64,000 nucleotides of DNA from the NCBI GenBank assembly GCA_049968235.1, contig JBMFRC010000007.1, positions 1 to 64,000 on the forward strand, in the 5' to 3' direction. The first letter of the stretch is position 1, and each line of letters begins with the position of its first letter. The notes below the pieces were generated by a model, which was given only the letters and a program-made list of their open reading frames with translations, was not told the DNA's origin and did no database searches. This document shows positions 1-64,000 of the stretch, piece after piece. The position numbers and the translations under genes were made by a program. This DNA is from Candidatus Hydrogenedens sp. (GTDB taxonomy: Bacteria > Hydrogenedentota > Hydrogenedentia > Hydrogenedentales > Hydrogenedentaceae).

Positions 1-2
1 CA

Positions 3-443
3 AGCATTATAGCCAATCCCCAATTTCTAAGTCCTGAAAAAGATGACTATTGGATTAATATAGGGTCAATTGCATTAAAAAATCTAAATTTCCAACAAAT
101 ACCTATTAGTAAAATCGGATGTTATTACAATGAATTCCGTCGCTCCTGGCCCATCGAAAAACCAACCTCACAGAAATTAAGAAATCGCAAAGTCTGGACC
201 GTCAAAATCGTTGATAATGAATTACAAGTAACATCTGAAGAATTCAAACCTCTTATAACAGAAGAGACACAACAAGAATTCAATATAGAGAAATTCGTAG
301 CACCTATGTTGACGCCCGGCGGGGGCCCAATAGAACAAGCCCCCATATCCCCACCTGCAGAAATAACTACTCCACAGGGTGGAGGTATGGAAAGTGGTGG
401 ATTTGACCCGATGAAATCTTTACCTCCTTTTCCAAATCCATAG
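3..443 (+). CDS. 3' portion of a gene that starts upstream of the window; product unknown. C-terminal tail is Pro/Gly-rich and low-complexity (…PGGGPIEQAPISPPAEITTPQGGGMESGGFDPMKSLPPFPNP).
   Basis: I translated frame 3 by hand: 147 consecutive sense codons run from the window edge to the TAG at 441-443. That is improbable by chance in AT-rich DNA. The ORF is absent from the supplied track only because it has no in-window start codon. Confidence 0.4.
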   Translation, partial: SIIANPQFLSPEKDDYWINIGSIALKNLNFQQIPISKIGCYYNEFRRSWPIEKPTSQKLRNRKVWTVKIVDNELQVTSEEFKPLITEETQQEFNIEKFVAPMLTPGGGPIEQAPISPPAEITTPQGGGMESGGFDPMKSLPPFPNP

Positions 444-452
444 GTTTATGAT

Positions 453-1334
453 ATGACGATAAACCCTTTAATAAAAACAGTATATTATGACAGTGACAGG
501 CAAAAATCCGTCCTTCAAGTTCCTTTTGACCTAATTCGTGCTCGAGAAATACTCTGGGGGCTTGTTTGGCGTGAAATAAAAGCCCGCTATCGTTATGCAG
601 TATTAGGATTTTTATGGGCTATCATCGAACCTGTTACCTTAATGCTATTACTCCTTTTCGTGTTTTCTTTCGTTTTCAAACAACGCATTCCATCATCAGG
701 GAATTCCGAAATTCCAATGGCAACTCAAATTTTGTGTGGATTAATTTTCTGGCAATATTTTTCTTCTTCTGTATCGAGTGCAACATTATCTCTTATCAAC
801 CATCAAAATTTAGTTAAAAAAGTTTCTTTTCCTCGTGAAGTAATACCTCTCTCCTCTATTATTTACCCTATTGTAAATTTATCTATTGGTTTTATAACAT
901 TAATATCTATACATCTCCTATTACAAAAAACGATATCTCTACATATTTTTTGGATAGCAATTATTTTTCCTATTTTATTCATGTTTTCCGCTGGATGGGG
1001 CTTTATCCTTTCTGCTGGACATATACATTTTAGAGATATAGGAAACATGGTTAATGTAGGTTTAACTTTTGGTTTTTACGCTTCTCCTGTTTTTTATCCG
1101 TTAGAATGGGTCCGTCAAGCATGTGATAATCAATCACTTCCTCAATGGTTTTATTACCTGTATATTTTAAATCCCATGGTAGGAATACTAACCAATCTCC
1201 GGGAAAGCATTCTTTATGGGAAAACACCTCAATTCTCTTTTCTGATATACTCCGCAATAATCAGCATTATTTGTTTTCTTATTGGGATATACATTTTTAG
1301 AAGGCAATCTGCAACCTTTTCGGATTATTTATAA
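453..1334 (+). CDS. wzm: ABC-2 type polysaccharide/O-antigen export permease (Wzm-like)
   Basis: 293 aa with about 6 predicted TM helices. Lies directly upstream of, and abuts (1334/1335), an ABC ATPase. N-terminus has the typical RYR/YAVLG ABC-2 motif (WREIKARYRYAVLGFLW). Confidence 0.75.
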   Translation: MTINPLIKTVYYDSDRQKSVLQVPFDLIRAREILWGLVWREIKARYRYAVLGFLWAIIEPVTLMLLLLFVFSFVFKQRIPSSGNSEIPMATQILCGLIFWQYFSSSVSSATLSLINHQNLVKKVSFPREVIPLSSIIYPIVNLSIGFITLISIHLLLQKTISLHIFWIAIIFPILFMFSAGWGFILSAGHIHFRDIGNMVNVGLTFGFYASPVFYPLEWVRQACDNQSLPQWFYYLYILNPMVGILTNLRESILYGKTPQFSFLIYSAIISIICFLIGIYIFRRQSATFSDYL

Positions 1335-3455
1335 ATGATGAATGAACCTATTATAGAACTAAAAAACATTTCTAAAGAATATCCTATACGAAGGGGGTTT
1401 CGCGACCTCCGAGGACAGGGTGGTTTGTTGGACTGGATTCGGGGGAAAACAACAGAAAAATTCCGTGCCCTTGATAATATTAACTTTGATATTTATCGTG
1501 GAGAAACGGTTGGAATTATAGGGAAAAACGGTTCCGGTAAAAGTACTCTTTTAAAGATTATTGCTGGAGTTACAATCCCCACAGAAGGAAGAGTTCGCGT
1601 TTTTGGCAGAGTAGCATCATTATTAGAATTAGGTGCTGGATTTCATCCTTTACTTACAGGGAGAGAAAATATTTATCTCAATGCAGGTCTATTAGGGATG
1701 CGTAAAGCACAGGTTAATGAAGTCATTGAACAAATTATAGACTTTTCAGGTATACGTGAATTTATTGACCAGCCTGTTGATACATACAGTAGTGGTATGT
1801 ATGTTCGTATCGGTTTTGCAGTTGCCTCCTTTGTAAACCCGGATATATTTCTTGTGGATGAGGTATTGTCTGTAGGGGATGAAGAATTTCAACGCAAATG
1901 TCGTTATCGTATAGGGGAACTTCGGGAACAGGGAAAAACTATTGTTTTTGTATCCCATGACCTTGGCACTGTTAATGCTTTATGTAATCGTGTTTTTTTA
2001 CTTGACCATGGAAAATTAATAAACCGTGGTTCTGTATCAGCCACTATTGATTTTTATTTGAGACAGGTTGGTAGAGCAGAAGGAATACACACTATTTCAA
2101 ATGACAGGGAAAATCTTGAAGCCATTTTTAGTCATGGGAAAATCTCTTTGTTTTATTCCAAAAAAGAAATTACATCTCCACTAGGTATAGAAGGGATAGT
2201 TGTTCATCTTCATCAAATCCATAATTCATCTATGGGAGATTGGTCTGTTTTAGAGAGAGAAAAACAAACATTCGTTAGTAGTGGAACTTTATACCGTTTA
2301 CCATTACAATGGGAATGGAAAGCAACCGTAGAAAATAATTCACTTCTCTTATCACCTTCCTATAAATTGTTAAAAGAAATCCCTTTACAGGCATTAGAGT
2401 TTCGTATTTTTCTACCGGAGGTATATGACCATTTCTTTTATGCAGGTAATGAAGGTAAGTTTGCTCCTATTCTGCCCGGAAATTTAGGTTGGGTTCCTAT
2501 GGTCCCTCCTAAAATAGGTGAAAATTCTGCATTTTTACTATGTAATCATGCAGACTACCCTCTTTTGAAGATAGAGTTTGAATCCAGTGAACCCGGGATA
2601 TCTATTACAATAGGCAATACAGATTATATAGGACGTTCACGATTTATTAATTGTCATCTCCAGATTCCGGAAACAAGCAATCTTCAGAAATTCGGGACAC
2701 ATTCTATCGGCAACATTAAAATTTCCATCGCTACAAAAGAACACTATGAGTCATGGAAATCTTTATGGCTTCAACAAAGGACCATACATTTAAAACACAT
2801 CGAGATTCGATTAGGTGAGGGAAATATTGAATTTATAGATAAAAATACAATGAAACCTATTACTCAGGCGGTACATTTTCACACACAATTTCGTCTTCAG
2901 GGAATGTGGTTCCTGAGCCAGACATTTCTATGGAAAGCACCTTATAAAAAAGGCGATACATGGATAATGGAAGGGGAATCTCAACGCTTCCCTATTAAAT
3001 TAAAATGGGAGTTAACACCTGACCACCAGACCGATTGTCTTAATACTAAAATATGGTGCGAAACTATGGAAGAAATTGATTTAGACGAATACAATATTTC
3101 AGTAGGGTTGGTTTATATATATAATCAATGGGAAACAAGTTTGGAAAAGGGGCTTTTCCCGGAAATTTTACCTCAACAAACTGAATATCGACATTTAAAT
3201 AAAAATTACAACCCATCTCTTTATATAAAAGCACAGGGAGAATATTTGCCATCAATCTGTCTTTTCACTCATCAAGAAAACACCTTCCGGATGAGTGCTA
3301 TTAACCCTGAATACTCTTTAAGCGCAAGAATAATTCAGGCTATTGCCACTCCTGAACAAAAATCTATATTTCACTTAAATACAGGTACTCATTTTTTGTT
3401 TAATGGTGGTATTCAATTTCAAGTGAAAGAAAATATGAATCAGGATGTTAAATAA
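1335..3455 (+). CDS. wzt: ABC transporter ATP-binding protein (Wzt-like) with an approx. 450-aa C-terminal extension of unknown function
   Basis: Walker A GKNGSGKST. ABC signature YSSGMYVRIGFA. Walker B IFLVDEVLSVGD. H-loop SHD. N-terminal ABC domain is about 250 aa and the rest has no ATPase motifs. Confidence 0.85.
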   Translation: MMNEPIIELKNISKEYPIRRGFRDLRGQGGLLDWIRGKTTEKFRALDNINFDIYRGETVGIIGKNGSGKSTLLKIIAGVTIPTEGRVRVFGRVASLLELGAGFHPLLTGRENIYLNAGLLGMRKAQVNEVIEQIIDFSGIREFIDQPVDTYSSGMYVRIGFAVASFVNPDIFLVDEVLSVGDEEFQRKCRYRIGELREQGKTIVFVSHDLGTVNALCNRVFLLDHGKLINRGSVSATIDFYLRQVGRAEGIHTISNDRENLEAIFSHGKISLFYSKKEITSPLGIEGIVVHLHQIHNSSMGDWSVLEREKQTFVSSGTLYRLPLQWEWKATVENNSLLLSPSYKLLKEIPLQALEFRIFLPEVYDHFFYAGNEGKFAPILPGNLGWVPMVPPKIGENSAFLLCNHADYPLLKIEFESSEPGISITIGNTDYIGRSRFINCHLQIPETSNLQKFGTHSIGNIKISIATKEHYESWKSLWLQQRTIHLKHIEIRLGEGNIEFIDKNTMKPITQAVHFHTQFRLQGMWFLSQTFLWKAPYKKGDTWIMEGESQRFPIKLKWELTPDHQTDCLNTKIWCETMEEIDLDEYNISVGLVYIYNQWETSLEKGLFPEILPQQTEYRHLNKNYNPSLYIKAQGEYLPSICLFTHQENTFRMSAINPEYSLSARIIQAIATPEQKSIFHLNTGTHFLFNGGIQFQVKENMNQDVK

Positions 3456-4418
3456 ATGAATGAAATCAAAACTTCGGTAATTGTTCCTGCATATAATGAC
3501 CATAATAGGCTAATACACCTTCTTCATTCATTGGATTCATTAGAATACGAAAAACCGTATGAAGTTATTGTTATTGATGATGCTTCTACGGATGCAACAC
3601 CCGAAATATGCCAGAACTGGGCGAAACAATGGCATCTCTATGAATTCAGGTATTACCGTATGCCTGAGAACAGAGGTCCCGGCGTTGCTCGTAACACAGG
3701 ACTGGAAATATCTCGTGGAGATATTGTTGCATTCACAGATTCCGATTGCAGGGTTCATCCCCACTGGTTAAGCAGAATTACCTCTGCAATCAATATCGAG
3801 AAAAGAATCATTGGAGTAGGTGGTAGAGTAAAAGCAGTATCTGAAAAATCTATGTTTGCACGACATTTTTTATTTCATCGTGTATTAGAACCTCCCGAAA
3901 AACTTCACTATCTTGTTACCTGTAACTGTGCTTTCTTAAAAGCACCCTTGCTCGAAGCAGGTGGGTTCGCAGGTAATATACGTAATCCTGGTGGGGAAGA
4001 TATTTTCGCCAGTATTCACCTGTGGAAAAAAGGATGGCGTTTCTCTTTCCAACCCGATGCTATTGTATACCACGACTTTGATACTAATCTTCGTGCCTTC
4101 ATTAGAACATGGTATAACTATGGTTTCGGTTGTAGTATAGTAGTTCATCGTTGCTTGAACATAGATGAAATCTACCCGAATCCGGAACAAATGCCCGATT
4201 ATGAAAATTACTGGCCTGGCTATCTTATGCTTCCACCTATAACAGGTATCCGTAGCGGTATTCGTGATATGAAATATCAATGGAACAAATGTAGGCAAGA
4301 AAAACTATCCTACAAAAATACTTTTGAAATTCTGCTACTTACCCTTTTCCAGCGAATATCACACCTTTCCGGCTGGAAAGAAGGAAAAAAACAAGTTCAA
4401 AAAGACAACCCATCCTGA
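3456..4418 (+). CDS. Family 2 glycosyltransferase (GT-A fold)
   Basis: N-terminal VIVPAYN…VIVIDDASTDAT. DxD-like TDSD. Start abuts the wzt stop. Confidence 0.8.
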   Translation: MNEIKTSVIVPAYNDHNRLIHLLHSLDSLEYEKPYEVIVIDDASTDATPEICQNWAKQWHLYEFRYYRMPENRGPGVARNTGLEISRGDIVAFTDSDCRVHPHWLSRITSAINIEKRIIGVGGRVKAVSEKSMFARHFLFHRVLEPPEKLHYLVTCNCAFLKAPLLEAGGFAGNIRNPGGEDIFASIHLWKKGWRFSFQPDAIVYHDFDTNLRAFIRTWYNYGFGCSIVVHRCLNIDEIYPNPEQMPDYENYWPGYLMLPPITGIRSGIRDMKYQWNKCRQEKLSYKNTFEILLLTLFQRISHLSGWKEGKKQVQKDNPS

Positions 4419-4429
4419 CTTTACAATTA

Positions 4430-5641
4430 TTAAACCCTTCCAGTGCGGATATATAGCCATTCCTTCACTCGTTTTAAAGCAGAAGCAAAACCTTCTTTTT
4501 TAACTCGGTTCAGAAAGCGAACTGTTAATAAAATTGGATTTTTTGCACTCTTCTCCCCCCTTATTTTTAATTCTTTCCTGATATTTTCACTACGTTGACG
4601 AAGTTGTGAGGGACAATTGAGACAAATTTCAGGAATATTATTCTTTTTTTTCTGCAATTGCACCCTGATTGTGGTAAAAAAAGGACCCTTCCATATTTCA
4701 GATAAAGAAGAATCATGAACCGATGGATTGTCCTTATTCCAGAACATACAACAAGGACTGACTCTTCCATCAGCAGAAATGGTCATTGAGAGCATGGGTT
4801 CAAAACAATAAGTATCTACAAAATGGATAGTCTTTTCATTGTTTAAATCATCTTTATTCTCGCCCTCATCGGACCTATTGTTTATTCCTTCAAAACTTCC
4901 AAGAATAGAATCAAATGTATGATAAAGCCCTACACTTTCCGCTTTTGTTTTTGCAGATAAAAGTATCTCCTTGCATCTCTCTATTTCTTCCTTTTCCAAT
5001 ACAAATTTTTCCGCTTGTTTATTAAAAGGTTGTACCAATGTAGCATGAATACCTCCACAACCTGCCTCTAATGCCAAACTGACCATTTCTTCTAAATATA
5101 GATAGTTTGTATTTGTTATCGTGAAATTAATTCCCAAATCGGGAAGCAACTTACTCCTGTTCTGGCTAATATACTTCAAATTTTGAAATGCTTTATCAAA
5201 AGTTCCTTCCCCACGGATAAAATCGTTAACATCCGGATTAGGACCATCTATACTGAAAATTATCTGGTCCCATTTTAAAGAAATTAGTTTATCCAGTTGC
5301 TCTTTTTTAAATAAGGTTCCATTAGTATGCAGAACACAAAACATTCCATTCTGTTTGGCTAATTCTGCTAATTTTATTACAAGATTCCCGCGCACCATAG
5401 GTTCACCACCTCCCACAATATATAAATGTTTGGCTTCCATCGTGATGGAGTCCTGCAATAATTTCATCCACATCTCATCGGGTAATTCTTTTCCTACTGA
5501 CTTAAAATCATCCTCCCATTGCCAGCAGGTAAGGCATCGCTGATTGCACCGATTGGTAAGAAAAAAAACAATCTCATACAACGGGGATTGCCCTTCAACA
5601 CAATACTGCAATAGATTGGAACACTCCTTCTCGTAAGCCAT
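4430..5641 (-). CDS. Radical SAM enzyme with C-terminal SPASM/twitch-like Cys cluster
   Basis: CNQRCLTC (CxxxCxxC) near N-terminus. GGGEP glycine-rich SAM motif. C-terminal CCMFW…CLNCPS cysteine cluster. Confidence 0.8.
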   Translation of the reverse strand: MAYEKECSNLLQYCVEGQSPLYEIVFFLTNRCNQRCLTCWQWEDDFKSVGKELPDEMWMKLLQDSITMEAKHLYIVGGGEPMVRGNLVIKLAELAKQNGMFCVLHTNGTLFKKEQLDKLISLKWDQIIFSIDGPNPDVNDFIRGEGTFDKAFQNLKYISQNRSKLLPDLGINFTITNTNYLYLEEMVSLALEAGCGGIHATLVQPFNKQAEKFVLEKEEIERCKEILLSAKTKAESVGLYHTFDSILGSFEGINNRSDEGENKDDLNNEKTIHFVDTYCFEPMLSMTISADGRVSPCCMFWNKDNPSVHDSSLSEIWKGPFFTTIRVQLQKKKNNIPEICLNCPSQLRQRSENIRKELKIRGEKSAKNPILLTVRFLNRVKKEGFASALKRVKEWLYIRTGRV

Positions 5642-5751
5642 ATTTTCCTTTCTTTATTCACATAATATTCATCAATTTATATTACACTCTTATTCAATGG
5701 TATACTTTAATATATTATCACCACTATTTGCAGAATTGAATAATAAAAATT

Positions 5752-6816
5752 ATGACAGAAAATTTTTATAATTGGGAACAGATTACTATTTGTGCCACTT
5801 CTTGTTGTAATCTGCAATGCCGAATGTGTCCTGTTATTGTCCGTGACAAAAAAAGTCTTACACGGGAACAGGCATTGCATATCGCAGACTTTGCACTGCG
5901 TAACGAAGTAAAACGAGTTGTTATTGGAGGTGGAGAACCTACTCTATTACCCTATCTAAAAGAATTAATTGACAATCTCTCCCGAAATTCCATAGAAATT
6001 TGGATTCTAACAAATGCAACAAAATTGTCCGAGGAGGACATTCATTATTATGCAGAACATAAAAATGTAATTTTAAATATATCTATTGACGGTGTCGGTA
6101 AAGTTCATGACTACATTCGAGGAGAAGGAAATTTTGAAAGAACAAACAGAGTGTTTTTATCTTTAATAGAAAACGGTGCGAAGGTCGCAGTAAATACAGT
6201 TATTCAAAAAAGTAATTTCAACCATTCTATAGAAACATACGAATATTTCAAAAAGTACCCGCTTGTATGGCACGGTTTTTCTTTTGCAGAAACTTACCAC
6301 CAAAAGGAGTTAGTTCCTCTTGATAATTTGCCAGAAGCCCTAAATCAATTATATGAAATCCTTCAAAGAGATTCATTGGCGAATAAACATGTTTCATTAT
6401 CCCAGGAAATGATAAAAGGCTTTGAATTGAGTTTTCGTTACCCTGACCTTATCATGCATCCGGGAAAAAATTGTCCTATTCCTACTACTCATTTAGGTAT
6501 TGATGAAGAAGGATGGGTTCTTCCCTGCTGGCATTATCCATGGGTAAAAGATAAAAGCCGAAACATAAATAATAGGACCATAGACGAAATCATAGAAAAT
6601 CTGAATATAAAGAAAGAAATTTCTCATGCCATTGGTATTAATGGCTGTAAAGGATGTAGTACTGTATGCTATTTCTGGAATGAAAGGTTTAGAGATAAAG
6701 CAATGTATCCTAAGGGTAGATGGAAATGGCAAAGACGATGGATGTTAATAAAAATGATAACGCAAAATCGCTTTCCTCTTTTATATAATTTAGTCCGAAA
6801 AACAAAAATTTTTTAA
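5752..6816 (+). CDS. Radical SAM enzyme with C-terminal auxiliary Cys cluster (SPASM/twitch-like)
   Basis: CNLQCRMC (CxxxCxxC). IGGGEPTLLP. C-terminal CKGCSTVC. Divergently transcribed from the 4430-5641 radical SAM gene. Confidence 0.8.
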   Translation: MTENFYNWEQITICATSCCNLQCRMCPVIVRDKKSLTREQALHIADFALRNEVKRVVIGGGEPTLLPYLKELIDNLSRNSIEIWILTNATKLSEEDIHYYAEHKNVILNISIDGVGKVHDYIRGEGNFERTNRVFLSLIENGAKVAVNTVIQKSNFNHSIETYEYFKKYPLVWHGFSFAETYHQKELVPLDNLPEALNQLYEILQRDSLANKHVSLSQEMIKGFELSFRYPDLIMHPGKNCPIPTTHLGIDEEGWVLPCWHYPWVKDKSRNINNRTIDEIIENLNIKKEISHAIGINGCKGCSTVCYFWNERFRDKAMYPKGRWKWQRRWMLIKMITQNRFPLLYNLVRKTKIF

Positions 6817-6837
6817 AACATTAACATTATTATAGAT

Positions 6838-9189
6838 ATGGACGATTTAACATTGCATTCAGTAAAAATTTTTCCACCTACACGTGGATTTCTTTTCCAT
6901 ACCAATCATTATGATGAAATAATTCCCTTAGAAGACTTAAAAAAATGGGGGCGTATTCAATATGACCAATTCAAAGTAGAAAAAATTGATTTCTTCTCTG
7001 AGATTGACGATAATCTGAAAATACTGTCGGATTTAAGCAATTTTACAAAACAAGAATTTCAATGCAAAATATCCTGGGGAACAACCCTTTCTGAGCCTCC
7101 ACAAAATATTGAAATATTCAAAGAAGCTGGAATTTTAGACATTTTTCTGCTTATATCCAATCATACACAATCACAAATTTATACATGGATAAAAACATGT
7201 CAAAAATTAGATATACCTCTAAGAATATATTCTTCCATTTCCTATCTATTAGAGTTGAAACCATTTATAGAAATAGAATCTTTTAAATCTGTGGCATCGG
7301 TCGTTTTATTTGAAACATTTCCTTTCTCCAATAAATTCAAAAAATCAAACATACTTGCTAAGGAACAGATAAAAAAAATAAATGAACTCGTTCAGAAATT
7401 AATTCATTCACAAATTCCTTTGAGTATACTTGGAATACCCTTCTGCGTATTAGAATCTCTATATACTGCTTGTATTGTAAATTCTTCTCAGTTCTACGCA
7501 GATTCCGATTTTTACACACAACCTGCATTTGAATTTGCTCAAATGTTATGGAAATTCCGCACATACAAGATTCGCAAAATATTAGAAATGAAGTTGAGAG
7601 AAAAAATATCATTTCATAGCGGTATTGATAATATAGTCCTCCCCTGGATATTAAATCATCCCGCATTATACATTCCTCTCTGGGCATGGCATAAACTCAC
7701 ACGACACTTAAAATGGCGAAGAAATTATGAAACACTCCCCGAAAACACGAACCAGATAGAACAGCGGATAATTTACGAACAAAAAAAGAAAGAAAAGGAA
7801 TGGGGAATTTGTTCAAACTGTTATCTTAGATACATCTGTGATAAAGGAAATAATCCTTTTTGGGTATCACAGTTTGAACTTAAACCATCTTCGGGAAATC
7901 CCATTAGAAATCCTCTTTTCTTTCGTATTCATGCATTTCGATACTCCATGCAAACCGATTATGAAAAGCGTTCTCGATTCTCAACATTGGAACAACTTTA
8001 TGAAGAAGGTATTCAAATTACACTACATCATAAACCCTGGAAAGAAATTGCTCCTGAGGATTATGAGATTGAAAATCGAATGACCCATTATATGCCCGGA
8101 GCAGTCCGTTGGTTCTCTTTTAATTGTGGCGAATTACAAAGTACCCCTCTTTGTAAAACAGAACCACCCCTAACAATTTCTATCACTTTTGGAGGTGGTT
8201 TTGCAGAGCAAATCGGGTTTAGTTTCGGACCTCATATAAAAATTGTTTGTCCGATGATAGCCCAAAGTCATAAACTGACATTACATATAAATGAAAAAGG
8301 GCATTATATACTTATTCGAGATAAAGAAATTGTTTATCCTACAGAATTCTTTAATGCTTCATTAGTCCCACCAAGATTACCCCAGAAATTAGAGCCTCGT
8401 ATATCTATCTGGAATATTGATGGAGAAATTGTCACCCAGGGAATAACCTTATGGAAACCTGAAAAAGAGTCCGAGCAAATCAAAACAACTAAACCTAAAT
8501 TCTCCTTTTTATATGTTTGCTCTCGATATTCAAATCGTCTGCGGGCTTCTTTATTAAGCATTGCTCATCAAAAACAATTTGATTTAAATCAGATAGAAGT
8601 CGTTGTTGCTTATGTTCCTGATTTAGATGCCACTGATGATGTCCTTGACTGTTTTGAATCTACTTTCCCCAATATCAAAGTTGTTCGTTCTCCTTTCAGC
8701 CCAAGTTACTGGAAATCGAAAGGTTTCTTAATCAATGCTTCTTTGCCGTTATGCTCTGCTGATTGGACGATTTTAATTGATGCGGATATCATTCTTCATC
8801 CTGATTTTCTTTATACGATGGATAAAATTGAACCTGACATTTACTTCGTTGCTCCGGATGGCAGAAAAATGTTGACTCCGGAAATCACTTCCCAGATACT
8901 GTTAGGACTTATCCACCCATGGGAACAATTTAATACCCTACTTGAAGGACCCGGTGAATGGCGAAGAAGAGAGGCCGATGGGATTCCTATTGGATACTGC
9001 CAATGTTGTAGAAAAGAAGTCTTTCAAAAAATACAATATCCTGATTTTAACCATTTTGAAGGTGCGGATTGGTTTTTTGGAAGGTCTGTCGTGGAAATGT
9101 TCGGACCTGAACATCGTTTAATAGGCGTTCCCGTCCTTCATCTTGACCACGGTGGTAGCCAATGGTATGGTTCACAAAAACATCGCTAA
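6838..9189 (+). CDS. 783-aa multidomain protein. The N-terminal region lacks the radical-SAM Cys triad but has a SPASM-like CSNCYLRYIC segment. The C-terminal approx. 220 aa is GT2-like (GT-A, DAD motif).
   Basis: C-terminal FSFLYVCSRYSN…VVVAYVPDLDATDD…ILIDADIILHPDF resembles a GT-A glycosyltransferase. No CxxxCxxC anywhere in the protein. Confidence 0.45.
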   Translation: MDDLTLHSVKIFPPTRGFLFHTNHYDEIIPLEDLKKWGRIQYDQFKVEKIDFFSEIDDNLKILSDLSNFTKQEFQCKISWGTTLSEPPQNIEIFKEAGILDIFLLISNHTQSQIYTWIKTCQKLDIPLRIYSSISYLLELKPFIEIESFKSVASVVLFETFPFSNKFKKSNILAKEQIKKINELVQKLIHSQIPLSILGIPFCVLESLYTACIVNSSQFYADSDFYTQPAFEFAQMLWKFRTYKIRKILEMKLREKISFHSGIDNIVLPWILNHPALYIPLWAWHKLTRHLKWRRNYETLPENTNQIEQRIIYEQKKKEKEWGICSNCYLRYICDKGNNPFWVSQFELKPSSGNPIRNPLFFRIHAFRYSMQTDYEKRSRFSTLEQLYEEGIQITLHHKPWKEIAPEDYEIENRMTHYMPGAVRWFSFNCGELQSTPLCKTEPPLTISITFGGGFAEQIGFSFGPHIKIVCPMIAQSHKLTLHINEKGHYILIRDKEIVYPTEFFNASLVPPRLPQKLEPRISIWNIDGEIVTQGITLWKPEKESEQIKTTKPKFSFLYVCSRYSNRLRASLLSIAHQKQFDLNQIEVVVAYVPDLDATDDVLDCFESTFPNIKVVRSPFSPSYWKSKGFLINASLPLCSADWTILIDADIILHPDFLYTMDKIEPDIYFVAPDGRKMLTPEITSQILLGLIHPWEQFNTLLEGPGEWRRREADGIPIGYCQCCRKEVFQKIQYPDFNHFEGADWFFGRSVVEMFGPEHRLIGVPVLHLDHGGSQWYGSQKHR

Positions 9190-9213
9190 TAAACATTATC
9201 GGATTATCAACAA

Positions 9214-10479
9214 ATGAAAATCTGTTTCATTGATTTACTATTTAACTGGCCTCCTCGTGGTGGAGCTGATGTTGATGTTTTTAATGTCATGAAACAACTC
9301 TCTAAAAACAATCATGAAGTATTACTTCTTTCAATCTCTTCTTTTATGCAAAATAGGGGAATGTTTAAGACAGATTCCTTACCATTCCCTGCAAAAAAAA
9401 TTACAGTAGATTTTTCCGATAATCATTCTTTTGACATCCTTAAAAATTTCTTACTTTCATCAGTATCCCATCATCAACCCGACTGGATTATTATAGGAGA
9501 TTGTTTTTTTCTAAAACCTGTCATTACTTTATTCTTTGATAATACTCCTTTTCCTATAATCTGGCGACAATATGCATACGAACTTCTCTGTCAAAAAGAT
9601 ATTCTAAAATTTTTAAATAACAAACCCTGTCCTCTGGATTACCTTTCTGCACAATACATCTGCCAAAAATGTGGGCTATACCATCAAAAAGAAAAATTAT
9701 TGAAATTTGAAATAAACGTATGGATAGAAGAATACTTACTCACTAAAGCCTACAAATCAAATTATTCAGAAATATTATCAAATGCCCTCAAAAAGGTTCA
9801 AAAAATTATCGTATCTTCTGATACAATGGCAAATACATGGAAATGTTACCATCCCGAAATACTTATTTTTCCGGGGGGAATAGATACAGAACATTTTCAC
9901 ATAGAAAAAAACAAAAATAATGTAACAAAAAAAATCTTCATGTCTGGCAGAATTGAGGACACCGCAAAAGGTTTTCATGTCTTATATAGAGCATGTGAAA
10001 AATTAAGAAAGAAAAGAAACGATTTTGAACTCTTTTGCACCGGAGGTTGGAAATTTGGATTTCCAGATTGGATAAAATTTTTAGGATGGCTCGACTATGA
10101 AGAATTACCCCATGTTTATTCTGAAATGGACATTTGTGTTGTTCCCAGTATCTGGGAAGAACCCTTTGGAATTGTCGCATTAGAAGCCATGGCTACAGGG
10201 AGTCCTGTTATAGCAAGTAATATCGGAGGATTAAGGACAACGATTCTTCATGGAGAAACAGGTTTTTTATTTCCACCTAATGACGACGAAACTCTAATGA
10301 ACTATCTTGACCTACTCTTATCAAATGATACCCTCAGAAATGAAATGGGAAATAAAGCACAATCACATGTTCTCAATAATTACAGTTGGGGAAGTATTAT
10401 CACAAATTACTACGAAAAAGAGTTGATGAAACAGAATACCTTTTTAATCAATACACAACGGGATACATCCATTGGATAA
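9214..10479 (+). CDS. GT4-family glycosyltransferase (paralog 1)
   Basis: C-terminal EPFGIVALEAMATGSPVIAS (GT4 EX7E-type motif). Unusual N-terminus NWPPRGGADVDVFN. Confidence 0.8.
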   Translation: MKICFIDLLFNWPPRGGADVDVFNVMKQLSKNNHEVLLLSISSFMQNRGMFKTDSLPFPAKKITVDFSDNHSFDILKNFLLSSVSHHQPDWIIIGDCFFLKPVITLFFDNTPFPIIWRQYAYELLCQKDILKFLNNKPCPLDYLSAQYICQKCGLYHQKEKLLKFEINVWIEEYLLTKAYKSNYSEILSNALKKVQKIIVSSDTMANTWKCYHPEILIFPGGIDTEHFHIEKNKNNVTKKIFMSGRIEDTAKGFHVLYRACEKLRKKRNDFELFCTGGWKFGFPDWIKFLGWLDYEELPHVYSEMDICVVPSIWEEPFGIVALEAMATGSPVIASNIGGLRTTILHGETGFLFPPNDDETLMNYLDLLLSNDTLRNEMGNKAQSHVLNNYSWGSIITNYYEKELMKQNTFLINTQRDTSIG

Positions 10480-11737
10480 AATTCCAAAAATTATATTTAT
10501 TGATTTCAATTTTTCCTGGCCCCCGAATGGTGGTGCTGATATAGATACTTTTAATATATTAAAACTTTTTGCAGAAAGAGATTCTGATATTTTGTTTATA
10601 GGAATTGCCGAAGAACACTCTTCGGATAGAGGTAATTTTGACCCTCAACAATTACCTTTCCCATCTGTTCGCATTTCGATACCTTCTTCAAATTGGAATG
10701 TCAATATCATTTCAGAAAAAGTGTGTCGCCTTATACAAAAATATAAACCTTCTTTAATTTTTTTACAGCATGGTTATTTAATAAAGATACCCATTAGTAA
10801 AAACATAAAAGCAGTTTTCTCCGATATTCCGATTATTTCTAGAACTTTTGCTCATGAATTGTTTTGTCTTAGAAGTCCTTTACGATTTAAAGATAATAAA
10901 CATTGTCCTAAAAATATCTTCAAGACACCCGATTATTGCCTCCAATGTTCCTTAGAAGGCTTAAAAAAAGAACTATTATCGGGAATGTATAATACATGGA
11001 CAAAAGACTACATCCAGAGTAAAAGTTTTTCTTGGTCTTTTCTTAAATCATACTTACATATAGTCAAAAAGTGGAAAAAAGTTATTGTTTATAATAAAGA
11101 CCTCCAAACAGAATTATTAGAACAAGGTATTGATACAGTTGTAATCCCCGGTGGTATTGAAAAAGAATATATTACTGGGCAACCGGCATTCAAAAATAAT
11201 CAAACTCAAGAAAAAATAATTTTCATGGCAGGCAGGTGTGATGACCCATCTAAAGGAATGGGTGTACTATATGAAGCGGGAAATATTCTTTATCAGAAAA
11301 GAAAAGATTTTAAGATATATGTAACTTCATTCAATCTTAAACTCTATAATGACTGGTTTCTACCTTTAGGATGGCTCTCTCGTGAAGAACTATTTAATAT
11401 ATACAGACAATCCGATATATGTGTTATTCCCAGTCATTGGGCTGAACCCTTTGGAATAACCGCCTTAGAAGCAATGGCTTTAGGAAAAGCAGTTATTGCC
11501 AGTAAGATTGGCGGACTAAAAGAAACTATATTGGATAATCAAAATGGTCTTTTATTTGAACCTGGCAATCCACTCGAATTATCGGAAAAATTAAACTTAC
11601 TCCTTAACAATCCTCAAATCAAAATGACTTTAGGAAAAAATGCTCGAAAATCGGTGTTAGAAAATTACATATGGGATATAATCATTGATAAATACTATCT
11701 ACCTCTTATTGAAGATGTATTGTCAAAGGAGAAATAA
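10472..11737 (+). CDS. GT4-family glycosyltransferase (paralog 2; tandem duplicate of the upstream gene)
   Basis: EPFGITALEAMALGKAVIAS. N-terminus SWPPNGGADIDTFN parallels paralog 1. Overlaps paralog 1 by 8 nt. Confidence 0.8.
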   Translation: MDKIPKIIFIDFNFSWPPNGGADIDTFNILKLFAERDSDILFIGIAEEHSSDRGNFDPQQLPFPSVRISIPSSNWNVNIISEKVCRLIQKYKPSLIFLQHGYLIKIPISKNIKAVFSDIPIISRTFAHELFCLRSPLRFKDNKHCPKNIFKTPDYCLQCSLEGLKKELLSGMYNTWTKDYIQSKSFSWSFLKSYLHIVKKWKKVIVYNKDLQTELLEQGIDTVVIPGGIEKEYITGQPAFKNNQTQEKIIFMAGRCDDPSKGMGVLYEAGNILYQKRKDFKIYVTSFNLKLYNDWFLPLGWLSREELFNIYRQSDICVIPSHWAEPFGITALEAMALGKAVIASKIGGLKETILDNQNGLLFEPGNPLELSEKLNLLLNNPQIKMTLGKNARKSVLENYIWDIIIDKYYLPLIEDVLSKEK

Positions 11738-11743
11738 TAAATT

Positions 11744-12220
11744 ATGAAAGTTGGCTTATTTTATAGTTATGGTCCCCATTTCTTGAAAGCGATACATTTT
11801 CTTGTTGAACAATTTCCTGAGGATAATATTATTTTATTCATTCCGGAAGATTTCCCTTCTTATTACTTTGAGAAACTTCCTGTATCTATTGTACCCTTAC
11901 CGTGGAGTGGACAGCATATCCCCTTATTAAAAGGAATAAAAATATTTCTGAATATCATAAAAATAATTCGCTCCCAACGATTAGACCAGTTCACGGTACT
12001 ATTCGAAAGTCCTCGTCAAATTATGTTATGTAAATTATCCGGTGCTAAACATTCCTTCGTATATTCAATACATAAAGAATTTAAGCCCATCTCTCAGGGT
12101 TTCTTTCAATCTTTGACACGCATCTTAATTGCCCGTTTCAAGGGTTTATGCCTGTATTCATATATACTTCTCCATGTATCCCTTTGTAAACAACAGAAAA
12201 AGAAGCATTATCATTCTTGA
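11744..12220 (+). CDS. Hypothetical protein (158 aa); could be a degenerate glycosyltransferase fragment
   Basis: ORF immediately downstream of the GT4 pair. No recognisable motifs. Confidence 0.3.
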   Translation: MKVGLFYSYGPHFLKAIHFLVEQFPEDNIILFIPEDFPSYYFEKLPVSIVPLPWSGQHIPLLKGIKIFLNIIKIIRSQRLDQFTVLFESPRQIMLCKLSGAKHSFVYSIHKEFKPISQGFFQSLTRILIARFKGLCLYSYILLHVSLCKQQKKKHYHS

Positions 12221-12355
12221 TGAAACTATCTCCTTATCATTGAAGTCATTACATAAATTCCATTTTTCATAATTACTTCAATTAAAGTATAATGTTAACA
12301 TGGGATTATAAGTATCCTTACCAACAAAAAACTATAAATTCTGGAGGAATATATC

Positions 12356-13417
12356 ATGTGTTCTTTAAAACAAAAATTTTTGTTTCTTTTTTTATTCACT
12401 GCAATTATTATGTTCGTTACATCTGCTATAGCAGATGAAGATGATGATTTAGTAATGGGTAATTATCAGGGAACTATTTCAGGGAAAAACTGGGATGGTA
12501 AAAGTCTCAGGGCTCAAGTTGTAGCCCAAGGAGGTGGCAGGTATCGTTGTGTATTGCTCTATACTCAGGGTTCTGACCCCGAACAAAGGGCAGAGATTAA
12601 AGGAATAAAAGCACCTTCCGGACCCGCAGGGATTATGGAACAGGATAAAGAAAAAGCCAAAAGAATGGCAGAAATCAATTTTGATGGCGAAGTAGATTTT
12701 AAAGGCAACTTCGGAGGTAAAGGGAAAGTAACAGGACAAATTAAAAATGAGGTATTTATAGGCACTATCGAACAGGGGAAAGAAAAAGCAAAATTTGAAA
12801 TGAAACGAGTATTTTTACAACCACCCACTTTAGGACAAAAACCCCCTGAAGGTGCTATTGTCCTTATGGATGGTAAAAGTCTGGATATGTGGGATTTAAA
12901 ACCTCACTGGCAATTGGTTGAAGACGGTTCCGCACGTACTGTAGCCACAAGTTTATGTACAAAAGAAGAATATGGAGATGGGTTATACCATGTCGAGTTT
13001 ATGTGTCCTTTTATGCCCAATGAAACAGGTCAGGCAAGAGGAAATAGTGGCGTTTATGTTTTTGGAAGATATGAGGTTCAGGTATTAGATAGTTTTGGTG
13101 ATTTGCCGGCGGATAATCTTTGCGGAGGTATTTATAAATCTGCTACACCAAAAGTCTGTGCATCTCTTCCCCCATTACAATGGCAAACCTATGATATTAC
13201 TTTCACAGCTCCAAAATATGATGAAAATGGCAAAAAAATTAAGAATGCCTTTATCACCGTATATCACAATGGCATTCTTATTCATGACAATGTAGAACTA
13301 AAAGGACCGACCCCGGGAGGTGTAAGCGATCAGGAAGCACCCAAAGGCGTTTTAATGCTTCAAGACCACGGGGATGCTGTTCGTTATAGAAACATCTGGT
13401 ACAAACCAGCAAATTAA
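12356..13417 (+). CDS. Secreted protein with C-terminal DUF1080 (3-keto-disaccharide hydrolase-like, concanavalin-type) domain
   Basis: Signal peptide (MCSLKQKFLFLFLFTAIIMFVTSAIA). C-terminal LMLQDHGDAVRYRNIWYKP is the characteristic DUF1080 end motif. GGAGG RBS 8 nt upstream. Confidence 0.55.
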   Translation: MCSLKQKFLFLFLFTAIIMFVTSAIADEDDDLVMGNYQGTISGKNWDGKSLRAQVVAQGGGRYRCVLLYTQGSDPEQRAEIKGIKAPSGPAGIMEQDKEKAKRMAEINFDGEVDFKGNFGGKGKVTGQIKNEVFIGTIEQGKEKAKFEMKRVFLQPPTLGQKPPEGAIVLMDGKSLDMWDLKPHWQLVEDGSARTVATSLCTKEEYGDGLYHVEFMCPFMPNETGQARGNSGVYVFGRYEVQVLDSFGDLPADNLCGGIYKSATPKVCASLPPLQWQTYDITFTAPKYDENGKKIKNAFITVYHNGILIHDNVELKGPTPGGVSDQEAPKGVLMLQDHGDAVRYRNIWYKPAN

Positions 13418-13471
13418 TACTATAGATTAGTATAAAATAAATATTAGAAAGAGGTAAGAAGGAGTATTGTC

Positions 13472-14200
13472 TTGTTTTCTTTTTCCCTGATAATTCCCAC
13501 ATATAACGAAAAAGAAGAGATTGAAACAACATTACAATATACCCTTGACTATTTCCAAAAACAATCTTATTCTTTTGAGATAGTCATTGCAGATGATGGG
13601 AGTATAGATAATACCGTTCAACTCGCACAAAAGTGGGCAGAACAATATAAAGGGATAGTAAGAGTCATTGCATTCCCTCAAAATCGGGGAAAAGGAAGTG
13701 TTGTTAAAGAAGCCATGTTACACCACACAAATGGGAATATTCGTTGTTTTTACGATGCAGATGCTTCTACCCCAATTGAAGAAGTAGAAAAACTTATCCG
13801 TGAAATTAACAATGGATACGATATAGCTATTGCCTCAAGGGCTTTACCTGATTCTATCATTGAAATTCCTCAACCATTCTATCGTCAAACAATGGGTAAA
13901 ATCTATAATCTCATACTTCGTCTCTTCTGTCTCACCCATTTTAAGGATACTCAGTGTGGTTGTAAATGTTTTAATGAAAAATCTATAAGTATTGTTTTTC
14001 CAAGGCAAACACTAAAGCGATTCAGTTTTGATGCTGAAATACTTTTCATTGCTGAAAAACATGGACTAAAAATTAAAGAAGTCCCCACACGCTGGAGAAA
14101 TCGAAAAGAGTCACGTGTCCATCCAATAAAAGACTCATCTAAAATGTTTTGTGACCTTTTCAAAATTCGTTGGAATGCTTTCATAGGAAAGTACAAATAA
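13472..14200 (+). CDS. GT2 polyprenyl-phosphate glycosyltransferase (Dpm1/ArnC/GtrB-like)
   Basis: SLIIPTYNE…VIADDGSIDNT. DAD motif. 242 aa soluble GT-A. Start codon uncertain; the track uses TTG. Confidence 0.75.
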   Translation: MFSFSLIIPTYNEKEEIETTLQYTLDYFQKQSYSFEIVIADDGSIDNTVQLAQKWAEQYKGIVRVIAFPQNRGKGSVVKEAMLHHTNGNIRCFYDADASTPIEEVEKLIREINNGYDIAIASRALPDSIIEIPQPFYRQTMGKIYNLILRLFCLTHFKDTQCGCKCFNEKSISIVFPRQTLKRFSFDAEILFIAEKHGLKIKEVPTRWRNRKESRVHPIKDSSKMFCDLFKIRWNAFIGKYK

Positions 14201-14236
14201 AAAGTGAGAGGGAATTCTTTAAATCCCTCTCACTTT
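14201..14236. terminator. Bidirectional rho-independent terminator between convergent genes
   Basis: Perfect 12-bp inverted repeat aaagtgagaggg / ccctctcacttt with an 11-nt loop. Flanked by A-run upstream and T-run downstream. Confidence 0.7.
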
Positions 14237-14257
14237 ATTATCTAAAAGCAACCGAAA

Positions 14258-16228
14258 CTACGCCTTTGCTTCGGTTTTAGAGTTATCAGGTGCTTCTGCA
14301 GGTATAGGAAGGTTCTTTTCATAATCACGATATTTCGGTGGTAAACCTTCATATACATCGAATTCTAACCAGCGGTATTTCCCTTCTAATAATTTATCAC
14401 CAACTTTCCGATACATATAATTGTGATTCTTCTTAACAGCCTTGAAGTTGTTCTCAATTCTCTGACGTGCATTCTTACAGAACAAATCCGCTAAATCTTG
14501 TGGCGAATCATCATTGGGATTCTGGTTCATTAAATACTCCGCATAGGACAAACAGGAAGCCATCACAAATAGGTCAACACCAATATCCACATAATTCCCC
14601 AGAATTAACTGTTCATTCTCTAATTTCGGACCATACTTAGCCATTGTATGGAATATGCTACGAGCAAGTCTCTTACATGTCTTCGCTGTGTATTTCAGAT
14701 GGTCTCTATTTGTAGAATTTAATTTTTTCACATTGAAATTCGTGGATGAAGGCATCCATAATTTCGGATACCACTTTATATAAAATTTCAACGCATTCCA
14801 TATTAATTTAACCATGCTTTGACCTTTTTGAGGCTTCATTATCGGCATCACCAAACTGAAGTGAGTATCTAATGCTTCACGAGCCATAATTAAATGCATA
14901 ATCTCGGATGAACCTTCAAAAATTCTACCTATACGCATATCGCGCATAACACGCTCAACAAAGAATGGCCTTTCACCACGATTATAAAGGGATTCTGCCA
15001 TTTCATACCCTCTACCACCTAATATCTGAAGTAAGTCATCCATACCCTTCCAACCGAACTCTGTAGCAAAATATTTTGATGCCGCAGCCTCTAATCGAAT
15101 ATCCGCATTCTTCTTATCAGCAAAAGAACATGTAATAAATACCATAGCCTGTGTTGCAAATGTAGTTGCGGCGAAATCAGCAATTTTCTTTGCAATTTCT
15201 TGATGTTGTCCTATCGGTCTGCCCCATTGAACACGATTCTTAGCCCACCATTCCGCATCTTCAAGGGATCTCTTTGCTGCACCGACACCTGCGGATGGGA
15301 CACCTAAACGACCCGTATTTAATGTAGTAAGAGCTATTTTCAACCCCATACCCGGCTTGCCAATAATATTTTCTGTAGGCACTTTCACATTATTAAATCT
15401 CAACATACCGTTGGAAAGCCCTTTAAGACCCATAAATTTGCAACGGGTAACAACTTCAACACCAGGCCAACTTGTTTCAACAATAAACGCTGTGATTTGA
15501 GGAATTTCACGACCATTCTTTATTTTCGGTGGAGTTTTAGCCATCACAACAATTACATCCGCATCCGGACCATTGGTTGTCCATAACTTAACTCCATTCA
15601 GAAGATAATAAGAACCGTCAGGAGAAGGAGTGGCTGTAGTTTTCATTTGTGCCGGATCTGAACCTACTTCCGGTTCCGTTAATGCAAAGGCAGAAATTTC
15701 ACCTTTTGCTACACGAGGTAAATACTTCTTTTTCTGCTCCTCTGTGCCGAAGATCCGTAAAGGTTCCGGAACACCAATACTTTGATGTGCAGAAAGCCAT
15801 GTAATTGTACTTTGGCAATAACTTCCAATAAATGATAATACACGAGCGTAATTTGTAACCGATAAACCTAAACCTCCATATTCCGGTTTTATTTTCATTC
15901 CAAACAAACCCATCTCCTTCATCTTTTCTAACGCTTCTTTGGGATAGACACCTGTTTTATCTATCTCAACCGGGTCAACATACTTATCCAGAAAATCCTT
16001 GATTTTTGCTATTAATTCATCGCCGATTTTCTTGTCTTCTTCCGACTGAGCCGGATAGGGATGTAGTAAATCCCAGCGGAAATTACCACGGAACATTTCA
16101 GCGGTGAAACTGGGAAACTTCCATTCTGTTTCACGCGCCTCTTCAGCGAGTTCCATTGCTGCATCTTTTGCTTTTAAATCCTCTTTTGTAGCCATAGGTC
16201 TTACCCTCATCTTGGTTAAGATTTTCAA
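14258..16228 (-). CDS. Long acyl-CoA dehydrogenase (656 aa) with C-terminal extension
   Basis: ACAD core motifs (…LWTTNGPDADVIVVMAKT…, …GGRGY…). Extra approx. 250 aa C-terminal region. Confidence 0.85.
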   Translation of the reverse strand: MKILTKMRVRPMATKEDLKAKDAAMELAEEARETEWKFPSFTAEMFRGNFRWDLLHPYPAQSEEDKKIGDELIAKIKDFLDKYVDPVEIDKTGVYPKEALEKMKEMGLFGMKIKPEYGGLGLSVTNYARVLSFIGSYCQSTITWLSAHQSIGVPEPLRIFGTEEQKKKYLPRVAKGEISAFALTEPEVGSDPAQMKTTATPSPDGSYYLLNGVKLWTTNGPDADVIVVMAKTPPKIKNGREIPQITAFIVETSWPGVEVVTRCKFMGLKGLSNGMLRFNNVKVPTENIIGKPGMGLKIALTTLNTGRLGVPSAGVGAAKRSLEDAEWWAKNRVQWGRPIGQHQEIAKKIADFAATTFATQAMVFITCSFADKKNADIRLEAAASKYFATEFGWKGMDDLLQILGGRGYEMAESLYNRGERPFFVERVMRDMRIGRIFEGSSEIMHLIMAREALDTHFSLVMPIMKPQKGQSMVKLIWNALKFYIKWYPKLWMPSSTNFNVKKLNSTNRDHLKYTAKTCKRLARSIFHTMAKYGPKLENEQLILGNYVDIGVDLFVMASCLSYAEYLMNQNPNDDSPQDLADLFCKNARQRIENNFKAVKKNHNYMYRKVGDKLLEGKYRWLEFDVYEGLPPKYRDYEKNLPIPAEAPDNSKTEAKA

Positions 16229-16636
16229 TTGTTTATATACTTAATGATAAGTAAATAATAATTTACCACCATTTATACACAATTGTCAAAATGAAATTCA
16301 ACTAATCTTTGAAATATGTTAAACTCAATATCAAAATTTTTCATTATATCTTATTTAGCGAAACAAAATTAGTCTACTCAGCCTTTCAAAAAAATATCTA
16401 CTTTTACTAAACAATATCTATTTTTTTCTCACTTATATAAAACTTATATGAAAATGTAAATATAAAATTTTAAACCTTCGTATTTATCAATAGATATAAT
16501 ACATAGAATTCATATAACATCACAAGATGAATACATGATTAAAAATATGTTAAAATATTTCGTCATCCTTGGACTGGAAATGAATTTGGTCAAATCACTA
16601 AATAATATCAACTTAAAATTTTAGAAGGAGTTTATT

Positions 16637-17329
16637 ATGAATTACACAAACAAAATGTATTATGCCTTTTCTTTTATGGGAATAATGGTTCTTTTTATTC
16701 TGGCTTCTCCATCTGTATATGCAGATGGTAATCCTCCATCGGGGAAAATTGAATTGAAACTTGAACTTCCAGAACCATTCTTCGGTGGAACTCCCATTGA
16801 TTATTATAGCCCCAATCTAGAAGAAGAAGATTACAAAGACCGCCCACCTTATTATGTTCCCGAGGGTGTTACGCTTATTTCCAAAGATAAGCCTGTAACC
16901 AGTAGCGTCCCTCCAACTCGTGGTCAATTAAAACAAATCACAGACGGCGACAAAGATTATGGGAAAAAAAGTGTTGTTGAACTTCCCTCTGGTTTACAAT
17001 GGGTCCAAATAGAACTTGACAAAGAATATACCATTTATGCAATCGTCGTATGGCATTTCCACGAAGGCAAACGTGTATATAAAGATTTCATCGTAACCGT
17101 TGGAAACGACCCTGAATTTAAAGATGGTGGCAAACAGGTCTACAATAATGACTACGATAATTCCGCCGGTTTAGGTATTGGGAAAGATAAGGAATTTATT
17201 GAAAATAATAAAGGAAGACTTATTGGTATCGATGAAGGCGTCAAAGGAAAGTATATCCGGCTATACAGTAATGGCAATTCTTACAATGATATGAATCACT
17301 ATATCGAAGTAGAAGTTTACGGGAAATAA
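16637..17329 (+). CDS. Secreted F5/8 type C (discoidin)-like domain protein
   Basis: Signal peptide. QWVQIELDKEYTIYAIVVWH…KYIRLY…IEVEVYGK matches the discoidin/galactose-binding-like pattern. GGAG RBS. Confidence 0.45.
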   Translation: MNYTNKMYYAFSFMGIMVLFILASPSVYADGNPPSGKIELKLELPEPFFGGTPIDYYSPNLEEEDYKDRPPYYVPEGVTLISKDKPVTSSVPPTRGQLKQITDGDKDYGKKSVVELPSGLQWVQIELDKEYTIYAIVVWHFHEGKRVYKDFIVTVGNDPEFKDGGKQVYNNDYDNSAGLGIGKDKEFIENNKGRLIGIDEGVKGKYIRLYSNGNSYNDMNHYIEVEVYGK

Positions 17330-17356
17330 TTAATACTCTTCATACATGATTTCAAG

Positions 17357-17393
17357 GTGCCACCTTTAATAATTAAAGGTGGCATTTCTATTT
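17357..17393 (+). terminator. Rho-independent terminator
   Basis: 13-bp perfect inverted repeat tgccacctttaat / attaaaggtggca followed by tttctattt. Confidence 0.7.
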
Positions 17394-17447
17394 AATAAAA
17401 AGAAATTTGCCTTTTGAACTACAGTTGCTCATAATAGAAAAAAAAAC

Positions 17448-19103
17448 ATGTTAAATATGTATAAGACAAAATTCCTAAAATATCTTTTTGTTTTAATCTA
17501 CCTATTATTTTTATGTTCCGTTCTCATCTCCCGTTTTTATGGAATTTCGATTCGCCCCATGCATTGCGATGAAGCCAATCAAGCCTATAAAGCAGGCATA
17601 TTGCTGGAAAAAGGGCTTTATAAATATGACCCACATGAACATCATGGTCCTTTATTATACTATGCTACACTACCTATTTTTTATTTTTATGGGGTTCATC
17701 ATTTTCGTGATACGAATGAAATAATGTTCCGTGCAGTTCCCATTCTCTTTAGCTTATTAATCTTTTTATCCCTTTTACCCATAAAAAAATATATCGGGCT
17801 TATTGGATTTATTGTATCTTCAATTCTTCTTGCAGTCTCTCATGCATTCTTCTTTTACAGCCGTTATTATGTTCATGAAACCCTTTTTGTCTTATTCTCA
17901 TATCTATTTATATCCTCACTATGGTTTTATATCAGCAAACCTAATACTCTTTCGGCAATTTTTACAGGTACTACTTTATCCCTTGCTTTTGCTACAAAAG
18001 AAACCGCTCTCATAGTCTTCTTTACTACCACTTTATCTTTTATATTAACTTCCGTTTACTTAATTAAAACTTCTCCATTTACGGGTACAGATTCTGTAGT
18101 TCTTTTTCATTCTTTAACATGGAAAGAGATATGTAAACATATCATTGTTTTCTCCATAGCATTCTTTATTCCCTGGCTTTTGTTATTTTCTTCCTTCTTC
18201 ACCAATAAACAGGGATTGTTGGACTTTTTCCGTGCTTATCAGACTTACCTATTCAGGGCAAGTGGAGAAGGGTCCTCCGGGATTCATGACAAACCATGGT
18301 GGTACTACTTACAAATTTTGATTTATTTTAATAAAACCGTAGGACCTGTATGGTCAGAAGGATTTATAATTCTCTTATGTTGTATCGGAATTATTTTTTC
18401 TTTATATTTCTTAATCAAAATATTTATAAAAAAGAAATGTGACGTAAAAGAACATATTTTATCATCGTTTTACATTTTTTCATTCGTTCCTTTCTTTACA
18501 ACCTTCCTTATATTTTCACTCATACCTTACAAAACTCCCTGGAATATACTCTTCCCTCTTCTGGGTATGATAATATTTGCAGGCATCGGATTTCAGGCAT
18601 TATGGCAAAAATTTAGTAAAATATGGACACGTTCTATTTTATCCCTTATTTTATTGGCAGGGATATATCACTTGTCTTATCAAACATATCAGGGGAATTT
18701 TATTTATTTCGCAGATATTTCCAATCCGTATGTATATGCACATACAAGCACATCTCTTGTTAAAATGATGAACCGTATATATCAATTATCTGATATTCTT
18801 ATTAAAGAAAATCAAGAGCCTATTGTTTTTGTAATAGACCCAATAAACGATTACTGGCCCATCCCATGGTATCTACGCAAAATTGATAAAAAGGGGTTCT
18901 GGTCTAAAATACCTTCGAATATCGACAACATCCCTTTTTTTATAGTATCACCGGAATTAATGCAGAAATTTGACAAAAGTTTAAACATGCCCTATATGAA
19001 AGAAATATATACCATTCGTCCCGGTGTTTTTCGCTACCTCTATATTGAACAGCCTTTGTGGGATAAATTTATCGAAATTCAATCTACACAAAAGCATTCG
19101 TGA
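17448..19103 (+). CDS. Polytopic membrane glycosyltransferase of the GT39/GT83 (PMT/ArnT-like) type
   Basis: 551 aa with more than 10 TM helices. N-terminal loop HCDEANQAYKAGILLEKGLY…HHGPLLYY resembles ArnT/PMT_2-family proteins. Confidence 0.45.
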   Translation: MLNMYKTKFLKYLFVLIYLLFLCSVLISRFYGISIRPMHCDEANQAYKAGILLEKGLYKYDPHEHHGPLLYYATLPIFYFYGVHHFRDTNEIMFRAVPILFSLLIFLSLLPIKKYIGLIGFIVSSILLAVSHAFFFYSRYYVHETLFVLFSYLFISSLWFYISKPNTLSAIFTGTTLSLAFATKETALIVFFTTTLSFILTSVYLIKTSPFTGTDSVVLFHSLTWKEICKHIIVFSIAFFIPWLLLFSSFFTNKQGLLDFFRAYQTYLFRASGEGSSGIHDKPWWYYLQILIYFNKTVGPVWSEGFIILLCCIGIIFSLYFLIKIFIKKKCDVKEHILSSFYIFSFVPFFTTFLIFSLIPYKTPWNILFPLLGMIIFAGIGFQALWQKFSKIWTRSILSLILLAGIYHLSYQTYQGNFIYFADISNPYVYAHTSTSLVKMMNRIYQLSDILIKENQEPIVFVIDPINDYWPIPWYLRKIDKKGFWSKIPSNIDNIPFFIVSPELMQKFDKSLNMPYMKEIYTIRPGVFRYLYIEQPLWDKFIEIQSTQKHS

Positions 19104-19105
19104 AA

Positions 19106-20689
19106 TTATGAAGCAATCCATTGGCGAAGTGTCATTTTATCAATCTTGCCATTCGCCAGCATAGGTAAAACAGGACGAACATCAAATCTTCGCGGCACTT
19201 TAAATCCTGCCAGATGTCTTCTACAATAATCCCGTAACTCACTCTCTTTGATGGTAGCACCTGGTTTCGGCACAATAAAGGCATGCCCAACTTCCCCATA
19301 AAGGCTATCCGGAACACCAATTACGGCAGTCATTAATACCGATGGATGCATTTCCAGAATATCTTCTATTTCCTTAGGAAAGACATTCTCTCCTCCTGTC
19401 TTATACATTTCCGATTTGCGTCCACAAACAAATAAATATCCCTGCTCGTTTACCCACCCCAAATCGGAAGTATACAACCAACCATTGTTATCTTTCACTA
19501 AGGAGGTCGCAATAGGATTATTTAAATACTCTTTCATAACTACGGGCCCCCGAAAAGCAATCTCCCCAATTTTCCCCTGTGGAACTTCTTTTCGTTCTTC
19601 ATCCACAATCTTTACTTCATATGGAGGAACAATACGCCCTGTAGAACTAAATAAAAGTTCTACAGGGTCATTTGGACTTGCGAAGGTAGTAAAACCACAA
19701 ACCTCAGTAGAACCATAACCTGTCAATAATAAAAAATTATTTTTTTTGGCTAATTCCGATAACACCCTTACCATTCGTTCATTTGCTGCATACGCTCCCC
19801 AGACCATAACTTTCATAGAACTCCAATCCATCGAACGGAACTTGGCTGTACTCATTTGCATCAAATACATTGCTGGCACCTGCCCTAAATGGGTAATTCT
19901 ATGCTTTTCTATTTCCATAAGAGAACCCTCAGGTAAAAAACGGTCCATTAAAACAATAGTTGCCCCACTATATATAGCGGTATATCCCATTTCCACATCT
20001 GCGGCTACATGATTGATAGGGAAATGAAGTAAAATACGGCTATCTGAATCCCAAAACATGTATTGGCTTTCTATTTTCGCACTACACATTACTGCTCGAT
20101 GGGTATGTAATACACCTTTGGGCTTACCAGTAGAACCGGAGGTATACATTAATAAAACTTCGTCATTTTCATTTACTTCAGCAATTCTTTTATTTAAAAG
20201 TTTCCTGTACTTTTCATTTCCCCGATATAAAAACTCATTATATTCTATAAGTCCACTTCCTCTTGAGTCGCCGATAATAACAACTTCGTGTAAAAATGGG
20301 AATTTTTCCTTGAAATCAAGTATCATTTCAAGTAAGTCAATATTCATATAATGGTCTAATGCTAAAAGGACCTTGGGTTGAGAGTCTGAAAGGAAATAAT
20401 AAATTTCATCTCTTGAAAATTTTGGAGAAATACCCTGCCATATAGCACCTACCTTTGATGCTGCCATAAAAGATGTTATAAATTCAGGACAAGCCATCGA
20501 TAACAATGCAACACGGTCCCCCTTTTCTACACCCATCGAGACAAATGCCTCAGAAAGCAAATCCGTCTTTTCTTTGACCTGTTTCCATGTGAGATGAATA
20601 TCTCCAAAAATAACCGCATCACTGTCTGGCTTTACATTAGCCCAATATTCTACGCTTTGCCACAGTAATTTCCTATCCTCACTTTTCAT
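19106..20689 (-). CDS. AMP-dependent synthetase/ligase (acyl-CoA synthetase family)
   Basis: AMP-binding motif YTSGSTGKPKGV. C-terminal GRKSEMYKTGGENVFPKEIE. Confidence 0.85.
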   Translation of the reverse strand: MKSEDRKLLWQSVEYWANVKPDSDAVIFGDIHLTWKQVKEKTDLLSEAFVSMGVEKGDRVALLSMACPEFITSFMAASKVGAIWQGISPKFSRDEIYYFLSDSQPKVLLALDHYMNIDLLEMILDFKEKFPFLHEVVIIGDSRGSGLIEYNEFLYRGNEKYRKLLNKRIAEVNENDEVLLMYTSGSTGKPKGVLHTHRAVMCSAKIESQYMFWDSDSRILLHFPINHVAADVEMGYTAIYSGATIVLMDRFLPEGSLMEIEKHRITHLGQVPAMYLMQMSTAKFRSMDWSSMKVMVWGAYAANERMVRVLSELAKKNNFLLLTGYGSTEVCGFTTFASPNDPVELLFSSTGRIVPPYEVKIVDEERKEVPQGKIGEIAFRGPVVMKEYLNNPIATSLVKDNNGWLYTSDLGWVNEQGYLFVCGRKSEMYKTGGENVFPKEIEDILEMHPSVLMTAVIGVPDSLYGEVGHAFIVPKPGATIKESELRDYCRRHLAGFKVPRRFDVRPVLPMLANGKIDKMTLRQWIAS

Positions 20690-20728
20690 TTAATTTTATC
20701 CTCCTAAAATATAGTTTTATTTTAAATA

Positions 20729-21556
20729 CTACTTTCCAAAAATAATTATACCATTCTTTATTGCATAATCATTTCTCGGCGTCTTTATTTCAAAATACAA
20801 CTTATCATTTATATTACTTTCGTCCTTAAAAACTCTTATTGTTAATGTATCTCCACCATAAACAAAAGACGAAAAGCGAGCATATAAATATTTAATCCTT
20901 GTTTGAGTAGGGCTAAAACCATGTTCGAATATTTTTCGTACTGATTGGGATAAAGTTGCAGTTCCTTGATATACAGGGGCTGATAATCCGACTTTCTGAG
21001 AGAAAGCCCATGAAGTATGAATTGGGAAATGGATATCACTACACGCATCATATATTAGAGGGTCCATGGATTGAATATAAATTTTTTCTTCCCATAAAGT
21101 TCTTTCATTTTGCCTGTCAATTTTTATATTTCTAAAAAACAATTCTTTTCCTTTCCCATCATCTTCACATGGAATATCCCTTAATAAAGCACCTAATCCT
21201 TCAATAAAAACAATTTCATCTTTCATATTTCTTGCAATGTAATCTATCCATAATAATGTCCCGGATAAATGAGGAACAATGGCTTTTACCTCCCCTTGTA
21301 TATGCAAAGTCTCACCTGCATAAAAAGGTTGATACCAACGTAGTTCTTCAAGATAATGCACTTGCCTTTCCAGGACATCCAGAGGAAACCCTGCAGTATC
21401 CCAATATTCATCAAATCGAGATGAAATTTTCCATGTTAATGCTACCGCATACATCGGGTGTACCAATAAAGGATACACACGGTCATCATAAAAAACCGGG
21501 TGGGTTTCATATATTCCTGCTGAATATTTCATTGCTTCACGGGGAGATATATCCAC
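20729..21556 (-). CDS. Double hotdog-fold MaoC-like dehydratase/enoyl-CoA hydratase family protein
   Basis: C-terminal half DACSDIHFPIHTSWAFSQKVGLSAPVYQGTATL resembles the MaoC dehydratase motif. Confidence 0.45.
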   Translation of the reverse strand: MDISPREAMKYSAGIYETHPVFYDDRVYPLLVHPMYAVALTWKISSRFDEYWDTAGFPLDVLERQVHYLEELRWYQPFYAGETLHIQGEVKAIVPHLSGTLLWIDYIARNMKDEIVFIEGLGALLRDIPCEDDGKGKELFFRNIKIDRQNERTLWEEKIYIQSMDPLIYDACSDIHFPIHTSWAFSQKVGLSAPVYQGTATLSQSVRKIFEHGFSPTQTRIKYLYARFSSFVYGGDTLTIRVFKDESNINDKLYFEIKTPRNDYAIKNGIIIFGK

Positions 21557-21618
21557 CGTTAAAACCCTACTTTTTCGCCCTACAAATAAAGAATTTAATT
21601 TATTAGCCCATATTATAT

Positions 21619-22932
21619 TTATCCTACCGGAGGTCTGCCAATACTATAATAACGGAAGCCATAAGAAGCCATCGTTTTGGGTGTATAAAGGTTTCTTCCA
21701 TCAAACACTACCTTTTCTTTCATCAACTGAGCCATGCGTTCGTAATCCGGTCGACGAAATTCATTCCATTCTGTCAGAATTAAAAGTCCTTCTGCTCCTT
21801 CTAAAGGAGGATATTGTTTTGGAGCAATTTCAATTTGATTACCAAACCGCTCCCGTAATTTAGGTCCAGCCAGTGGGTCAAAAACCCTTAATATTGCTCT
21901 TCTTTTTAACAGTTCTTCTATAATAAAAATCGAAGGAGCATCCCGAATATCATCTGTTCTCGCTTTGAATGAAGCGCCCCAGATTGTAAGTATTTTCCCC
22001 TGTATATCCCCATTATAATGCTCTATAAGAACAGATAAGAATTTTTCACATCGTTCCTTATTTACTTTCTGAATAGCGTCAAAAAGATAATAGGATATTC
22101 CTTTTTCTTTGGCAAATAGCATACACAAGTCCAAATCCCGTGGTAACCAGATTCCACCATAACCGATACCTGGGAATAAAAATGTTTGCCCGATACGACT
22201 ATCGGCTCCAACGGCTTCTCTTACTTCACTAATATTGGCTCCCCAAACTGTGCATAAATCCGCTATTTGATTTATAATGGATATTCGTCCAGCCAGCATT
22301 ACAGCGGTTGCATATTTGCTTAATTCTGCACTACGCAAACTCATCAATAACAGTGGTTTACCTGTTCGTAGAAAAGGGCTATATATTTCTTTCATTATTT
22401 CCTGCACACGGACATCTTCACAACCTACGACTACGCGGTCAGGACGAAGAAAATCATCCACAGCCGTCCCTTGTTTTAAGAAATCGGGATTAACAACCAC
22501 ATCAAACGGATGCTGCGTATTTTCCCTTAACGTTTCTTTAATTTTATCAGCGGTTCCGGGAGGTAATGTCATCTTATTTACAATAATCCTATATCCCGTC
22601 ATAACCCTTGCAATTATCTTCACTACATCAAGGACAGGTTTAATAATATCATCTATTGTTGAGTAAGAAAGCACAGGGTCCATACATAAAAAAATAAGAA
22701 GACAGTTCTGAACCGCCTCTTCCAGAGAGTCTGTGAAAAAAAGTCGTTCTTCCTCGATATTTCGCGAAACCAGTTCGCTCAATCCCGGTTCATATATTGG
22801 GATTTCACCCTGTTTTAGTAAGGAAATCCTTTCTTTATCCCAATCAACACAGGTTACAATATGTCCACTTTCTGCAAAACAGGTACCTACTACCAATCCC
22901 TGATACCCCATCCCTATTACCGTCATTTTCAT
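21619..22932 (-). CDS. Nucleotide-sugar dehydrogenase (UDP-glucose/GDP-mannose 6-dehydrogenase family)
   Basis: N-terminal Rossmann MTVIGMGYQGLVVGTCFAESGH. C-terminal …DGRNLY… typical of Ugd-family enzymes. Confidence 0.7.
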   Translation of the reverse strand: MKMTVIGMGYQGLVVGTCFAESGHIVTCVDWDKERISLLKQGEIPIYEPGLSELVSRNIEEERLFFTDSLEEAVQNCLLIFLCMDPVLSYSTIDDIIKPVLDVVKIIARVMTGYRIIVNKMTLPPGTADKIKETLRENTQHPFDVVVNPDFLKQGTAVDDFLRPDRVVVGCEDVRVQEIMKEIYSPFLRTGKPLLLMSLRSAELSKYATAVMLAGRISIINQIADLCTVWGANISEVREAVGADSRIGQTFLFPGIGYGGIWLPRDLDLCMLFAKEKGISYYLFDAIQKVNKERCEKFLSVLIEHYNGDIQGKILTIWGASFKARTDDIRDAPSIFIIEELLKRRAILRVFDPLAGPKLRERFGNQIEIAPKQYPPLEGAEGLLILTEWNEFRRPDYERMAQLMKEKVVFDGRNLYTPKTMASYGFRYYSIGRPPVG

Positions 22933-23069
22933 ATTTTACTATCCTATATTAGGTTTGCTATTGTTAACCTATTATGAAATTACATAATATCATACTTATT
23001 CATTGTTCAAAAATTTATCAAATATGAATATTTACTAACAAATTAACCTTTTTAAATAGTGAACTTTCT

Positions 23070-25256
23070 ATGTTAAAAAAACTATGCATTCTACTAATTG
23101 CTATCCTTTTCTCAACTTATTTTTACTCTTTTTCAGAAGACTATCTACTCCCCGAAGATTTTACTCGTTTTGTAGTTCCAGATGACAGTGAAGTAGGCAC
23201 CGTAATGACGGAATATCTATGGTACCATCTTTTTAAGAGACTCGGGAATGGAAACACCCTTTTCAATAAAGAATATCTGCTCTGTGCAGATACATGGGTA
23301 AATGATTTTATAGAGCCACATAGAAACAAATCTATACAGGAGGTTCACCGGGAAGACCTTCTATCCATCCGAATAGACGATGAAGGCTACATTGATACAC
23401 ATCAACATCTTTCTCATGCTCATGATTCCGGTTGGCCCTTCCCATTATGGACACAGACCTCCGGTCAAAAAGATAAGGGAATAGGCTGGCATTTTCAACC
23501 GCTGGAACAGGTCCCCGGTTGGGTAGGTGAAAATTTACGACATGCTAAAAATGATTCTACATGTGGCGAAAATGCTATTAAACAGTGGGAACTCCAGAAT
23601 TTGACTTCGCATGGTATCTTTGAAAATAAGTGGAAATTGGAAATTACAGGCGAAGGTTCCCCTACCCTTACTTCAAAACTTAGCCTAAATCTAACTGCTG
23701 AGGATATTCCTTTTTTTCAATTGCGGTGGAAACGGGATATTCAGACACAAAACAATCTGCTTCCCTATATGGAATGGAAACGAGTAGGAGATAAGGATTT
23801 CTCACCTAAAAGAAGAATTTATTTCTATTATCAGAACACAGCACTCACCCCTCCCGGATGGGCTCATTCACATATTCCTGTCTACAAACACCCACAATGG
23901 AATGGAACTATTGACCGGATTCGCCTCTGTTTAGCACCCGGACCATGTTCCGGAACATTCCTTATAGACTCCTTTTTCTCTCTTTTTGATACACGCCATA
24001 CTATTAATAACCCCATTTATATTCTGGCTTGTCAGTATTACTTTAACTGGACAGGGGATATTGACTTTTTACGACAGGTTATTAATAAAATGCGATTAGC
24101 ACTACAATATCAGCGGAAAGAATTAGGTGGGGACACGAACCTTTGCATTGTTAACACCTGGATAGGACATGACGGTATCCCAGGCTATAAAATCATGGGA
24201 AAAGAAAAAAAATTTAACATAGGGCATGGGATAGGAAGTAATTATTGGGACTTGTTACCTTTTGGTGGATATGATTGTTACGCTACAAATCAATATCATG
24301 CTTCCCTACTTGCTATGGCAGAAATGGAAGAAGCGATTTTGCAACATCCGGAATGGAATATCCCCCGGGGTGCCCTAGCCCTTGACCCAAAAGAACTTCG
24401 TGAACATGCTCAAAAAGTCCGCGAAAAAGCCCAATCTCTGTTCTGGGATAATGACAAAAAACGTTTTTTTGCCTGTATTGACCGCAATGGAGAAAAACAT
24501 GACTATGGTTTTACTTTTCTAAATCTCGATTGTATCTGGTATGGCATTGCTTCTCATAAACAGGCAGATGAAATTCTCAAATGGCTCGATGGAGAACGAA
24601 TTATTGAGTCAGATACTTCAAAAGGGGATGATATTTACCATTGGCGGTTCGGACCACGTGCAACGACATTGCGGAACATTGATTGGTATGTCTTCTGCTG
24701 GTCACATCCTGAAAATATCCCATGGGGCGGGCAAGTTCAGGACGGTGGTGCTGTCTTAGGTTTTTCTTTCTATGATTTATGGGCAAGATTGCAAATATTA
24801 GGTCCGGATAACGCATGGCAACGCCTCAAAAAAATCGTGGAATGGGAAAAAGAAGTCCGTAGTGCCGGTGGATACAGAAAATATTACGAAGATGGAAAAC
24901 AAGGGACAACATTACAAGGGTGCAACACACCAGGCGGATTAGGAATAGATTGCGAATTTTTTGAAAGCAGTTTATTGCCTTCTATATTCACTTACGGTTT
25001 CATGGGCATATCACCAAGACCTGATAAACTCGAAATAATGCCTAACTTACCAGATAATATTAACAGCATGACCATTAAGAACTTAAAATATAAAGAAAAT
25101 GTTTTAAATATTACCGCTACACATAACGATTTAAGTGTTGAAGTAACAAAAAATATGCCTCAATTCCCTATTTGCATAAAATATGTCAACTCCAAACAAA
25201 CACCCTCTCAGGGAAAAGAAAAGACAATTTCCGAACTCGGAACCTATACATTTTAA
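23070..25256 (+). CDS. Secreted 728-aa protein, possibly a glycoside-hydrolase-like (alpha/alpha)6-barrel enzyme
   Basis: Signal peptide. Trp/Tyr-rich composition typical of carbohydrate-active enzymes. No family-specific catalytic motif recognised. Confidence 0.3.
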   Translation: MLKKLCILLIAILFSTYFYSFSEDYLLPEDFTRFVVPDDSEVGTVMTEYLWYHLFKRLGNGNTLFNKEYLLCADTWVNDFIEPHRNKSIQEVHREDLLSIRIDDEGYIDTHQHLSHAHDSGWPFPLWTQTSGQKDKGIGWHFQPLEQVPGWVGENLRHAKNDSTCGENAIKQWELQNLTSHGIFENKWKLEITGEGSPTLTSKLSLNLTAEDIPFFQLRWKRDIQTQNNLLPYMEWKRVGDKDFSPKRRIYFYYQNTALTPPGWAHSHIPVYKHPQWNGTIDRIRLCLAPGPCSGTFLIDSFFSLFDTRHTINNPIYILACQYYFNWTGDIDFLRQVINKMRLALQYQRKELGGDTNLCIVNTWIGHDGIPGYKIMGKEKKFNIGHGIGSNYWDLLPFGGYDCYATNQYHASLLAMAEMEEAILQHPEWNIPRGALALDPKELREHAQKVREKAQSLFWDNDKKRFFACIDRNGEKHDYGFTFLNLDCIWYGIASHKQADEILKWLDGERIIESDTSKGDDIYHWRFGPRATTLRNIDWYVFCWSHPENIPWGGQVQDGGAVLGFSFYDLWARLQILGPDNAWQRLKKIVEWEKEVRSAGGYRKYYEDGKQGTTLQGCNTPGGLGIDCEFFESSLLPSIFTYGFMGISPRPDKLEIMPNLPDNINSMTIKNLKYKENVLNITATHNDLSVEVTKNMPQFPICIKYVNSKQTPSQGKEKTISELGTYTF

Positions 25257-25282
25257 TAACTTAATATTTCCATTGTGGAATT

Positions 25283-28200
25283 CTAAAAACAGAAGCCGTC
25301 TTCGCTATTCCCAGGACAGAGGGAGTAATGTCCAATGTTAAATATCTGAATTAATCGTAATAATTCTCCAAGGTTAATTTGCCAATCTTGTGGATTGTAA
25401 TCGGATGAATGCGGATAGCAGGAATGGTCTCCATCTAAACCGGGAGAGTAACCATCTTCAGTCCCTTCTTCACAGTGATAACCTCGTATATTAAAGAATT
25501 GTATGACTCGAAGAAGTTCGGTTAAATTAATTGTTCCATCGTTATTTGAATCTGCTGAATGGTGTGTGATTACTTCGCCCTCACCTTCTTGCAAGCCTTC
25601 TCCTTCTATTATACCTTCACCTTCAAATGTTCCTTCAGTTACTCCTTCGCCATCCACTGCTCCTTCGCCTTCTGTTGGTGTTCCTTCACCTTCCATTATT
25701 CCTTCACCTTCCAGTGGTGTCCCCTCACCTTCTAATGTGCCTTCTATTATTCCTTCGGAGCAAGGTCCGGTAGATACATAAATAGTAACTACGGAGCCCG
25801 TAATTATTTGTGTTCCACTGGCTGGCTCCTGTCCAAAAACGATACCTGGTTCTACTCCATCATTGCATTCTGTAACAACACTTACAGTTAATTCCGCAGT
25901 GTTAATTTGGTATTCTGCGGATGACTGTGTTAATCCAATTACATATGGCACAATGGTCATACAAGGACCCAGAGATACTGTAATATCCACAGAAGACCCT
26001 TCCGGAACTTGAGTTCCTGCTGGTAAACTTTGTATAAAAACAATTCCTTCATCATACTGATTGGAACATTGATAATTGACATTACCTATTAAAAGATTTG
26101 CATTAGCAAGTATCAGTTCTGCTTGTTCTACCGCAAACCCAACTATAGCAGGAACATTTGTTGGGCATGGTCCTGAGGAAACTTTCATATCCACAGCATA
26201 CGATTCAGCAACAATATTGTTTTCTTCTGGTGTCTGTGAAAATACCGTTCCTGCTGGATATGCTGTGTTACATTGAACCGAGACCGAACCTCTGTTTAGT
26301 CCTAACTCTGTCAAGGTATTATTTGCTTCTTCCTGACCTAAATCTATTAGTCGCGGAATACTTACAAATTGAATAAGGGGAGTATCTTTCAATTGTGGGT
26401 AACTTTGTGTTTTGGATGGTACATACCACACATTTGCAAAATCCCAACCTGCAATTAAATATGTGTTTATATTTAATAATTCCGTAGTGGTTTTTCCTGT
26501 CCCTCCCCAAGAAGTATTCATACGACTTGTTATTACATTCCAGAATGAGTTCTTTGTTTCTCCTCCGGACTGATACCCAATCAATCCACCAATATAGCCA
26601 CTTATTCCTGATACTTTTCCAATCGAATAACAATTTTCAATAGTCCCCCCAGTAAGATAACCAACCAGTCCTCCTGAATAGAAGGAAGCTTTAACTGTTC
26701 CTGTCGCAAAGCAATTGGTAATAGTACCACCCGTATTCTTTCCGGCAAGCCCTCCTAAATAATTTTGACCATCTAAGTATACATTTGCCCAGCATTTACT
26801 TATTGCCCACGCATTGCTTCCAACAATGCCACCGCAATTATCACTCGCCTTAATTGTTCCTGTACTTGTGCAATATGATACATTTCCATCGTTAGAACCA
26901 ACAATTCCTCCTGCACCGAACGGTGTATTGGTTATATTCATATTAACCTCTGAATAACATTGAGTTACAATATCCTGGTTTTGTCCAACAATTCCGCCGG
27001 TATTTGAATTATTTTGAGAATTACTTAAAATAACATTTGCATAACAGTTTGATATATTCCCATTTTGATTTAATCCCGAAATTCCACCAAGATTGCCTTT
27101 ACCCAATAATGTTCCACTCACCGAAATATTGATAATAGCCCCACCTTCACAAACTCCAATCAAACCTCCTGTATTATTTTTGCCTGAAATGCTGACATCT
27201 TCCAAAATTAGATTTTTAATAATGGCATTTCCCGATATCTTTCCAAATAACCCTATATTATCAGTAGATGATCTATTAATTGTCAGATTTTTAATTTTAA
27301 AACCTTTACCATCAAAATAACCTGTAAAAGGATTATATTGGTTTCCTATAGGAGCGAATCCCAGCCTACCATTCCATTCCGCAGTATTACTCGCATCGAT
27401 ATCCTGACTTAATTCATATCCTCCGTCTAATGGATAATCTGCTGAATTTCCTATTAGTTGTAATTCATCTATACTTGATAGAACTTTTGTTGGTGGAGGA
27501 CAGGGACCATCTGACACAACTAAATTAACGCTATATCCTAAAGGGGCTTCCCAGCCGGGCAATGGGTCTGAGGTGACAACATTTCCATACCCAACGGTAT
27601 CTGAGCATTGATATGATATTTCGCCGACGGTCAATGATGTGGAGATAATTATATCCTGTGCCTCTTCGAGTGGAATGTTATATACAGAAGGTACAGTAGT
27701 GGTTACAAATAGATAAGGATACACAGTATCGTTATCATTGGTCCATGTAAATTCAAAGTCCCAGCCTTCTGCCTCGAATGTTGCACTTTCCAACATTTCT
27801 TCAGTTGTTTTTCCTGTTCCACCAGCGGATGAGTTATAATTCGAAGTATCTTTATCCCAGAATGAACGAATTACATTACCCCAATTGTAGCCTATCAACC
27901 CACCGGAATTGGTTGCACCTTCCGTTACTGAACCTTTAGAATAGGTTTCTTCTACATTGGCAAAATTTAATCCAACAAGTCCTCCCCCGTATTCATGACA
28001 GAATACATTAGAGTGTGAATAGCATCGGTATATTGTGCCTTGATTTACTCCTATCAAGCCCCCAACATAACTTTCAGAACTGATTACTTCACCTTCAGAA
28101 TAAGATTTGCGTATATACCCTTTATTCTTTCCTGCAATTCCACCGATGTATGAACTACCAGAAACATTCGCATTTACATTAGAAAAGTAAATTCCTGATT

Positions 28201-30079
28201 CAGCATCGTTATCGGCACAAATTCCACCGGCATAGTCTGTTGAAGAAGTAATTACAGAATTATCTATGATTGAACAGGTGTTTATACTGCCCCTATTCTT
28301 TGAGACCAGACCCCCAGTATAACTATTACCATTTGCTACACAGTCCGAAATAACTATTTTTTGTATACTACCAAAATTCTCAGACGCTAATACTGCTGTA
28401 CTATCACCACCTGTTATTCTTGCTCCCGAAAAGGTTAAATTCGAAATAGTTGCGGTTGTGTCTAAATATTTAAATAGAGCCACCCCTTGTTCATCAGGTC
28501 GATTTATATACAAGTTCGTAATAGTATACCCCCCGCCTATTATTGTTCCATTGAACCAGAATACATTCGTTCCAATTGGTGCAAATCCTTTGCCTTCATT
28601 CCACGAATAAGTTTCAAAAGCATCTATGTCTGAAGTAATTGTGTATGTCCAAAACAAGGGATAATTTATATTATTTCCGATAGATTGCAGGTCGGATATG
28701 TTATTTATAGATATACTCTGGTCGGGTAAAAACTTTACGAACAATGATGTGGAAGAGGACATTGTCCAAACAATAGGTGTTTCTATAGGGACTATGAAAG
28801 ATTTGTTTGTTCCGGAGTATAATTCATACCCGGCAAAACGATATCCATCATTTGCCGACGGCGTTAATTTAACTATGCTCCATAGGTTATACGGTGGTTC
28901 AGGTTGTGCATCTACAGTGCCATTTTCAGTGTAAATGGTTAGTGCTAATTCCTCCGTTGTGGAAGGAAAAATTTGCAGGTAGGGTCTTGTTTTACCACTA
29001 TCCTGCGACCACACTGAGGTGTAATCCCATCTGACGGATTGAAAAATATCCGGAACTAACATCTGGTCTGTATACAGTTGTCCTCCTCCTGCAGTCTGTG
29101 TCTGCTGTGTTGCATCAATATCAAAAAATGAAACTTGCACTTTTGAAGAGTCACCTGCTCCTACGAGTCCTCCAACATTACTTTTGCCATAAACAAGACC
29201 GGCGGAAAAACATTCTGAAACAATTGACGAATTACTTCCAATTAATCCGCCCACGGTATCCTTTCCAAATGTCCAGCAGGTAGAGAAACATTGAGTTATA
29301 GTTGAATAAGACAATGAAGTTGTTACACCTGCAAAACCTCCAACTTGACTTCCATCTCCATAAACCAAACCTGTTGAACAACACTGTTTAATCTGTGTAG
29401 AAGATGAACCTAAGACTCCTCCTATTGTATTTTGTCCTATAATAAAAATATCTTTTACAAAACAATTCTGGAGTATACCCTCACTCATAGTCCCTGCAAT
29501 ACCCCCTAAAAAAGCAACTCCATTTACTTTTGAATTTACTATTTTTATATCTTCAATAAGATGCCTTTCATCATACCCCGATTGATTTGTGGAACCTATC
29601 CGTAGAATACTTCCTGCTAAGCATCCGACATTAGTTCCTCCTGTTATTTCTGCATTTTCTATTATAAGATTTTTAACTTTTCCTACATAGAATTCAGGTG
29701 CAGAAGAACCATGAGAAATGATATGTGTAGCAACATATCTAAAAATACCGACATTGCTTTCATTCGGACGATTTATATGCAACCCCGTTATTTTGTGTCC
29801 CTGACCATCAAAAGTTCCACAAAAAGGTTCTGTATAAGTGCCGATAGGTTGAAATCCTTCACCTCCATTCCAGCCAAATGTGGCTAAAGCATCGATATCC
29901 TGAGTTAAGACATAATTACCATTACGAGGATAACCCGGGTCATTTCCAATTAGTTGCAGTTTTTCAATTGTATCAATCTGAACCTGTGCTGATAGGTTAG
30001 ATATACATACAGTAAATGACGCGACCACTATTAATAACAAATAATTTCTTTTTGCTATGTCCATATATAAAATCTCCAA
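25283..30079 (-). CDS. Giant secreted surface protein (1598 aa). Multiple GLUG-motif repeats, three PASTA-like modules, an EGEG-repeat linker and a C-terminal tandem dockerin-like module.
   Basis: Signal peptide. More than 20 GGLxG/GGIxG (GLUG-type) repeats. …GxVxxQxPxxGTxxxxGSxVxxxVSxGPC modules (PASTA-like). (EGEG)n tract. C-terminal D-x-N-x-D-G-x-I-N-x-x-ELLRxIQxFN in two copies. Confidence 0.75.
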   Translation of the reverse strand: MEILYMDIAKRNYLLLIVVASFTVCISNLSAQVQIDTIEKLQLIGNDPGYPRNGNYVLTQDIDALATFGWNGGEGFQPIGTYTEPFCGTFDGQGHKITGLHINRPNESNVGIFRYVATHIISHGSSAPEFYVGKVKNLIIENAEITGGTNVGCLAGSILRIGSTNQSGYDERHLIEDIKIVNSKVNGVAFLGGIAGTMSEGILQNCFVKDIFIIGQNTIGGVLGSSSTQIKQCCSTGLVYGDGSQVGGFAGVTTSLSYSTITQCFSTCWTFGKDTVGGLIGSNSSIVSECFSAGLVYGKSNVGGLVGAGDSSKVQVSFFDIDATQQTQTAGGGQLYTDQMLVPDIFQSVRWDYTSVWSQDSGKTRPYLQIFPSTTEELALTIYTENGTVDAQPEPPYNLWSIVKLTPSANDGYRFAGYELYSGTNKSFIVPIETPIVWTMSSSTSLFVKFLPDQSISINNISDLQSIGNNINYPLFWTYTITSDIDAFETYSWNEGKGFAPIGTNVFWFNGTIIGGGYTITNLYINRPDEQGVALFKYLDTTATISNLTFSGARITGGDSTAVLASENFGSIQKIVISDCVANGNSYTGGLVSKNRGSINTCSIIDNSVITSSTDYAGGICADNDAESGIYFSNVNANVSGSSYIGGIAGKNKGYIRKSYSEGEVISSESYVGGLIGVNQGTIYRCYSHSNVFCHEYGGGLVGLNFANVEETYSKGSVTEGATNSGGLIGYNWGNVIRSFWDKDTSNYNSSAGGTGKTTEEMLESATFEAEGWDFEFTWTNDNDTVYPYLFVTTTVPSVYNIPLEEAQDIIISTSLTVGEISYQCSDTVGYGNVVTSDPLPGWEAPLGYSVNLVVSDGPCPPPTKVLSSIDELQLIGNSADYPLDGGYELSQDIDASNTAEWNGRLGFAPIGNQYNPFTGYFDGKGFKIKNLTINRSSTDNIGLFGKISGNAIIKNLILEDVSISGKNNTGGLIGVCEGGAIINISVSGTLLGKGNLGGISGLNQNGNISNCYANVILSNSQNNSNTGGIVGQNQDIVTQCYSEVNMNITNTPFGAGGIVGSNDGNVSYCTSTGTIKASDNCGGIVGSNAWAISKCWANVYLDGQNYLGGLAGKNTGGTITNCFATGTVKASFYSGGLVGYLTGGTIENCYSIGKVSGISGYIGGLIGYQSGGETKNSFWNVITSRMNTSWGGTGKTTTELLNINTYLIAGWDFANVWYVPSKTQSYPQLKDTPLIQFVSIPRLIDLGQEEANNTLTELGLNRGSVSVQCNTAYPAGTVFSQTPEENNIVAESYAVDMKVSSGPCPTNVPAIVGFAVEQAELILANANLLIGNVNYQCSNQYDEGIVFIQSLPAGTQVPEGSSVDITVSLGPCMTIVPYVIGLTQSSAEYQINTAELTVSVVTECNDGVEPGIVFGQEPASGTQIITGSVVTIYVSTGPCSEGIIEGTLEGEGTPLEGEGIMEGEGTPTEGEGAVDGEGVTEGTFEGEGIIEGEGLQEGEGEVITHHSADSNNDGTINLTELLRVIQFFNIRGYHCEEGTEDGYSPGLDGDHSCYPHSSDYNPQDWQINLGELLRLIQIFNIGHYSLCPGNSEDGFCF
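25571..25760 (-). repeat. In-frame short tandem repeat DNA encoding the (T/I)-E-G-E-G linker of the giant protein
   Basis: Periodic gaaggtgaaggt-type units. The antisense frame yields the artefactual PSPS ORF at 25503-25781. Confidence 0.6.
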
Positions 30080-30158
30080 ATGTAAATTTTTTAGTTTAAT
30101 TACATTTTTTATACTTTTTCTTATTTCATATAAATGATTATATCTTATTCAAATATTC

Positions 30159-30196
30159 AAAAAAAATAGAGCAAAACAAATAATGTTTCGCTCTAT
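30159..30196 (-). terminator. Rho-independent terminator of the rplM-rpsI operon
   Basis: On the minus strand: hairpin (atagagcaaaac / gtttcgctctat, one mismatch, 7-nt loop) followed by a T8 run. Lies 28 nt downstream of the rpsI stop. Confidence 0.65.
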
Positions 30197-30223
30197 ATAA
30201 AATAGTAATTGTAATTTTTTGGA

Positions 30224-30625
30224 TTAACGTTTTGAGAATTGGAAGCGTTTTCTGGCACCCGGTTTCCCGTATTTTTTCCGTTCTACTTCTCGTGGATCAC
30301 GGGTTAATAAACCATAATTTCTTAGTGTTGTTCGTAAATTCGCATTTGCTTCCAATAATGCACGAGCAATACCATGCCGTAATGCTCCAGCCTGACCTGA
30401 TAATCCACCACCATCACAAAGAGCACGGATATCATATTTATCTTCCATCCCTGTAACTACGAGAGCTCGTTTTGCAATACGAACTAAAACCTCTCGTGCT
30501 AAATATTCCTCCACCGGTTTACCATTTACGATAAATTTACCATTACCGGGTTTAATGCGGACACGGGCAACTGCTCGTTTTCTTCTACCTGTTGCTACGA
30601 TTTCTTGTGTATTCGGGTCTATCAC
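30224..30625 (-). CDS. rpsI: 30S ribosomal protein S9
   Basis: GRRKRAVARVRIKPGNGKFIVNG…GGGLSGQAGALRHGIARAL…ARKRFQFSKR. Confidence 0.95.
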   Translation of the reverse strand: MIDPNTQEIVATGRRKRAVARVRIKPGNGKFIVNGKPVEEYLAREVLVRIAKRALVVTGMEDKYDIRALCDGGGLSGQAGALRHGIARALLEANANLRTTLRNYGLLTRDPREVERKKYGKPGARKRFQFSKR

Positions 30626-30645
30626 GGTTTTATTATCCTCCTGTC

Positions 30646-31083
30646 TTAATCTTTAACTTCCCAGATTTCTGGGTTTTGTGCCTGATGTTTATGTTCACTG
30701 CCAGCGTAAACTTTTAGGTGTTTTACAATTTTTCTTCCTAAACGATTATGGGGAAGCATTCCCCAAACGGCTAATTCCATAGCACGCGTTGGATGTTTTG
30801 CAACAATTTGCTCATAGGTGAACTCTCTTAATCCACCTTTATAGCCTGAATGCCTGTAGTATTTCTTTTGTTTTGTTTTATTTCCAGTAACAATAGCCTT
30901 TTCTGCATTGATAATAATTACATGGTCACCACAATCCATAAAAGGGGTAAAAATAGGTTTATGTTTACCACGTAATAGCCTTGCAGCTTCGGCTGCGACA
31001 CGACCTAATATTTTACCCTCTGCATTGATTAGATACCATCTCTTTTCAATGTCATTTATTTTCGGTATAAATGTTTTCACCAA
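30646..31083 (-). CDS. rplM: 50S ribosomal protein L13
   Basis: [43 protein letters not shown]…; conserved L13 N-terminus. Confidence 0.95.
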
Positions 31084-31269
31084 TGTTCTCCTCTTAATGA
31101 AAAAAAATAAACATACTTATTAATTTCTAAACTTCTGAAAATGTAACGGGAATAAAATTATATCAAAAATATCTTTTGATTATCAACTTAATTATTTAAA
31201 TATTCATATTTCATAGACCACTAAGATTATGAAAAAGATATAATATCATGTTATTATATTAATAGACAT

Positions 31270-31500
31270 AGTATACGCGAAAAGATTTTCCTTTTTCCTG
31301 CGGTGCTCGAGATGGACTGAGAAACGTGGTTCCTTAAAACTAATTTAAGGGAGTTCAAAGCTGAGAGCAAAATTCGAGTAGTCTACGATATGCCTTCAAA
31401 GTAAAGGAAATCGGATGGCTACCGTGAGAACACCCACTTATAAAAATTAGGTTCACAACGTTTCCAAAAAGTCCGACGACACACGCGGGATTTTTTTTAA
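31270..31500 (+). ncRNA. Candidate structured non-coding RNA (GC-rich island in an AT-rich divergent intergenic region, ending in GCGGGAUUUUUUUU). Class not identified.
   Basis: Local GC content is well above its flanks. No ORF. Terminal G/C segment plus U-run. I could not match tmRNA, SRP, RNase P or 6S consensus by eye. Confidence 0.2.
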
Positions 31501-31520
31501 AAAATTTTTGGAGTTTATTC

Positions 31521-31549
31521 TTGACAAATGATTTTCAATATGATATTAT
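31521..31549 (+). promoter_or_regulatory. Candidate sigma70-type promoter for the pil operon
   Basis: TTGACA (31521-31526), 17-nt spacer, TATTAT (31544-31549), about 105 nt upstream of pilM. Confidence 0.35.
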
Positions 31550-31656
31550 TAATAACAATAAATGATTTCGTAAATTATTAGTCTTACAGAAAAAGGCTAT
31601 TTAATATAATGATTGACATTATTAAATATAATGATAAAAAATAAGGACAAAAAAAA

Positions 31657-32853
31657 GTGTCATCATTTTCAAGACCTAAAAAAACAATAGGCATAGACCT
31701 GGGTGCACACTCTGTTAAAACATTACAAATGTCTAAACAAGGAAGAAAAATTTATATAGAAGAAGCAGGCTATGCAGAAATAGATTCTGAATTATCCATT
31801 GCAGACCCAATCAAAGCGAACACAGATGCTTTATTAACAGCACTTACAGGATTATCTCCTAAACAAAGCTATATAGTTTCCGCACTACCTGGAAATACTG
31901 CGGTTGTTCGTTATCCTAAAATCACATTAAAATCAAATGAAACAATAGCAAGTGCTGTTCAAAGGGAATCTTCTCAACATATTCCATTCGACTTAAATGA
32001 GGTATTTTTATCCTGGGATGTTATAGAAAAAGAATCAGAAGAATCTAAAGTACAGATACTTCTGGTAGCAGCGAAAAATGAGGCTATAAACAGCCGTCTT
32101 CGTATTTTCCAGGCATGTGATATTGCATGTTCGGTGTTTGATATAGATTCAATTGCGGTATATAACGCAATAGAAAGGTGTCATTTATTGCATCCCGAAG
32201 AAAGCGTTGCTATTTTTGACATTGGTTACTCTTCTTCAAGTATACATTTTGTTCGCGATATGAAATCTGTGTTTATCCGAGATTTAATGTGGGGGGCAAA
32301 AGATATTCTTGATGCTATCGTAAAGGAAAGAAAATGCGATTATAAACAAGCGGAAAAAGACTTAATTTTAGCAAGCAAAGAAGCCAAAGAAGAACATCCC
32401 GAAGCTGTTGAAATTGCCACACCTGAAGTAGGTGAAGTAGAAGAAGCAATTGTAGCAGAACCTGTTTCCCCACTTGAACCTTTAGATGATGAATTTGATA
32501 TTGATAGACCACCTGTAGAAGTTATAGGTTTTACACCAAAAAGTATAAGTGAAATTATGATTTCGCCTATGAATCGAATGGTGAGTGAGGTAAGACGCTC
32601 TTTTGATTTCTATGAACACCAACTTTATGAAAAACCTGTTAAAAAGATTATTCTTTGCGGTGGTATATCTTGTTATCCTTTAATTGGCGCAACATTAGTG
32701 GAAGAATTTGATGTAGATTCGGTCGAACTTGCTGATTTAACGACTTCAGAAGTTTTTCTTTCCAATTCAAAATCATTAGAAATTTTCAAAGAGCATTCAG
32801 CAAAATTTGCTGTTGCTTTTGGCTTAGCAGCACGAGGATTATCAGAAATATGA
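31657..32853 (+). CDS. pilM: Type IV pilus assembly ATPase-like protein PilM, with an acidic Pro/Glu-rich insertion
   Basis: Actin-like fold N-terminus IGIDLGAHSVKTLQM. First gene of a pilMNOPQ array. Insertion EEHPEAVEIATPEVGEVEEAIVAEPVSPLEPLDDEFD. Confidence 0.8.
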   Translation: MSSFSRPKKTIGIDLGAHSVKTLQMSKQGRKIYIEEAGYAEIDSELSIADPIKANTDALLTALTGLSPKQSYIVSALPGNTAVVRYPKITLKSNETIASAVQRESSQHIPFDLNEVFLSWDVIEKESEESKVQILLVAAKNEAINSRLRIFQACDIACSVFDIDSIAVYNAIERCHLLHPEESVAIFDIGYSSSSIHFVRDMKSVFIRDLMWGAKDILDAIVKERKCDYKQAEKDLILASKEAKEEHPEAVEIATPEVGEVEEAIVAEPVSPLEPLDDEFDIDRPPVEVIGFTPKSISEIMISPMNRMVSEVRRSFDFYEHQLYEKPVKKIILCGGISCYPLIGATLVEEFDVDSVELADLTTSEVFLSNSKSLEIFKEHSAKFAVAFGLAARGLSEI

Positions 32854-33581
32854 TAAGAATTAATTTATTACCCGAACAATATAGACCTGTAAAGAAATCC
32901 ATACTTCCATACTTTTTGGCAATGGTGATATGTGTTTTAGGTATTCTGTCTATTATTTTCTTTTACTTATCACTACACCAAAAAGTTATTCAAGTTGAAA
33001 CACAAAAAAGTAAACTCCAAAAAGAATATGACTCTCCAACTGAATTAAGAAATGAAGATGGAGAATTTATAACCCTATCAGGAGTTGTAAATGAATATCG
33101 GAAGTTAGATAAGAAAAAACAGGAATTAGAAAAAAGAGTGGCTGTTATTCAGGAAATTCTAAGTGACCGCATTATCTGGTCTGAAAACCTTTTCTTGCTT
33201 GCTACATTGACGCCAGAAAATGTTTGGTATGATAGAATTCGTGTTACATGGCAGACATTTCGGGAAAAAGTTATTAAAATAGACCAAAAAACAGGCAAAG
33301 CAGTTATTGACCCTAAAACAAAAGAACCTCAATTTGAACAGAAAAGTGTAAAGAAGCCTATTCTCGAAATCACTGGTTATGTAATTAGTGGAGAACAAGG
33401 TGAACGACAAATATCTCCTCTTATTGAAAATACAACAGACCCCGAAAAAGCATCCTATTTCGTAAAACAGTTTACTTTATTAAGACCTAAGATTGAAGAT
33501 ACAGAGTTTAATGGTTTTTCCGTTCGTAAATTTACATTAGAATATTTAATTGAAGCCAAACCGGGAGTCAAAAATGATTGA
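32850..33581 (+). CDS. pilN: Type IV pilus inner-membrane component PilN
   Basis: MIRINLLPEQYR start motif. Single N-terminal TM. ATGA overlap with pilM. Confidence 0.75.
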   Translation: MIRINLLPEQYRPVKKSILPYFLAMVICVLGILSIIFFYLSLHQKVIQVETQKSKLQKEYDSPTELRNEDGEFITLSGVVNEYRKLDKKKQELEKRVAVIQEILSDRIIWSENLFLLATLTPENVWYDRIRVTWQTFREKVIKIDQKTGKAVIDPKTKEPQFEQKSVKKPILEITGYVISGEQGERQISPLIENTTDPEKASYFVKQFTLLRPKIEDTEFNGFSVRKFTLEYLIEAKPGVKND

Positions 33582-34161
33582 TTTATTTCGTGGCAAAATA
33601 ACAATTAAAGACTGGGCAATTTTCGGGTTGGTATTGGCAGTTGTTGTTGGTTTATTTATTACTGCCTACCTGCTACTCTTTATTCCACAACAAAATAAGA
33701 TAGCACAGATACAAAATGATATTAATAATTTGCAAAAGAAGATTTCAGATGCAAAAAAAACCGTAGATAATTATGACAAATTACAGAATCAAGCGAAGAA
33801 GATGGACAATTTAGTAAAAATGTTTAATGAACGATTGCCCGAAAAAAGAGAAGTCCCGAAACTTATGAAACAATTTGAAAGTATGGGAGATAGCCTAGGA
33901 TTAAAAACGCAACTTACTCCCCTACCTACAACCGTAGACGCATCAAAAGAAGTAATTCCGTATCAGGTTGTGGCTAAAGGTTCTTTTCATCAGATTGTTG
34001 CTTTTATCAACTTATTAGAAAAAGACCAGCGTTATCTAAAAATTTCAGACCTTGATATTGGCCCTGAAAAAGCAGGGATTTGTGAAGCAAAATTTGTTCT
34101 TAGTACATTCCGTTTCGTTGAACAAGAAGATACTGGAACCCAACAACAGAAGAAGTCATAA
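33574..34161 (+). CDS. pilO: Type IV pilus inner-membrane component PilO
   Basis: Single TM, coiled coil then periplasmic domain. The likely start is MIDLFRG, overlapping the pilN stop; the track gives an alternative upstream start at 33550. Confidence 0.6.
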   Translation: MIDLFRGKITIKDWAIFGLVLAVVVGLFITAYLLLFIPQQNKIAQIQNDINNLQKKISDAKKTVDNYDKLQNQAKKMDNLVKMFNERLPEKREVPKLMKQFESMGDSLGLKTQLTPLPTTVDASKEVIPYQVVAKGSFHQIVAFINLLEKDQRYLKISDLDIGPEKAGICEAKFVLSTFRFVEQEDTGTQQQKKS

Positions 34162-34163
34162 CT

Positions 34164-34745
34164 ATGGATAACAGAAGACAAATAATCATAGCAGGAGCAT
34201 TGCTCGTTATACTTATCGGCGTTCTCTTCTATCAATTCGTTTTGGCAAGGCCCAATGCACCAACTCCTTCGCCAACAACCAATACAAAAACAACTACGCA
34301 AACCCTTTCAACAACAACTTCTACACAAGTAGCATCTACATCCACAAGCGGAACATCCATTGCACCTACGATTGATACTCTGGAACAAAATGTTGATGAA
34401 ATCATCGAAAATTTATTAACTGCTATTCAAATAGTCCAATTTAACTATCAAGAAATAGTTCCTCCCCGTAACCCAATGACACCACTGGTTGGGGTAATAC
34501 CAACAACAATATTTGAGGCAGAAACCCCTGTTCCTAATACAGAAGTAACACCGGGACAGGTTCTCAGTAAAAAGATTTCGGCGATTATCTGGGATGAATA
34601 TCAACCTTTAGCCATAATTGACAATAAACTTGTGGCAGAAGGATATACTTTCCCAGACCGTATACAAGTATATAAGATTGAACCAACACGGATTATATTT
34701 AAACTCGAAGATACAATTTTCCCGGTAAGATTAAAGGAGCAATAA
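34164..34745 (+). CDS. pilP: PilP-like lipoprotein/periplasmic pilus assembly protein with Thr/Ser-rich linker
   Basis: Its position between pilO and pilQ. N-terminal TM/signal. T/S-rich low-complexity linker. C-terminal beta-rich domain. Confidence 0.4.
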   Translation: MDNRRQIIIAGALLVILIGVLFYQFVLARPNAPTPSPTTNTKTTTQTLSTTTSTQVASTSTSGTSIAPTIDTLEQNVDEIIENLLTAIQIVQFNYQEIVPPRNPMTPLVGVIPTTIFEAETPVPNTEVTPGQVLSKKISAIIWDEYQPLAIIDNKLVAEGYTFPDRIQVYKIEPTRIIFKLEDTIFPVRLKEQ

Positions 34746-34746
34746 A

Positions 34747-37404
34747 ATGCAAAAAAGGAAAAACATCTGTTCCAATTTACAGCAATCTGCTATAATAGCA
34801 CCATGTAAAAAGGGGTTTTATGTTCCTGGTTTTCTTCTGTTTATTCCCTTACTTTTCATTGTTTGTTCACCATCCCTTGCTATTGATGATGGAACGAACT
34901 CTTTATGGAAACAGCAAGAAAATACATGGGTCTTCCAACTCAACAATAATCTCAATATGTCGTATCTCATATCGGAAAACAAAGAGAAAAATGAAATTAA
35001 ACTCACATTAGAATATTCCAACGGTATTTCTCTCTCTACGGAACAAATTTTACAAAACAAACCTGATTTTGTATCTATCGATTGTTCAAAAATAGACAAA
35101 TCTGGCATGGAATATACCTTTTCTATCGCATCCAACCATGCGTATAATGTCCAAAAAAACGAAAATAGTTTATCTATCATTTTTAAACCAGCGGGAAAAT
35201 ACCCTTCTGAAATTGAAAAGGTTGCTTCAGATATACAATCGCTCATAAATAATTCTAATATTAGAGGAACATCTATTGTTGATGAAAAAATTAACTCTTT
35301 AGACAACACAATATCTAAACTCCGGGTTGAAAATGAACTTAAATTAGCCAAACAAATCACACCTGAATTAATATTACAAAAACCCAATCAAGTTTTTAGT
35401 CAGAATATAAATGTAGCACAATCGCTTTCCGTTGGAAATGTAGGGAATCCAGAAAGAAAAATTGAAATTCGTGAAGCAAAACCTGTGGATACACCTCCCC
35501 CCCCACCCCCTCCTGCAGTAGAAAATACAGATACCCAACCGCAGGAGAATATTTCCCAAACACCTCCTGAAACACATAAAGAAGAAGCCTCTCAACAACC
35601 CCAAACTACACAGGAAACTCCCGCAGAAGAAGGAACGCAACCTCCTATGCCTCGTGAAGCAACACCGGAACAGGCAATCGATGCTACAGCAGAGATAACA
35701 AGAGAATTAAGAGAATTGCAAACTACAAATGAAGAACCAGATAAACAATTAGTTCCTATAACGCCAGAAGAAACAAAACCTGCAGGAAAAATAACCGAGG
35801 CAGAAAAACCAAAAGAGGAAATTTTATCAGAGGTAAAAATTAAACCTTCGCCTAAAGGTTTAGATACCATCACGGACTTTGAATGTGAACAGATGCCTTT
35901 AGCTAAAGTAGTTCCTTTATTAGCTTACAAAGCAGGGATAAATGTAATAGCGGGAGCAGACCTTAAAGGCAATGTTACTATGAGTTTGAAGCAAGTAACT
36001 CTTAGAAAAGCCATTGAAGCTGCTTTAAGAATGAATGGGCTTGGAATAATTCAAGAAGAAAATATCTATCGAATTGTTCCTTATGAAGAAGCGCTGTCCA
36101 GTGATAGAAGTACTATTGTTGTCCGTCTGGAAAACGCTAAAGCAACCGAAATAAGAAAAGTTCTCGAAGAAATTACAAAAGGGACAAAAGGTAGGGAATA
36201 TATTACCCTTAGTGCCAATGATACTACAAATGTAGTAATTCTCTCGGGACCAGAAGAAAACATTCAAGGTTTGGCACAAATGGCAAAGGAATTGGATATA
36301 GCCAAACCTATTATTCCTACAATAACAGCAACAATAAAACTAAACTATGCAGACCCCGACGAACTGGCAAAATCTATTCAAAAAATTCTCACACCTAAAA
36401 CAGGAAATGTATCTGCAGATGCTCGTGCAAGAAATATTATTGTAACCGATATTCCGGTGGTAGTTGAACAAGTAAAAGAAATTGTGAAAACCCTTGATAT
36501 TCCTGTTAAACAGGTCCTTATTGATACAATGGTTGTTGACGCTACATTAGGAGATGAATCACAAACAGGTATTGATTGGTTATTAAAATCGGTTCGTAAT
36601 CAGAGTTGGAGAGATTTTGTAATGTATGGACCTGAGGGTAGAAAAGTAGGTAATATTCAGCAACTTGATTTAGGTGGTGCATCCCAAACAGGTGATACGA
36701 TAGGCAACCTTACCTTCAATATTCTTACTCGTGAAATCGATTGGAAAGGTATAATTAAAGCCCAGATACAAAATCGGAATGGACATCTCATTTCCAACCC
36801 TGTTGTAGCCACTATTGAGAATAAACCTGCAACAATAACAATCTCTCAAGAAATTCCTTATATCGACCTTTCACAAACAAGTGAGGGAGGTGCTTTGACA
36901 AATACACGATTCAAACAGATAGGTACTGTTCTTGAGGTTACCCCGCGGGTTACTCATGATAATCATGTAATTATAGACATTAAGGGTAAAGAAAGCACTG
37001 TGGTCGGTGAGTTTAATGGTGTTCCCATTGAAGATATGAGACAGGTTACTAGCACACTTCATATTAATAGCGGTCAAACTATCTTTGTTGGCGGCTTAAG
37101 AAAACGCAATGATAGTGTAACCTCGCAGAAAATGCCCATACTCGGAGATATACCTGTATTAAATGTTGTCTTCAAATCTAATCAACGGAAGGCTCAAATT
37201 AATGAGTTATTAATCTTCCTTACTTGCTCTGTTTTAGAACAGGAATTACCGGAATTAACAGATGAGCAGAAAAAAGCCTATGACGACGCAAAACAGGCAC
37301 CTATGGATGCAGACCTCAGTAAATATATGGGACATGATATCCTTCACCCAAAAGATATATCTACTCCTCCCTATAAATGGAAAAGGGTCAAAAAAGACCA
37401 ATAG
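34747..37404 (+). CDS. pilQ: Type IV pilus secretin PilQ, with a long Pro/Gln/Glu-rich linker between N-terminal domains
   Basis: C-terminal secretin domain (…VLEVTPRVTHDNHVIIDIKGKES…IFVGGLRKRND…MPILGDIPVLNVVFKS…ELLIFLT…). PPPPPPPA linker. Confidence 0.9.
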   Translation: MQKRKNICSNLQQSAIIAPCKKGFYVPGFLLFIPLLFIVCSPSLAIDDGTNSLWKQQENTWVFQLNNNLNMSYLISENKEKNEIKLTLEYSNGISLSTEQILQNKPDFVSIDCSKIDKSGMEYTFSIASNHAYNVQKNENSLSIIFKPAGKYPSEIEKVASDIQSLINNSNIRGTSIVDEKINSLDNTISKLRVENELKLAKQITPELILQKPNQVFSQNINVAQSLSVGNVGNPERKIEIREAKPVDTPPPPPPPAVENTDTQPQENISQTPPETHKEEASQQPQTTQETPAEEGTQPPMPREATPEQAIDATAEITRELRELQTTNEEPDKQLVPITPEETKPAGKITEAEKPKEEILSEVKIKPSPKGLDTITDFECEQMPLAKVVPLLAYKAGINVIAGADLKGNVTMSLKQVTLRKAIEAALRMNGLGIIQEENIYRIVPYEEALSSDRSTIVVRLENAKATEIRKVLEEITKGTKGREYITLSANDTTNVVILSGPEENIQGLAQMAKELDIAKPIIPTITATIKLNYADPDELAKSIQKILTPKTGNVSADARARNIIVTDIPVVVEQVKEIVKTLDIPVKQVLIDTMVVDATLGDESQTGIDWLLKSVRNQSWRDFVMYGPEGRKVGNIQQLDLGGASQTGDTIGNLTFNILTREIDWKGIIKAQIQNRNGHLISNPVVATIENKPATITISQEIPYIDLSQTSEGGALTNTRFKQIGTVLEVTPRVTHDNHVIIDIKGKESTVVGEFNGVPIEDMRQVTSTLHINSGQTIFVGGLRKRNDSVTSQKMPILGDIPVLNVVFKSNQRKAQINELLIFLTCSVLEQELPELTDEQKKAYDDAKQAPMDADLSKYMGHDILHPKDISTPPYKWKRVKKDQ

Positions 37405-37571
37405 TTTACATTAATATAAATCTTAACCTTCTACTAAAACTATAAACTTCTGTCAATATTTATTTTATTCTTCTTACTTTGTCTGAATTTAGGTTGTAAC
37501 ATTAATAAAATATATTATATAATTTATTGTTTTTATAGATTGTAAAACAAATATATAAGGATTTTTATTCA

Positions 37572-38450
37572 ATGGAAACTATTAATTTACATAATTTTAA
37601 TCCAACTATAAAAATGTTATCTCTAATGAGAAAAAAGTCGGATTTAAAAAATTTATTATCTCCCCCACCCATTCAGATTTACGCAAACCGATTAAATTTC
37701 CATTCAAAGCAATTTGAAAAATATTTAAAATTATTTGATTTGCCATCTACCGATTTTTTGCCTATATCGTATCCTTTTATTTTAACAATGCCTATGCAAA
37801 TACAATTGTTTGCTCATCCATCAATACTTTTAAATCCTTTAGGATTTTTACATGTAAGCAATAATATGACATCATATAAACCTATCTCTAAAAATGAAAA
37901 AATGGAATCCTATTGCTATATAGATTCAACTCGATTAGTTAAAAAAGGCATGGAAATAGTTGTAAAAATCTTAATAAATATAAATTCCCAAACAATATGG
38001 GAATGTAAAAGCACCTATCTTAAATTTTCAAAAAAATATAGAGATGAAAAAGGAAATGAAAAAAAGACATTCTCTTTTGATTCATACGACAAATATGATG
38101 AAGAATACCATTGGCATGTATCAAGAAAAGATGCTTTTTCGTATGCTCATGTTTCTGGAGATTATAACTTAATACATCTCTCTTCGATATTTGCTCGCAT
38201 AACAGGTCTTCCTAAACCTATTATTCATGGTATGTGGTCTATTGGAAAATGTTTGCATTATTTAAATATAGACAGTCTGGGGTCATTATATTTTTACCAT
38301 GTATTTAAAGGACCTATCCCCTTAAATTCTTTTTGTAAACTGTGCATTATGAATATCCTAAATGATAGCAAACGTTTTGATTTATTTGTAGAAAACAATC
38401 CCCGTCCCTGTATACAAGGGATTATTTCCTCATCTCCTATAGAATCTTAA
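37572..38450 (+). CDS. MaoC-like (R)-specific enoyl-CoA hydratase/dehydratase family protein (double hotdog)
   Basis: C-terminal HVSGDYNLIHLSSIFARITGLPKPIIHGMW matches the MaoC dehydratase motif. The true start may be an internal Met. Confidence 0.5.
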   Translation: METINLHNFNPTIKMLSLMRKKSDLKNLLSPPPIQIYANRLNFHSKQFEKYLKLFDLPSTDFLPISYPFILTMPMQIQLFAHPSILLNPLGFLHVSNNMTSYKPISKNEKMESYCYIDSTRLVKKGMEIVVKILININSQTIWECKSTYLKFSKKYRDEKGNEKKTFSFDSYDKYDEEYHWHVSRKDAFSYAHVSGDYNLIHLSSIFARITGLPKPIIHGMWSIGKCLHYLNIDSLGSLYFYHVFKGPIPLNSFCKLCIMNILNDSKRFDLFVENNPRPCIQGIISSSPIES

Positions 38451-38568
38451 ACGACATATTTCTCCTATTGTCTTCTGACAAATTAAATCTATATAGAGTG
38501 AAATCGCACTCATAGTAATATTATCCACAGGTTATAAATACTCATCTATTCGGTATTACCTTTAATAT

Positions 38569-41763
<3,195 letters not shown>

Positions 41764-41888
41764 TTACTCCTTTACACGCTAATTTTTCTTTGGTAAGATA
41801 AAGGATAGAATGCTAAAATATCTTTCTATCACTGTGATATATTAAATGATTTATAGTATAAGTTATCAACTGACGGAGAACCTTAGTT

Positions 41889-42455
41889 ATGATTATACAA
41901 AGTATAGAGCATTGCAGTTTAAAAGGAATTATTCATTTTAGACTTGGTAGATTTAATGATATACGCGGTTTCTTTACAGAACTATATCATCAGGATGAAT
42001 TAAAGAAGGTAGGATTTTCCGAAATATTTGTTCAGGATAACCTAAGCAAATCCCAGAAGGGTGTGCTCCGAGGGATGCATTACCAATTAGAGCCTTACGG
42101 CATGGGTAAATTAGTGTGCTGTGTTAGTGGTGGTATATATGATGTTGTAGTTGACCTGCGAACAGGTTCACCAACTTTTGGGAAATGGGAAGGTTTTTAT
42201 CTTACAGAAGGGGATTTAAGTCTTTTATGGGTGCCTGTAGGCTTCGCTCATGGTTTTCTGAGCCTTTACGACAATACCCATGTATTATACAAATGCACCT
42301 CTTTTTATAATATGCAGGCAGAGCGTTCTGTTTCATATTGTTGTCCCAAGATAGGTATCTACTGGCCTCAACAACCCGTTATCATCTCTGAAAAAGACAA
42401 AAATGCACCTACTCTCGAAAAAGCAGAATACAATTTCCTCTACAAAGAAGAATGA
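41889..42455 (+). CDS. rmlC: dTDP-4-dehydrorhamnose 3,5-epimerase
   Basis: RGMHYQLEPYGMGKLVCCVSGGIYDVVVDLRTGSPTFGKW, the cupin RmlC signature. Confidence 0.85.
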   Translation: MIIQSIEHCSLKGIIHFRLGRFNDIRGFFTELYHQDELKKVGFSEIFVQDNLSKSQKGVLRGMHYQLEPYGMGKLVCCVSGGIYDVVVDLRTGSPTFGKWEGFYLTEGDLSLLWVPVGFAHGFLSLYDNTHVLYKCTSFYNMQAERSVSYCCPKIGIYWPQQPVIISEKDKNAPTLEKAEYNFLYKEE

Positions 42456-42468
42456 TTCGGATACTAAA

Positions 42469-44016
42469 ATGTCAGTAATTCCCCTTTTTTTTGATAAATT
42501 ACGAAATTTATTTCTTAGTAATTATATATTTTCCTTCTACTATATAATTGTACTTGTTATTATCCTTGTCACAATTATCTCTGCGTTATTTCCTTATCAA
42601 ACACAAAATTTTTTCTATGAATACTTAGGTAAAGCATTCACTCGTTCTCAATCCTTGAAAATTATTATTCCAGACAACTGTGAAAATGACCGTATCTGCA
42701 TATCATCACTTATGGATTCATTAAAACAGAAACATAAAAAAATTCTCATTAAAGAAGTAGATTGCGAAAAAACCGCTTCTCCTATTGATATGTTAGTAAA
42801 AGGGAAAGGGGATATTATCGTCACTTCATCTATATCTGCTTTGATGAAAAAAAAGGGATTTACTGCTCTCTCAACAGCAGGTGAAAAAGGGATTTATATT
42901 ATTGCTCCTAAAAATTATAATTTTGAAGAATTCCAAATGTTAGCCGGGAAAAAAATTGGATTTTTAGGAGACATAACTACAGGAATTTATATAACAGAGC
43001 AGTTAATAAAATTTTATCATTTTGATGTTCCTCCTGAATTACATTCTCAAAAGATTTACAATGTCGAAAAATCTTTCTCCAGTGGTGAAATAGAAGCAGT
43101 TGTATGGGTTGAAGGAATTAATTCTTCCATAATTCGAGATTTTTTAAGTAAAACATGGTATCAGATTGTTCCGATTCAACAATCAAAAGACTTTTCGGAA
43201 ACAATACCGGGATTACATATAAAAAACTTAAATATATCCCCCTTCGGTTCTATCGACTTAATTTGTATTAAAAATATTCTGGCTATTTCAAATAGAGTGC
43301 CTAATTCTATTGTCCGAGAAGTGATAACTGCATGGTTTTCCTCTGAATTTATATTATATTCTCCTGAATATGAGCCCACTTGTAGCGCTTTTATTCCACC
43401 ACCATTCATTGATATTCATCCTGTTGCTTTGACTTATTTTAATAAGGACAAACCTTTAACCAGAACAGAATTGACAACTCTTGCTTTTTCTTTTATTTCT
43501 ATTCTCATCGCAATCCTATTATTAAAACAACTTTTTCATATATGGCTAAGACAAAGGAATAAGCCCTATGAAAAAGAATTAGAGAAAAGATGGGAAGAAG
43601 TAACATCCTTAAAGTATCAATGGGAAGTAGGTCTTTCAAATGATGAGATACTGATTCGATTAAAGCGAATAAAATCCATTTATAACTGGGCATTGGAAAG
43701 TTATAAACAAAATTTTATCTCCGAAAAAGAAGTTATGCTTCTCTACTTAAATATTCTTCATCAAATATTAGAATTTAACGAACAATATTTTAAATATTTA
43801 AATAAGAATAAAACTATTGATAAACTTTCGATAAACGGATTAACAACACCATCAACACAAATTCCGGATACAGAAGTCCAATCACTTCAAACTGTTCCCC
43901 GAACTTTTATTGATGAAAAAGATAAATATTTGAAGACACCTGTACCACAACAACGTTCCAGGGAACAGATACAACAAATGTTATTATTTGACCATAACCA
44001 GGATAGTGAAAAATAA
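42469..44016 (+). CDS. Membrane-anchored protein with a periplasmic type-2 solute-binding (TAXI/PhnD-like) domain, a second TM and a cytoplasmic coiled-coil C-terminal region
   Basis: I chose the second in-frame Met (MSVIPLFF) because the track's start at 42403 overlaps rmlC by 53 nt. TM…GKKIGFLGDITTGIY…GEIEAVVWVEG is PBP2-like, followed by TM LTTLAFSFISILIAILLL. Confidence 0.35.
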   Translation: MSVIPLFFDKLRNLFLSNYIFSFYYIIVLVIILVTIISALFPYQTQNFFYEYLGKAFTRSQSLKIIIPDNCENDRICISSLMDSLKQKHKKILIKEVDCEKTASPIDMLVKGKGDIIVTSSISALMKKKGFTALSTAGEKGIYIIAPKNYNFEEFQMLAGKKIGFLGDITTGIYITEQLIKFYHFDVPPELHSQKIYNVEKSFSSGEIEAVVWVEGINSSIIRDFLSKTWYQIVPIQQSKDFSETIPGLHIKNLNISPFGSIDLICIKNILAISNRVPNSIVREVITAWFSSEFILYSPEYEPTCSAFIPPPFIDIHPVALTYFNKDKPLTRTELTTLAFSFISILIAILLLKQLFHIWLRQRNKPYEKELEKRWEEVTSLKYQWEVGLSNDEILIRLKRIKSIYNWALESYKQNFISEKEVMLLYLNILHQILEFNEQYFKYLNKNKTIDKLSINGLTTPSTQIPDTEVQSLQTVPRTFIDEKDKYLKTPVPQQRSREQIQQMLLFDHNQDSEK

Positions 44017-44039
44017 AATTTTAACAGATAGGGGTATCT

Positions 44040-44990
44040 ATGAAAAACCAATACATTTCGGATTTATATGAAGGAAACGAGGTAAATGACTATTTTATCC
44101 TTACGACAAAAAGTATAAGAGAACAACCCTCTGGAGATAGATTCTTAGGTTTTGTTGTTCGCGATAAAACGGGAGAAATGAGTGGTGTTTTATGGGATAA
44201 ACCAGAGGAAACTGCAAGAAGAATTGAAGTGGGAGATATTGTAGTCGTTAAAGGAACCATCAAATCGTATAAAGATAAATTACAAATTCATGCTACAAGT
44301 ATAATACCACTTGGAAAAGAACAATACGCAAAGGAAGATTTAATACTACCCGAAGAGACAAATACAAAATATCTAACAGAACTTTGGGCAATCCTTGATT
44401 CGATAAAGAATCCCTGGTTAAAAAAACTATTACAATCTATCCGTAACGATACACAACTAATTAATACTATGCAAAGTATACCCGCAGCTAAAAAATGGCA
44501 CCATGAAATTCGCGGAGGACTTCTTCGACATTGTTATGAATTGATAAAAATAGCATCCGCAGTTTGCGAGTTATATCCAAATGTAAATAAAGATTTATTA
44601 ATAACCGCCTGTTTTTTGCATGACATCGGAAAAGTCCATGAGCTAACGGATAATCCCATGCTCATTGATTATACAGATGCGGGAAAATTATTGGGGCATC
44701 TTGTCATCGGTGCTATTCTTATATCCGATAAAATACAAACAATTGAAGGTTTTCCCGAAGACTTACGATTACACTTACTCCACTGTATTTTGGCACATCA
44801 TGGGGAATTGGAAAAGGGTTCCCCTGTGGTTCCGAAAACATTAGAAGCCATGATATTACACTACTTAGACAATTTAGATGCACAAACCTACGCTTTAACG
44901 AGGATAGAAAAAGAGACCTTAAAAAAAGGAGATAAATGGTCTGAGTTCATCAATCTAATTTCACGACAAATCTGGACAAAAAAATTGTAA
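44040..44990 (+). CDS. YhaM-like 3'-5' exoribonuclease (OB-fold plus HD domain)
   Basis: N-terminal OB-fold (…FLGFVVRDKTGEMSGVLWDK…VVVKGTIKSYKDKLQI…) followed by HD motif H…LHDIGKV…HH. Confidence 0.6.
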   Translation: MKNQYISDLYEGNEVNDYFILTTKSIREQPSGDRFLGFVVRDKTGEMSGVLWDKPEETARRIEVGDIVVVKGTIKSYKDKLQIHATSIIPLGKEQYAKEDLILPEETNTKYLTELWAILDSIKNPWLKKLLQSIRNDTQLINTMQSIPAAKKWHHEIRGGLLRHCYELIKIASAVCELYPNVNKDLLITACFLHDIGKVHELTDNPMLIDYTDAGKLLGHLVIGAILISDKIQTIEGFPEDLRLHLLHCILAHHGELEKGSPVVPKTLEAMILHYLDNLDAQTYALTRIEKETLKKGDKWSEFINLISRQIWTKKL

Positions 44991-44999
44991 TTCTAATTT

Positions 45000-46007
45000 T
45001 TATCTCACATTATATTCCACAGGCTTACAAACTGCTCTAAAATTTTCATATGGAGTATCGCCCGGAATTTCACATCCAGCACCAATCATAAGCGGAGGAC
45101 CTACTTCTCTATATAATTCCAGATGTTTCTTATAGATAACTTCAGGAGTGGATTCCATAACCTCTCTTACAGGGTCAAGGTTCGTTACCAGAACTTTGTC
45201 ATTTCCAAGAATCTCTCTTGCTTCCTTCAAAGGGACAAACCAATCCAAATCATAAACATCGCAGGGCAAATCTTTCCAATAGTATAATAAATGGCGTGTA
45301 TTACCACAAATATGCAATCGAACCAATCCGCCTGCTTTTTTTATAGCATCCATCAAACGATATTCGTGGGGGAATATTAAATCACGATAAGTCTCCGGTG
45401 AAACCTGACTTGCAATAGCATCACCAATTCCAATAGTATCTGCCCCTTCTTTCAACTGAGCCAGAGCGAAATTAATTGCGGTATCCACACAAAAACTCAT
45501 CAATTCATTAACATATTCAGGTTGAACCAACAAATCCATCAAAAAGTCTGTTACTCCCCGCAAATCCGCAGCCTCTGCAGCAGGACCTTCTATCCATCCC
45601 ATTACAGAATATTCATTCTTAGCACGATTTCTCATTTCACGAACAGATAAAATTCGGTCGTACATTCGTTCTGCCTTATAAGGGTCCGGAATAGGAAGTC
45701 TCGTAAAATCCGGATTATCGCGTAGCGGAGGATTGGGACAACGTGGAACTGCATCTTCTGGATATTCTAATACCGTTCCAAAACCTGACGTTTCACGGAA
45801 AGGGTCTGATATTGCACTCCATTGGTCATAGCCAAAATCCCGGATACATGCCTCATTAGCATTAACAAGCACATTATAATCGGTCACAAACTGCCGATAA
45901 TTACATCCAATATAATGGGTTGCAAAAGACATAACTATAGGCAATCGAGGGAGGAAATCAACAGGCTCATTGCGAATTGTTTTGATATATCGTTCATAAG
46001 AGTTCAT
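45000..46007 (-). CDS. Uroporphyrinogen decarboxylase (URO-D) family protein (HemE/MtaA-CmuA-like)
   Basis: N-terminal …IRNEPVDFLPRLPIVM… resembles the URO-D family. 335 aa. Confidence 0.5.
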   Translation of the reverse strand: MNSYERYIKTIRNEPVDFLPRLPIVMSFATHYIGCNYRQFVTDYNVLVNANEACIRDFGYDQWSAISDPFRETSGFGTVLEYPEDAVPRCPNPPLRDNPDFTRLPIPDPYKAERMYDRILSVREMRNRAKNEYSVMGWIEGPAAEAADLRGVTDFLMDLLVQPEYVNELMSFCVDTAINFALAQLKEGADTIGIGDAIASQVSPETYRDLIFPHEYRLMDAIKKAGGLVRLHICGNTRHLLYYWKDLPCDVYDLDWFVPLKEAREILGNDKVLVTNLDPVREVMESTPEVIYKKHLELYREVGPPLMIGAGCEIPGDTPYENFRAVCKPVEYNVR

Positions 46008-46052
46008 ACCATACCCTTTAATTTATTGTTTAATTTTATATTAACATAATTA

Positions 46053-48902
46053 TTAAACAATATTACCTAATTTCGCCTTTAAATGTTGCCCTGTATATGA
46101 TTTCATTTCCTTTATTATATCTTCCGGTGGACCCTGAGCAATGACATATCCCCCCTGGTCACCTCCTTCAGGACCAAGGTCTATAATCCAATCGGCAGTT
46201 CGAATAACTTCAAGGTTATGCTCTATAACAATAACAGTATTCCCCAAATCTACAAGTTGATGTAATACTCGAAGCAATCTATCCACATCAACAGCATGTA
46301 GTCCTGTGGTAGGCTCATCGAGGATATAAAGTGTGTTTCCAGTATGCCTTCTTAACAATTCCGTTGCTAACTTAACACGCTGTGCCTCTCCTCCTGAAAG
46401 TGTTGTTGCGGGTTGACCTAAATTAATATATCCCAGACCCACCTCAAAAAGGGTTTCTAAGGGGCGAGATATTTGAGGAATATTTTTAAAGAAATCCATT
46501 GCATTTTCAACAGTCATATCCAGCACTTCTGCTATATTTTTACCTTTATACTGGATTTGCAAAGTATCACGGTTATATTTTTTTCCATGACAAGTATCAC
46601 AGGGGATATATACATCCGGGAGAAATTGCATTTCAATAGTTAAGTAACCATTCCCTTCACAGGCTTCACAACGTCCCCCTTTCACATTAAAACTAAATCT
46701 ACCCGCACTGTATCCGCGTGCTCTTGCTTCAGGAACTTTGCTGAATAATTCACGAATAGGTGTAAATAAACCGGTATATGTAGCCGGATTAGAACGAGGG
46801 GTTCTTCCGATAGGTGATTGGTCTATATCTATTACTTTATCAATGTTGTTTATCCCTTCTATTTGTGAATAGAACAGCTTAACTTCGGGTTTCTTTTTTA
46901 ATATGGCATTTTGAACTGCAGGGAATAAAGTCTCATTGATTAAACTGGATTTTCCGGAACCCGAAACGCCTGTTACACAAACAAACACCCCTAAAGGAAA
47001 CGAGACATCTATATTTTTCAAATTATTTAAAGAGACACCTTTTATAGTAAGCCATTTATTTTGAGGTTTTCTTCGTTTTTCGGGGCAAAAAACATGAAAT
47101 TTTCCAGCAAGATACTTTCCTGTCCATGAATCAGCACACTTTGCAATCTTTGACGGCGGTCCTTGAGCAACAATTTTTCCACCATGAATACCTGCACCGG
47201 GTCCTAAATCAATAACATAGTCCGCAGAACGAATTGTAGATTCATCGTGTTCAACCACAATAACGGTATTTCCCAAATTCCTGAGTTTTATCAGTGTTTC
47301 AATTAAACGATTTGTATCGCGAGGATGCAATCCAATACTGGGTTCATCCAGGACATAAATAACACCGACCAATCCCGAACCTATTTGACTTGCTAAACGA
47401 ATTCTTTGTGATTCCCCTCCCGATAATGTCCCAGCATTACGGTCTAAGGTTAAATAATCCAGACCCACATCCATAAGAAATGATAATCGCAAATTAATTT
47501 CCTTCAACACTCTTTCTGCTATCTTTTTTTGGAATTCAGTCAACTTTAAGTTTTCAAAGAATGCCCGTGCTTCTTTAATAGACATTTTTGTTACATCTAC
47601 AATATTCTTTCCATCTATTCGAACAGCACGCGATTCCGGTTTTAATCTTGTACCCTGACAGGAACGGCATATATGGGTTGCCATATATTTTTCTATCATT
47701 TCCCGAGCACGATTTGAAGTTGTTTCTCTATACCGTCGTTCTAAATTAGGAATAACCCCTTCAAAAGGTTTATAAGTTTCATAACTACTATTTGCCATAT
47801 GATATGTAAAACGGATATATTCATCTCCCGAGCCATAAAGAATAATCTCTTTGAATGTATCCGGCAAATCCTTCCAGGGGGTTAAAGGACTTTCACCATA
47901 ATGTTCACAGATAATACGCAGTGTTTTTCGATACATTGAATCAAGAATAGGTCGCTGACTCCAGGGTTCAACAGCACCTTCTGCTATTGACAAATCGGGA
48001 TTGGGAATAACAAGTTCAGGGTCAATTTCCGTCACAGTTCCTAAACCGGTACATGCGGGACATGCCCCATGAGGATTATTAAAAGAGAACATACGAGGTT
48101 CTAACTCTTCAATAGAGATATTGCAGTCAATACAGGAAAGTTTCTCACTTTGTAATATTTCCTGAGGTTGACTTCCCGGGAATTCATACCAAATACGAAC
48201 TAACCCATTCCCCAGTTTCAGAGCCGTTTCTATAGAGTCCGTTAATCGTTTTTGTATATCGGATTTAATAACAAGCCTATCTACTACAACCTCAATATCA
48301 TGTTTTTTATATCGTTCTAATTTTATTTCATCGTCCACATGATAAATCGTTTTGTTTACACGAACTCGAACAAATCCAGATTTTTTAATTTCTTCAAATA
48401 ATTTTGTATAGTTCCCTTTTCTTTGACGAACCACAGGGGCTAAAATTTGAATTTTGGTTTGTTCTGGAAAGCCCATAATATTATCTACAATCTGTTGGGG
48501 TGTCTGAGCGGAAATTACTTTACCACATTTATAGCAATAGGGTGTTCCAACACGAGCGAAAAGCAATCGTAGATAATCATATATTTCAGTTACAGTTCCG
48601 ACCGTAGAACGCGGGTTTCGATGAACGGTCTTTTGTTCTATCGAAATAGCAGGGCTTAACCCTTCAATCAGGTCAACATCCGGTTTTTCCATTTGTTCAA
48701 GGAATTGTCGTGCATATGCGGATAGACTTTCGACATATCGTCTCTGCCCTTCCGCATAAAGAGTATCAAAAGCAAGGCTGGATTTCCCGGAGCCACTCAA
48801 CCCGGTAATTACAATCAGTTTGTTCCTTGGCAAATCCAGATTGATATTAGCGAGGTTGTGTTGTCGTGCCCCACGGATAATAATATATTCGGATTTATTC
48901 AT
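46053..48902 (-). CDS. uvrA: Excinuclease ABC subunit A
   Basis: 949 aa. Duplicated ABC ATPase modules ([23 protein letters not shown]…; [15 protein letters not shown]…). Zn-finger Cys pairs. Confidence 0.95.
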
Positions 48903-48934
48903 AAAACACAGTATTTTTCTATTTTTTCAAACGA

Positions 48935-50905
48935 TTATTGGTTGGCTTGAACATTTTCAGATGGGATTGTAGGTGGTTTAACAATTAAAGATTCCTCAAT
49001 ATTCCCATCAATAATAATATCACCTTTAACAGTCTTTAACAGAACAGTATATTTTCCTTCTCGAATCTGGGCTTCTGCTTCTTGTTTCATTCTAGAAAAA
49101 ACACCCATTAAAGGAAGGGCAGTATCAATAATTCCCTCTTGCGTTATGGCTTTTAATTTACAATCTGTTTCAGGTGATAAAAGAATACTAATATTTCCCT
49201 TATCGGTTGAAATGTCAATATCGCCTAATATTCCATTCAGAGCCAAAAAACGAACATCTCCTTCCTGCAATCGTGCTACAACCTTCGATTGAATATCTTC
49301 TAAATTCACATTTGCCTGAATAGCCGTTATATTAATAGGTGCTTTAATATTTTTCAATGTCGCCAACCCACCACGAATCGCTATTTCTCCATTACTACCC
49401 ATATCTTCTATTCGTATATTCCCTTTTTGATTTGATACAAAATAAGGACCTTTACATGTTAATACAGAAACGACACCTGACCCTTGATTTATTCGTAGAG
49501 AACTCTCCATATTTTCACATGCAGTTTGTCCTTCTTTTGACTCTATAGAAACACCCATATGGGAAGGACAAAATATCTGAATATCCACCCTCCAATCTGA
49601 AAGATATTCGGGAAGAGCATCAAAATTTCCCGAAGTCATAATATATATTCTATTTTCTGTTCGATGAAGGTTTGCTGACACTTTCTCCAATGCTGATGTT
49701 GCTTTATCTGCAGAAGAAACCCAAACCAAACGGGTTGCTTTTACTCGTATTTTATTATCACCTGACGGGAGAATACGAACATCTCCTTTTTGATTGTTTA
49801 TTATTAAAACATCCTCGGGAGTTATTTCTTCCTCTACGGAAAAAACTTCACTAAAAGGTTTATAGTTTGATATAGTACTCTGAGGACTGGATAGAAATGT
49901 GTCGCTTCTAAAAAGAGCTACCTCCGAAAATACCGCTGTTATTTCAATTTTTTGTTTCGCATCCGGATTGGTTAAGTCTAAAGTACTCAATGAGCCTGTA
50001 CTTTTTTGAAGAATAGGCACATCCGTACTTAACTGACTTCCTAATAAACTCCCTTTCACTTCTAATTGTGATGTATCTTCAAACTTAATACTTGATTTGC
50101 CACTATCTGTATGCAAAATATACCTTCCTACTCCTAATTTTTGTAGTTTTAGTTCTCCTAAAAGATTATAAATACTAACTTCCCCTTGCAAATCATATAT
50201 CTCTGCATTTGTTCTCGAAAGATAGAAAAAACCACCATTTGTAATTTTTTTCGCTTTTAGCGGAAATTCCCCCTGTGTTCTCACTGAAACCTTGCCATTA
50301 ATATTTTCAAGTTCTATCGAACCATACTGTTCGTTAATCGTTACAGTTCCATCCACATTGGATATTCGCGTATCTCCAAAAAAATTATCAACAGAAATAT
50401 TTGCAGAACGAGGTAGTGTAATCACATAATCAATTTTTATAAATGATACACTCTCTTCGGGAAATTGATTTTCAATTAATAGTGTATTATTTTCGTTATT
50501 GATTCGTGGCTGGAAATTACTTGCTGTTTTTTCAAGAACATCTTGATTTTGCCCACCTAAGGTTAGGGTCGTCTGCACAACTACTAACGGCTCACTCCAC
50601 GATTTAATTTCAACGAGTCCAAACTCATTTTTTATCAAGACATTTATATTTTGAGATACAGAGACCTGATTTTCATAGTTCTTTGTAATTGTATATGGGA
50701 CAGATTGTTGATTGCCGAAAAGGTTTGACCTTAGTACCTCATCTGCATAAGAACCAATCTGATGAATACCTTTTATAACGGTATCAAACCCTGTTTTAAC
50801 GCCATCCAGAAGTTTGTCCTGTCCGTATGAGGAGGAGGCATACAGGTAGACACAAATAAAAAATATTAATAACTTTTTCAAATTATTGTTTCTATAATGC
50901 ATCAT
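48935..50905 (-). CDS. Secreted beta-strand-repeat (DUF4097/adhesin-like) protein
   Basis: Signal peptide. Repetitive G-x-I/V-x-I/V beta-solenoid-like segments (…GDVRISN…GKVSVRT…GNIRIED…). Confidence 0.4.
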   Translation of the reverse strand: MMHYRNNNLKKLLIFFICVYLYASSSYGQDKLLDGVKTGFDTVIKGIHQIGSYADEVLRSNLFGNQQSVPYTITKNYENQVSVSQNINVLIKNEFGLVEIKSWSEPLVVVQTTLTLGGQNQDVLEKTASNFQPRINNENNTLLIENQFPEESVSFIKIDYVITLPRSANISVDNFFGDTRISNVDGTVTINEQYGSIELENINGKVSVRTQGEFPLKAKKITNGGFFYLSRTNAEIYDLQGEVSIYNLLGELKLQKLGVGRYILHTDSGKSSIKFEDTSQLEVKGSLLGSQLSTDVPILQKSTGSLSTLDLTNPDAKQKIEITAVFSEVALFRSDTFLSSPQSTISNYKPFSEVFSVEEEITPEDVLIINNQKGDVRILPSGDNKIRVKATRLVWVSSADKATSALEKVSANLHRTENRIYIMTSGNFDALPEYLSDWRVDIQIFCPSHMGVSIESKEGQTACENMESSLRINQGSGVVSVLTCKGPYFVSNQKGNIRIEDMGSNGEIAIRGGLATLKNIKAPINITAIQANVNLEDIQSKVVARLQEGDVRFLALNGILGDIDISTDKGNISILLSPETDCKLKAITQEGIIDTALPLMGVFSRMKQEAEAQIREGKYTVLLKTVKGDIIIDGNIEESLIVKPPTIPSENVQANQ

Positions 50906-50908
50906 TAT

Positions 50909-52327
50909 TTACTTGTTAAATAAATATCCAAATATTTTCTTTATTATTGTTAATCCATTATCGGAGGTATTTTGTTCCACAAGATTTATTTCTGAAGATG
51001 TTCCCTTATATACATTTTCCACAATCTTCTGAACTTCAGACTTAACCAGCCCGCGTAAAGGTACATTCGCTAACATACCATAGACCGGTGCAGTTGCTTG
51101 CTTTGCCAAATCAGGATTTGCTTTTACTGTCTCTACAGCTTCTTTTAAATCATTTAAATATTCATCCACAACTCTATCATGCAATGGGTTTATCATGAAA
51201 TGAATGCTCGCAGGTTTTTGCTGGCGGTCAATATGCCATCCTTTTGCTTCTAAAATATCTGCTACTGCATAAATATTTACTTTTGGAGTTTTACTACAAT
51301 AAGCAAATAACGGTCCCTGTGGTTCACCCACAATTTCCAAGTCAGGAATCTCTTGAATACCTTTCTTAAATTTCCTAACAATCTCCGCTAATTTCTTCGC
51401 ATTTTCAAGATACCTGTTTTGGCCCAAACCCATAAGAGTTGCCCATGCAGAAGCAATGGCTCCTCCGGGACGGGTACCTGTTAGACCGGGCGTCATCACA
51501 ATACCGCCAGGAAAATCTACTGAAATAAATAATTGATACTTCATTATATCCATAGAACGATACAAAATAACAGAGGCACCTTTGGCAGAATAGCCATATT
51601 TATGTAAATCTGCAGAGATAGATGTTACCCCAGAAATACGGAAATCAAAAGGAGTAATATCTTCCCCTAATTTCTCCAACCATGGGAGAATAAAACCTCC
51701 AACACACGCATCAACATGTAAATATAAATGATATTTTATTGCTAAATCACTCAATTTAGATATAGGGTCAATAGTTCCATAGGGATAATTGGGGGCAGAA
51801 CCAACCAGAGCAATGGTCTTCGGCGTTATTCTTCGTTCAACTGCATCTACATCCACTTTCCCCGTTTTATCCACAGGAGCATGTATCATCTTTATATCAA
51901 AATACTCTCCTGCTTTAAGAAAAGCAACATGTGCTGAGTCAGGAATAATAACCTCAGGGATAAAATACTTATCTCGGCGTTCTATCCGTACTTTATCTCT
52001 ATATGTTTTCATTGCTAACAAAATACTTTCTGTGCCACCAGAGGTCATACAACCCACAGTATTATCATCCCCATTAAGCAAAGAAGCAGTCATCTGAACG
52101 ACTTCTGCCTCAAATTTCTTTAAACTTTGAAATGCCATTGGATTTAATCCATTTTCATGGATATACATATTGTATGCGTCTTTAACAAGTTCTGAATGTT
52201 CTTCTGAAAAATGGAATACAAGACTAAATATCCGACCATCTTCCCAACGAGCATCATTTTGCCGGGCTAATTCTAATTCCTTTAAAATTTCTTCTTTTGA
52301 TTTCCCTTCCTCTGGAATAGTTATCAC
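50909..52327 (-). CDS. PLP-dependent group-II-decarboxylase-fold enzyme, sphingosine-1-phosphate lyase-like
   Basis: GGTESILLAMKTYRD. HVDACVGGFILPW. SADLHKYGYSAKGASVILYRS…GGIVMTPGLTGTRPGGAIASAWA…KGWH…PASIHFMINPLH closely parallels motif blocks of eukaryotic and bacterial S1P lyases. Comparison is from memory, not a search. Confidence 0.65.
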   Translation of the reverse strand: MITIPEEGKSKEEILKELELARQNDARWEDGRIFSLVFHFSEEHSELVKDAYNMYIHENGLNPMAFQSLKKFEAEVVQMTASLLNGDDNTVGCMTSGGTESILLAMKTYRDKVRIERRDKYFIPEVIIPDSAHVAFLKAGEYFDIKMIHAPVDKTGKVDVDAVERRITPKTIALVGSAPNYPYGTIDPISKLSDLAIKYHLYLHVDACVGGFILPWLEKLGEDITPFDFRISGVTSISADLHKYGYSAKGASVILYRSMDIMKYQLFISVDFPGGIVMTPGLTGTRPGGAIASAWATLMGLGQNRYLENAKKLAEIVRKFKKGIQEIPDLEIVGEPQGPLFAYCSKTPKVNIYAVADILEAKGWHIDRQQKPASIHFMINPLHDRVVDEYLNDLKEAVETVKANPDLAKQATAPVYGMLANVPLRGLVKSEVQKIVENVYKGTSSEINLVEQNTSDNGLTIIKKIFGYLFNK

Positions 52328-52409
52328 TTTGGGTCTCCTATCTTACATTCTTTATCACAACTTTGAGATAAAATTATACCTTAAATCTATCACCAATTCT
52401 GAAATAAGT

Positions 52410-53237
52410 TTATATCATGATACTGCGAAAAACTGCGATGGACTCTACAATGAGATGATAAACGACCCACGCAATTCCGACAGACTCAAAAATGACCAAA
52501 AGGGCAATTTGGGCATCCCGAATATTTCGGAATGTTTTATCCCAGTCATTTCTTAACGGTAAGCCACCCATAATAGCAGACAAAATGCCTGTCCACATAT
52601 AAAATAAAAAAGACATAAATATGAATGTATAAACTTTGTCGATATTAGACAAATTACCATTATAATAAGATACCCATCTACTGTGTAATAACTCGATACC
52701 TTGTAATAAGTAAAAGGCTATACAATAAACAAGACTTAATAGAAATAAGGTTAAAATTAATTGATAAATAAGTAAACCCCAATGAATTTTTTTACCACTA
52801 TAAATACCTGATGAAAAATAAAGATAAAAATAAAAAGATAGATAAATAATAAATCCGATACCAAAACACAAACCCAAAATAGAAAATAATATTCTTGTCA
52901 ACAAAACAGGTATCCGAATTCTTGCAGATAATCCTGCACAAACACCTAACCATATCCTATTCTCATAATCTAAAGTAAGTTCTTGAGAGAAATTTCTTAG
53001 ATGGAGTAATTTTTCAGCCTGTAATGCAGGTTCACCAAACTCTTCATATAAAATCTTGTATAATTCCTCATCATGAATATAATTCTTACCGTTTTTTTTG
53101 AGTGTAGATATGATTTTAGTTTTTAGTTCAAGAAGTATTTTCTTTCTGTTTTCAATATCTATTGATGAATTTAAAGAAGTATTTACTTCTGTTAAGTATT
53201 TGTTAATTATAGTTTCCTGTTTATAGGTTATAACCAT
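52410..53237 (-). CDS. PspC-domain membrane protein
   Basis: RIWLGVCAGLSARIRIPVLLTRILFSILG matches the PspC domain, followed by several TM helices. Confidence 0.5.
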   Translation of the reverse strand: MVITYKQETIINKYLTEVNTSLNSSIDIENRKKILLELKTKIISTLKKNGKNYIHDEELYKILYEEFGEPALQAEKLLHLRNFSQELTLDYENRIWLGVCAGLSARIRIPVLLTRILFSILGLCFGIGFIIYLSFYFYLYFSSGIYSGKKIHWGLLIYQLILTLFLLSLVYCIAFYLLQGIELLHSRWVSYYNGNLSNIDKVYTFIFMSFLFYMWTGILSAIMGGLPLRNDWDKTFRNIRDAQIALLVIFESVGIAWVVYHLIVESIAVFRSIMI

Positions 53238-53489
53238 TTTTCTCCCCCAAATTTTAAATGATTATACACTATTTTTATATTAATTTCCCAACACTTTTTA
53301 AAACCTAATTGTTATTTTTCAGTCTAAATGACTGAAAATCAATGTTTATTTTACTATATCTGAAACATTTCTAAAAATACTATAAAAGTTATTAATTTAT
53401 GAAATTTAACTTACTAATTTAATATAATTTCACAACAAAATTATAAAATCATATATCAAAATAACATTAATTTACACAAAAATTAAGGT

Positions 53490-55199
53490 TTGGCGGTTAT
53501 GAACACATTTACAAAAATTCAATTGCTTTATCACATTGCTAAATGGAGAGCAACCTGGGACTGGAGAAATACAAAAAAAGCAATTCGTGTTCCTGGAAAT
53601 CCTAAATTCATGGGTGCTCGTGAAGCAGTCGGTATGATTAAAGATGGCTCTGTCATTGCAACCTCAGGGCTTGCAGGTAATATGCGAGCCTCATTTATGT
53701 GGTGGGCAATTAAGGAAATGTTTCAGGAAACAGGGCATCCTTGTAACTTAACGATAGTTAGTGTCGGAGGACAGGGTGGAAGAGGTAAGATTCCCGGAAC
53801 ATTAGAAGAATTAGGTTTACCCGGACTTTGTACACGAATTTTCACTGGACATACAGAAACCTATAAATCCATTTTAAAATTGGCGGACCAGGGTCATTGT
53901 GAAATCCAAATTATTCCACAAGGAACTCTTACATTGATACTAAAAGCCATGGGAGAAGAAGGAAAAAACTATGTTATCAACAAGACAGGAGTAGGAACTT
54001 TCATAGACCCACGAACAGGTAGAGGGACACCGTTATTTAATGAAAACGAACCTCAATATGTTTCAATTATAGATGACGAATATTTTAAATATGAATGTCC
54101 CTGGCCTGATGTTGCCATCTTCAATGCCCCTTCCGCAGATAAAGAAGGGAATATTTATCAAAAAAATGCTGTCATGATTGGTGAAAGTTATGAGATAACA
54201 AAAGCAGTTAAAAAACGGGGGGGAATTGTAATTGCTAATGTGGCTCAAATTGTAGACAAGGGACATGATGAAATATTTCTACCCGCTTCAGATATTGATG
54301 CCATTGTAGTCTGGAAAGGGACAGAACAAACGGGTGGAGTAAAACATATTCATCATTGGGATTTCCTAACATTAAATAGTAAAACAGCCATAGATGAAGG
54401 TATTGCAAGAGTTCGTTTCGTAAACAAGGTATTAGGAATTACTCCTCGCAGAACTACTGCGGATGAAGTATTAGCCCGACTTTCAGCAAAAATATTCGTT
54501 CAAAATTCCCAAAAGGGCGATTATGTAGATATTGGCGTTGGACTTCCTGAGGAGGCTTCCCGTCTTCTTTATGAAAGTGGTGTTCTAAATGACATTACTT
54601 TGATGACAGAAAGTGGTGTTATGGGAGGGCTACCAGCACCCGGAATATTTTTTGGTGCGGCAATTAATCCTACCGAAATTGTTTCGTCTGCTACTGTTTT
54701 TCAACGAATGTATCAACGGTTAGACAGTGTTATTTTAGGTGCTTTAGAAGTAGATGGTAGTGGAAATGTAAATGTTTCTAAGCGTGGGGAAGGTGCTATT
54801 AATTATGTAGGACCGGGTGGTTTTATTGACCTAACCACATCCGCCAAAAAGGTATTTTTCTGTGTAGCATGGGGAAATCAGTCGGAAATAAAAGTTGAAG
54901 ATGGAAAAGTAAAAGTATTAAAAGCAGGACAACCTAAATTTATCGAAAAAGTAAGCGAAATTACATTCAATGGACAAGAAGCTTTAAAAGTGGGTAAAAA
55001 GGTTTTTTACATAACTCATATTGGTGCCTTTGCCTTAACAGAAAGAGGTATGGAATTGCGATGGATTATGCCGGGAGTGGATATAGAAAAAGACATTTTG
55101 AATGTTATTAAAATGCCTTTTGTACTTCCCGAAAATGGACCTATTGTAGTTGATGATACTATTATTTCAGGGAGAAACTTTAAACTGAATTTTGAATAG
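53490..55199 (+). CDS. CoA-transferase family protein (fused alpha/beta, acyl-CoA:acetate/3-ketoacid CoA-transferase-like)
   Basis: N-terminal …AREAVGMIKDGSVIATSGLAGN…. 569 aa. The track start is TTG; an ATG at 53499 is an alternative. Confidence 0.6.
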   Translation: MAVMNTFTKIQLLYHIAKWRATWDWRNTKKAIRVPGNPKFMGAREAVGMIKDGSVIATSGLAGNMRASFMWWAIKEMFQETGHPCNLTIVSVGGQGGRGKIPGTLEELGLPGLCTRIFTGHTETYKSILKLADQGHCEIQIIPQGTLTLILKAMGEEGKNYVINKTGVGTFIDPRTGRGTPLFNENEPQYVSIIDDEYFKYECPWPDVAIFNAPSADKEGNIYQKNAVMIGESYEITKAVKKRGGIVIANVAQIVDKGHDEIFLPASDIDAIVVWKGTEQTGGVKHIHHWDFLTLNSKTAIDEGIARVRFVNKVLGITPRRTTADEVLARLSAKIFVQNSQKGDYVDIGVGLPEEASRLLYESGVLNDITLMTESGVMGGLPAPGIFFGAAINPTEIVSSATVFQRMYQRLDSVILGALEVDGSGNVNVSKRGEGAINYVGPGGFIDLTTSAKKVFFCVAWGNQSEIKVEDGKVKVLKAGQPKFIEKVSEITFNGQEALKVGKKVFYITHIGAFALTERGMELRWIMPGVDIEKDILNVIKMPFVLPENGPIVVDDTIISGRNFKLNFE

Positions 55200-55218
55200 G
55201 CAAATTACTATTGATTTA

Positions 55219-55962
55219 TTAATTCGATTTTTGTTTATCAAAGTGATTGTCCAAAATTTGTGGAAGTTTCTCGATATATTCAAGCCAATTTTTAAACAGG
55301 AAATCTGCCGTTGTGGAAGTCATATATTTAAAGTTTATCCCGGCAAAAAGGCCCGCATAACCACCTGCTCTTTTTATACCAATAATATCTGTGGGTTCCA
55401 GGTCTCCGAGATGTAGCATCTCTTCCGTTTTCACCCCTAATTCATAAGCGGTTTTTTCAAACATTACGGGTTGAGGTTTGGAAACACCTTCTTCATCCGA
55501 AAAACGATATGAGGAAATATATTGTGCGAAGCCATGTATCTCAAGTAATTTCAGTAATGACTTTCCCGGTGATATGCCTGTATCTGAAATAAGACCTACA
55601 GGAACAAATTGCGAGGTATATCTAACTGCATCTAGGGCATTTTCTATAGGTTCCGGTTGAAATACTAATATGGCAGTAGCAAATTGTTCTGCAAGAAATT
55701 CATATTCACTTTTATTAAGGTCTATACCTAATTGTAACGAAACCATATCCACCGCGTCTTCGGGTGTTAATGTTCTTTGCTCTTCAATATGACATCGTGC
55801 AAATTCTTTACCCACCATTGACATCGACTCTAGAGCCACCTCTAACGATATACCCTGCTTAAAAGTATTTACTATGGCTTTTGCCCGGTATTCCTGTCTT
55901 TCTTTACTTAATGCATCCCGAAACAGAGTCCCCCAAAAATCAAAACTTACTGCTTTTATCAT
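55219..55962 (-). CDS. HAD-superfamily hydrolase with variant motif I (FDFWGTL: Asp+2 replaced by Trp)
   Basis: MIKAVSFDFWGTLF at the N-terminus. C-terminal GDLEPTDIIGIKRAG motif III/IV-like. Confidence 0.65.
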   Translation of the reverse strand: MIKAVSFDFWGTLFRDALSKERQEYRAKAIVNTFKQGISLEVALESMSMVGKEFARCHIEEQRTLTPEDAVDMVSLQLGIDLNKSEYEFLAEQFATAILVFQPEPIENALDAVRYTSQFVPVGLISDTGISPGKSLLKLLEIHGFAQYISSYRFSDEEGVSKPQPVMFEKTAYELGVKTEEMLHLGDLEPTDIIGIKRAGGYAGLFAGINFKYMTSTTADFLFKNWLEYIEKLPQILDNHFDKQKSN

Positions 55963-55980
55963 GTATATCTACTCCAATAA

Positions 55981-57387
55981 TTACTTATTCCTCAAAATAT
56001 CTTTAATCTGACTTTGAACCGCATTCACCATTTCATCTTCTACAGTGGGCGACCACTTTACAGGAGAAGCATATTGCTCTTGAATCACACGTGCCTGGTA
56101 TATATCCTGACGAACAATCTCTCGTGTCGGTATATATAAGTTATGTTCACCCATATACCCAAATAGCATAATTGGATGTTCAGAACGAAAAGTATCTTTG
56201 ATACGCATACCTATTGGGGCACATACTTCCCCCTGCAAAGCAACAAAAATAAGTTCACCTATTTTAACAACTATAGACTCCTCAAATCTACATGGAAATT
56301 CTCTGCCATCCGGGTTATTTTCGATTAAAAATTCATCATCTGTGCAAATCATATCTGAAGTTTTCTGTGGAAAAGGTATCTTCTCTTTGTAATGCTTAAA
56401 TAATGAACGAACCCAATTCGTATCGCGTTCAGGGGCAGGGTAATGTATATAACCGATATCCGTTGGATAAAAAAAGGCAAGTCGTTGAACATCATCAAAA
56501 GGTATCGGTTTGCTTAATGATAAGGGAATAACTTGGAAAGAACTACGAATATTCCCATCTATACTTTTTTGTTTCTCTATAGCAATTCGAATGACCTCAT
56601 CAGCCAATTCTTTGCCATATTTTTGGACAATAGGCATAGGAGCATGCATCATATTCTTAGTAAATTGGTTTCCACCACAGGCATCTGCAAATAACACCAT
56701 CGTATCCGGAAATGCCTCTTCCACATATTCTATGGCATAACCAAAATGTCCGGTATCAATTACATTATTCTGCTCTCGTATCTGTAAAGGGTGGGTAGGG
56801 TGGTTAAAAAGAATGGCTACAGGAATTCCATCATCTTTTACTACTTTTAACTCTTGAACTTCATAATCCACAGGAGCACTCCCCAAACTAAACAAATGAT
56901 AAACATATCCGAACCCAAATTCTAACGAAACGGGTCCTATTTCATGGTTAATTGCTTCTTGAATTAATTGATAAATTTTTTCCGCCAACCATCTACCATA
57001 TTCAAAATTTTCCGGAACAATTTGTATAGGTGCGCAATGATTATGAGTTGCTAGTGGAATAAAATTTTCTACAGGTATATTTAATTCTTTTTTCAATCGT
57101 TCACGAAGAATAGGTGTCGCAACATCAAGACAGTTTAAGTCATAGGTTACTATTATTATTCGTTGGACACCATCATTGAGAACAAGAACACGTGCATAAA
57201 TATCTCTTCCTACCTTATTCATTTTATTGCCAAACACACCAACGGGTTCACGGGATACATCGGGTGTTATTATGCCTTTGGCAACACCCGCAGTTAACGG
57301 ATATGAATCAAAAACTGAAATAAAAACCGACGAAGAAAATAACAAAATAATTAACATTACTTTCATAAAATATTCATATACACACAT
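55981..57387 (-). CDS. Neutral/alkaline ceramidase-like protein (N-terminal catalytic-domain type, 468 aa; lacks the long C-terminal tail domain)
   Basis: Signal peptide. AGVAKGIITPD…GRDIYARVLVLNDGVQRIIIVTYDLNCLD…LATHNHCAP mirrors the neutral ceramidase N-terminal pattern (A.ADITP… / THTHSGP). Comparison from memory. Confidence 0.45.
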   Translation of the reverse strand: MCVYEYFMKVMLIILLFSSSVFISVFDSYPLTAGVAKGIITPDVSREPVGVFGNKMNKVGRDIYARVLVLNDGVQRIIIVTYDLNCLDVATPILRERLKKELNIPVENFIPLATHNHCAPIQIVPENFEYGRWLAEKIYQLIQEAINHEIGPVSLEFGFGYVYHLFSLGSAPVDYEVQELKVVKDDGIPVAILFNHPTHPLQIREQNNVIDTGHFGYAIEYVEEAFPDTMVLFADACGGNQFTKNMMHAPMPIVQKYGKELADEVIRIAIEKQKSIDGNIRSSFQVIPLSLSKPIPFDDVQRLAFFYPTDIGYIHYPAPERDTNWVRSLFKHYKEKIPFPQKTSDMICTDDEFLIENNPDGREFPCRFEESIVVKIGELIFVALQGEVCAPIGMRIKDTFRSEHPIMLFGYMGEHNLYIPTREIVRQDIYQARVIQEQYASPVKWSPTVEDEMVNAVQSQIKDILRNK

Positions 57388-57537
57388 ATAATTCTCCTTA
57401 TATAAATTTGATTAAATTTATTTATCATAAATTTCTTTTTAACTACCATTATATATATAATATCAATCAGAATAAATTTATTAAATTTATTGTTTTTGCA
57501 ATAGATATAATCCGTATATTGGCAGGAATTATTAAAT

Positions 57538-59070
57538 ATGCCAGTCAAAAAAGAAAAAATTCTGATAGTCGATGACGAACTAATTATCCGTGAATTACTT
57601 TTTGACCTTTTGACGGAAGAGGGTTTTTTTGTAGAGATGGCACCTGATGGGGAATCTGCACTAAAAACGATTCGTGAAAATAGTGATATTGCTGTTCTAT
57701 TTACAGACATTATGATGCCTAAAATGGACGGCATTACCCTGATACATAAAGCAAGAGAACTTAATCCGGGTATTGTCCCTATTATAATGACAGGATATGC
57801 TACCATAGAAACAGCAAGAGCGGCAGTGAAAGAGGGGGCTTATGATTATGTGCTAAAACCTTTTAATATCACAGAAATTAAAACAGTAGTAAACAACGCA
57901 CTGGAACGGAATCGACTTATACAGGAAAACGCTCGCTTAAAAGAAATTACAGAATTATTCAAGATTAGTGAAAACATATCCTCAATGCGAGACGAGGAAC
58001 AATTATTTAGATTTATATTAAATGCAGCATTGGAACATACCCAGGCAAAACGAGGTTCTATCCTTGAACTCGTTGATGATGGCAAATATCTTAAAGTGGT
58101 TGCCAGTACCGGATTACCTTCAGAACTTAATGGAAAAGTCATTCCTATTGATTTTAAGACTATCTCAGGAATTGTTGTGAAAAACATAGAACCATTACTA
58201 ATTGAAGACATCAATCAAAATCCCGATTTACAAAATTTCTTAATCGGATTAAAGAACACATCCTTTATTTCAGTTCCATTACAGAGAAAAAAATCGGAAT
58301 TTATGGAATCGCATCCTCTTGTAATTAATGAACAGGATGTAATTGCAGTTCTCAATGTTACAGATAAATCTGATGGTGAAGTTTTTTCAGAAACGGACTT
58401 GAAAGTATTAAAAATCATAGCCAATCATGGTGCATCAGCAATAGAAAATGCTCGATTAATTCGCGAAATAGAATCTGCACAAAGAGAAATCGTATTTACA
58501 TTAGGTGAAATTGTAGAAACTCGTTCCCGAGAAACAGGTAGCCATGTAAAAAGGGTTGCAGAATATTCAAAATTATTAGCATTAAAATTAGGTCTATCCA
58601 ATAAAGAGGCAGAAATTCTCCGATTAGCCTCACCGCTTCATGATGTAGGGAAAGTGGGAATACCTGATGCCATATTAAATAAACCCGGGCCTTTAACACC
58701 CACTGAATTTGATGTAATAAAAACCCATACAACTATCGGATATGATATGTTAAGCAAAGCCAAAGGCATTGTATTACAATCTGCGGCTGTAATTGCTTTG
58801 GAACATCATGAACGCTATGATGGGAATGGCTACCCCAATGGGAAAAAAGGAAAAGATATACATATTTTTGGAAGAATTGTAGGAATAGCGGATGTATTTG
58901 ACGCTTTAGGAGTAGAACGAATATATAAAAGAGCATGGACTTTGGATGAAATCAAAGAGTATTTTGCGGAACAACGAGGAAAACAATTTGATCCCGATTT
59001 AGTAGATACATTTTTTTCCAACATTGAAGAAGTATTACAAATCCGCGATAGATTTCCTGAAAAGGATTAA
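57538..59070 (+). CDS. Response regulator with REC, GAF and HD-GYP (c-di-GMP phosphodiesterase) domains
   Basis: REC: ILIVDDE…TDIMMPKMDGI…K. GAF region. HD-GYP: LHDVGKVGIPD…HHERYDGNGYP. Confidence 0.8.
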   Translation: MPVKKEKILIVDDELIIRELLFDLLTEEGFFVEMAPDGESALKTIRENSDIAVLFTDIMMPKMDGITLIHKARELNPGIVPIIMTGYATIETARAAVKEGAYDYVLKPFNITEIKTVVNNALERNRLIQENARLKEITELFKISENISSMRDEEQLFRFILNAALEHTQAKRGSILELVDDGKYLKVVASTGLPSELNGKVIPIDFKTISGIVVKNIEPLLIEDINQNPDLQNFLIGLKNTSFISVPLQRKKSEFMESHPLVINEQDVIAVLNVTDKSDGEVFSETDLKVLKIIANHGASAIENARLIREIESAQREIVFTLGEIVETRSRETGSHVKRVAEYSKLLALKLGLSNKEAEILRLASPLHDVGKVGIPDAILNKPGPLTPTEFDVIKTHTTIGYDMLSKAKGIVLQSAAVIALEHHERYDGNGYPNGKKGKDIHIFGRIVGIADVFDALGVERIYKRAWTLDEIKEYFAEQRGKQFDPDLVDTFFSNIEEVLQIRDRFPEKD

Positions 59071-59103
59071 ACTGTCCAATCTTGTTTACTCTTTTAATAA
59101 GGA

Positions 59104-61803
59104 CTAATATTCATAGGCTCCCATATCATAATCAGACCCATCCCCGGTAACACCTGAAATGGCGTCTCGTCCACGGAGATTTCCTTCAATATCTGTCAAT
59201 ACATTTCCCCATTCATTAGGACTTGTATCCATTCCTCTGTCGATACAAGGAGAACTACTATTCAATCTAAAATTACCGGCACTCGGGAAAATAAATAATG
59301 GGTCTGAACTTATATTTCCTTCTCCATTCTTCACCTGCTGTGTGTTACAATACATAAAAATTGCATCATTCCCGAGAGAATATGTCCCCTGTCCAGAATT
59401 TTGCCATATAATAGTATTCGCAAATGCTACATTGCTATAGTAGTTAAACACAGCCCCACCATGACTCGTCGTTGTTAAATCTGCTTGATTATCATATAAG
59501 GTACAGTTTGAAAAAACAACATTTTCACACAGGTCTATATGCACCCCACCCGTTCTTTCAATAGAAGAACTAAAATCATAAGCCTTATTTCTAAATCCTA
59601 TGGCATTTACAATTTTTGCAGAACTTTTTGTCATATAAATCATTCCTGCACTTGCTCGGGAAAAACCCCTATGGTCATTTGTAGAAACCGTATTATTTCT
59701 AAAATCTGAGTTTCTCAAATTTATATCGCTATACCATAGGTAAATAGCCCCTCCTAATGCTTTTGCGAAAGCACCATAAACCCCACCGTTAACAGTCCCA
59801 TGCCCTATCCCTTCTGCGGAACATGCATTTGAATAGAACAAACAGTTATCTATAGTTAATGAAGTATTGTAAGCAAATATTCCTCCACCAGCAGACACAA
59901 CGGTTATGTTCTGTGTAGAGGTTTGCCAAGTTCCTTGTGATGAAATTCGATTTGACTCAAAACGAGAATTCTGAATATTAATTACACTGTCTGTCACATA
60001 AATAGCAGAACCATAATTATAACTGGAATCGGATGAAACATTTTCTATTACATTCTCAATGAAATTACAGTTATATAAAGATAATTTCCCACTGATACAA
60101 CATATGCCAGCACCTACTCCGACTGATTTATTCTGGAAAAATGTACAGTTCTTGACAACCATTTTCTTTGCGGGAATATATAGACCACCTCCATCCTGAG
60201 CATCGCTGTAAACATAATCATAGCGGGCATCTCCCCCTTTTATTATGAATCCATTCAGTTCGCTATAATTTTCACCTTTAACTACATGCCAGGCTGGTTG
60301 TCCATCTCTTGCGATACTGCCATTTATAATAGTGATATTTGTTTGATAATTTCTTTGATTTAGTTCAGTTTCCGTACCTTGAAATCCCCCATAGACATTC
60401 ACCAATTCTCGAAGTATTAATGCTCCATAAGGATTTAAAGGATTTGAACGAACTTCATTATAATCTCCCGCAGAAACCCATACCTCTCCTCCACCTAACT
60501 CGAACGCTCTATCTATCCCTTCTTGCAAAGTAGGAAATGCTGTTGCCCATGATAATCCATCAGGTTCAATTTCTTCTTTTTGCCCCTTTGTCTGAGGTTT
60601 TTTTACATATATTCGTGAACCCTGGATTATTTCAATATAATCTGTTTTTTGTTTTATACTTTGTCCTGCACTGGTCGTAACGATTAATGTTACGGTATAA
60701 ATTCCCGGAGATAGATATGTGTGAGTAGGATTCCTCAAGAAACTAAAACTTCCATCCCCGAAATTCCACTGCCAGGCTGGTTCTGTTCCATTGCCCATTT
60801 TACTTTCATCACGGAACTCGATTTCATTATTGATTATGTTTTTTACAGGGGTAGCCGAAAAGTCTGCTATGGGAGGATAAGGAAAGGAACTATAAATACG
60901 TATGTAACCCGCTAAAATAGAAAGCGGATATATCAATCCATCAGGATAACTGGTAGCCATCACATTTTCTGCATAAATAGAATAAATATCATTAAATTCA
61001 GCATTTTCAGAGACTTTAAACCTCAAAATAGCATATATGCCTGATGACATTCCTGAAGTGGATGTGCCTGTTGTCGTTAATCTAAGTTTCCCTGGAATGA
61101 TTTGTCCTACTGATAGATTTCGACCTGTATTTTGAATCGCCGGTCCTATCATAAAATCCAGATATTGTATCCGATTGGAATTGAAAATCAGGTCAAACTG
61201 AACATATCCTAATATAACATTTTTAGTTTCAAGAGTAAGCGGAATATTTATTTCTGTATTAGGAACTGTATCCTTTCTATCAACAACAATACGAGCATAA
61301 TTATATGTCTCTCCTTCTCCTTCCCCTTCCAATACTCCTTCCGCAGAACCTTCTCCTTCGAAACCTTCCGGAGTCCCTTCAGGTGCCCCTTCAATAATTA
61401 CAGGACATAAAACAGGGCGAAAACCATCTTCTTTAGATGGGTCTATTTCATAACCACATACATTATAAAACTGAACCAAACGAAGAAGCTCATTTAATGT
61501 TATTCGCCAGAAATTATTCGGTTCATAATCGCTATCATGGGGTTCACATGACTGGTCCCCCGCTCCCGGTGCATATCCGTCTTCTCCAGCAGGGTCACAA
61601 TGATAGGCACGGGCATTAAAAAACTGGATTACACGTAGTAATTCGCTTAAATCAATTTTATAATCTTGATTCTTATCTGCAGTATGATAATCTCCCTTCC
61701 CAACCGAATCAACTGCATAGGAAGCATTACTTAAAATCCCGTTTAATACACACAAAAAAATGGCAGTTACAAACAGCCCTAACAATGTTATTTTACGTCT
61801 CAT
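59104..61803 (-). CDS. Secreted 899-aa protein: N-terminal tandem dockerin-like module, EGEG linker, PKD domain and right-handed parallel beta-helix (pectate-lyase-fold) region
   Basis: Signal peptide. DLSELLRVIQFFN…ITLNELLRLVQFYN. EGEGSAEGVLEGEGEGE. WQWNFGDGS…NPTHTY (PKD). Repeated NxxFxxN beta-helix turns. Confidence 0.65.
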   Translation of the reverse strand: MRRKITLLGLFVTAIFLCVLNGILSNASYAVDSVGKGDYHTADKNQDYKIDLSELLRVIQFFNARAYHCDPAGEDGYAPGAGDQSCEPHDSDYEPNNFWRITLNELLRLVQFYNVCGYEIDPSKEDGFRPVLCPVIIEGAPEGTPEGFEGEGSAEGVLEGEGEGETYNYARIVVDRKDTVPNTEINIPLTLETKNVILGYVQFDLIFNSNRIQYLDFMIGPAIQNTGRNLSVGQIIPGKLRLTTTGTSTSGMSSGIYAILRFKVSENAEFNDIYSIYAENVMATSYPDGLIYPLSILAGYIRIYSSFPYPPIADFSATPVKNIINNEIEFRDESKMGNGTEPAWQWNFGDGSFSFLRNPTHTYLSPGIYTVTLIVTTSAGQSIKQKTDYIEIIQGSRIYVKKPQTKGQKEEIEPDGLSWATAFPTLQEGIDRAFELGGGEVWVSAGDYNEVRSNPLNPYGALILRELVNVYGGFQGTETELNQRNYQTNITIINGSIARDGQPAWHVVKGENYSELNGFIIKGGDARYDYVYSDAQDGGGLYIPAKKMVVKNCTFFQNKSVGVGAGICCISGKLSLYNCNFIENVIENVSSDSSYNYGSAIYVTDSVINIQNSRFESNRISSQGTWQTSTQNITVVSAGGGIFAYNTSLTIDNCLFYSNACSAEGIGHGTVNGGVYGAFAKALGGAIYLWYSDINLRNSDFRNNTVSTNDHRGFSRASAGMIYMTKSSAKIVNAIGFRNKAYDFSSSIERTGGVHIDLCENVVFSNCTLYDNQADLTTTSHGGAVFNYYSNVAFANTIIWQNSGQGTYSLGNDAIFMYCNTQQVKNGEGNISSDPLFIFPSAGNFRLNSSSPCIDRGMDTSPNEWGNVLTDIEGNLRGRDAISGVTGDGSDYDMGAYEY

Positions 61804-61922
61804 TTAAAAATATTCCTATTCTTTCCCAGGCCTTAGCCCCGTATATTATTATGTAAAAATCCTTTTAAACTATAATATATATATAAAAATAACATTTTTC
61901 ATGTGTTTTTTGCAAGATTTTT

Positions 61923-63590
61923 TTAATGGAAGAAACTTTTTTTACAGGTTCCGAAGATATTCCCACAGGTTGTTATGCTAAGTTCCTTAATATAATTTTC
62001 AAGTTCACCCATAGTTATTGTCTGATTCTTATTCGCATCAATTTCTGAGAAAAATTCCTGTGTAACCTGAGGATATTTTTGTATGATTTCTGAAAAAGTT
62101 AGCACTCCATCTCCATCTATATTACAATAACTGAATGTGGAGAATATCTGCAAAACAAGGTTTCTCTTTTCATCTTTATCCAATGTTTTAATTTTCTGAT
62201 AACTGACATCTAGCGTAATATAAAAGGCGTGTGGAATATAGACCTGCTTTTGAGGGGGAGTTATATATCCATCTATATCAGAAAAAATAATTTTATAAAA
62301 ACCTATTGGAAATATTGCTATTTCACCGGATTTCTTCCATTCTTCCTTTCCTTGTATCTGCCATCCAGCATTTAACTTAACTACTTCATCCGGGAAAATA
62401 TTAACTACGATTCCTCCCGATTTCCAATAATTTACTTCTATAACTTTATCCTCGTTCTCACCAATTTCTACTTGAATATATTCAGAAGTTGACCAACCTA
62501 CCGGTTGAGTAAAAAACACTTTATAAATACCTGCATAAAGATTTTCTACTTTATCACCACTATTATACAGATTATCATCACCTTCAATTTGCCACTGAGC
62601 ACCACTTAAAACCGCATCATTAGGAGTTAAAATAACCGTTAATGAACTATATAATGGGGTTTCTCCCTCTCCTTCTAAGGACCCTTCCGGAATACCTTCC
62701 GGAATACCTTCCAAAATACCTTCACCTTCCGGAGGTTCTCCTTCCCCACACCCCACACATCCTCCTCCATTATCTTTCTTTGCTGGATTCAAGACACTCC
62801 CTTTATATCCCTCTACACCATACCCTTTTATTATATTCCACCGATATTCACCATAATTGCAGACCCCATCCCTATCCGCATCCCCTACCTTACTTAAATA
62901 CCTCGCCATACTTAAATCAAATTGACTCATATCCGGCATCGGAACATATATCGGTAAGTCTTCTATCATCCCTAAAAGCATATCTATTGTCGTCTTTTCT
63001 CCTACCGTTGTCAATCCCGATACTACCCCTTCAAATTTACTCCTATCCAATAGTATAAATACCACAGGCTGAACCAACTGTATTTCATCTGCATATAACC
63101 TCGTGCTTTCTACATTATAGCGATATGCCTGCTTCACACAACAATGTATCTCCTGAGTATTTTCCCTCAATACTTCATCTAATAACCACGCTTGAACTAC
63201 ATCTATCATCCCATTCGTATCCAAATCTGCCGTATCCGGTTCCTCTCCTACATACTCATACAACCACCGTAAATCTTCCTCAAAATGGCTCTCTCCCAAT
63301 ACATCATCACATCCCCCTATACACGGCTCTATATTGCATGGGTCAAACAAACCCTCTCCTTCCCCTTCTATCACTCCTTCTATACTACCTTCGATAATAA
63401 CCTCTCCTTCCATCACTCCTTCTATACTACCTTCTATTACTCCTTCTCCATTTACCATGCCCTCCGTTATCCCTTCATTACTTACAATCGTATCATTTGC
63501 GAACAATGCTTGTTGTAAAAAATACCCCCAAAAAATAAGCATAAAGAATGCAAAAACACTATTCCTATACGCTTTACTTTTCTTATCCAT
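61923..63590 (-). CDS. Secreted protein with two EGEG-type acidic linkers and a C-terminal EF-hand/dockerin-like Ca-binding pair
   Basis: Start chosen at the internal Met (MDKKSKAYRNSVFAFFMLIFWG… signal peptide) rather than the track's 63704. (IEGx)n and (PEGx)n tracts. C-terminal NIDGDGVLTFSEI…DANKNQTITMGELENYI. Confidence 0.5.
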   Translation of the reverse strand: MDKKSKAYRNSVFAFFMLIFWGYFLQQALFANDTIVSNEGITEGMVNGEGVIEGSIEGVMEGEVIIEGSIEGVIEGEGEGLFDPCNIEPCIGGCDDVLGESHFEEDLRWLYEYVGEEPDTADLDTNGMIDVVQAWLLDEVLRENTQEIHCCVKQAYRYNVESTRLYADEIQLVQPVVFILLDRSKFEGVVSGLTTVGEKTTIDMLLGMIEDLPIYVPMPDMSQFDLSMARYLSKVGDADRDGVCNYGEYRWNIIKGYGVEGYKGSVLNPAKKDNGGGCVGCGEGEPPEGEGILEGIPEGIPEGSLEGEGETPLYSSLTVILTPNDAVLSGAQWQIEGDDNLYNSGDKVENLYAGIYKVFFTQPVGWSTSEYIQVEIGENEDKVIEVNYWKSGGIVVNIFPDEVVKLNAGWQIQGKEEWKKSGEIAIFPIGFYKIIFSDIDGYITPPQKQVYIPHAFYITLDVSYQKIKTLDKDEKRNLVLQIFSTFSYCNIDGDGVLTFSEIIQKYPQVTQEFFSEIDANKNQTITMGELENYIKELSITTCGNIFGTCKKSFFH

Positions 63591-63652
63591 ATAATTCTTT
63601 CTATATCTGTTCTTAATTATATCCTTTAAAGAGGAGATTTTGTTCAATAAAT

Positions 63653-64000
63653 TTAAATTTCTTCTATAGCCATTGCGGTTGTCTTTACAAGATGTGTCTT
63701 CCAATTTAGTTTCCTGATTAACTCTTTACCTTGTTTTTTAGACTCTACAATAACAAAAAAGGTTGACCCACTACCTGTCATTCCCACATACGGAAAACCC
63801 ATTTTTTTTATTTTTAATTTTAATTCATATAATTCTGGATAAATACAAAATGCGGGTAATTCTAATCGATTGTATATAACCTTCTTCCAATTCCTTTTCC
63901 GTAATGCATATATTACTTTTCTAAACCTAATACTATATTTAATTGCAACTACATGTGAAGGTCGAATACTTAATGCGGGATGTTGATACACCTTTGCGGT
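63653..64000 (-). CDS. ispE: 3' portion of a GHMP-kinase gene, probably 4-diphosphocytidyl-2-C-methyl-D-erythritol kinase; start lies beyond the window end
   Basis: C-terminal GHMP motif MTGSGSTFFVI, positioned as in IspE. Reading frame is open to the window edge. Confidence 0.4.
   Translation of the reverse strand, partial: TAKVYQHPALSIRPSHVVAIKYSIRFRKVIYALRKRNWKKVIYNRLELPAFCIYPELYELKLKIKKMGFPYVGMTGSGSTFFVIVESKKQGKELIRKLNWKTHLVKTTAMAIEEI

What the first reader, a model, noticed from the sequence alone, without database searches (positions are those of the whole stretch)
61414..61686. Second copy of the dockerin-like module, N-terminal, upstream of PKD and beta-helix domains
This is the same approx. 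90-aa two-helix module as at the C-terminus of the giant GLUG protein. Here it is placed right after the signal peptide and followed by an EGEG linker (61306-61398), a PKD domain and a pectate-lyase-fold beta-helix. Domain shuffling of this module between unrelated catalytic/adhesive bodies suggests a shared surface-display mechanism. The gene is convergent with, and 33 nt from, the HD-GYP response regulator.
Basis: seen in the sequence. Interest (0 to 1): 0.5.

Follow-up and report, generated by a model that had tools for sequence, protein, structure and literature searches.

The report
Dockerin-like docking module beside a cohesin
The repeated 93-residue module is real and belongs to a large, unnamed family of calcium-loop "docking tags" carried by thousands of secreted proteins of the uncultured phylum Hydrogenedentota, and the gene in question also holds an overlooked cohesin domain, the classic partner of such tags.

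Summary
Residues 40-130 of the 899-aa protein (window 59104-61803, minus strand) and the C-terminus of the GLUG/PASTA protein share one module (58% identity, E=9e-37). These are the only two copies in the window.

The module is an internal duplication of about 45 aa. Each half has an EF-hand-type loop, a helix (ELLRxIQFxN) and a beta-hairpin, with one near-invariant and one facultative cysteine pair.

No Pfam, NCBIfam or PDB sequence model covers it. A profile nevertheless finds 2,971 50%-identity clusters, mostly Candidatus Hydrogenedentota. About 76% of copies sit at the extreme C-terminus. Others follow the signal peptide, lie in tandem, or make up whole proteins. Fusion partners are very diverse.

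Cohesin plus module recur together in two protein families and in anchored-cohesin operons of related MAGs.

Best reading: a divergent, disulfide-stapled dockerin analogue for extracellular docking. The partner is probably a cohesin, but this is unproven.

The parts
59104..61803 (-). Gene for the 899-aa secreted multidomain protein. It is 100% identical to NCBI MGC8738302.1, 'PKD domain-containing protein [Candidatus Hydrogenedens sp.]'.
   Evidence: ORF list; identity; 18 orthologues with the same architecture.
61714..61803 (-). Signal-peptide-like N-terminus, residues 1-30: MRRK, a hydrophobic core, then SYA|VD.
   Evidence: Read directly from the sequence. No signal-peptide predictor was available.
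61402..61692 (-). N-terminal copy of the duplicated Ca-loop/helix/hairpin module, residues 38-134 (HMM match 39-131). Loop 1 is D43-E54, helix 1 is 52-64 and hairpin 1 is 67-79. C69 and C86 occupy the near-invariant cysteine pair. Loop 2 is D92-E105, helix 2 is 103-115 and hairpin 2 is 118-130.
   Evidence: BLASTP; HMM E=1.4e-43; AF2 model with pLDDT 92.9; family conservation.
61306..61398 (-). Low-complexity E/G/P linker, residues 136-166.
   Evidence: Translation. The same linker type precedes most C-terminal copies in the family.
60871..61305 (-).
   Evidence: Profile vs PDB sequences: 5nrk_A cohesin at E=4.6e-12, then seven further cohesins below 1e-4. Pfam Cohesin matches 11 of 17 orthologous segments, best 1.9e-12. 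AF2 pLDDT is 92.8. The top 50 Foldseek PDB hits are all cohesins, with TM about 0.8 and E=2.7e-11.
60631..60873 (-). PKD domain, residues 311-391.
   Evidence: Pfam PKD_4 at 1.8e-16.
59107..60621 (-). Right-handed beta-helix body, ending in a choice-of-anchor-Q-like segment (residues 395-899).
   Evidence: Pfam Beta_helix at 3.5e-10. NCBIfam choice_anch_Q at 24.6 bits, just under the cutoff of 25.
25289..25564 (-). C-terminal copy of the same module, at the end of the GLUG/PASTA protein (gene 25283-30064/30079). It follows a long EGEG linker, and the protein ends ...EDGFCF*.
   Evidence: Translation; HMM E=1e-44; Pfam Glug, PASTA and M26_N on the body.

Best explanation
**What it is**
- The segment is one copy of a roughly 93-residue extracytoplasmic docking module. 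The module is specific mainly to Candidatus Hydrogenedentota.
- Each half of an ancient internal duplication contains four elements: a conserved His, an EF-hand-type Ca2+-binding loop, an amphipathic helix (ELLR[VL]IQF[FY]N) and a short beta-hairpin (GYHC...TEDGY).
- Loop 1 is a canonical 12-residue loop, D-x-N-x-D-x-x-I-x-x-x-E. Loop 2 is a conserved 13-residue variant, D-Y-N-P-x-D-W-x-I-x-L-x-E.
- One cysteine pair is near-invariant (C32/C49). A second pair co-varies in presence and absence (C83/C91). Together they imply disulfide stapling outside the cytoplasm.

**How it probably works**
- It behaves like a dockerin. It is a terminal tag, joined by a flexible E/G-rich linker to very diverse secreted enzymes and adhesin-like bodies, and it non-covalently plugs them into partner proteins.
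- The most likely partners are cohesin domains. One such cohesin lies 30 residues downstream in this same protein.
- The 899-aa protein would then be an adaptor or hub. Its cohesin would capture module-bearing proteins such as the GLUG/PASTA giant, while its own N-terminal module would attach it to another cohesin or chain it head-to-tail.

**Shown versus inferred**
- Shown: homology of the two copies, family size and distribution, domain positions, predicted fold, identity of the cohesin, and cohesin-module co-occurrence.
- Inferred: Ca2+ binding, the disulfides, docking as the function, and cohesin as the partner.
- My confidence that it is a docking or binding tag is about 0.75. My confidence that the partner is a cohesin is about 0.4.
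For: **The family is real and large**
- The two window copies are homologous.
- A 34-sequence profile finds 2,971 50%-identity clusters at E no higher than 1e-3, and 1,125 at E no higher than 1e-30.
- At least 572 stretches occur in GTDB species genomes, mostly Hydrogenedentota MAGs. One MAG contributes 29 of the 79 loci kept.

**Positions fit a dockerin-style tag**
- Of the 144 best representatives, 110 carry the module only at the extreme C-terminus and 8 only after the signal peptide. The rest have internal or multiple copies.
- Proteins that consist only of a signal peptide plus 2-3 modules exist: P0186, P0193 and P0194. That makes sense for a multivalent connector and not for a sorting signal.
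- The module is fused to 86 Pfam families in 69 proteins.

**Structure**
- The AF2 model has pLDDT 92.9 and shows loop-helix-hairpin twice, with no helix before the loops.

**Calcium loop**
- The loop positions are conserved in 312 unique copies: D6 96%, N/D8 84%, D/N10 94%, I13 88%, E17 100%, D55 100%, E67 100%.
- EF-hand_6 passes Pfam's cutoff in the one paralogue for which the score is shown (P0186, 26.2 vs 25 bits); a second member matches it at E=1.5e-11.

**Disulfides**
- C32 and C49 are both present in 304 of 312 copies.
- C83 and C91 are both present in 200 copies, both absent in 108, and singly present in only 4.

**Link to cohesin**
- A true cohesin sits in the same protein. The arrangement is conserved in all 18 orthologues.
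- A second, unrelated architecture pairs the two domains: signal peptide, cohesin, module, about 260 aa (P0329-P0335, P0213, P0311, P0320).
- In 1.1 Mb of related loci, all 14 ORFs matching the cohesin profile (12 at E<=1e-4, two marginal at about 0.01) either carry the module or lie in the same operon as a cohesin-module gene.
- In L036, L070 and L072 that operon also encodes cohesins with C-terminal membrane-anchor tails.
Against: - No binding test of any kind was possible.
- Sequence methods do not place the module in the dockerin family. Dockerin_1 scores 14.4 bits against a cutoff of 22.9. The profile search of PDB sequences finds no dockerin. hhalign matches only the 14-column loop, at probability 12%.
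- The L036/L070/L072 cohesin operons also encode proteins with canonical dockerin-type repeats. Those could be the true ligands of the cohesins, which would leave the module with a different partner.
- The loci were sampled around modules, so the cohesin-module linkage is biased upwards.
- Only about 3-9% of module proteins carry a cohesin.
- The window contains two modules and a single cohesin, and nothing else that bears on the partner.
Confidence: 0.5

Rival explanations
1. The module is a docking or anchoring tag, but its partner is not a cohesin. It would bind a conserved cell-envelope component such as an outer-membrane protein, an S-layer or a surface glycan. In that role it would resemble SLH or other cell-wall-binding modules, and cohesin-bearing proteins would simply be some of its many passengers.
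For: - The exposed helix residues (E, R, Q, N of ELLRxIQFxN) are extremely uniform across hundreds of paralogues and both repeats. This suggests one invariant partner, in contrast to the diversified specificities typical of cohesin-dockerin pairs.
- The cohesin operons in L036, L070 and L072 already contain canonical dockerin-type proteins that could serve those cohesins.
- Only a few percent of module proteins carry a cohesin.
Against: - No candidate envelope partner was identified.
- The nearest solved folds are cohesin-binding dockerins.
- Cohesin and module are joined in two independent architectures.
- Module-only multi-copy proteins fit a cross-linker of proteinaceous receptors.
Confidence: 0.25
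2. The module is a secretion or sorting domain, analogous to the T9SS C-terminal domain or the CTERM sorting signals. An outer-membrane translocon or sortase-like enzyme would recognise it and then remove it or attach it covalently.
For: - About 76% of copies are at the extreme C-terminus, ending within a few residues of the stop.
- There are dozens of copies per genome, on very diverse secreted passengers and behind flexible linkers.
- The phyletic range is restricted.
Against: - This finding itself shows a conserved N-terminal copy.
- Other copies are internal or in tandem, and some proteins consist only of modules.
- There is no TM helix with a basic tail, and no match to any NCBIfam or Pfam sorting-domain model.
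- The fold is helical with Ca loops and is not the beta-sandwich of T9SS C-terminal domains.
Confidence: 0.1
3. The module is only a Ca2+-dependent structural or stabilising unit, such as an extracellular EF-hand-like 'cap', with no specific binding partner.
For: - The only sequence-level similarity is to EF-hand and dockerin Ca loops.
- Extracellular Ca-binding repeats often act as folding switches (general knowledge).
Against: - A purely structural unit would not be expected to be strictly terminal, separated from the body by a disordered linker, attached to 86 unrelated families, or to occur as module-only proteins.
- Strong conservation of solvent-facing polar helix positions argues for an interface.
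Confidence: 0.1

Closest known systems
Type I dockerin modules (Pfam PF00404) of cellulosomal and non-cellulosomal proteins
   Same: - Both are internally duplicated, with two Ca-binding loop plus helix units and no entering helix.
- Both are usually C-terminal but sometimes N-terminal, internal or doubled.
- Both are joined by linkers to many unrelated secreted bodies and occur in many copies per genome.
- Both co-occur with cohesin domains, including in the same polypeptide as in adaptor scaffoldins.
- Dockerins are the nearest solved folds.
- The definition of dockerin used here, two EF-hand-like Ca motifs in a loop-helix-helix-loop-helix arrangement, follows PMC12484212.
   Different: - The module is about 93 aa, against about 60-70 for dockerins.
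- Each repeat is about 45 aa and adds a beta-hairpin.
- It has one near-invariant and one facultative cysteine pair.
- It has Glu, not Asp, at loop position 12.
- The second loop has 13 residues, with conserved Tyr, Pro and Trp.
- A conserved His lies three residues before each loop.
- It falls below Pfam's threshold, and hhalign matches only the loop.
- Binding to cohesin is untested.
Non-cellulosomal proteins carrying both cohesin and dockerin. Examples are the Archaeoglobus fulgidus proteins (solved cohesin 2xdh) and the Clostridium perfringens NagJ/NagH system (2ozn). The class was surveyed by Peer et al. 2009, FEMS Microbiol Lett 291:1, cited in PMC10066038.
   Same: - Cohesin and a dockerin-type module sit in one non-cellulolytic secreted protein.
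- The organism is not a cellulosome producer.
   Different: - The partner module here is a distinct family and not a PF00404 dockerin.
- The system is expanded to dozens of tagged proteins per genome in a candidate phylum.
- I could not read the Peer et al. paper, so the comparison with it rests on its title and on my own knowledge.
EF-hand pairs (Pfam EF-hand_1/6/7)
   Same: - Repeat 1 has a canonical 12-residue loop with D, N, D at positions 1, 3 and 5, a hydrophobic residue at 8 and Glu at 12.
- EF-hand_6 passes Pfam's cutoff in at least one paralogue (P0186, 26.2 vs 25 bits); a second member matches at E=1.5e-11.
- One source names a member 'EF-hand domain-containing protein' (P0026).
   Different: - No entering helix precedes either loop in the model.
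- The window copies are below the Pfam cutoffs (17.1 vs 25 bits).
- The context is extracellular and disulfide-bonded.
C-terminal sorting domains (T9SS CTD, MYXO-CTERM, PEP-CTERM)
   Same: Both are predominantly at the extreme C-terminus of many diverse secreted proteins within one lineage.
   Different: - The module also occurs at the N-terminus, internally, in tandem and alone.
- It has no TM segment or basic tail.
- Its fold is different, and no model matches it.

Membership tests
Dockerin (Pfam PF00404, type I) | Tandem duplication of a Ca-binding loop followed by a helix, with no entering helix | tested here: met
   An out-of-register BLASTP HSP at E=9e-11 shows the duplication. The AF2 model has coil, then helix 15-27, then coil, then helix 66-78. 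The same motif is conserved in both halves.
Dockerin (Pfam PF00404, type I) | Score above the Pfam Dockerin_1 gathering threshold, or significant profile similarity to dockerins | tested here: not met
   The GLUG copy scores 14.4 bits against a cutoff of 22.9, and the 899-aa copy gives no hit. The family profile finds no dockerin among PDB sequences at E up to 10. hhalign against a 5-sequence dockerin profile aligns only 14 columns, at probability 12%.
Dockerin (Pfam PF00404, type I) | Fold superposes on solved dockerins | tested here: inconclusive
Dockerin (Pfam PF00404, type I) | Two 12-residue EF-hand-like loops with Asp/Asn ligands | tested here: inconclusive
   Loop 1 is canonical, with Glu at position 12. 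Loop 2 is one residue longer: D-Y-N-P-x-D-W-x-I-x-L-x-E. Metal binding itself was not testable.
Dockerin (Pfam PF00404, type I) | Binds a cohesin, Ca2+-dependently | not testable with these tools
   Only co-occurrence could be examined: same protein, a second cohesin-module family, and operon neighbours.
Cohesin (Pfam PF00963), for residues 167-311 | Significant sequence-profile match to cohesins | tested here: met
   The orthologue profile hits PDB cohesins: 5nrk_A at 4.6e-12, 6kg8_A at 5e-8 and 2vn5_A at 8e-7. Pfam Cohesin matches 11 of 17 orthologous segments, best 1.9e-12. The window's own segment alone gives no Pfam hit.
Cohesin (Pfam PF00963), for residues 167-311 | Cohesin beta-sandwich (jelly-roll) fold | tested here: met
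   The AF2 model has pLDDT 92.8 and is all-beta. All of the top 50 Foldseek PDB hits are cohesins, with best E=2.7e-11 and TM of 0.78-0.81.
EF-hand pair (Pfam PF13499 and relatives) | Helix-loop-helix with an entering helix, and a score above the Pfam cutoff | tested here: not met
   The model has no helix before either loop. EF-hand_6 scores 17.1 bits against 25, and EF-hand_7 scores 12.9 against 30, for the window copy.
C-terminal sorting domains (T9SS CTD, MYXO-CTERM, PEP-CTERM) | Obligatory extreme C-terminal position, a matching family model, and a TM/basic tail where applicable | tested here: not met
   N-terminal, internal, tandem and module-only occurrences exist. No NCBIfam or Pfam sorting model matches. 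The proteins end right after ...EDGFCPG, with no TM segment.

The most novel reading that the evidence does not exclude
Hydrogenedentota possess a phylum-wide, non-cellulolytic cohesin-based extracellular assembly system. Its 'dockerin' is a previously unmodelled, disulfide-stapled 93-residue variant carried by dozens of enzymes and adhesins per genome. The conserved 899-aa protein (module, cohesin, PKD, beta-helix) would be a self-chaining hub. Small signal-peptide-cohesin-module proteins and membrane-anchored cohesins would tether the whole network to the cell surface of a didermic, uncultured lineage.
Probability: 0.35. Interest if true: 0.65.

Novelty: new variant of a known kind. Interest (0 to 1): 0.5.

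Why it matters
**An unannotated family.** Nearly 3,000 50%-identity clusters of secreted proteins from a candidate phylum with no cultured members share a terminal module. Pfam-A (2025) and NCBIfam 20.0 do not model it. NCBI annotates this protein only as 'PKD domain-containing'.

**What a confirmed docking tag would give.**
- A way to define the surface or exoproteome of Hydrogenedentota from sequence alone.
- An explanation of how giant GLUG/PASTA, LRR and peptidase proteins are displayed.
- A structurally distinct, disulfide-stabilised cohesin-dockerin-type pair for the protein-assembly toolbox.

**What remains if the partner is not a cohesin.** The module would still mark a lineage-specific envelope-targeting system worth defining.

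**Practical outcome.** The family deserves its own profile model. The gene's annotation should gain a cohesin domain and this module.

Tried and rejected
**Rejected explanations**
- Low-complexity or chance similarity: rejected.
- Recent duplication or gene conversion between the two window copies: rejected. DNA identity is 59%, with most third codon positions different.

**Searches that found nothing useful**
- Family profile against PDB sequences: only noise, such as GIGANTEA and GTP cyclohydrolase at E of 0.16 or more.
- Pfam and NCBIfam on the isolated module: only sub-threshold EF-hand hits.
- hhalign against a small canonical-dockerin profile: only the Ca loop aligns. That profile was built from PDB alignments and from neighbouring genes in L070/L072.
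- Foldseek against PDB for the module: nothing significant.

**Sorting-signal idea**
- It was considered because of the C-terminal bias. It was rejected on the N-terminal, internal, tandem and module-only copies.

**Attempts to widen the cohesin side**
- The word-indexed protein search with a diverse cohesin profile returned only 7 proteins. All were small cohesin-module proteins.
- The context of a small cohesin-module gene in an AT-rich lineage (L080/L081) showed a stand-alone gene with unrelated neighbours, so there is no conserved operon there.

**Literature and other checks**
- No paper links Hydrogenedentes to this module or to cohesin-dockerin systems in any specific way. Peer et al. 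2009 is not held.
- No intrinsic terminator was found in the 33-nt convergent gap.
Full report
**1. Observation**

The finding lies inside a 899-aa ORF on the minus strand, 59104-61803. Coordinates 61414-61686 encode residues 40-130: HTADKNQDYKIDLSELLRVIQFFNARAYHCDPAGEDGYAPGAGDQSCEPHDSDYEPNNFWRITLNELLRLVQFYNVCGYEIDPSKEDGFRP.

The C-terminus of the large GLUG/PASTA protein (ORF 25283-30079, minus strand) ends with a closely similar stretch. The likely true start of that gene is the ATG at 30064, which precedes a signal peptide.

- BLASTP of the two segments gives 58% identity over 91 residues, E=9e-37. A second, shifted HSP (E=9e-11) aligns the second half of one copy with the first half of the other, so the module is an internal duplication.
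- A family HMM scores the two copies at 1e-44 and 1.4e-43. Nothing else in the six-frame translation of the window scores better than E=0.15.
- At the DNA level the copies are 59% identical. They are old paralogues.
  - a signal-peptide-like N-terminus;
  - an E/G linker at 61306-61398;
  - PKD and beta-helix domains;
  - a convergent REC-GAF-HD-GYP response regulator 33 nt away.

**2. What the module is**

The protein is 100% identical to an NCBI entry annotated only as 'PKD domain-containing protein [Candidatus Hydrogenedens sp.]'.

Family size and distribution:
- A word-indexed search with the module returned 64 short, mostly truncated proteins. Nearly all that carry a name are from Candidatus Hydrogenedentes.
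- A trimmed 34-sequence alignment (A2) was used as a profile against 1.84 billion cluster representatives. It found 2,971 proteins at E no higher than 1e-3 and 1,125 at E no higher than 1e-30.
- A scan of one genome per GTDB species gave at least 572 confirmed stretches. One Hydrogenedentota MAG (JAKQOG...) supplies 29 of the 79 loci kept. MAGs labelled Nitrospirales or Desulfobacterales also carry many copies, but those labels are unverified.

Lack of an existing model:
- No Pfam-A or NCBIfam model covers the module. There are only sub-threshold hits: EF-hand_6 at 17.1 bits against a cutoff of 25, and Dockerin_1 at 14.4 against 22.9.
- No PDB sequence matches the profile.

**3. Anatomy**

Across 312 unique copies each half reads as follows: H-[ST]-A-D-x-[ND]-x-[DN]-x-x-I-x-L-S-E-L-L-R-[VL]-I-Q-F-[FY]-N-x-G-G-Y-H-C-x-x-x-T-E-D-G-[YF].

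- Loop 1 is a textbook 12-residue EF-hand loop. Positions 1, 3 and 5 are D, N/D and D/N, position 8 is Ile, and position 12 is Glu (100% conserved).
- Loop 2 is a conserved 13-residue variant: D(100%)-Y-N-P-x-D-W(99%)-x-I-x-L-S-E(100%).
- C32 and C49 are both present in 304 of 312 copies.
- C83 and C91 are both present in 200 copies, both absent in 108, and singly present in 4. This presence/absence pattern points to one obligatory and one facultative disulfide, and so to an oxidising, extracytoplasmic location. That is an inference.
- The N-terminal copy in this gene lacks C83/C91. It has cysteines at NVCGY and VLCP instead, and these are conserved in its orthologues.
- AlphaFold2 on A2 gives pLDDT 92.9. 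The model is coil, helix 15-27, hairpin 30-42, coil, helix 66-78, hairpin 81-93, with no helix preceding either loop.

**4. Relation to dockerins**

- Foldseek finds nothing significant, but 16 of its 26 weak hits are again dockerins.
- hhalign against a small canonical-dockerin profile aligns only the Ca loop.
- The module therefore shares the dockerin plan as summarised in PMC12484212: duplicated Ca-loop plus exit helix, pseudo-symmetric.
- It is nevertheless a separate sequence family with several differences:
  - repeats of about 45 residues;
  - added beta-hairpins;
  - disulfides;
  - Glu at loop position 12;
  - a 13-residue second loop.
- I treat 'works like a dockerin' as plausible and 'is a Pfam dockerin' as not met.

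**5. Where it sits and what it is attached to**

| Position class among the 144 best representatives | Count |
|---|---|
| Extreme C-terminus only | 110 |
| After the signal peptide only | 8 |
| Internal or multiple copies (up to four, in P0185) | 26 |

- Proteins made only of a signal peptide plus two or three modules exist: P0186, P0193 and P0194.
- In 69 full-length members the module is joined to 86 different Pfam families. These include Ig-like domains, InlB B-repeats, CHRD, PASTA, LRR, beta-helix, Chlam_PMP, peptidases M14, S1 and M4, FGE-sulfatase and cohesin.
- The N-terminal placement in this gene is conserved in all 18 orthologues, down to 35% identity.

**6. The overlooked cohesin**

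Residues about 167-311, between the EGEG linker and the PKD domain, looked cohesin-like on reading. Several orthologues carry a precomputed PF00963 hit.

- A profile of this segment from 17 orthologues (A4) hits solved cohesins at E=4.6e-12 (5nrk_A). Seven further cohesins score below 1e-4.
- Eleven of the 17 segments match Pfam Cohesin, best 1.9e-12. The window's own segment alone gives no Pfam hit.
- The AF2 model has pLDDT 92.8. Its top 50 Foldseek PDB hits are all cohesins, with TM about 0.8 and E=2.7e-11. They include the non-cellulosomal Archaeoglobus cohesin 2xdh.
- The protein is therefore: signal peptide, module, linker, cohesin, PKD, beta-helix, choice-of-anchor-Q-like tail.

**7. 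Cohesin-module linkage elsewhere**

In 1.1 Mb of related loci I found 103 ORFs carrying the module. Fourteen ORFs matched the cohesin profile, 12 at E no higher than 1e-4 and two marginal at about 0.01. They break down as follows:
- 4 are orthologues of this protein.
- 5 are small signal-peptide-cohesin-module proteins of about 260 aa.
- 5 are cohesin-only ORFs in the same operon as one of those small proteins.

The small family was recovered independently as P0329-P0335. All seven carry the module, at E between about 1e-41 and 1e-46.

In L036, L070 and L072 the operon is as follows:
- one to three proteins with canonical dockerin-type repeats;
- then a cohesin-module protein;
- then a cohesin with a long linker and a C-terminal TM helix;
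- then a cohesin with a GCGC motif, a TM segment and a basic tail (MYXO-CTERM-like, E=0.033, below cutoff).

In an AT-rich lineage closer to the window, the small cohesin-module gene stands alone.

These data tie the module to cohesin-based assemblies. They also show that canonical dockerins coexist with it, so the module's own partner is not settled.

**8. Mechanism and rivals**

Best-supported reading (confidence 0.5 for the statement as a whole; about 0.75 that it is a docking tag, about 0.4 that the partner is a cohesin): a Ca2+-structured, disulfide-stapled, dockerin-analogous docking tag. It would plug secreted proteins into partner proteins, most likely cohesins. The 899-aa protein would act as an adaptor or hub, and the GLUG/PASTA giant would be one of its possible clients.

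| Rival explanation | Confidence | Main objection |
|---|---|---|
| The tag binds a non-cohesin envelope component | 0.25 | No candidate partner was identified |
| It is a sorting or secretion domain | 0.10 | N-terminal, internal, tandem and module-only copies |
| It is a purely structural Ca-binding unit | 0.10 | Terminal, linker-separated, promiscuous distribution |

No binding evidence could be generated here. A complex prediction and Ca-dependent binding assays are the decisive next steps.

**9. Novelty and score**

Non-cellulosomal cohesin-dockerin pairs are known (Peer et al. 2009, cited in PMC10066038). I could not read that paper. The module itself appears unmodelled and undescribed in the libraries and literature available to me.

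I rate it a new variant of a known kind, with interest 0.5. The specific finding, a second N-terminal copy, is correct but modest. Its value comes from the size of the family and from the cohesin found next to it.

Noticed in passing
window 60871-61305 (-): A genuine cohesin domain lies between the EGEG linker and the PKD domain of the 899-aa protein.
   Followed up: yes
window 61923-63704 (-): The 593-aa ORF lies directly upstream on the same strand, with a 119-nt gap. It has two E/G-rich linkers like those next to the module, a C-terminal EF-hand (Pfam EF-hand_1, 1e-6) and two Ig-like repeats, but no copy of the module. The TTG start is doubtful. An internal Met (residue 39) is followed by a signal-peptide-like stretch.
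   Followed up: partly
window 25283-30079 (-): The listed TTG start of the GLUG/PASTA ORF is probably wrong. An ATG five codons downstream (30064) begins MDIAKRNYLLLIVVASFTVCISNLSAQ, which looks like a signal peptide. The body has at least 7 GLUG motifs, an M26-peptidase N-terminal-like region and 4 PASTA domains.
   Followed up: partly
L070 7410-12117; L072 6912-12093; L036 7611-12298: GC-rich Hydrogenedentota-type MAGs hold a compact operon. It encodes 1-3 proteins with canonical dockerin-type repeats, a signal-peptide-cohesin-module protein, a cohesin with a long linker and a C-terminal TM helix, and a cohesin ending in GCGC, a TM segment and a basic tail (MYXO-CTERM-like, sub-threshold). 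It looks like a minimal anchored cohesin-dockerin system in a non-cellulolytic lineage.
   Followed up: partly
P0186, P0193, P0194 (proteins): These secreted proteins consist only of two or three tandem copies of the module. They are possible multivalent connectors.
   Followed up: partly
window 31657-37404 (+): A PilM homologue (Pfam PilM_2, 2.7e-39) is followed by four co-directional ORFs, including one of 885 aa. This is probably a type IV pilus or secretin cluster, about 1.6 kb from the GLUG gene. The downstream ORFs were not examined.
   Followed up: no
window 48935-50905 (-): This 656-aa ORF has no Pfam hit at E no higher than 1e-4.
   Followed up: no
loci L005, L009, L014, L020-L023 and others; L008, L021, L052, L054, L063: MAGs labelled 'uncultured Nitrospirales' and 'Desulfobacterales' carry many copies of the module. 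One 'Nitrospirales' bin contributes at least 14 loci. The cause could be mislabelled or contaminated bins, or real spread beyond Hydrogenedentota.
   Followed up: no
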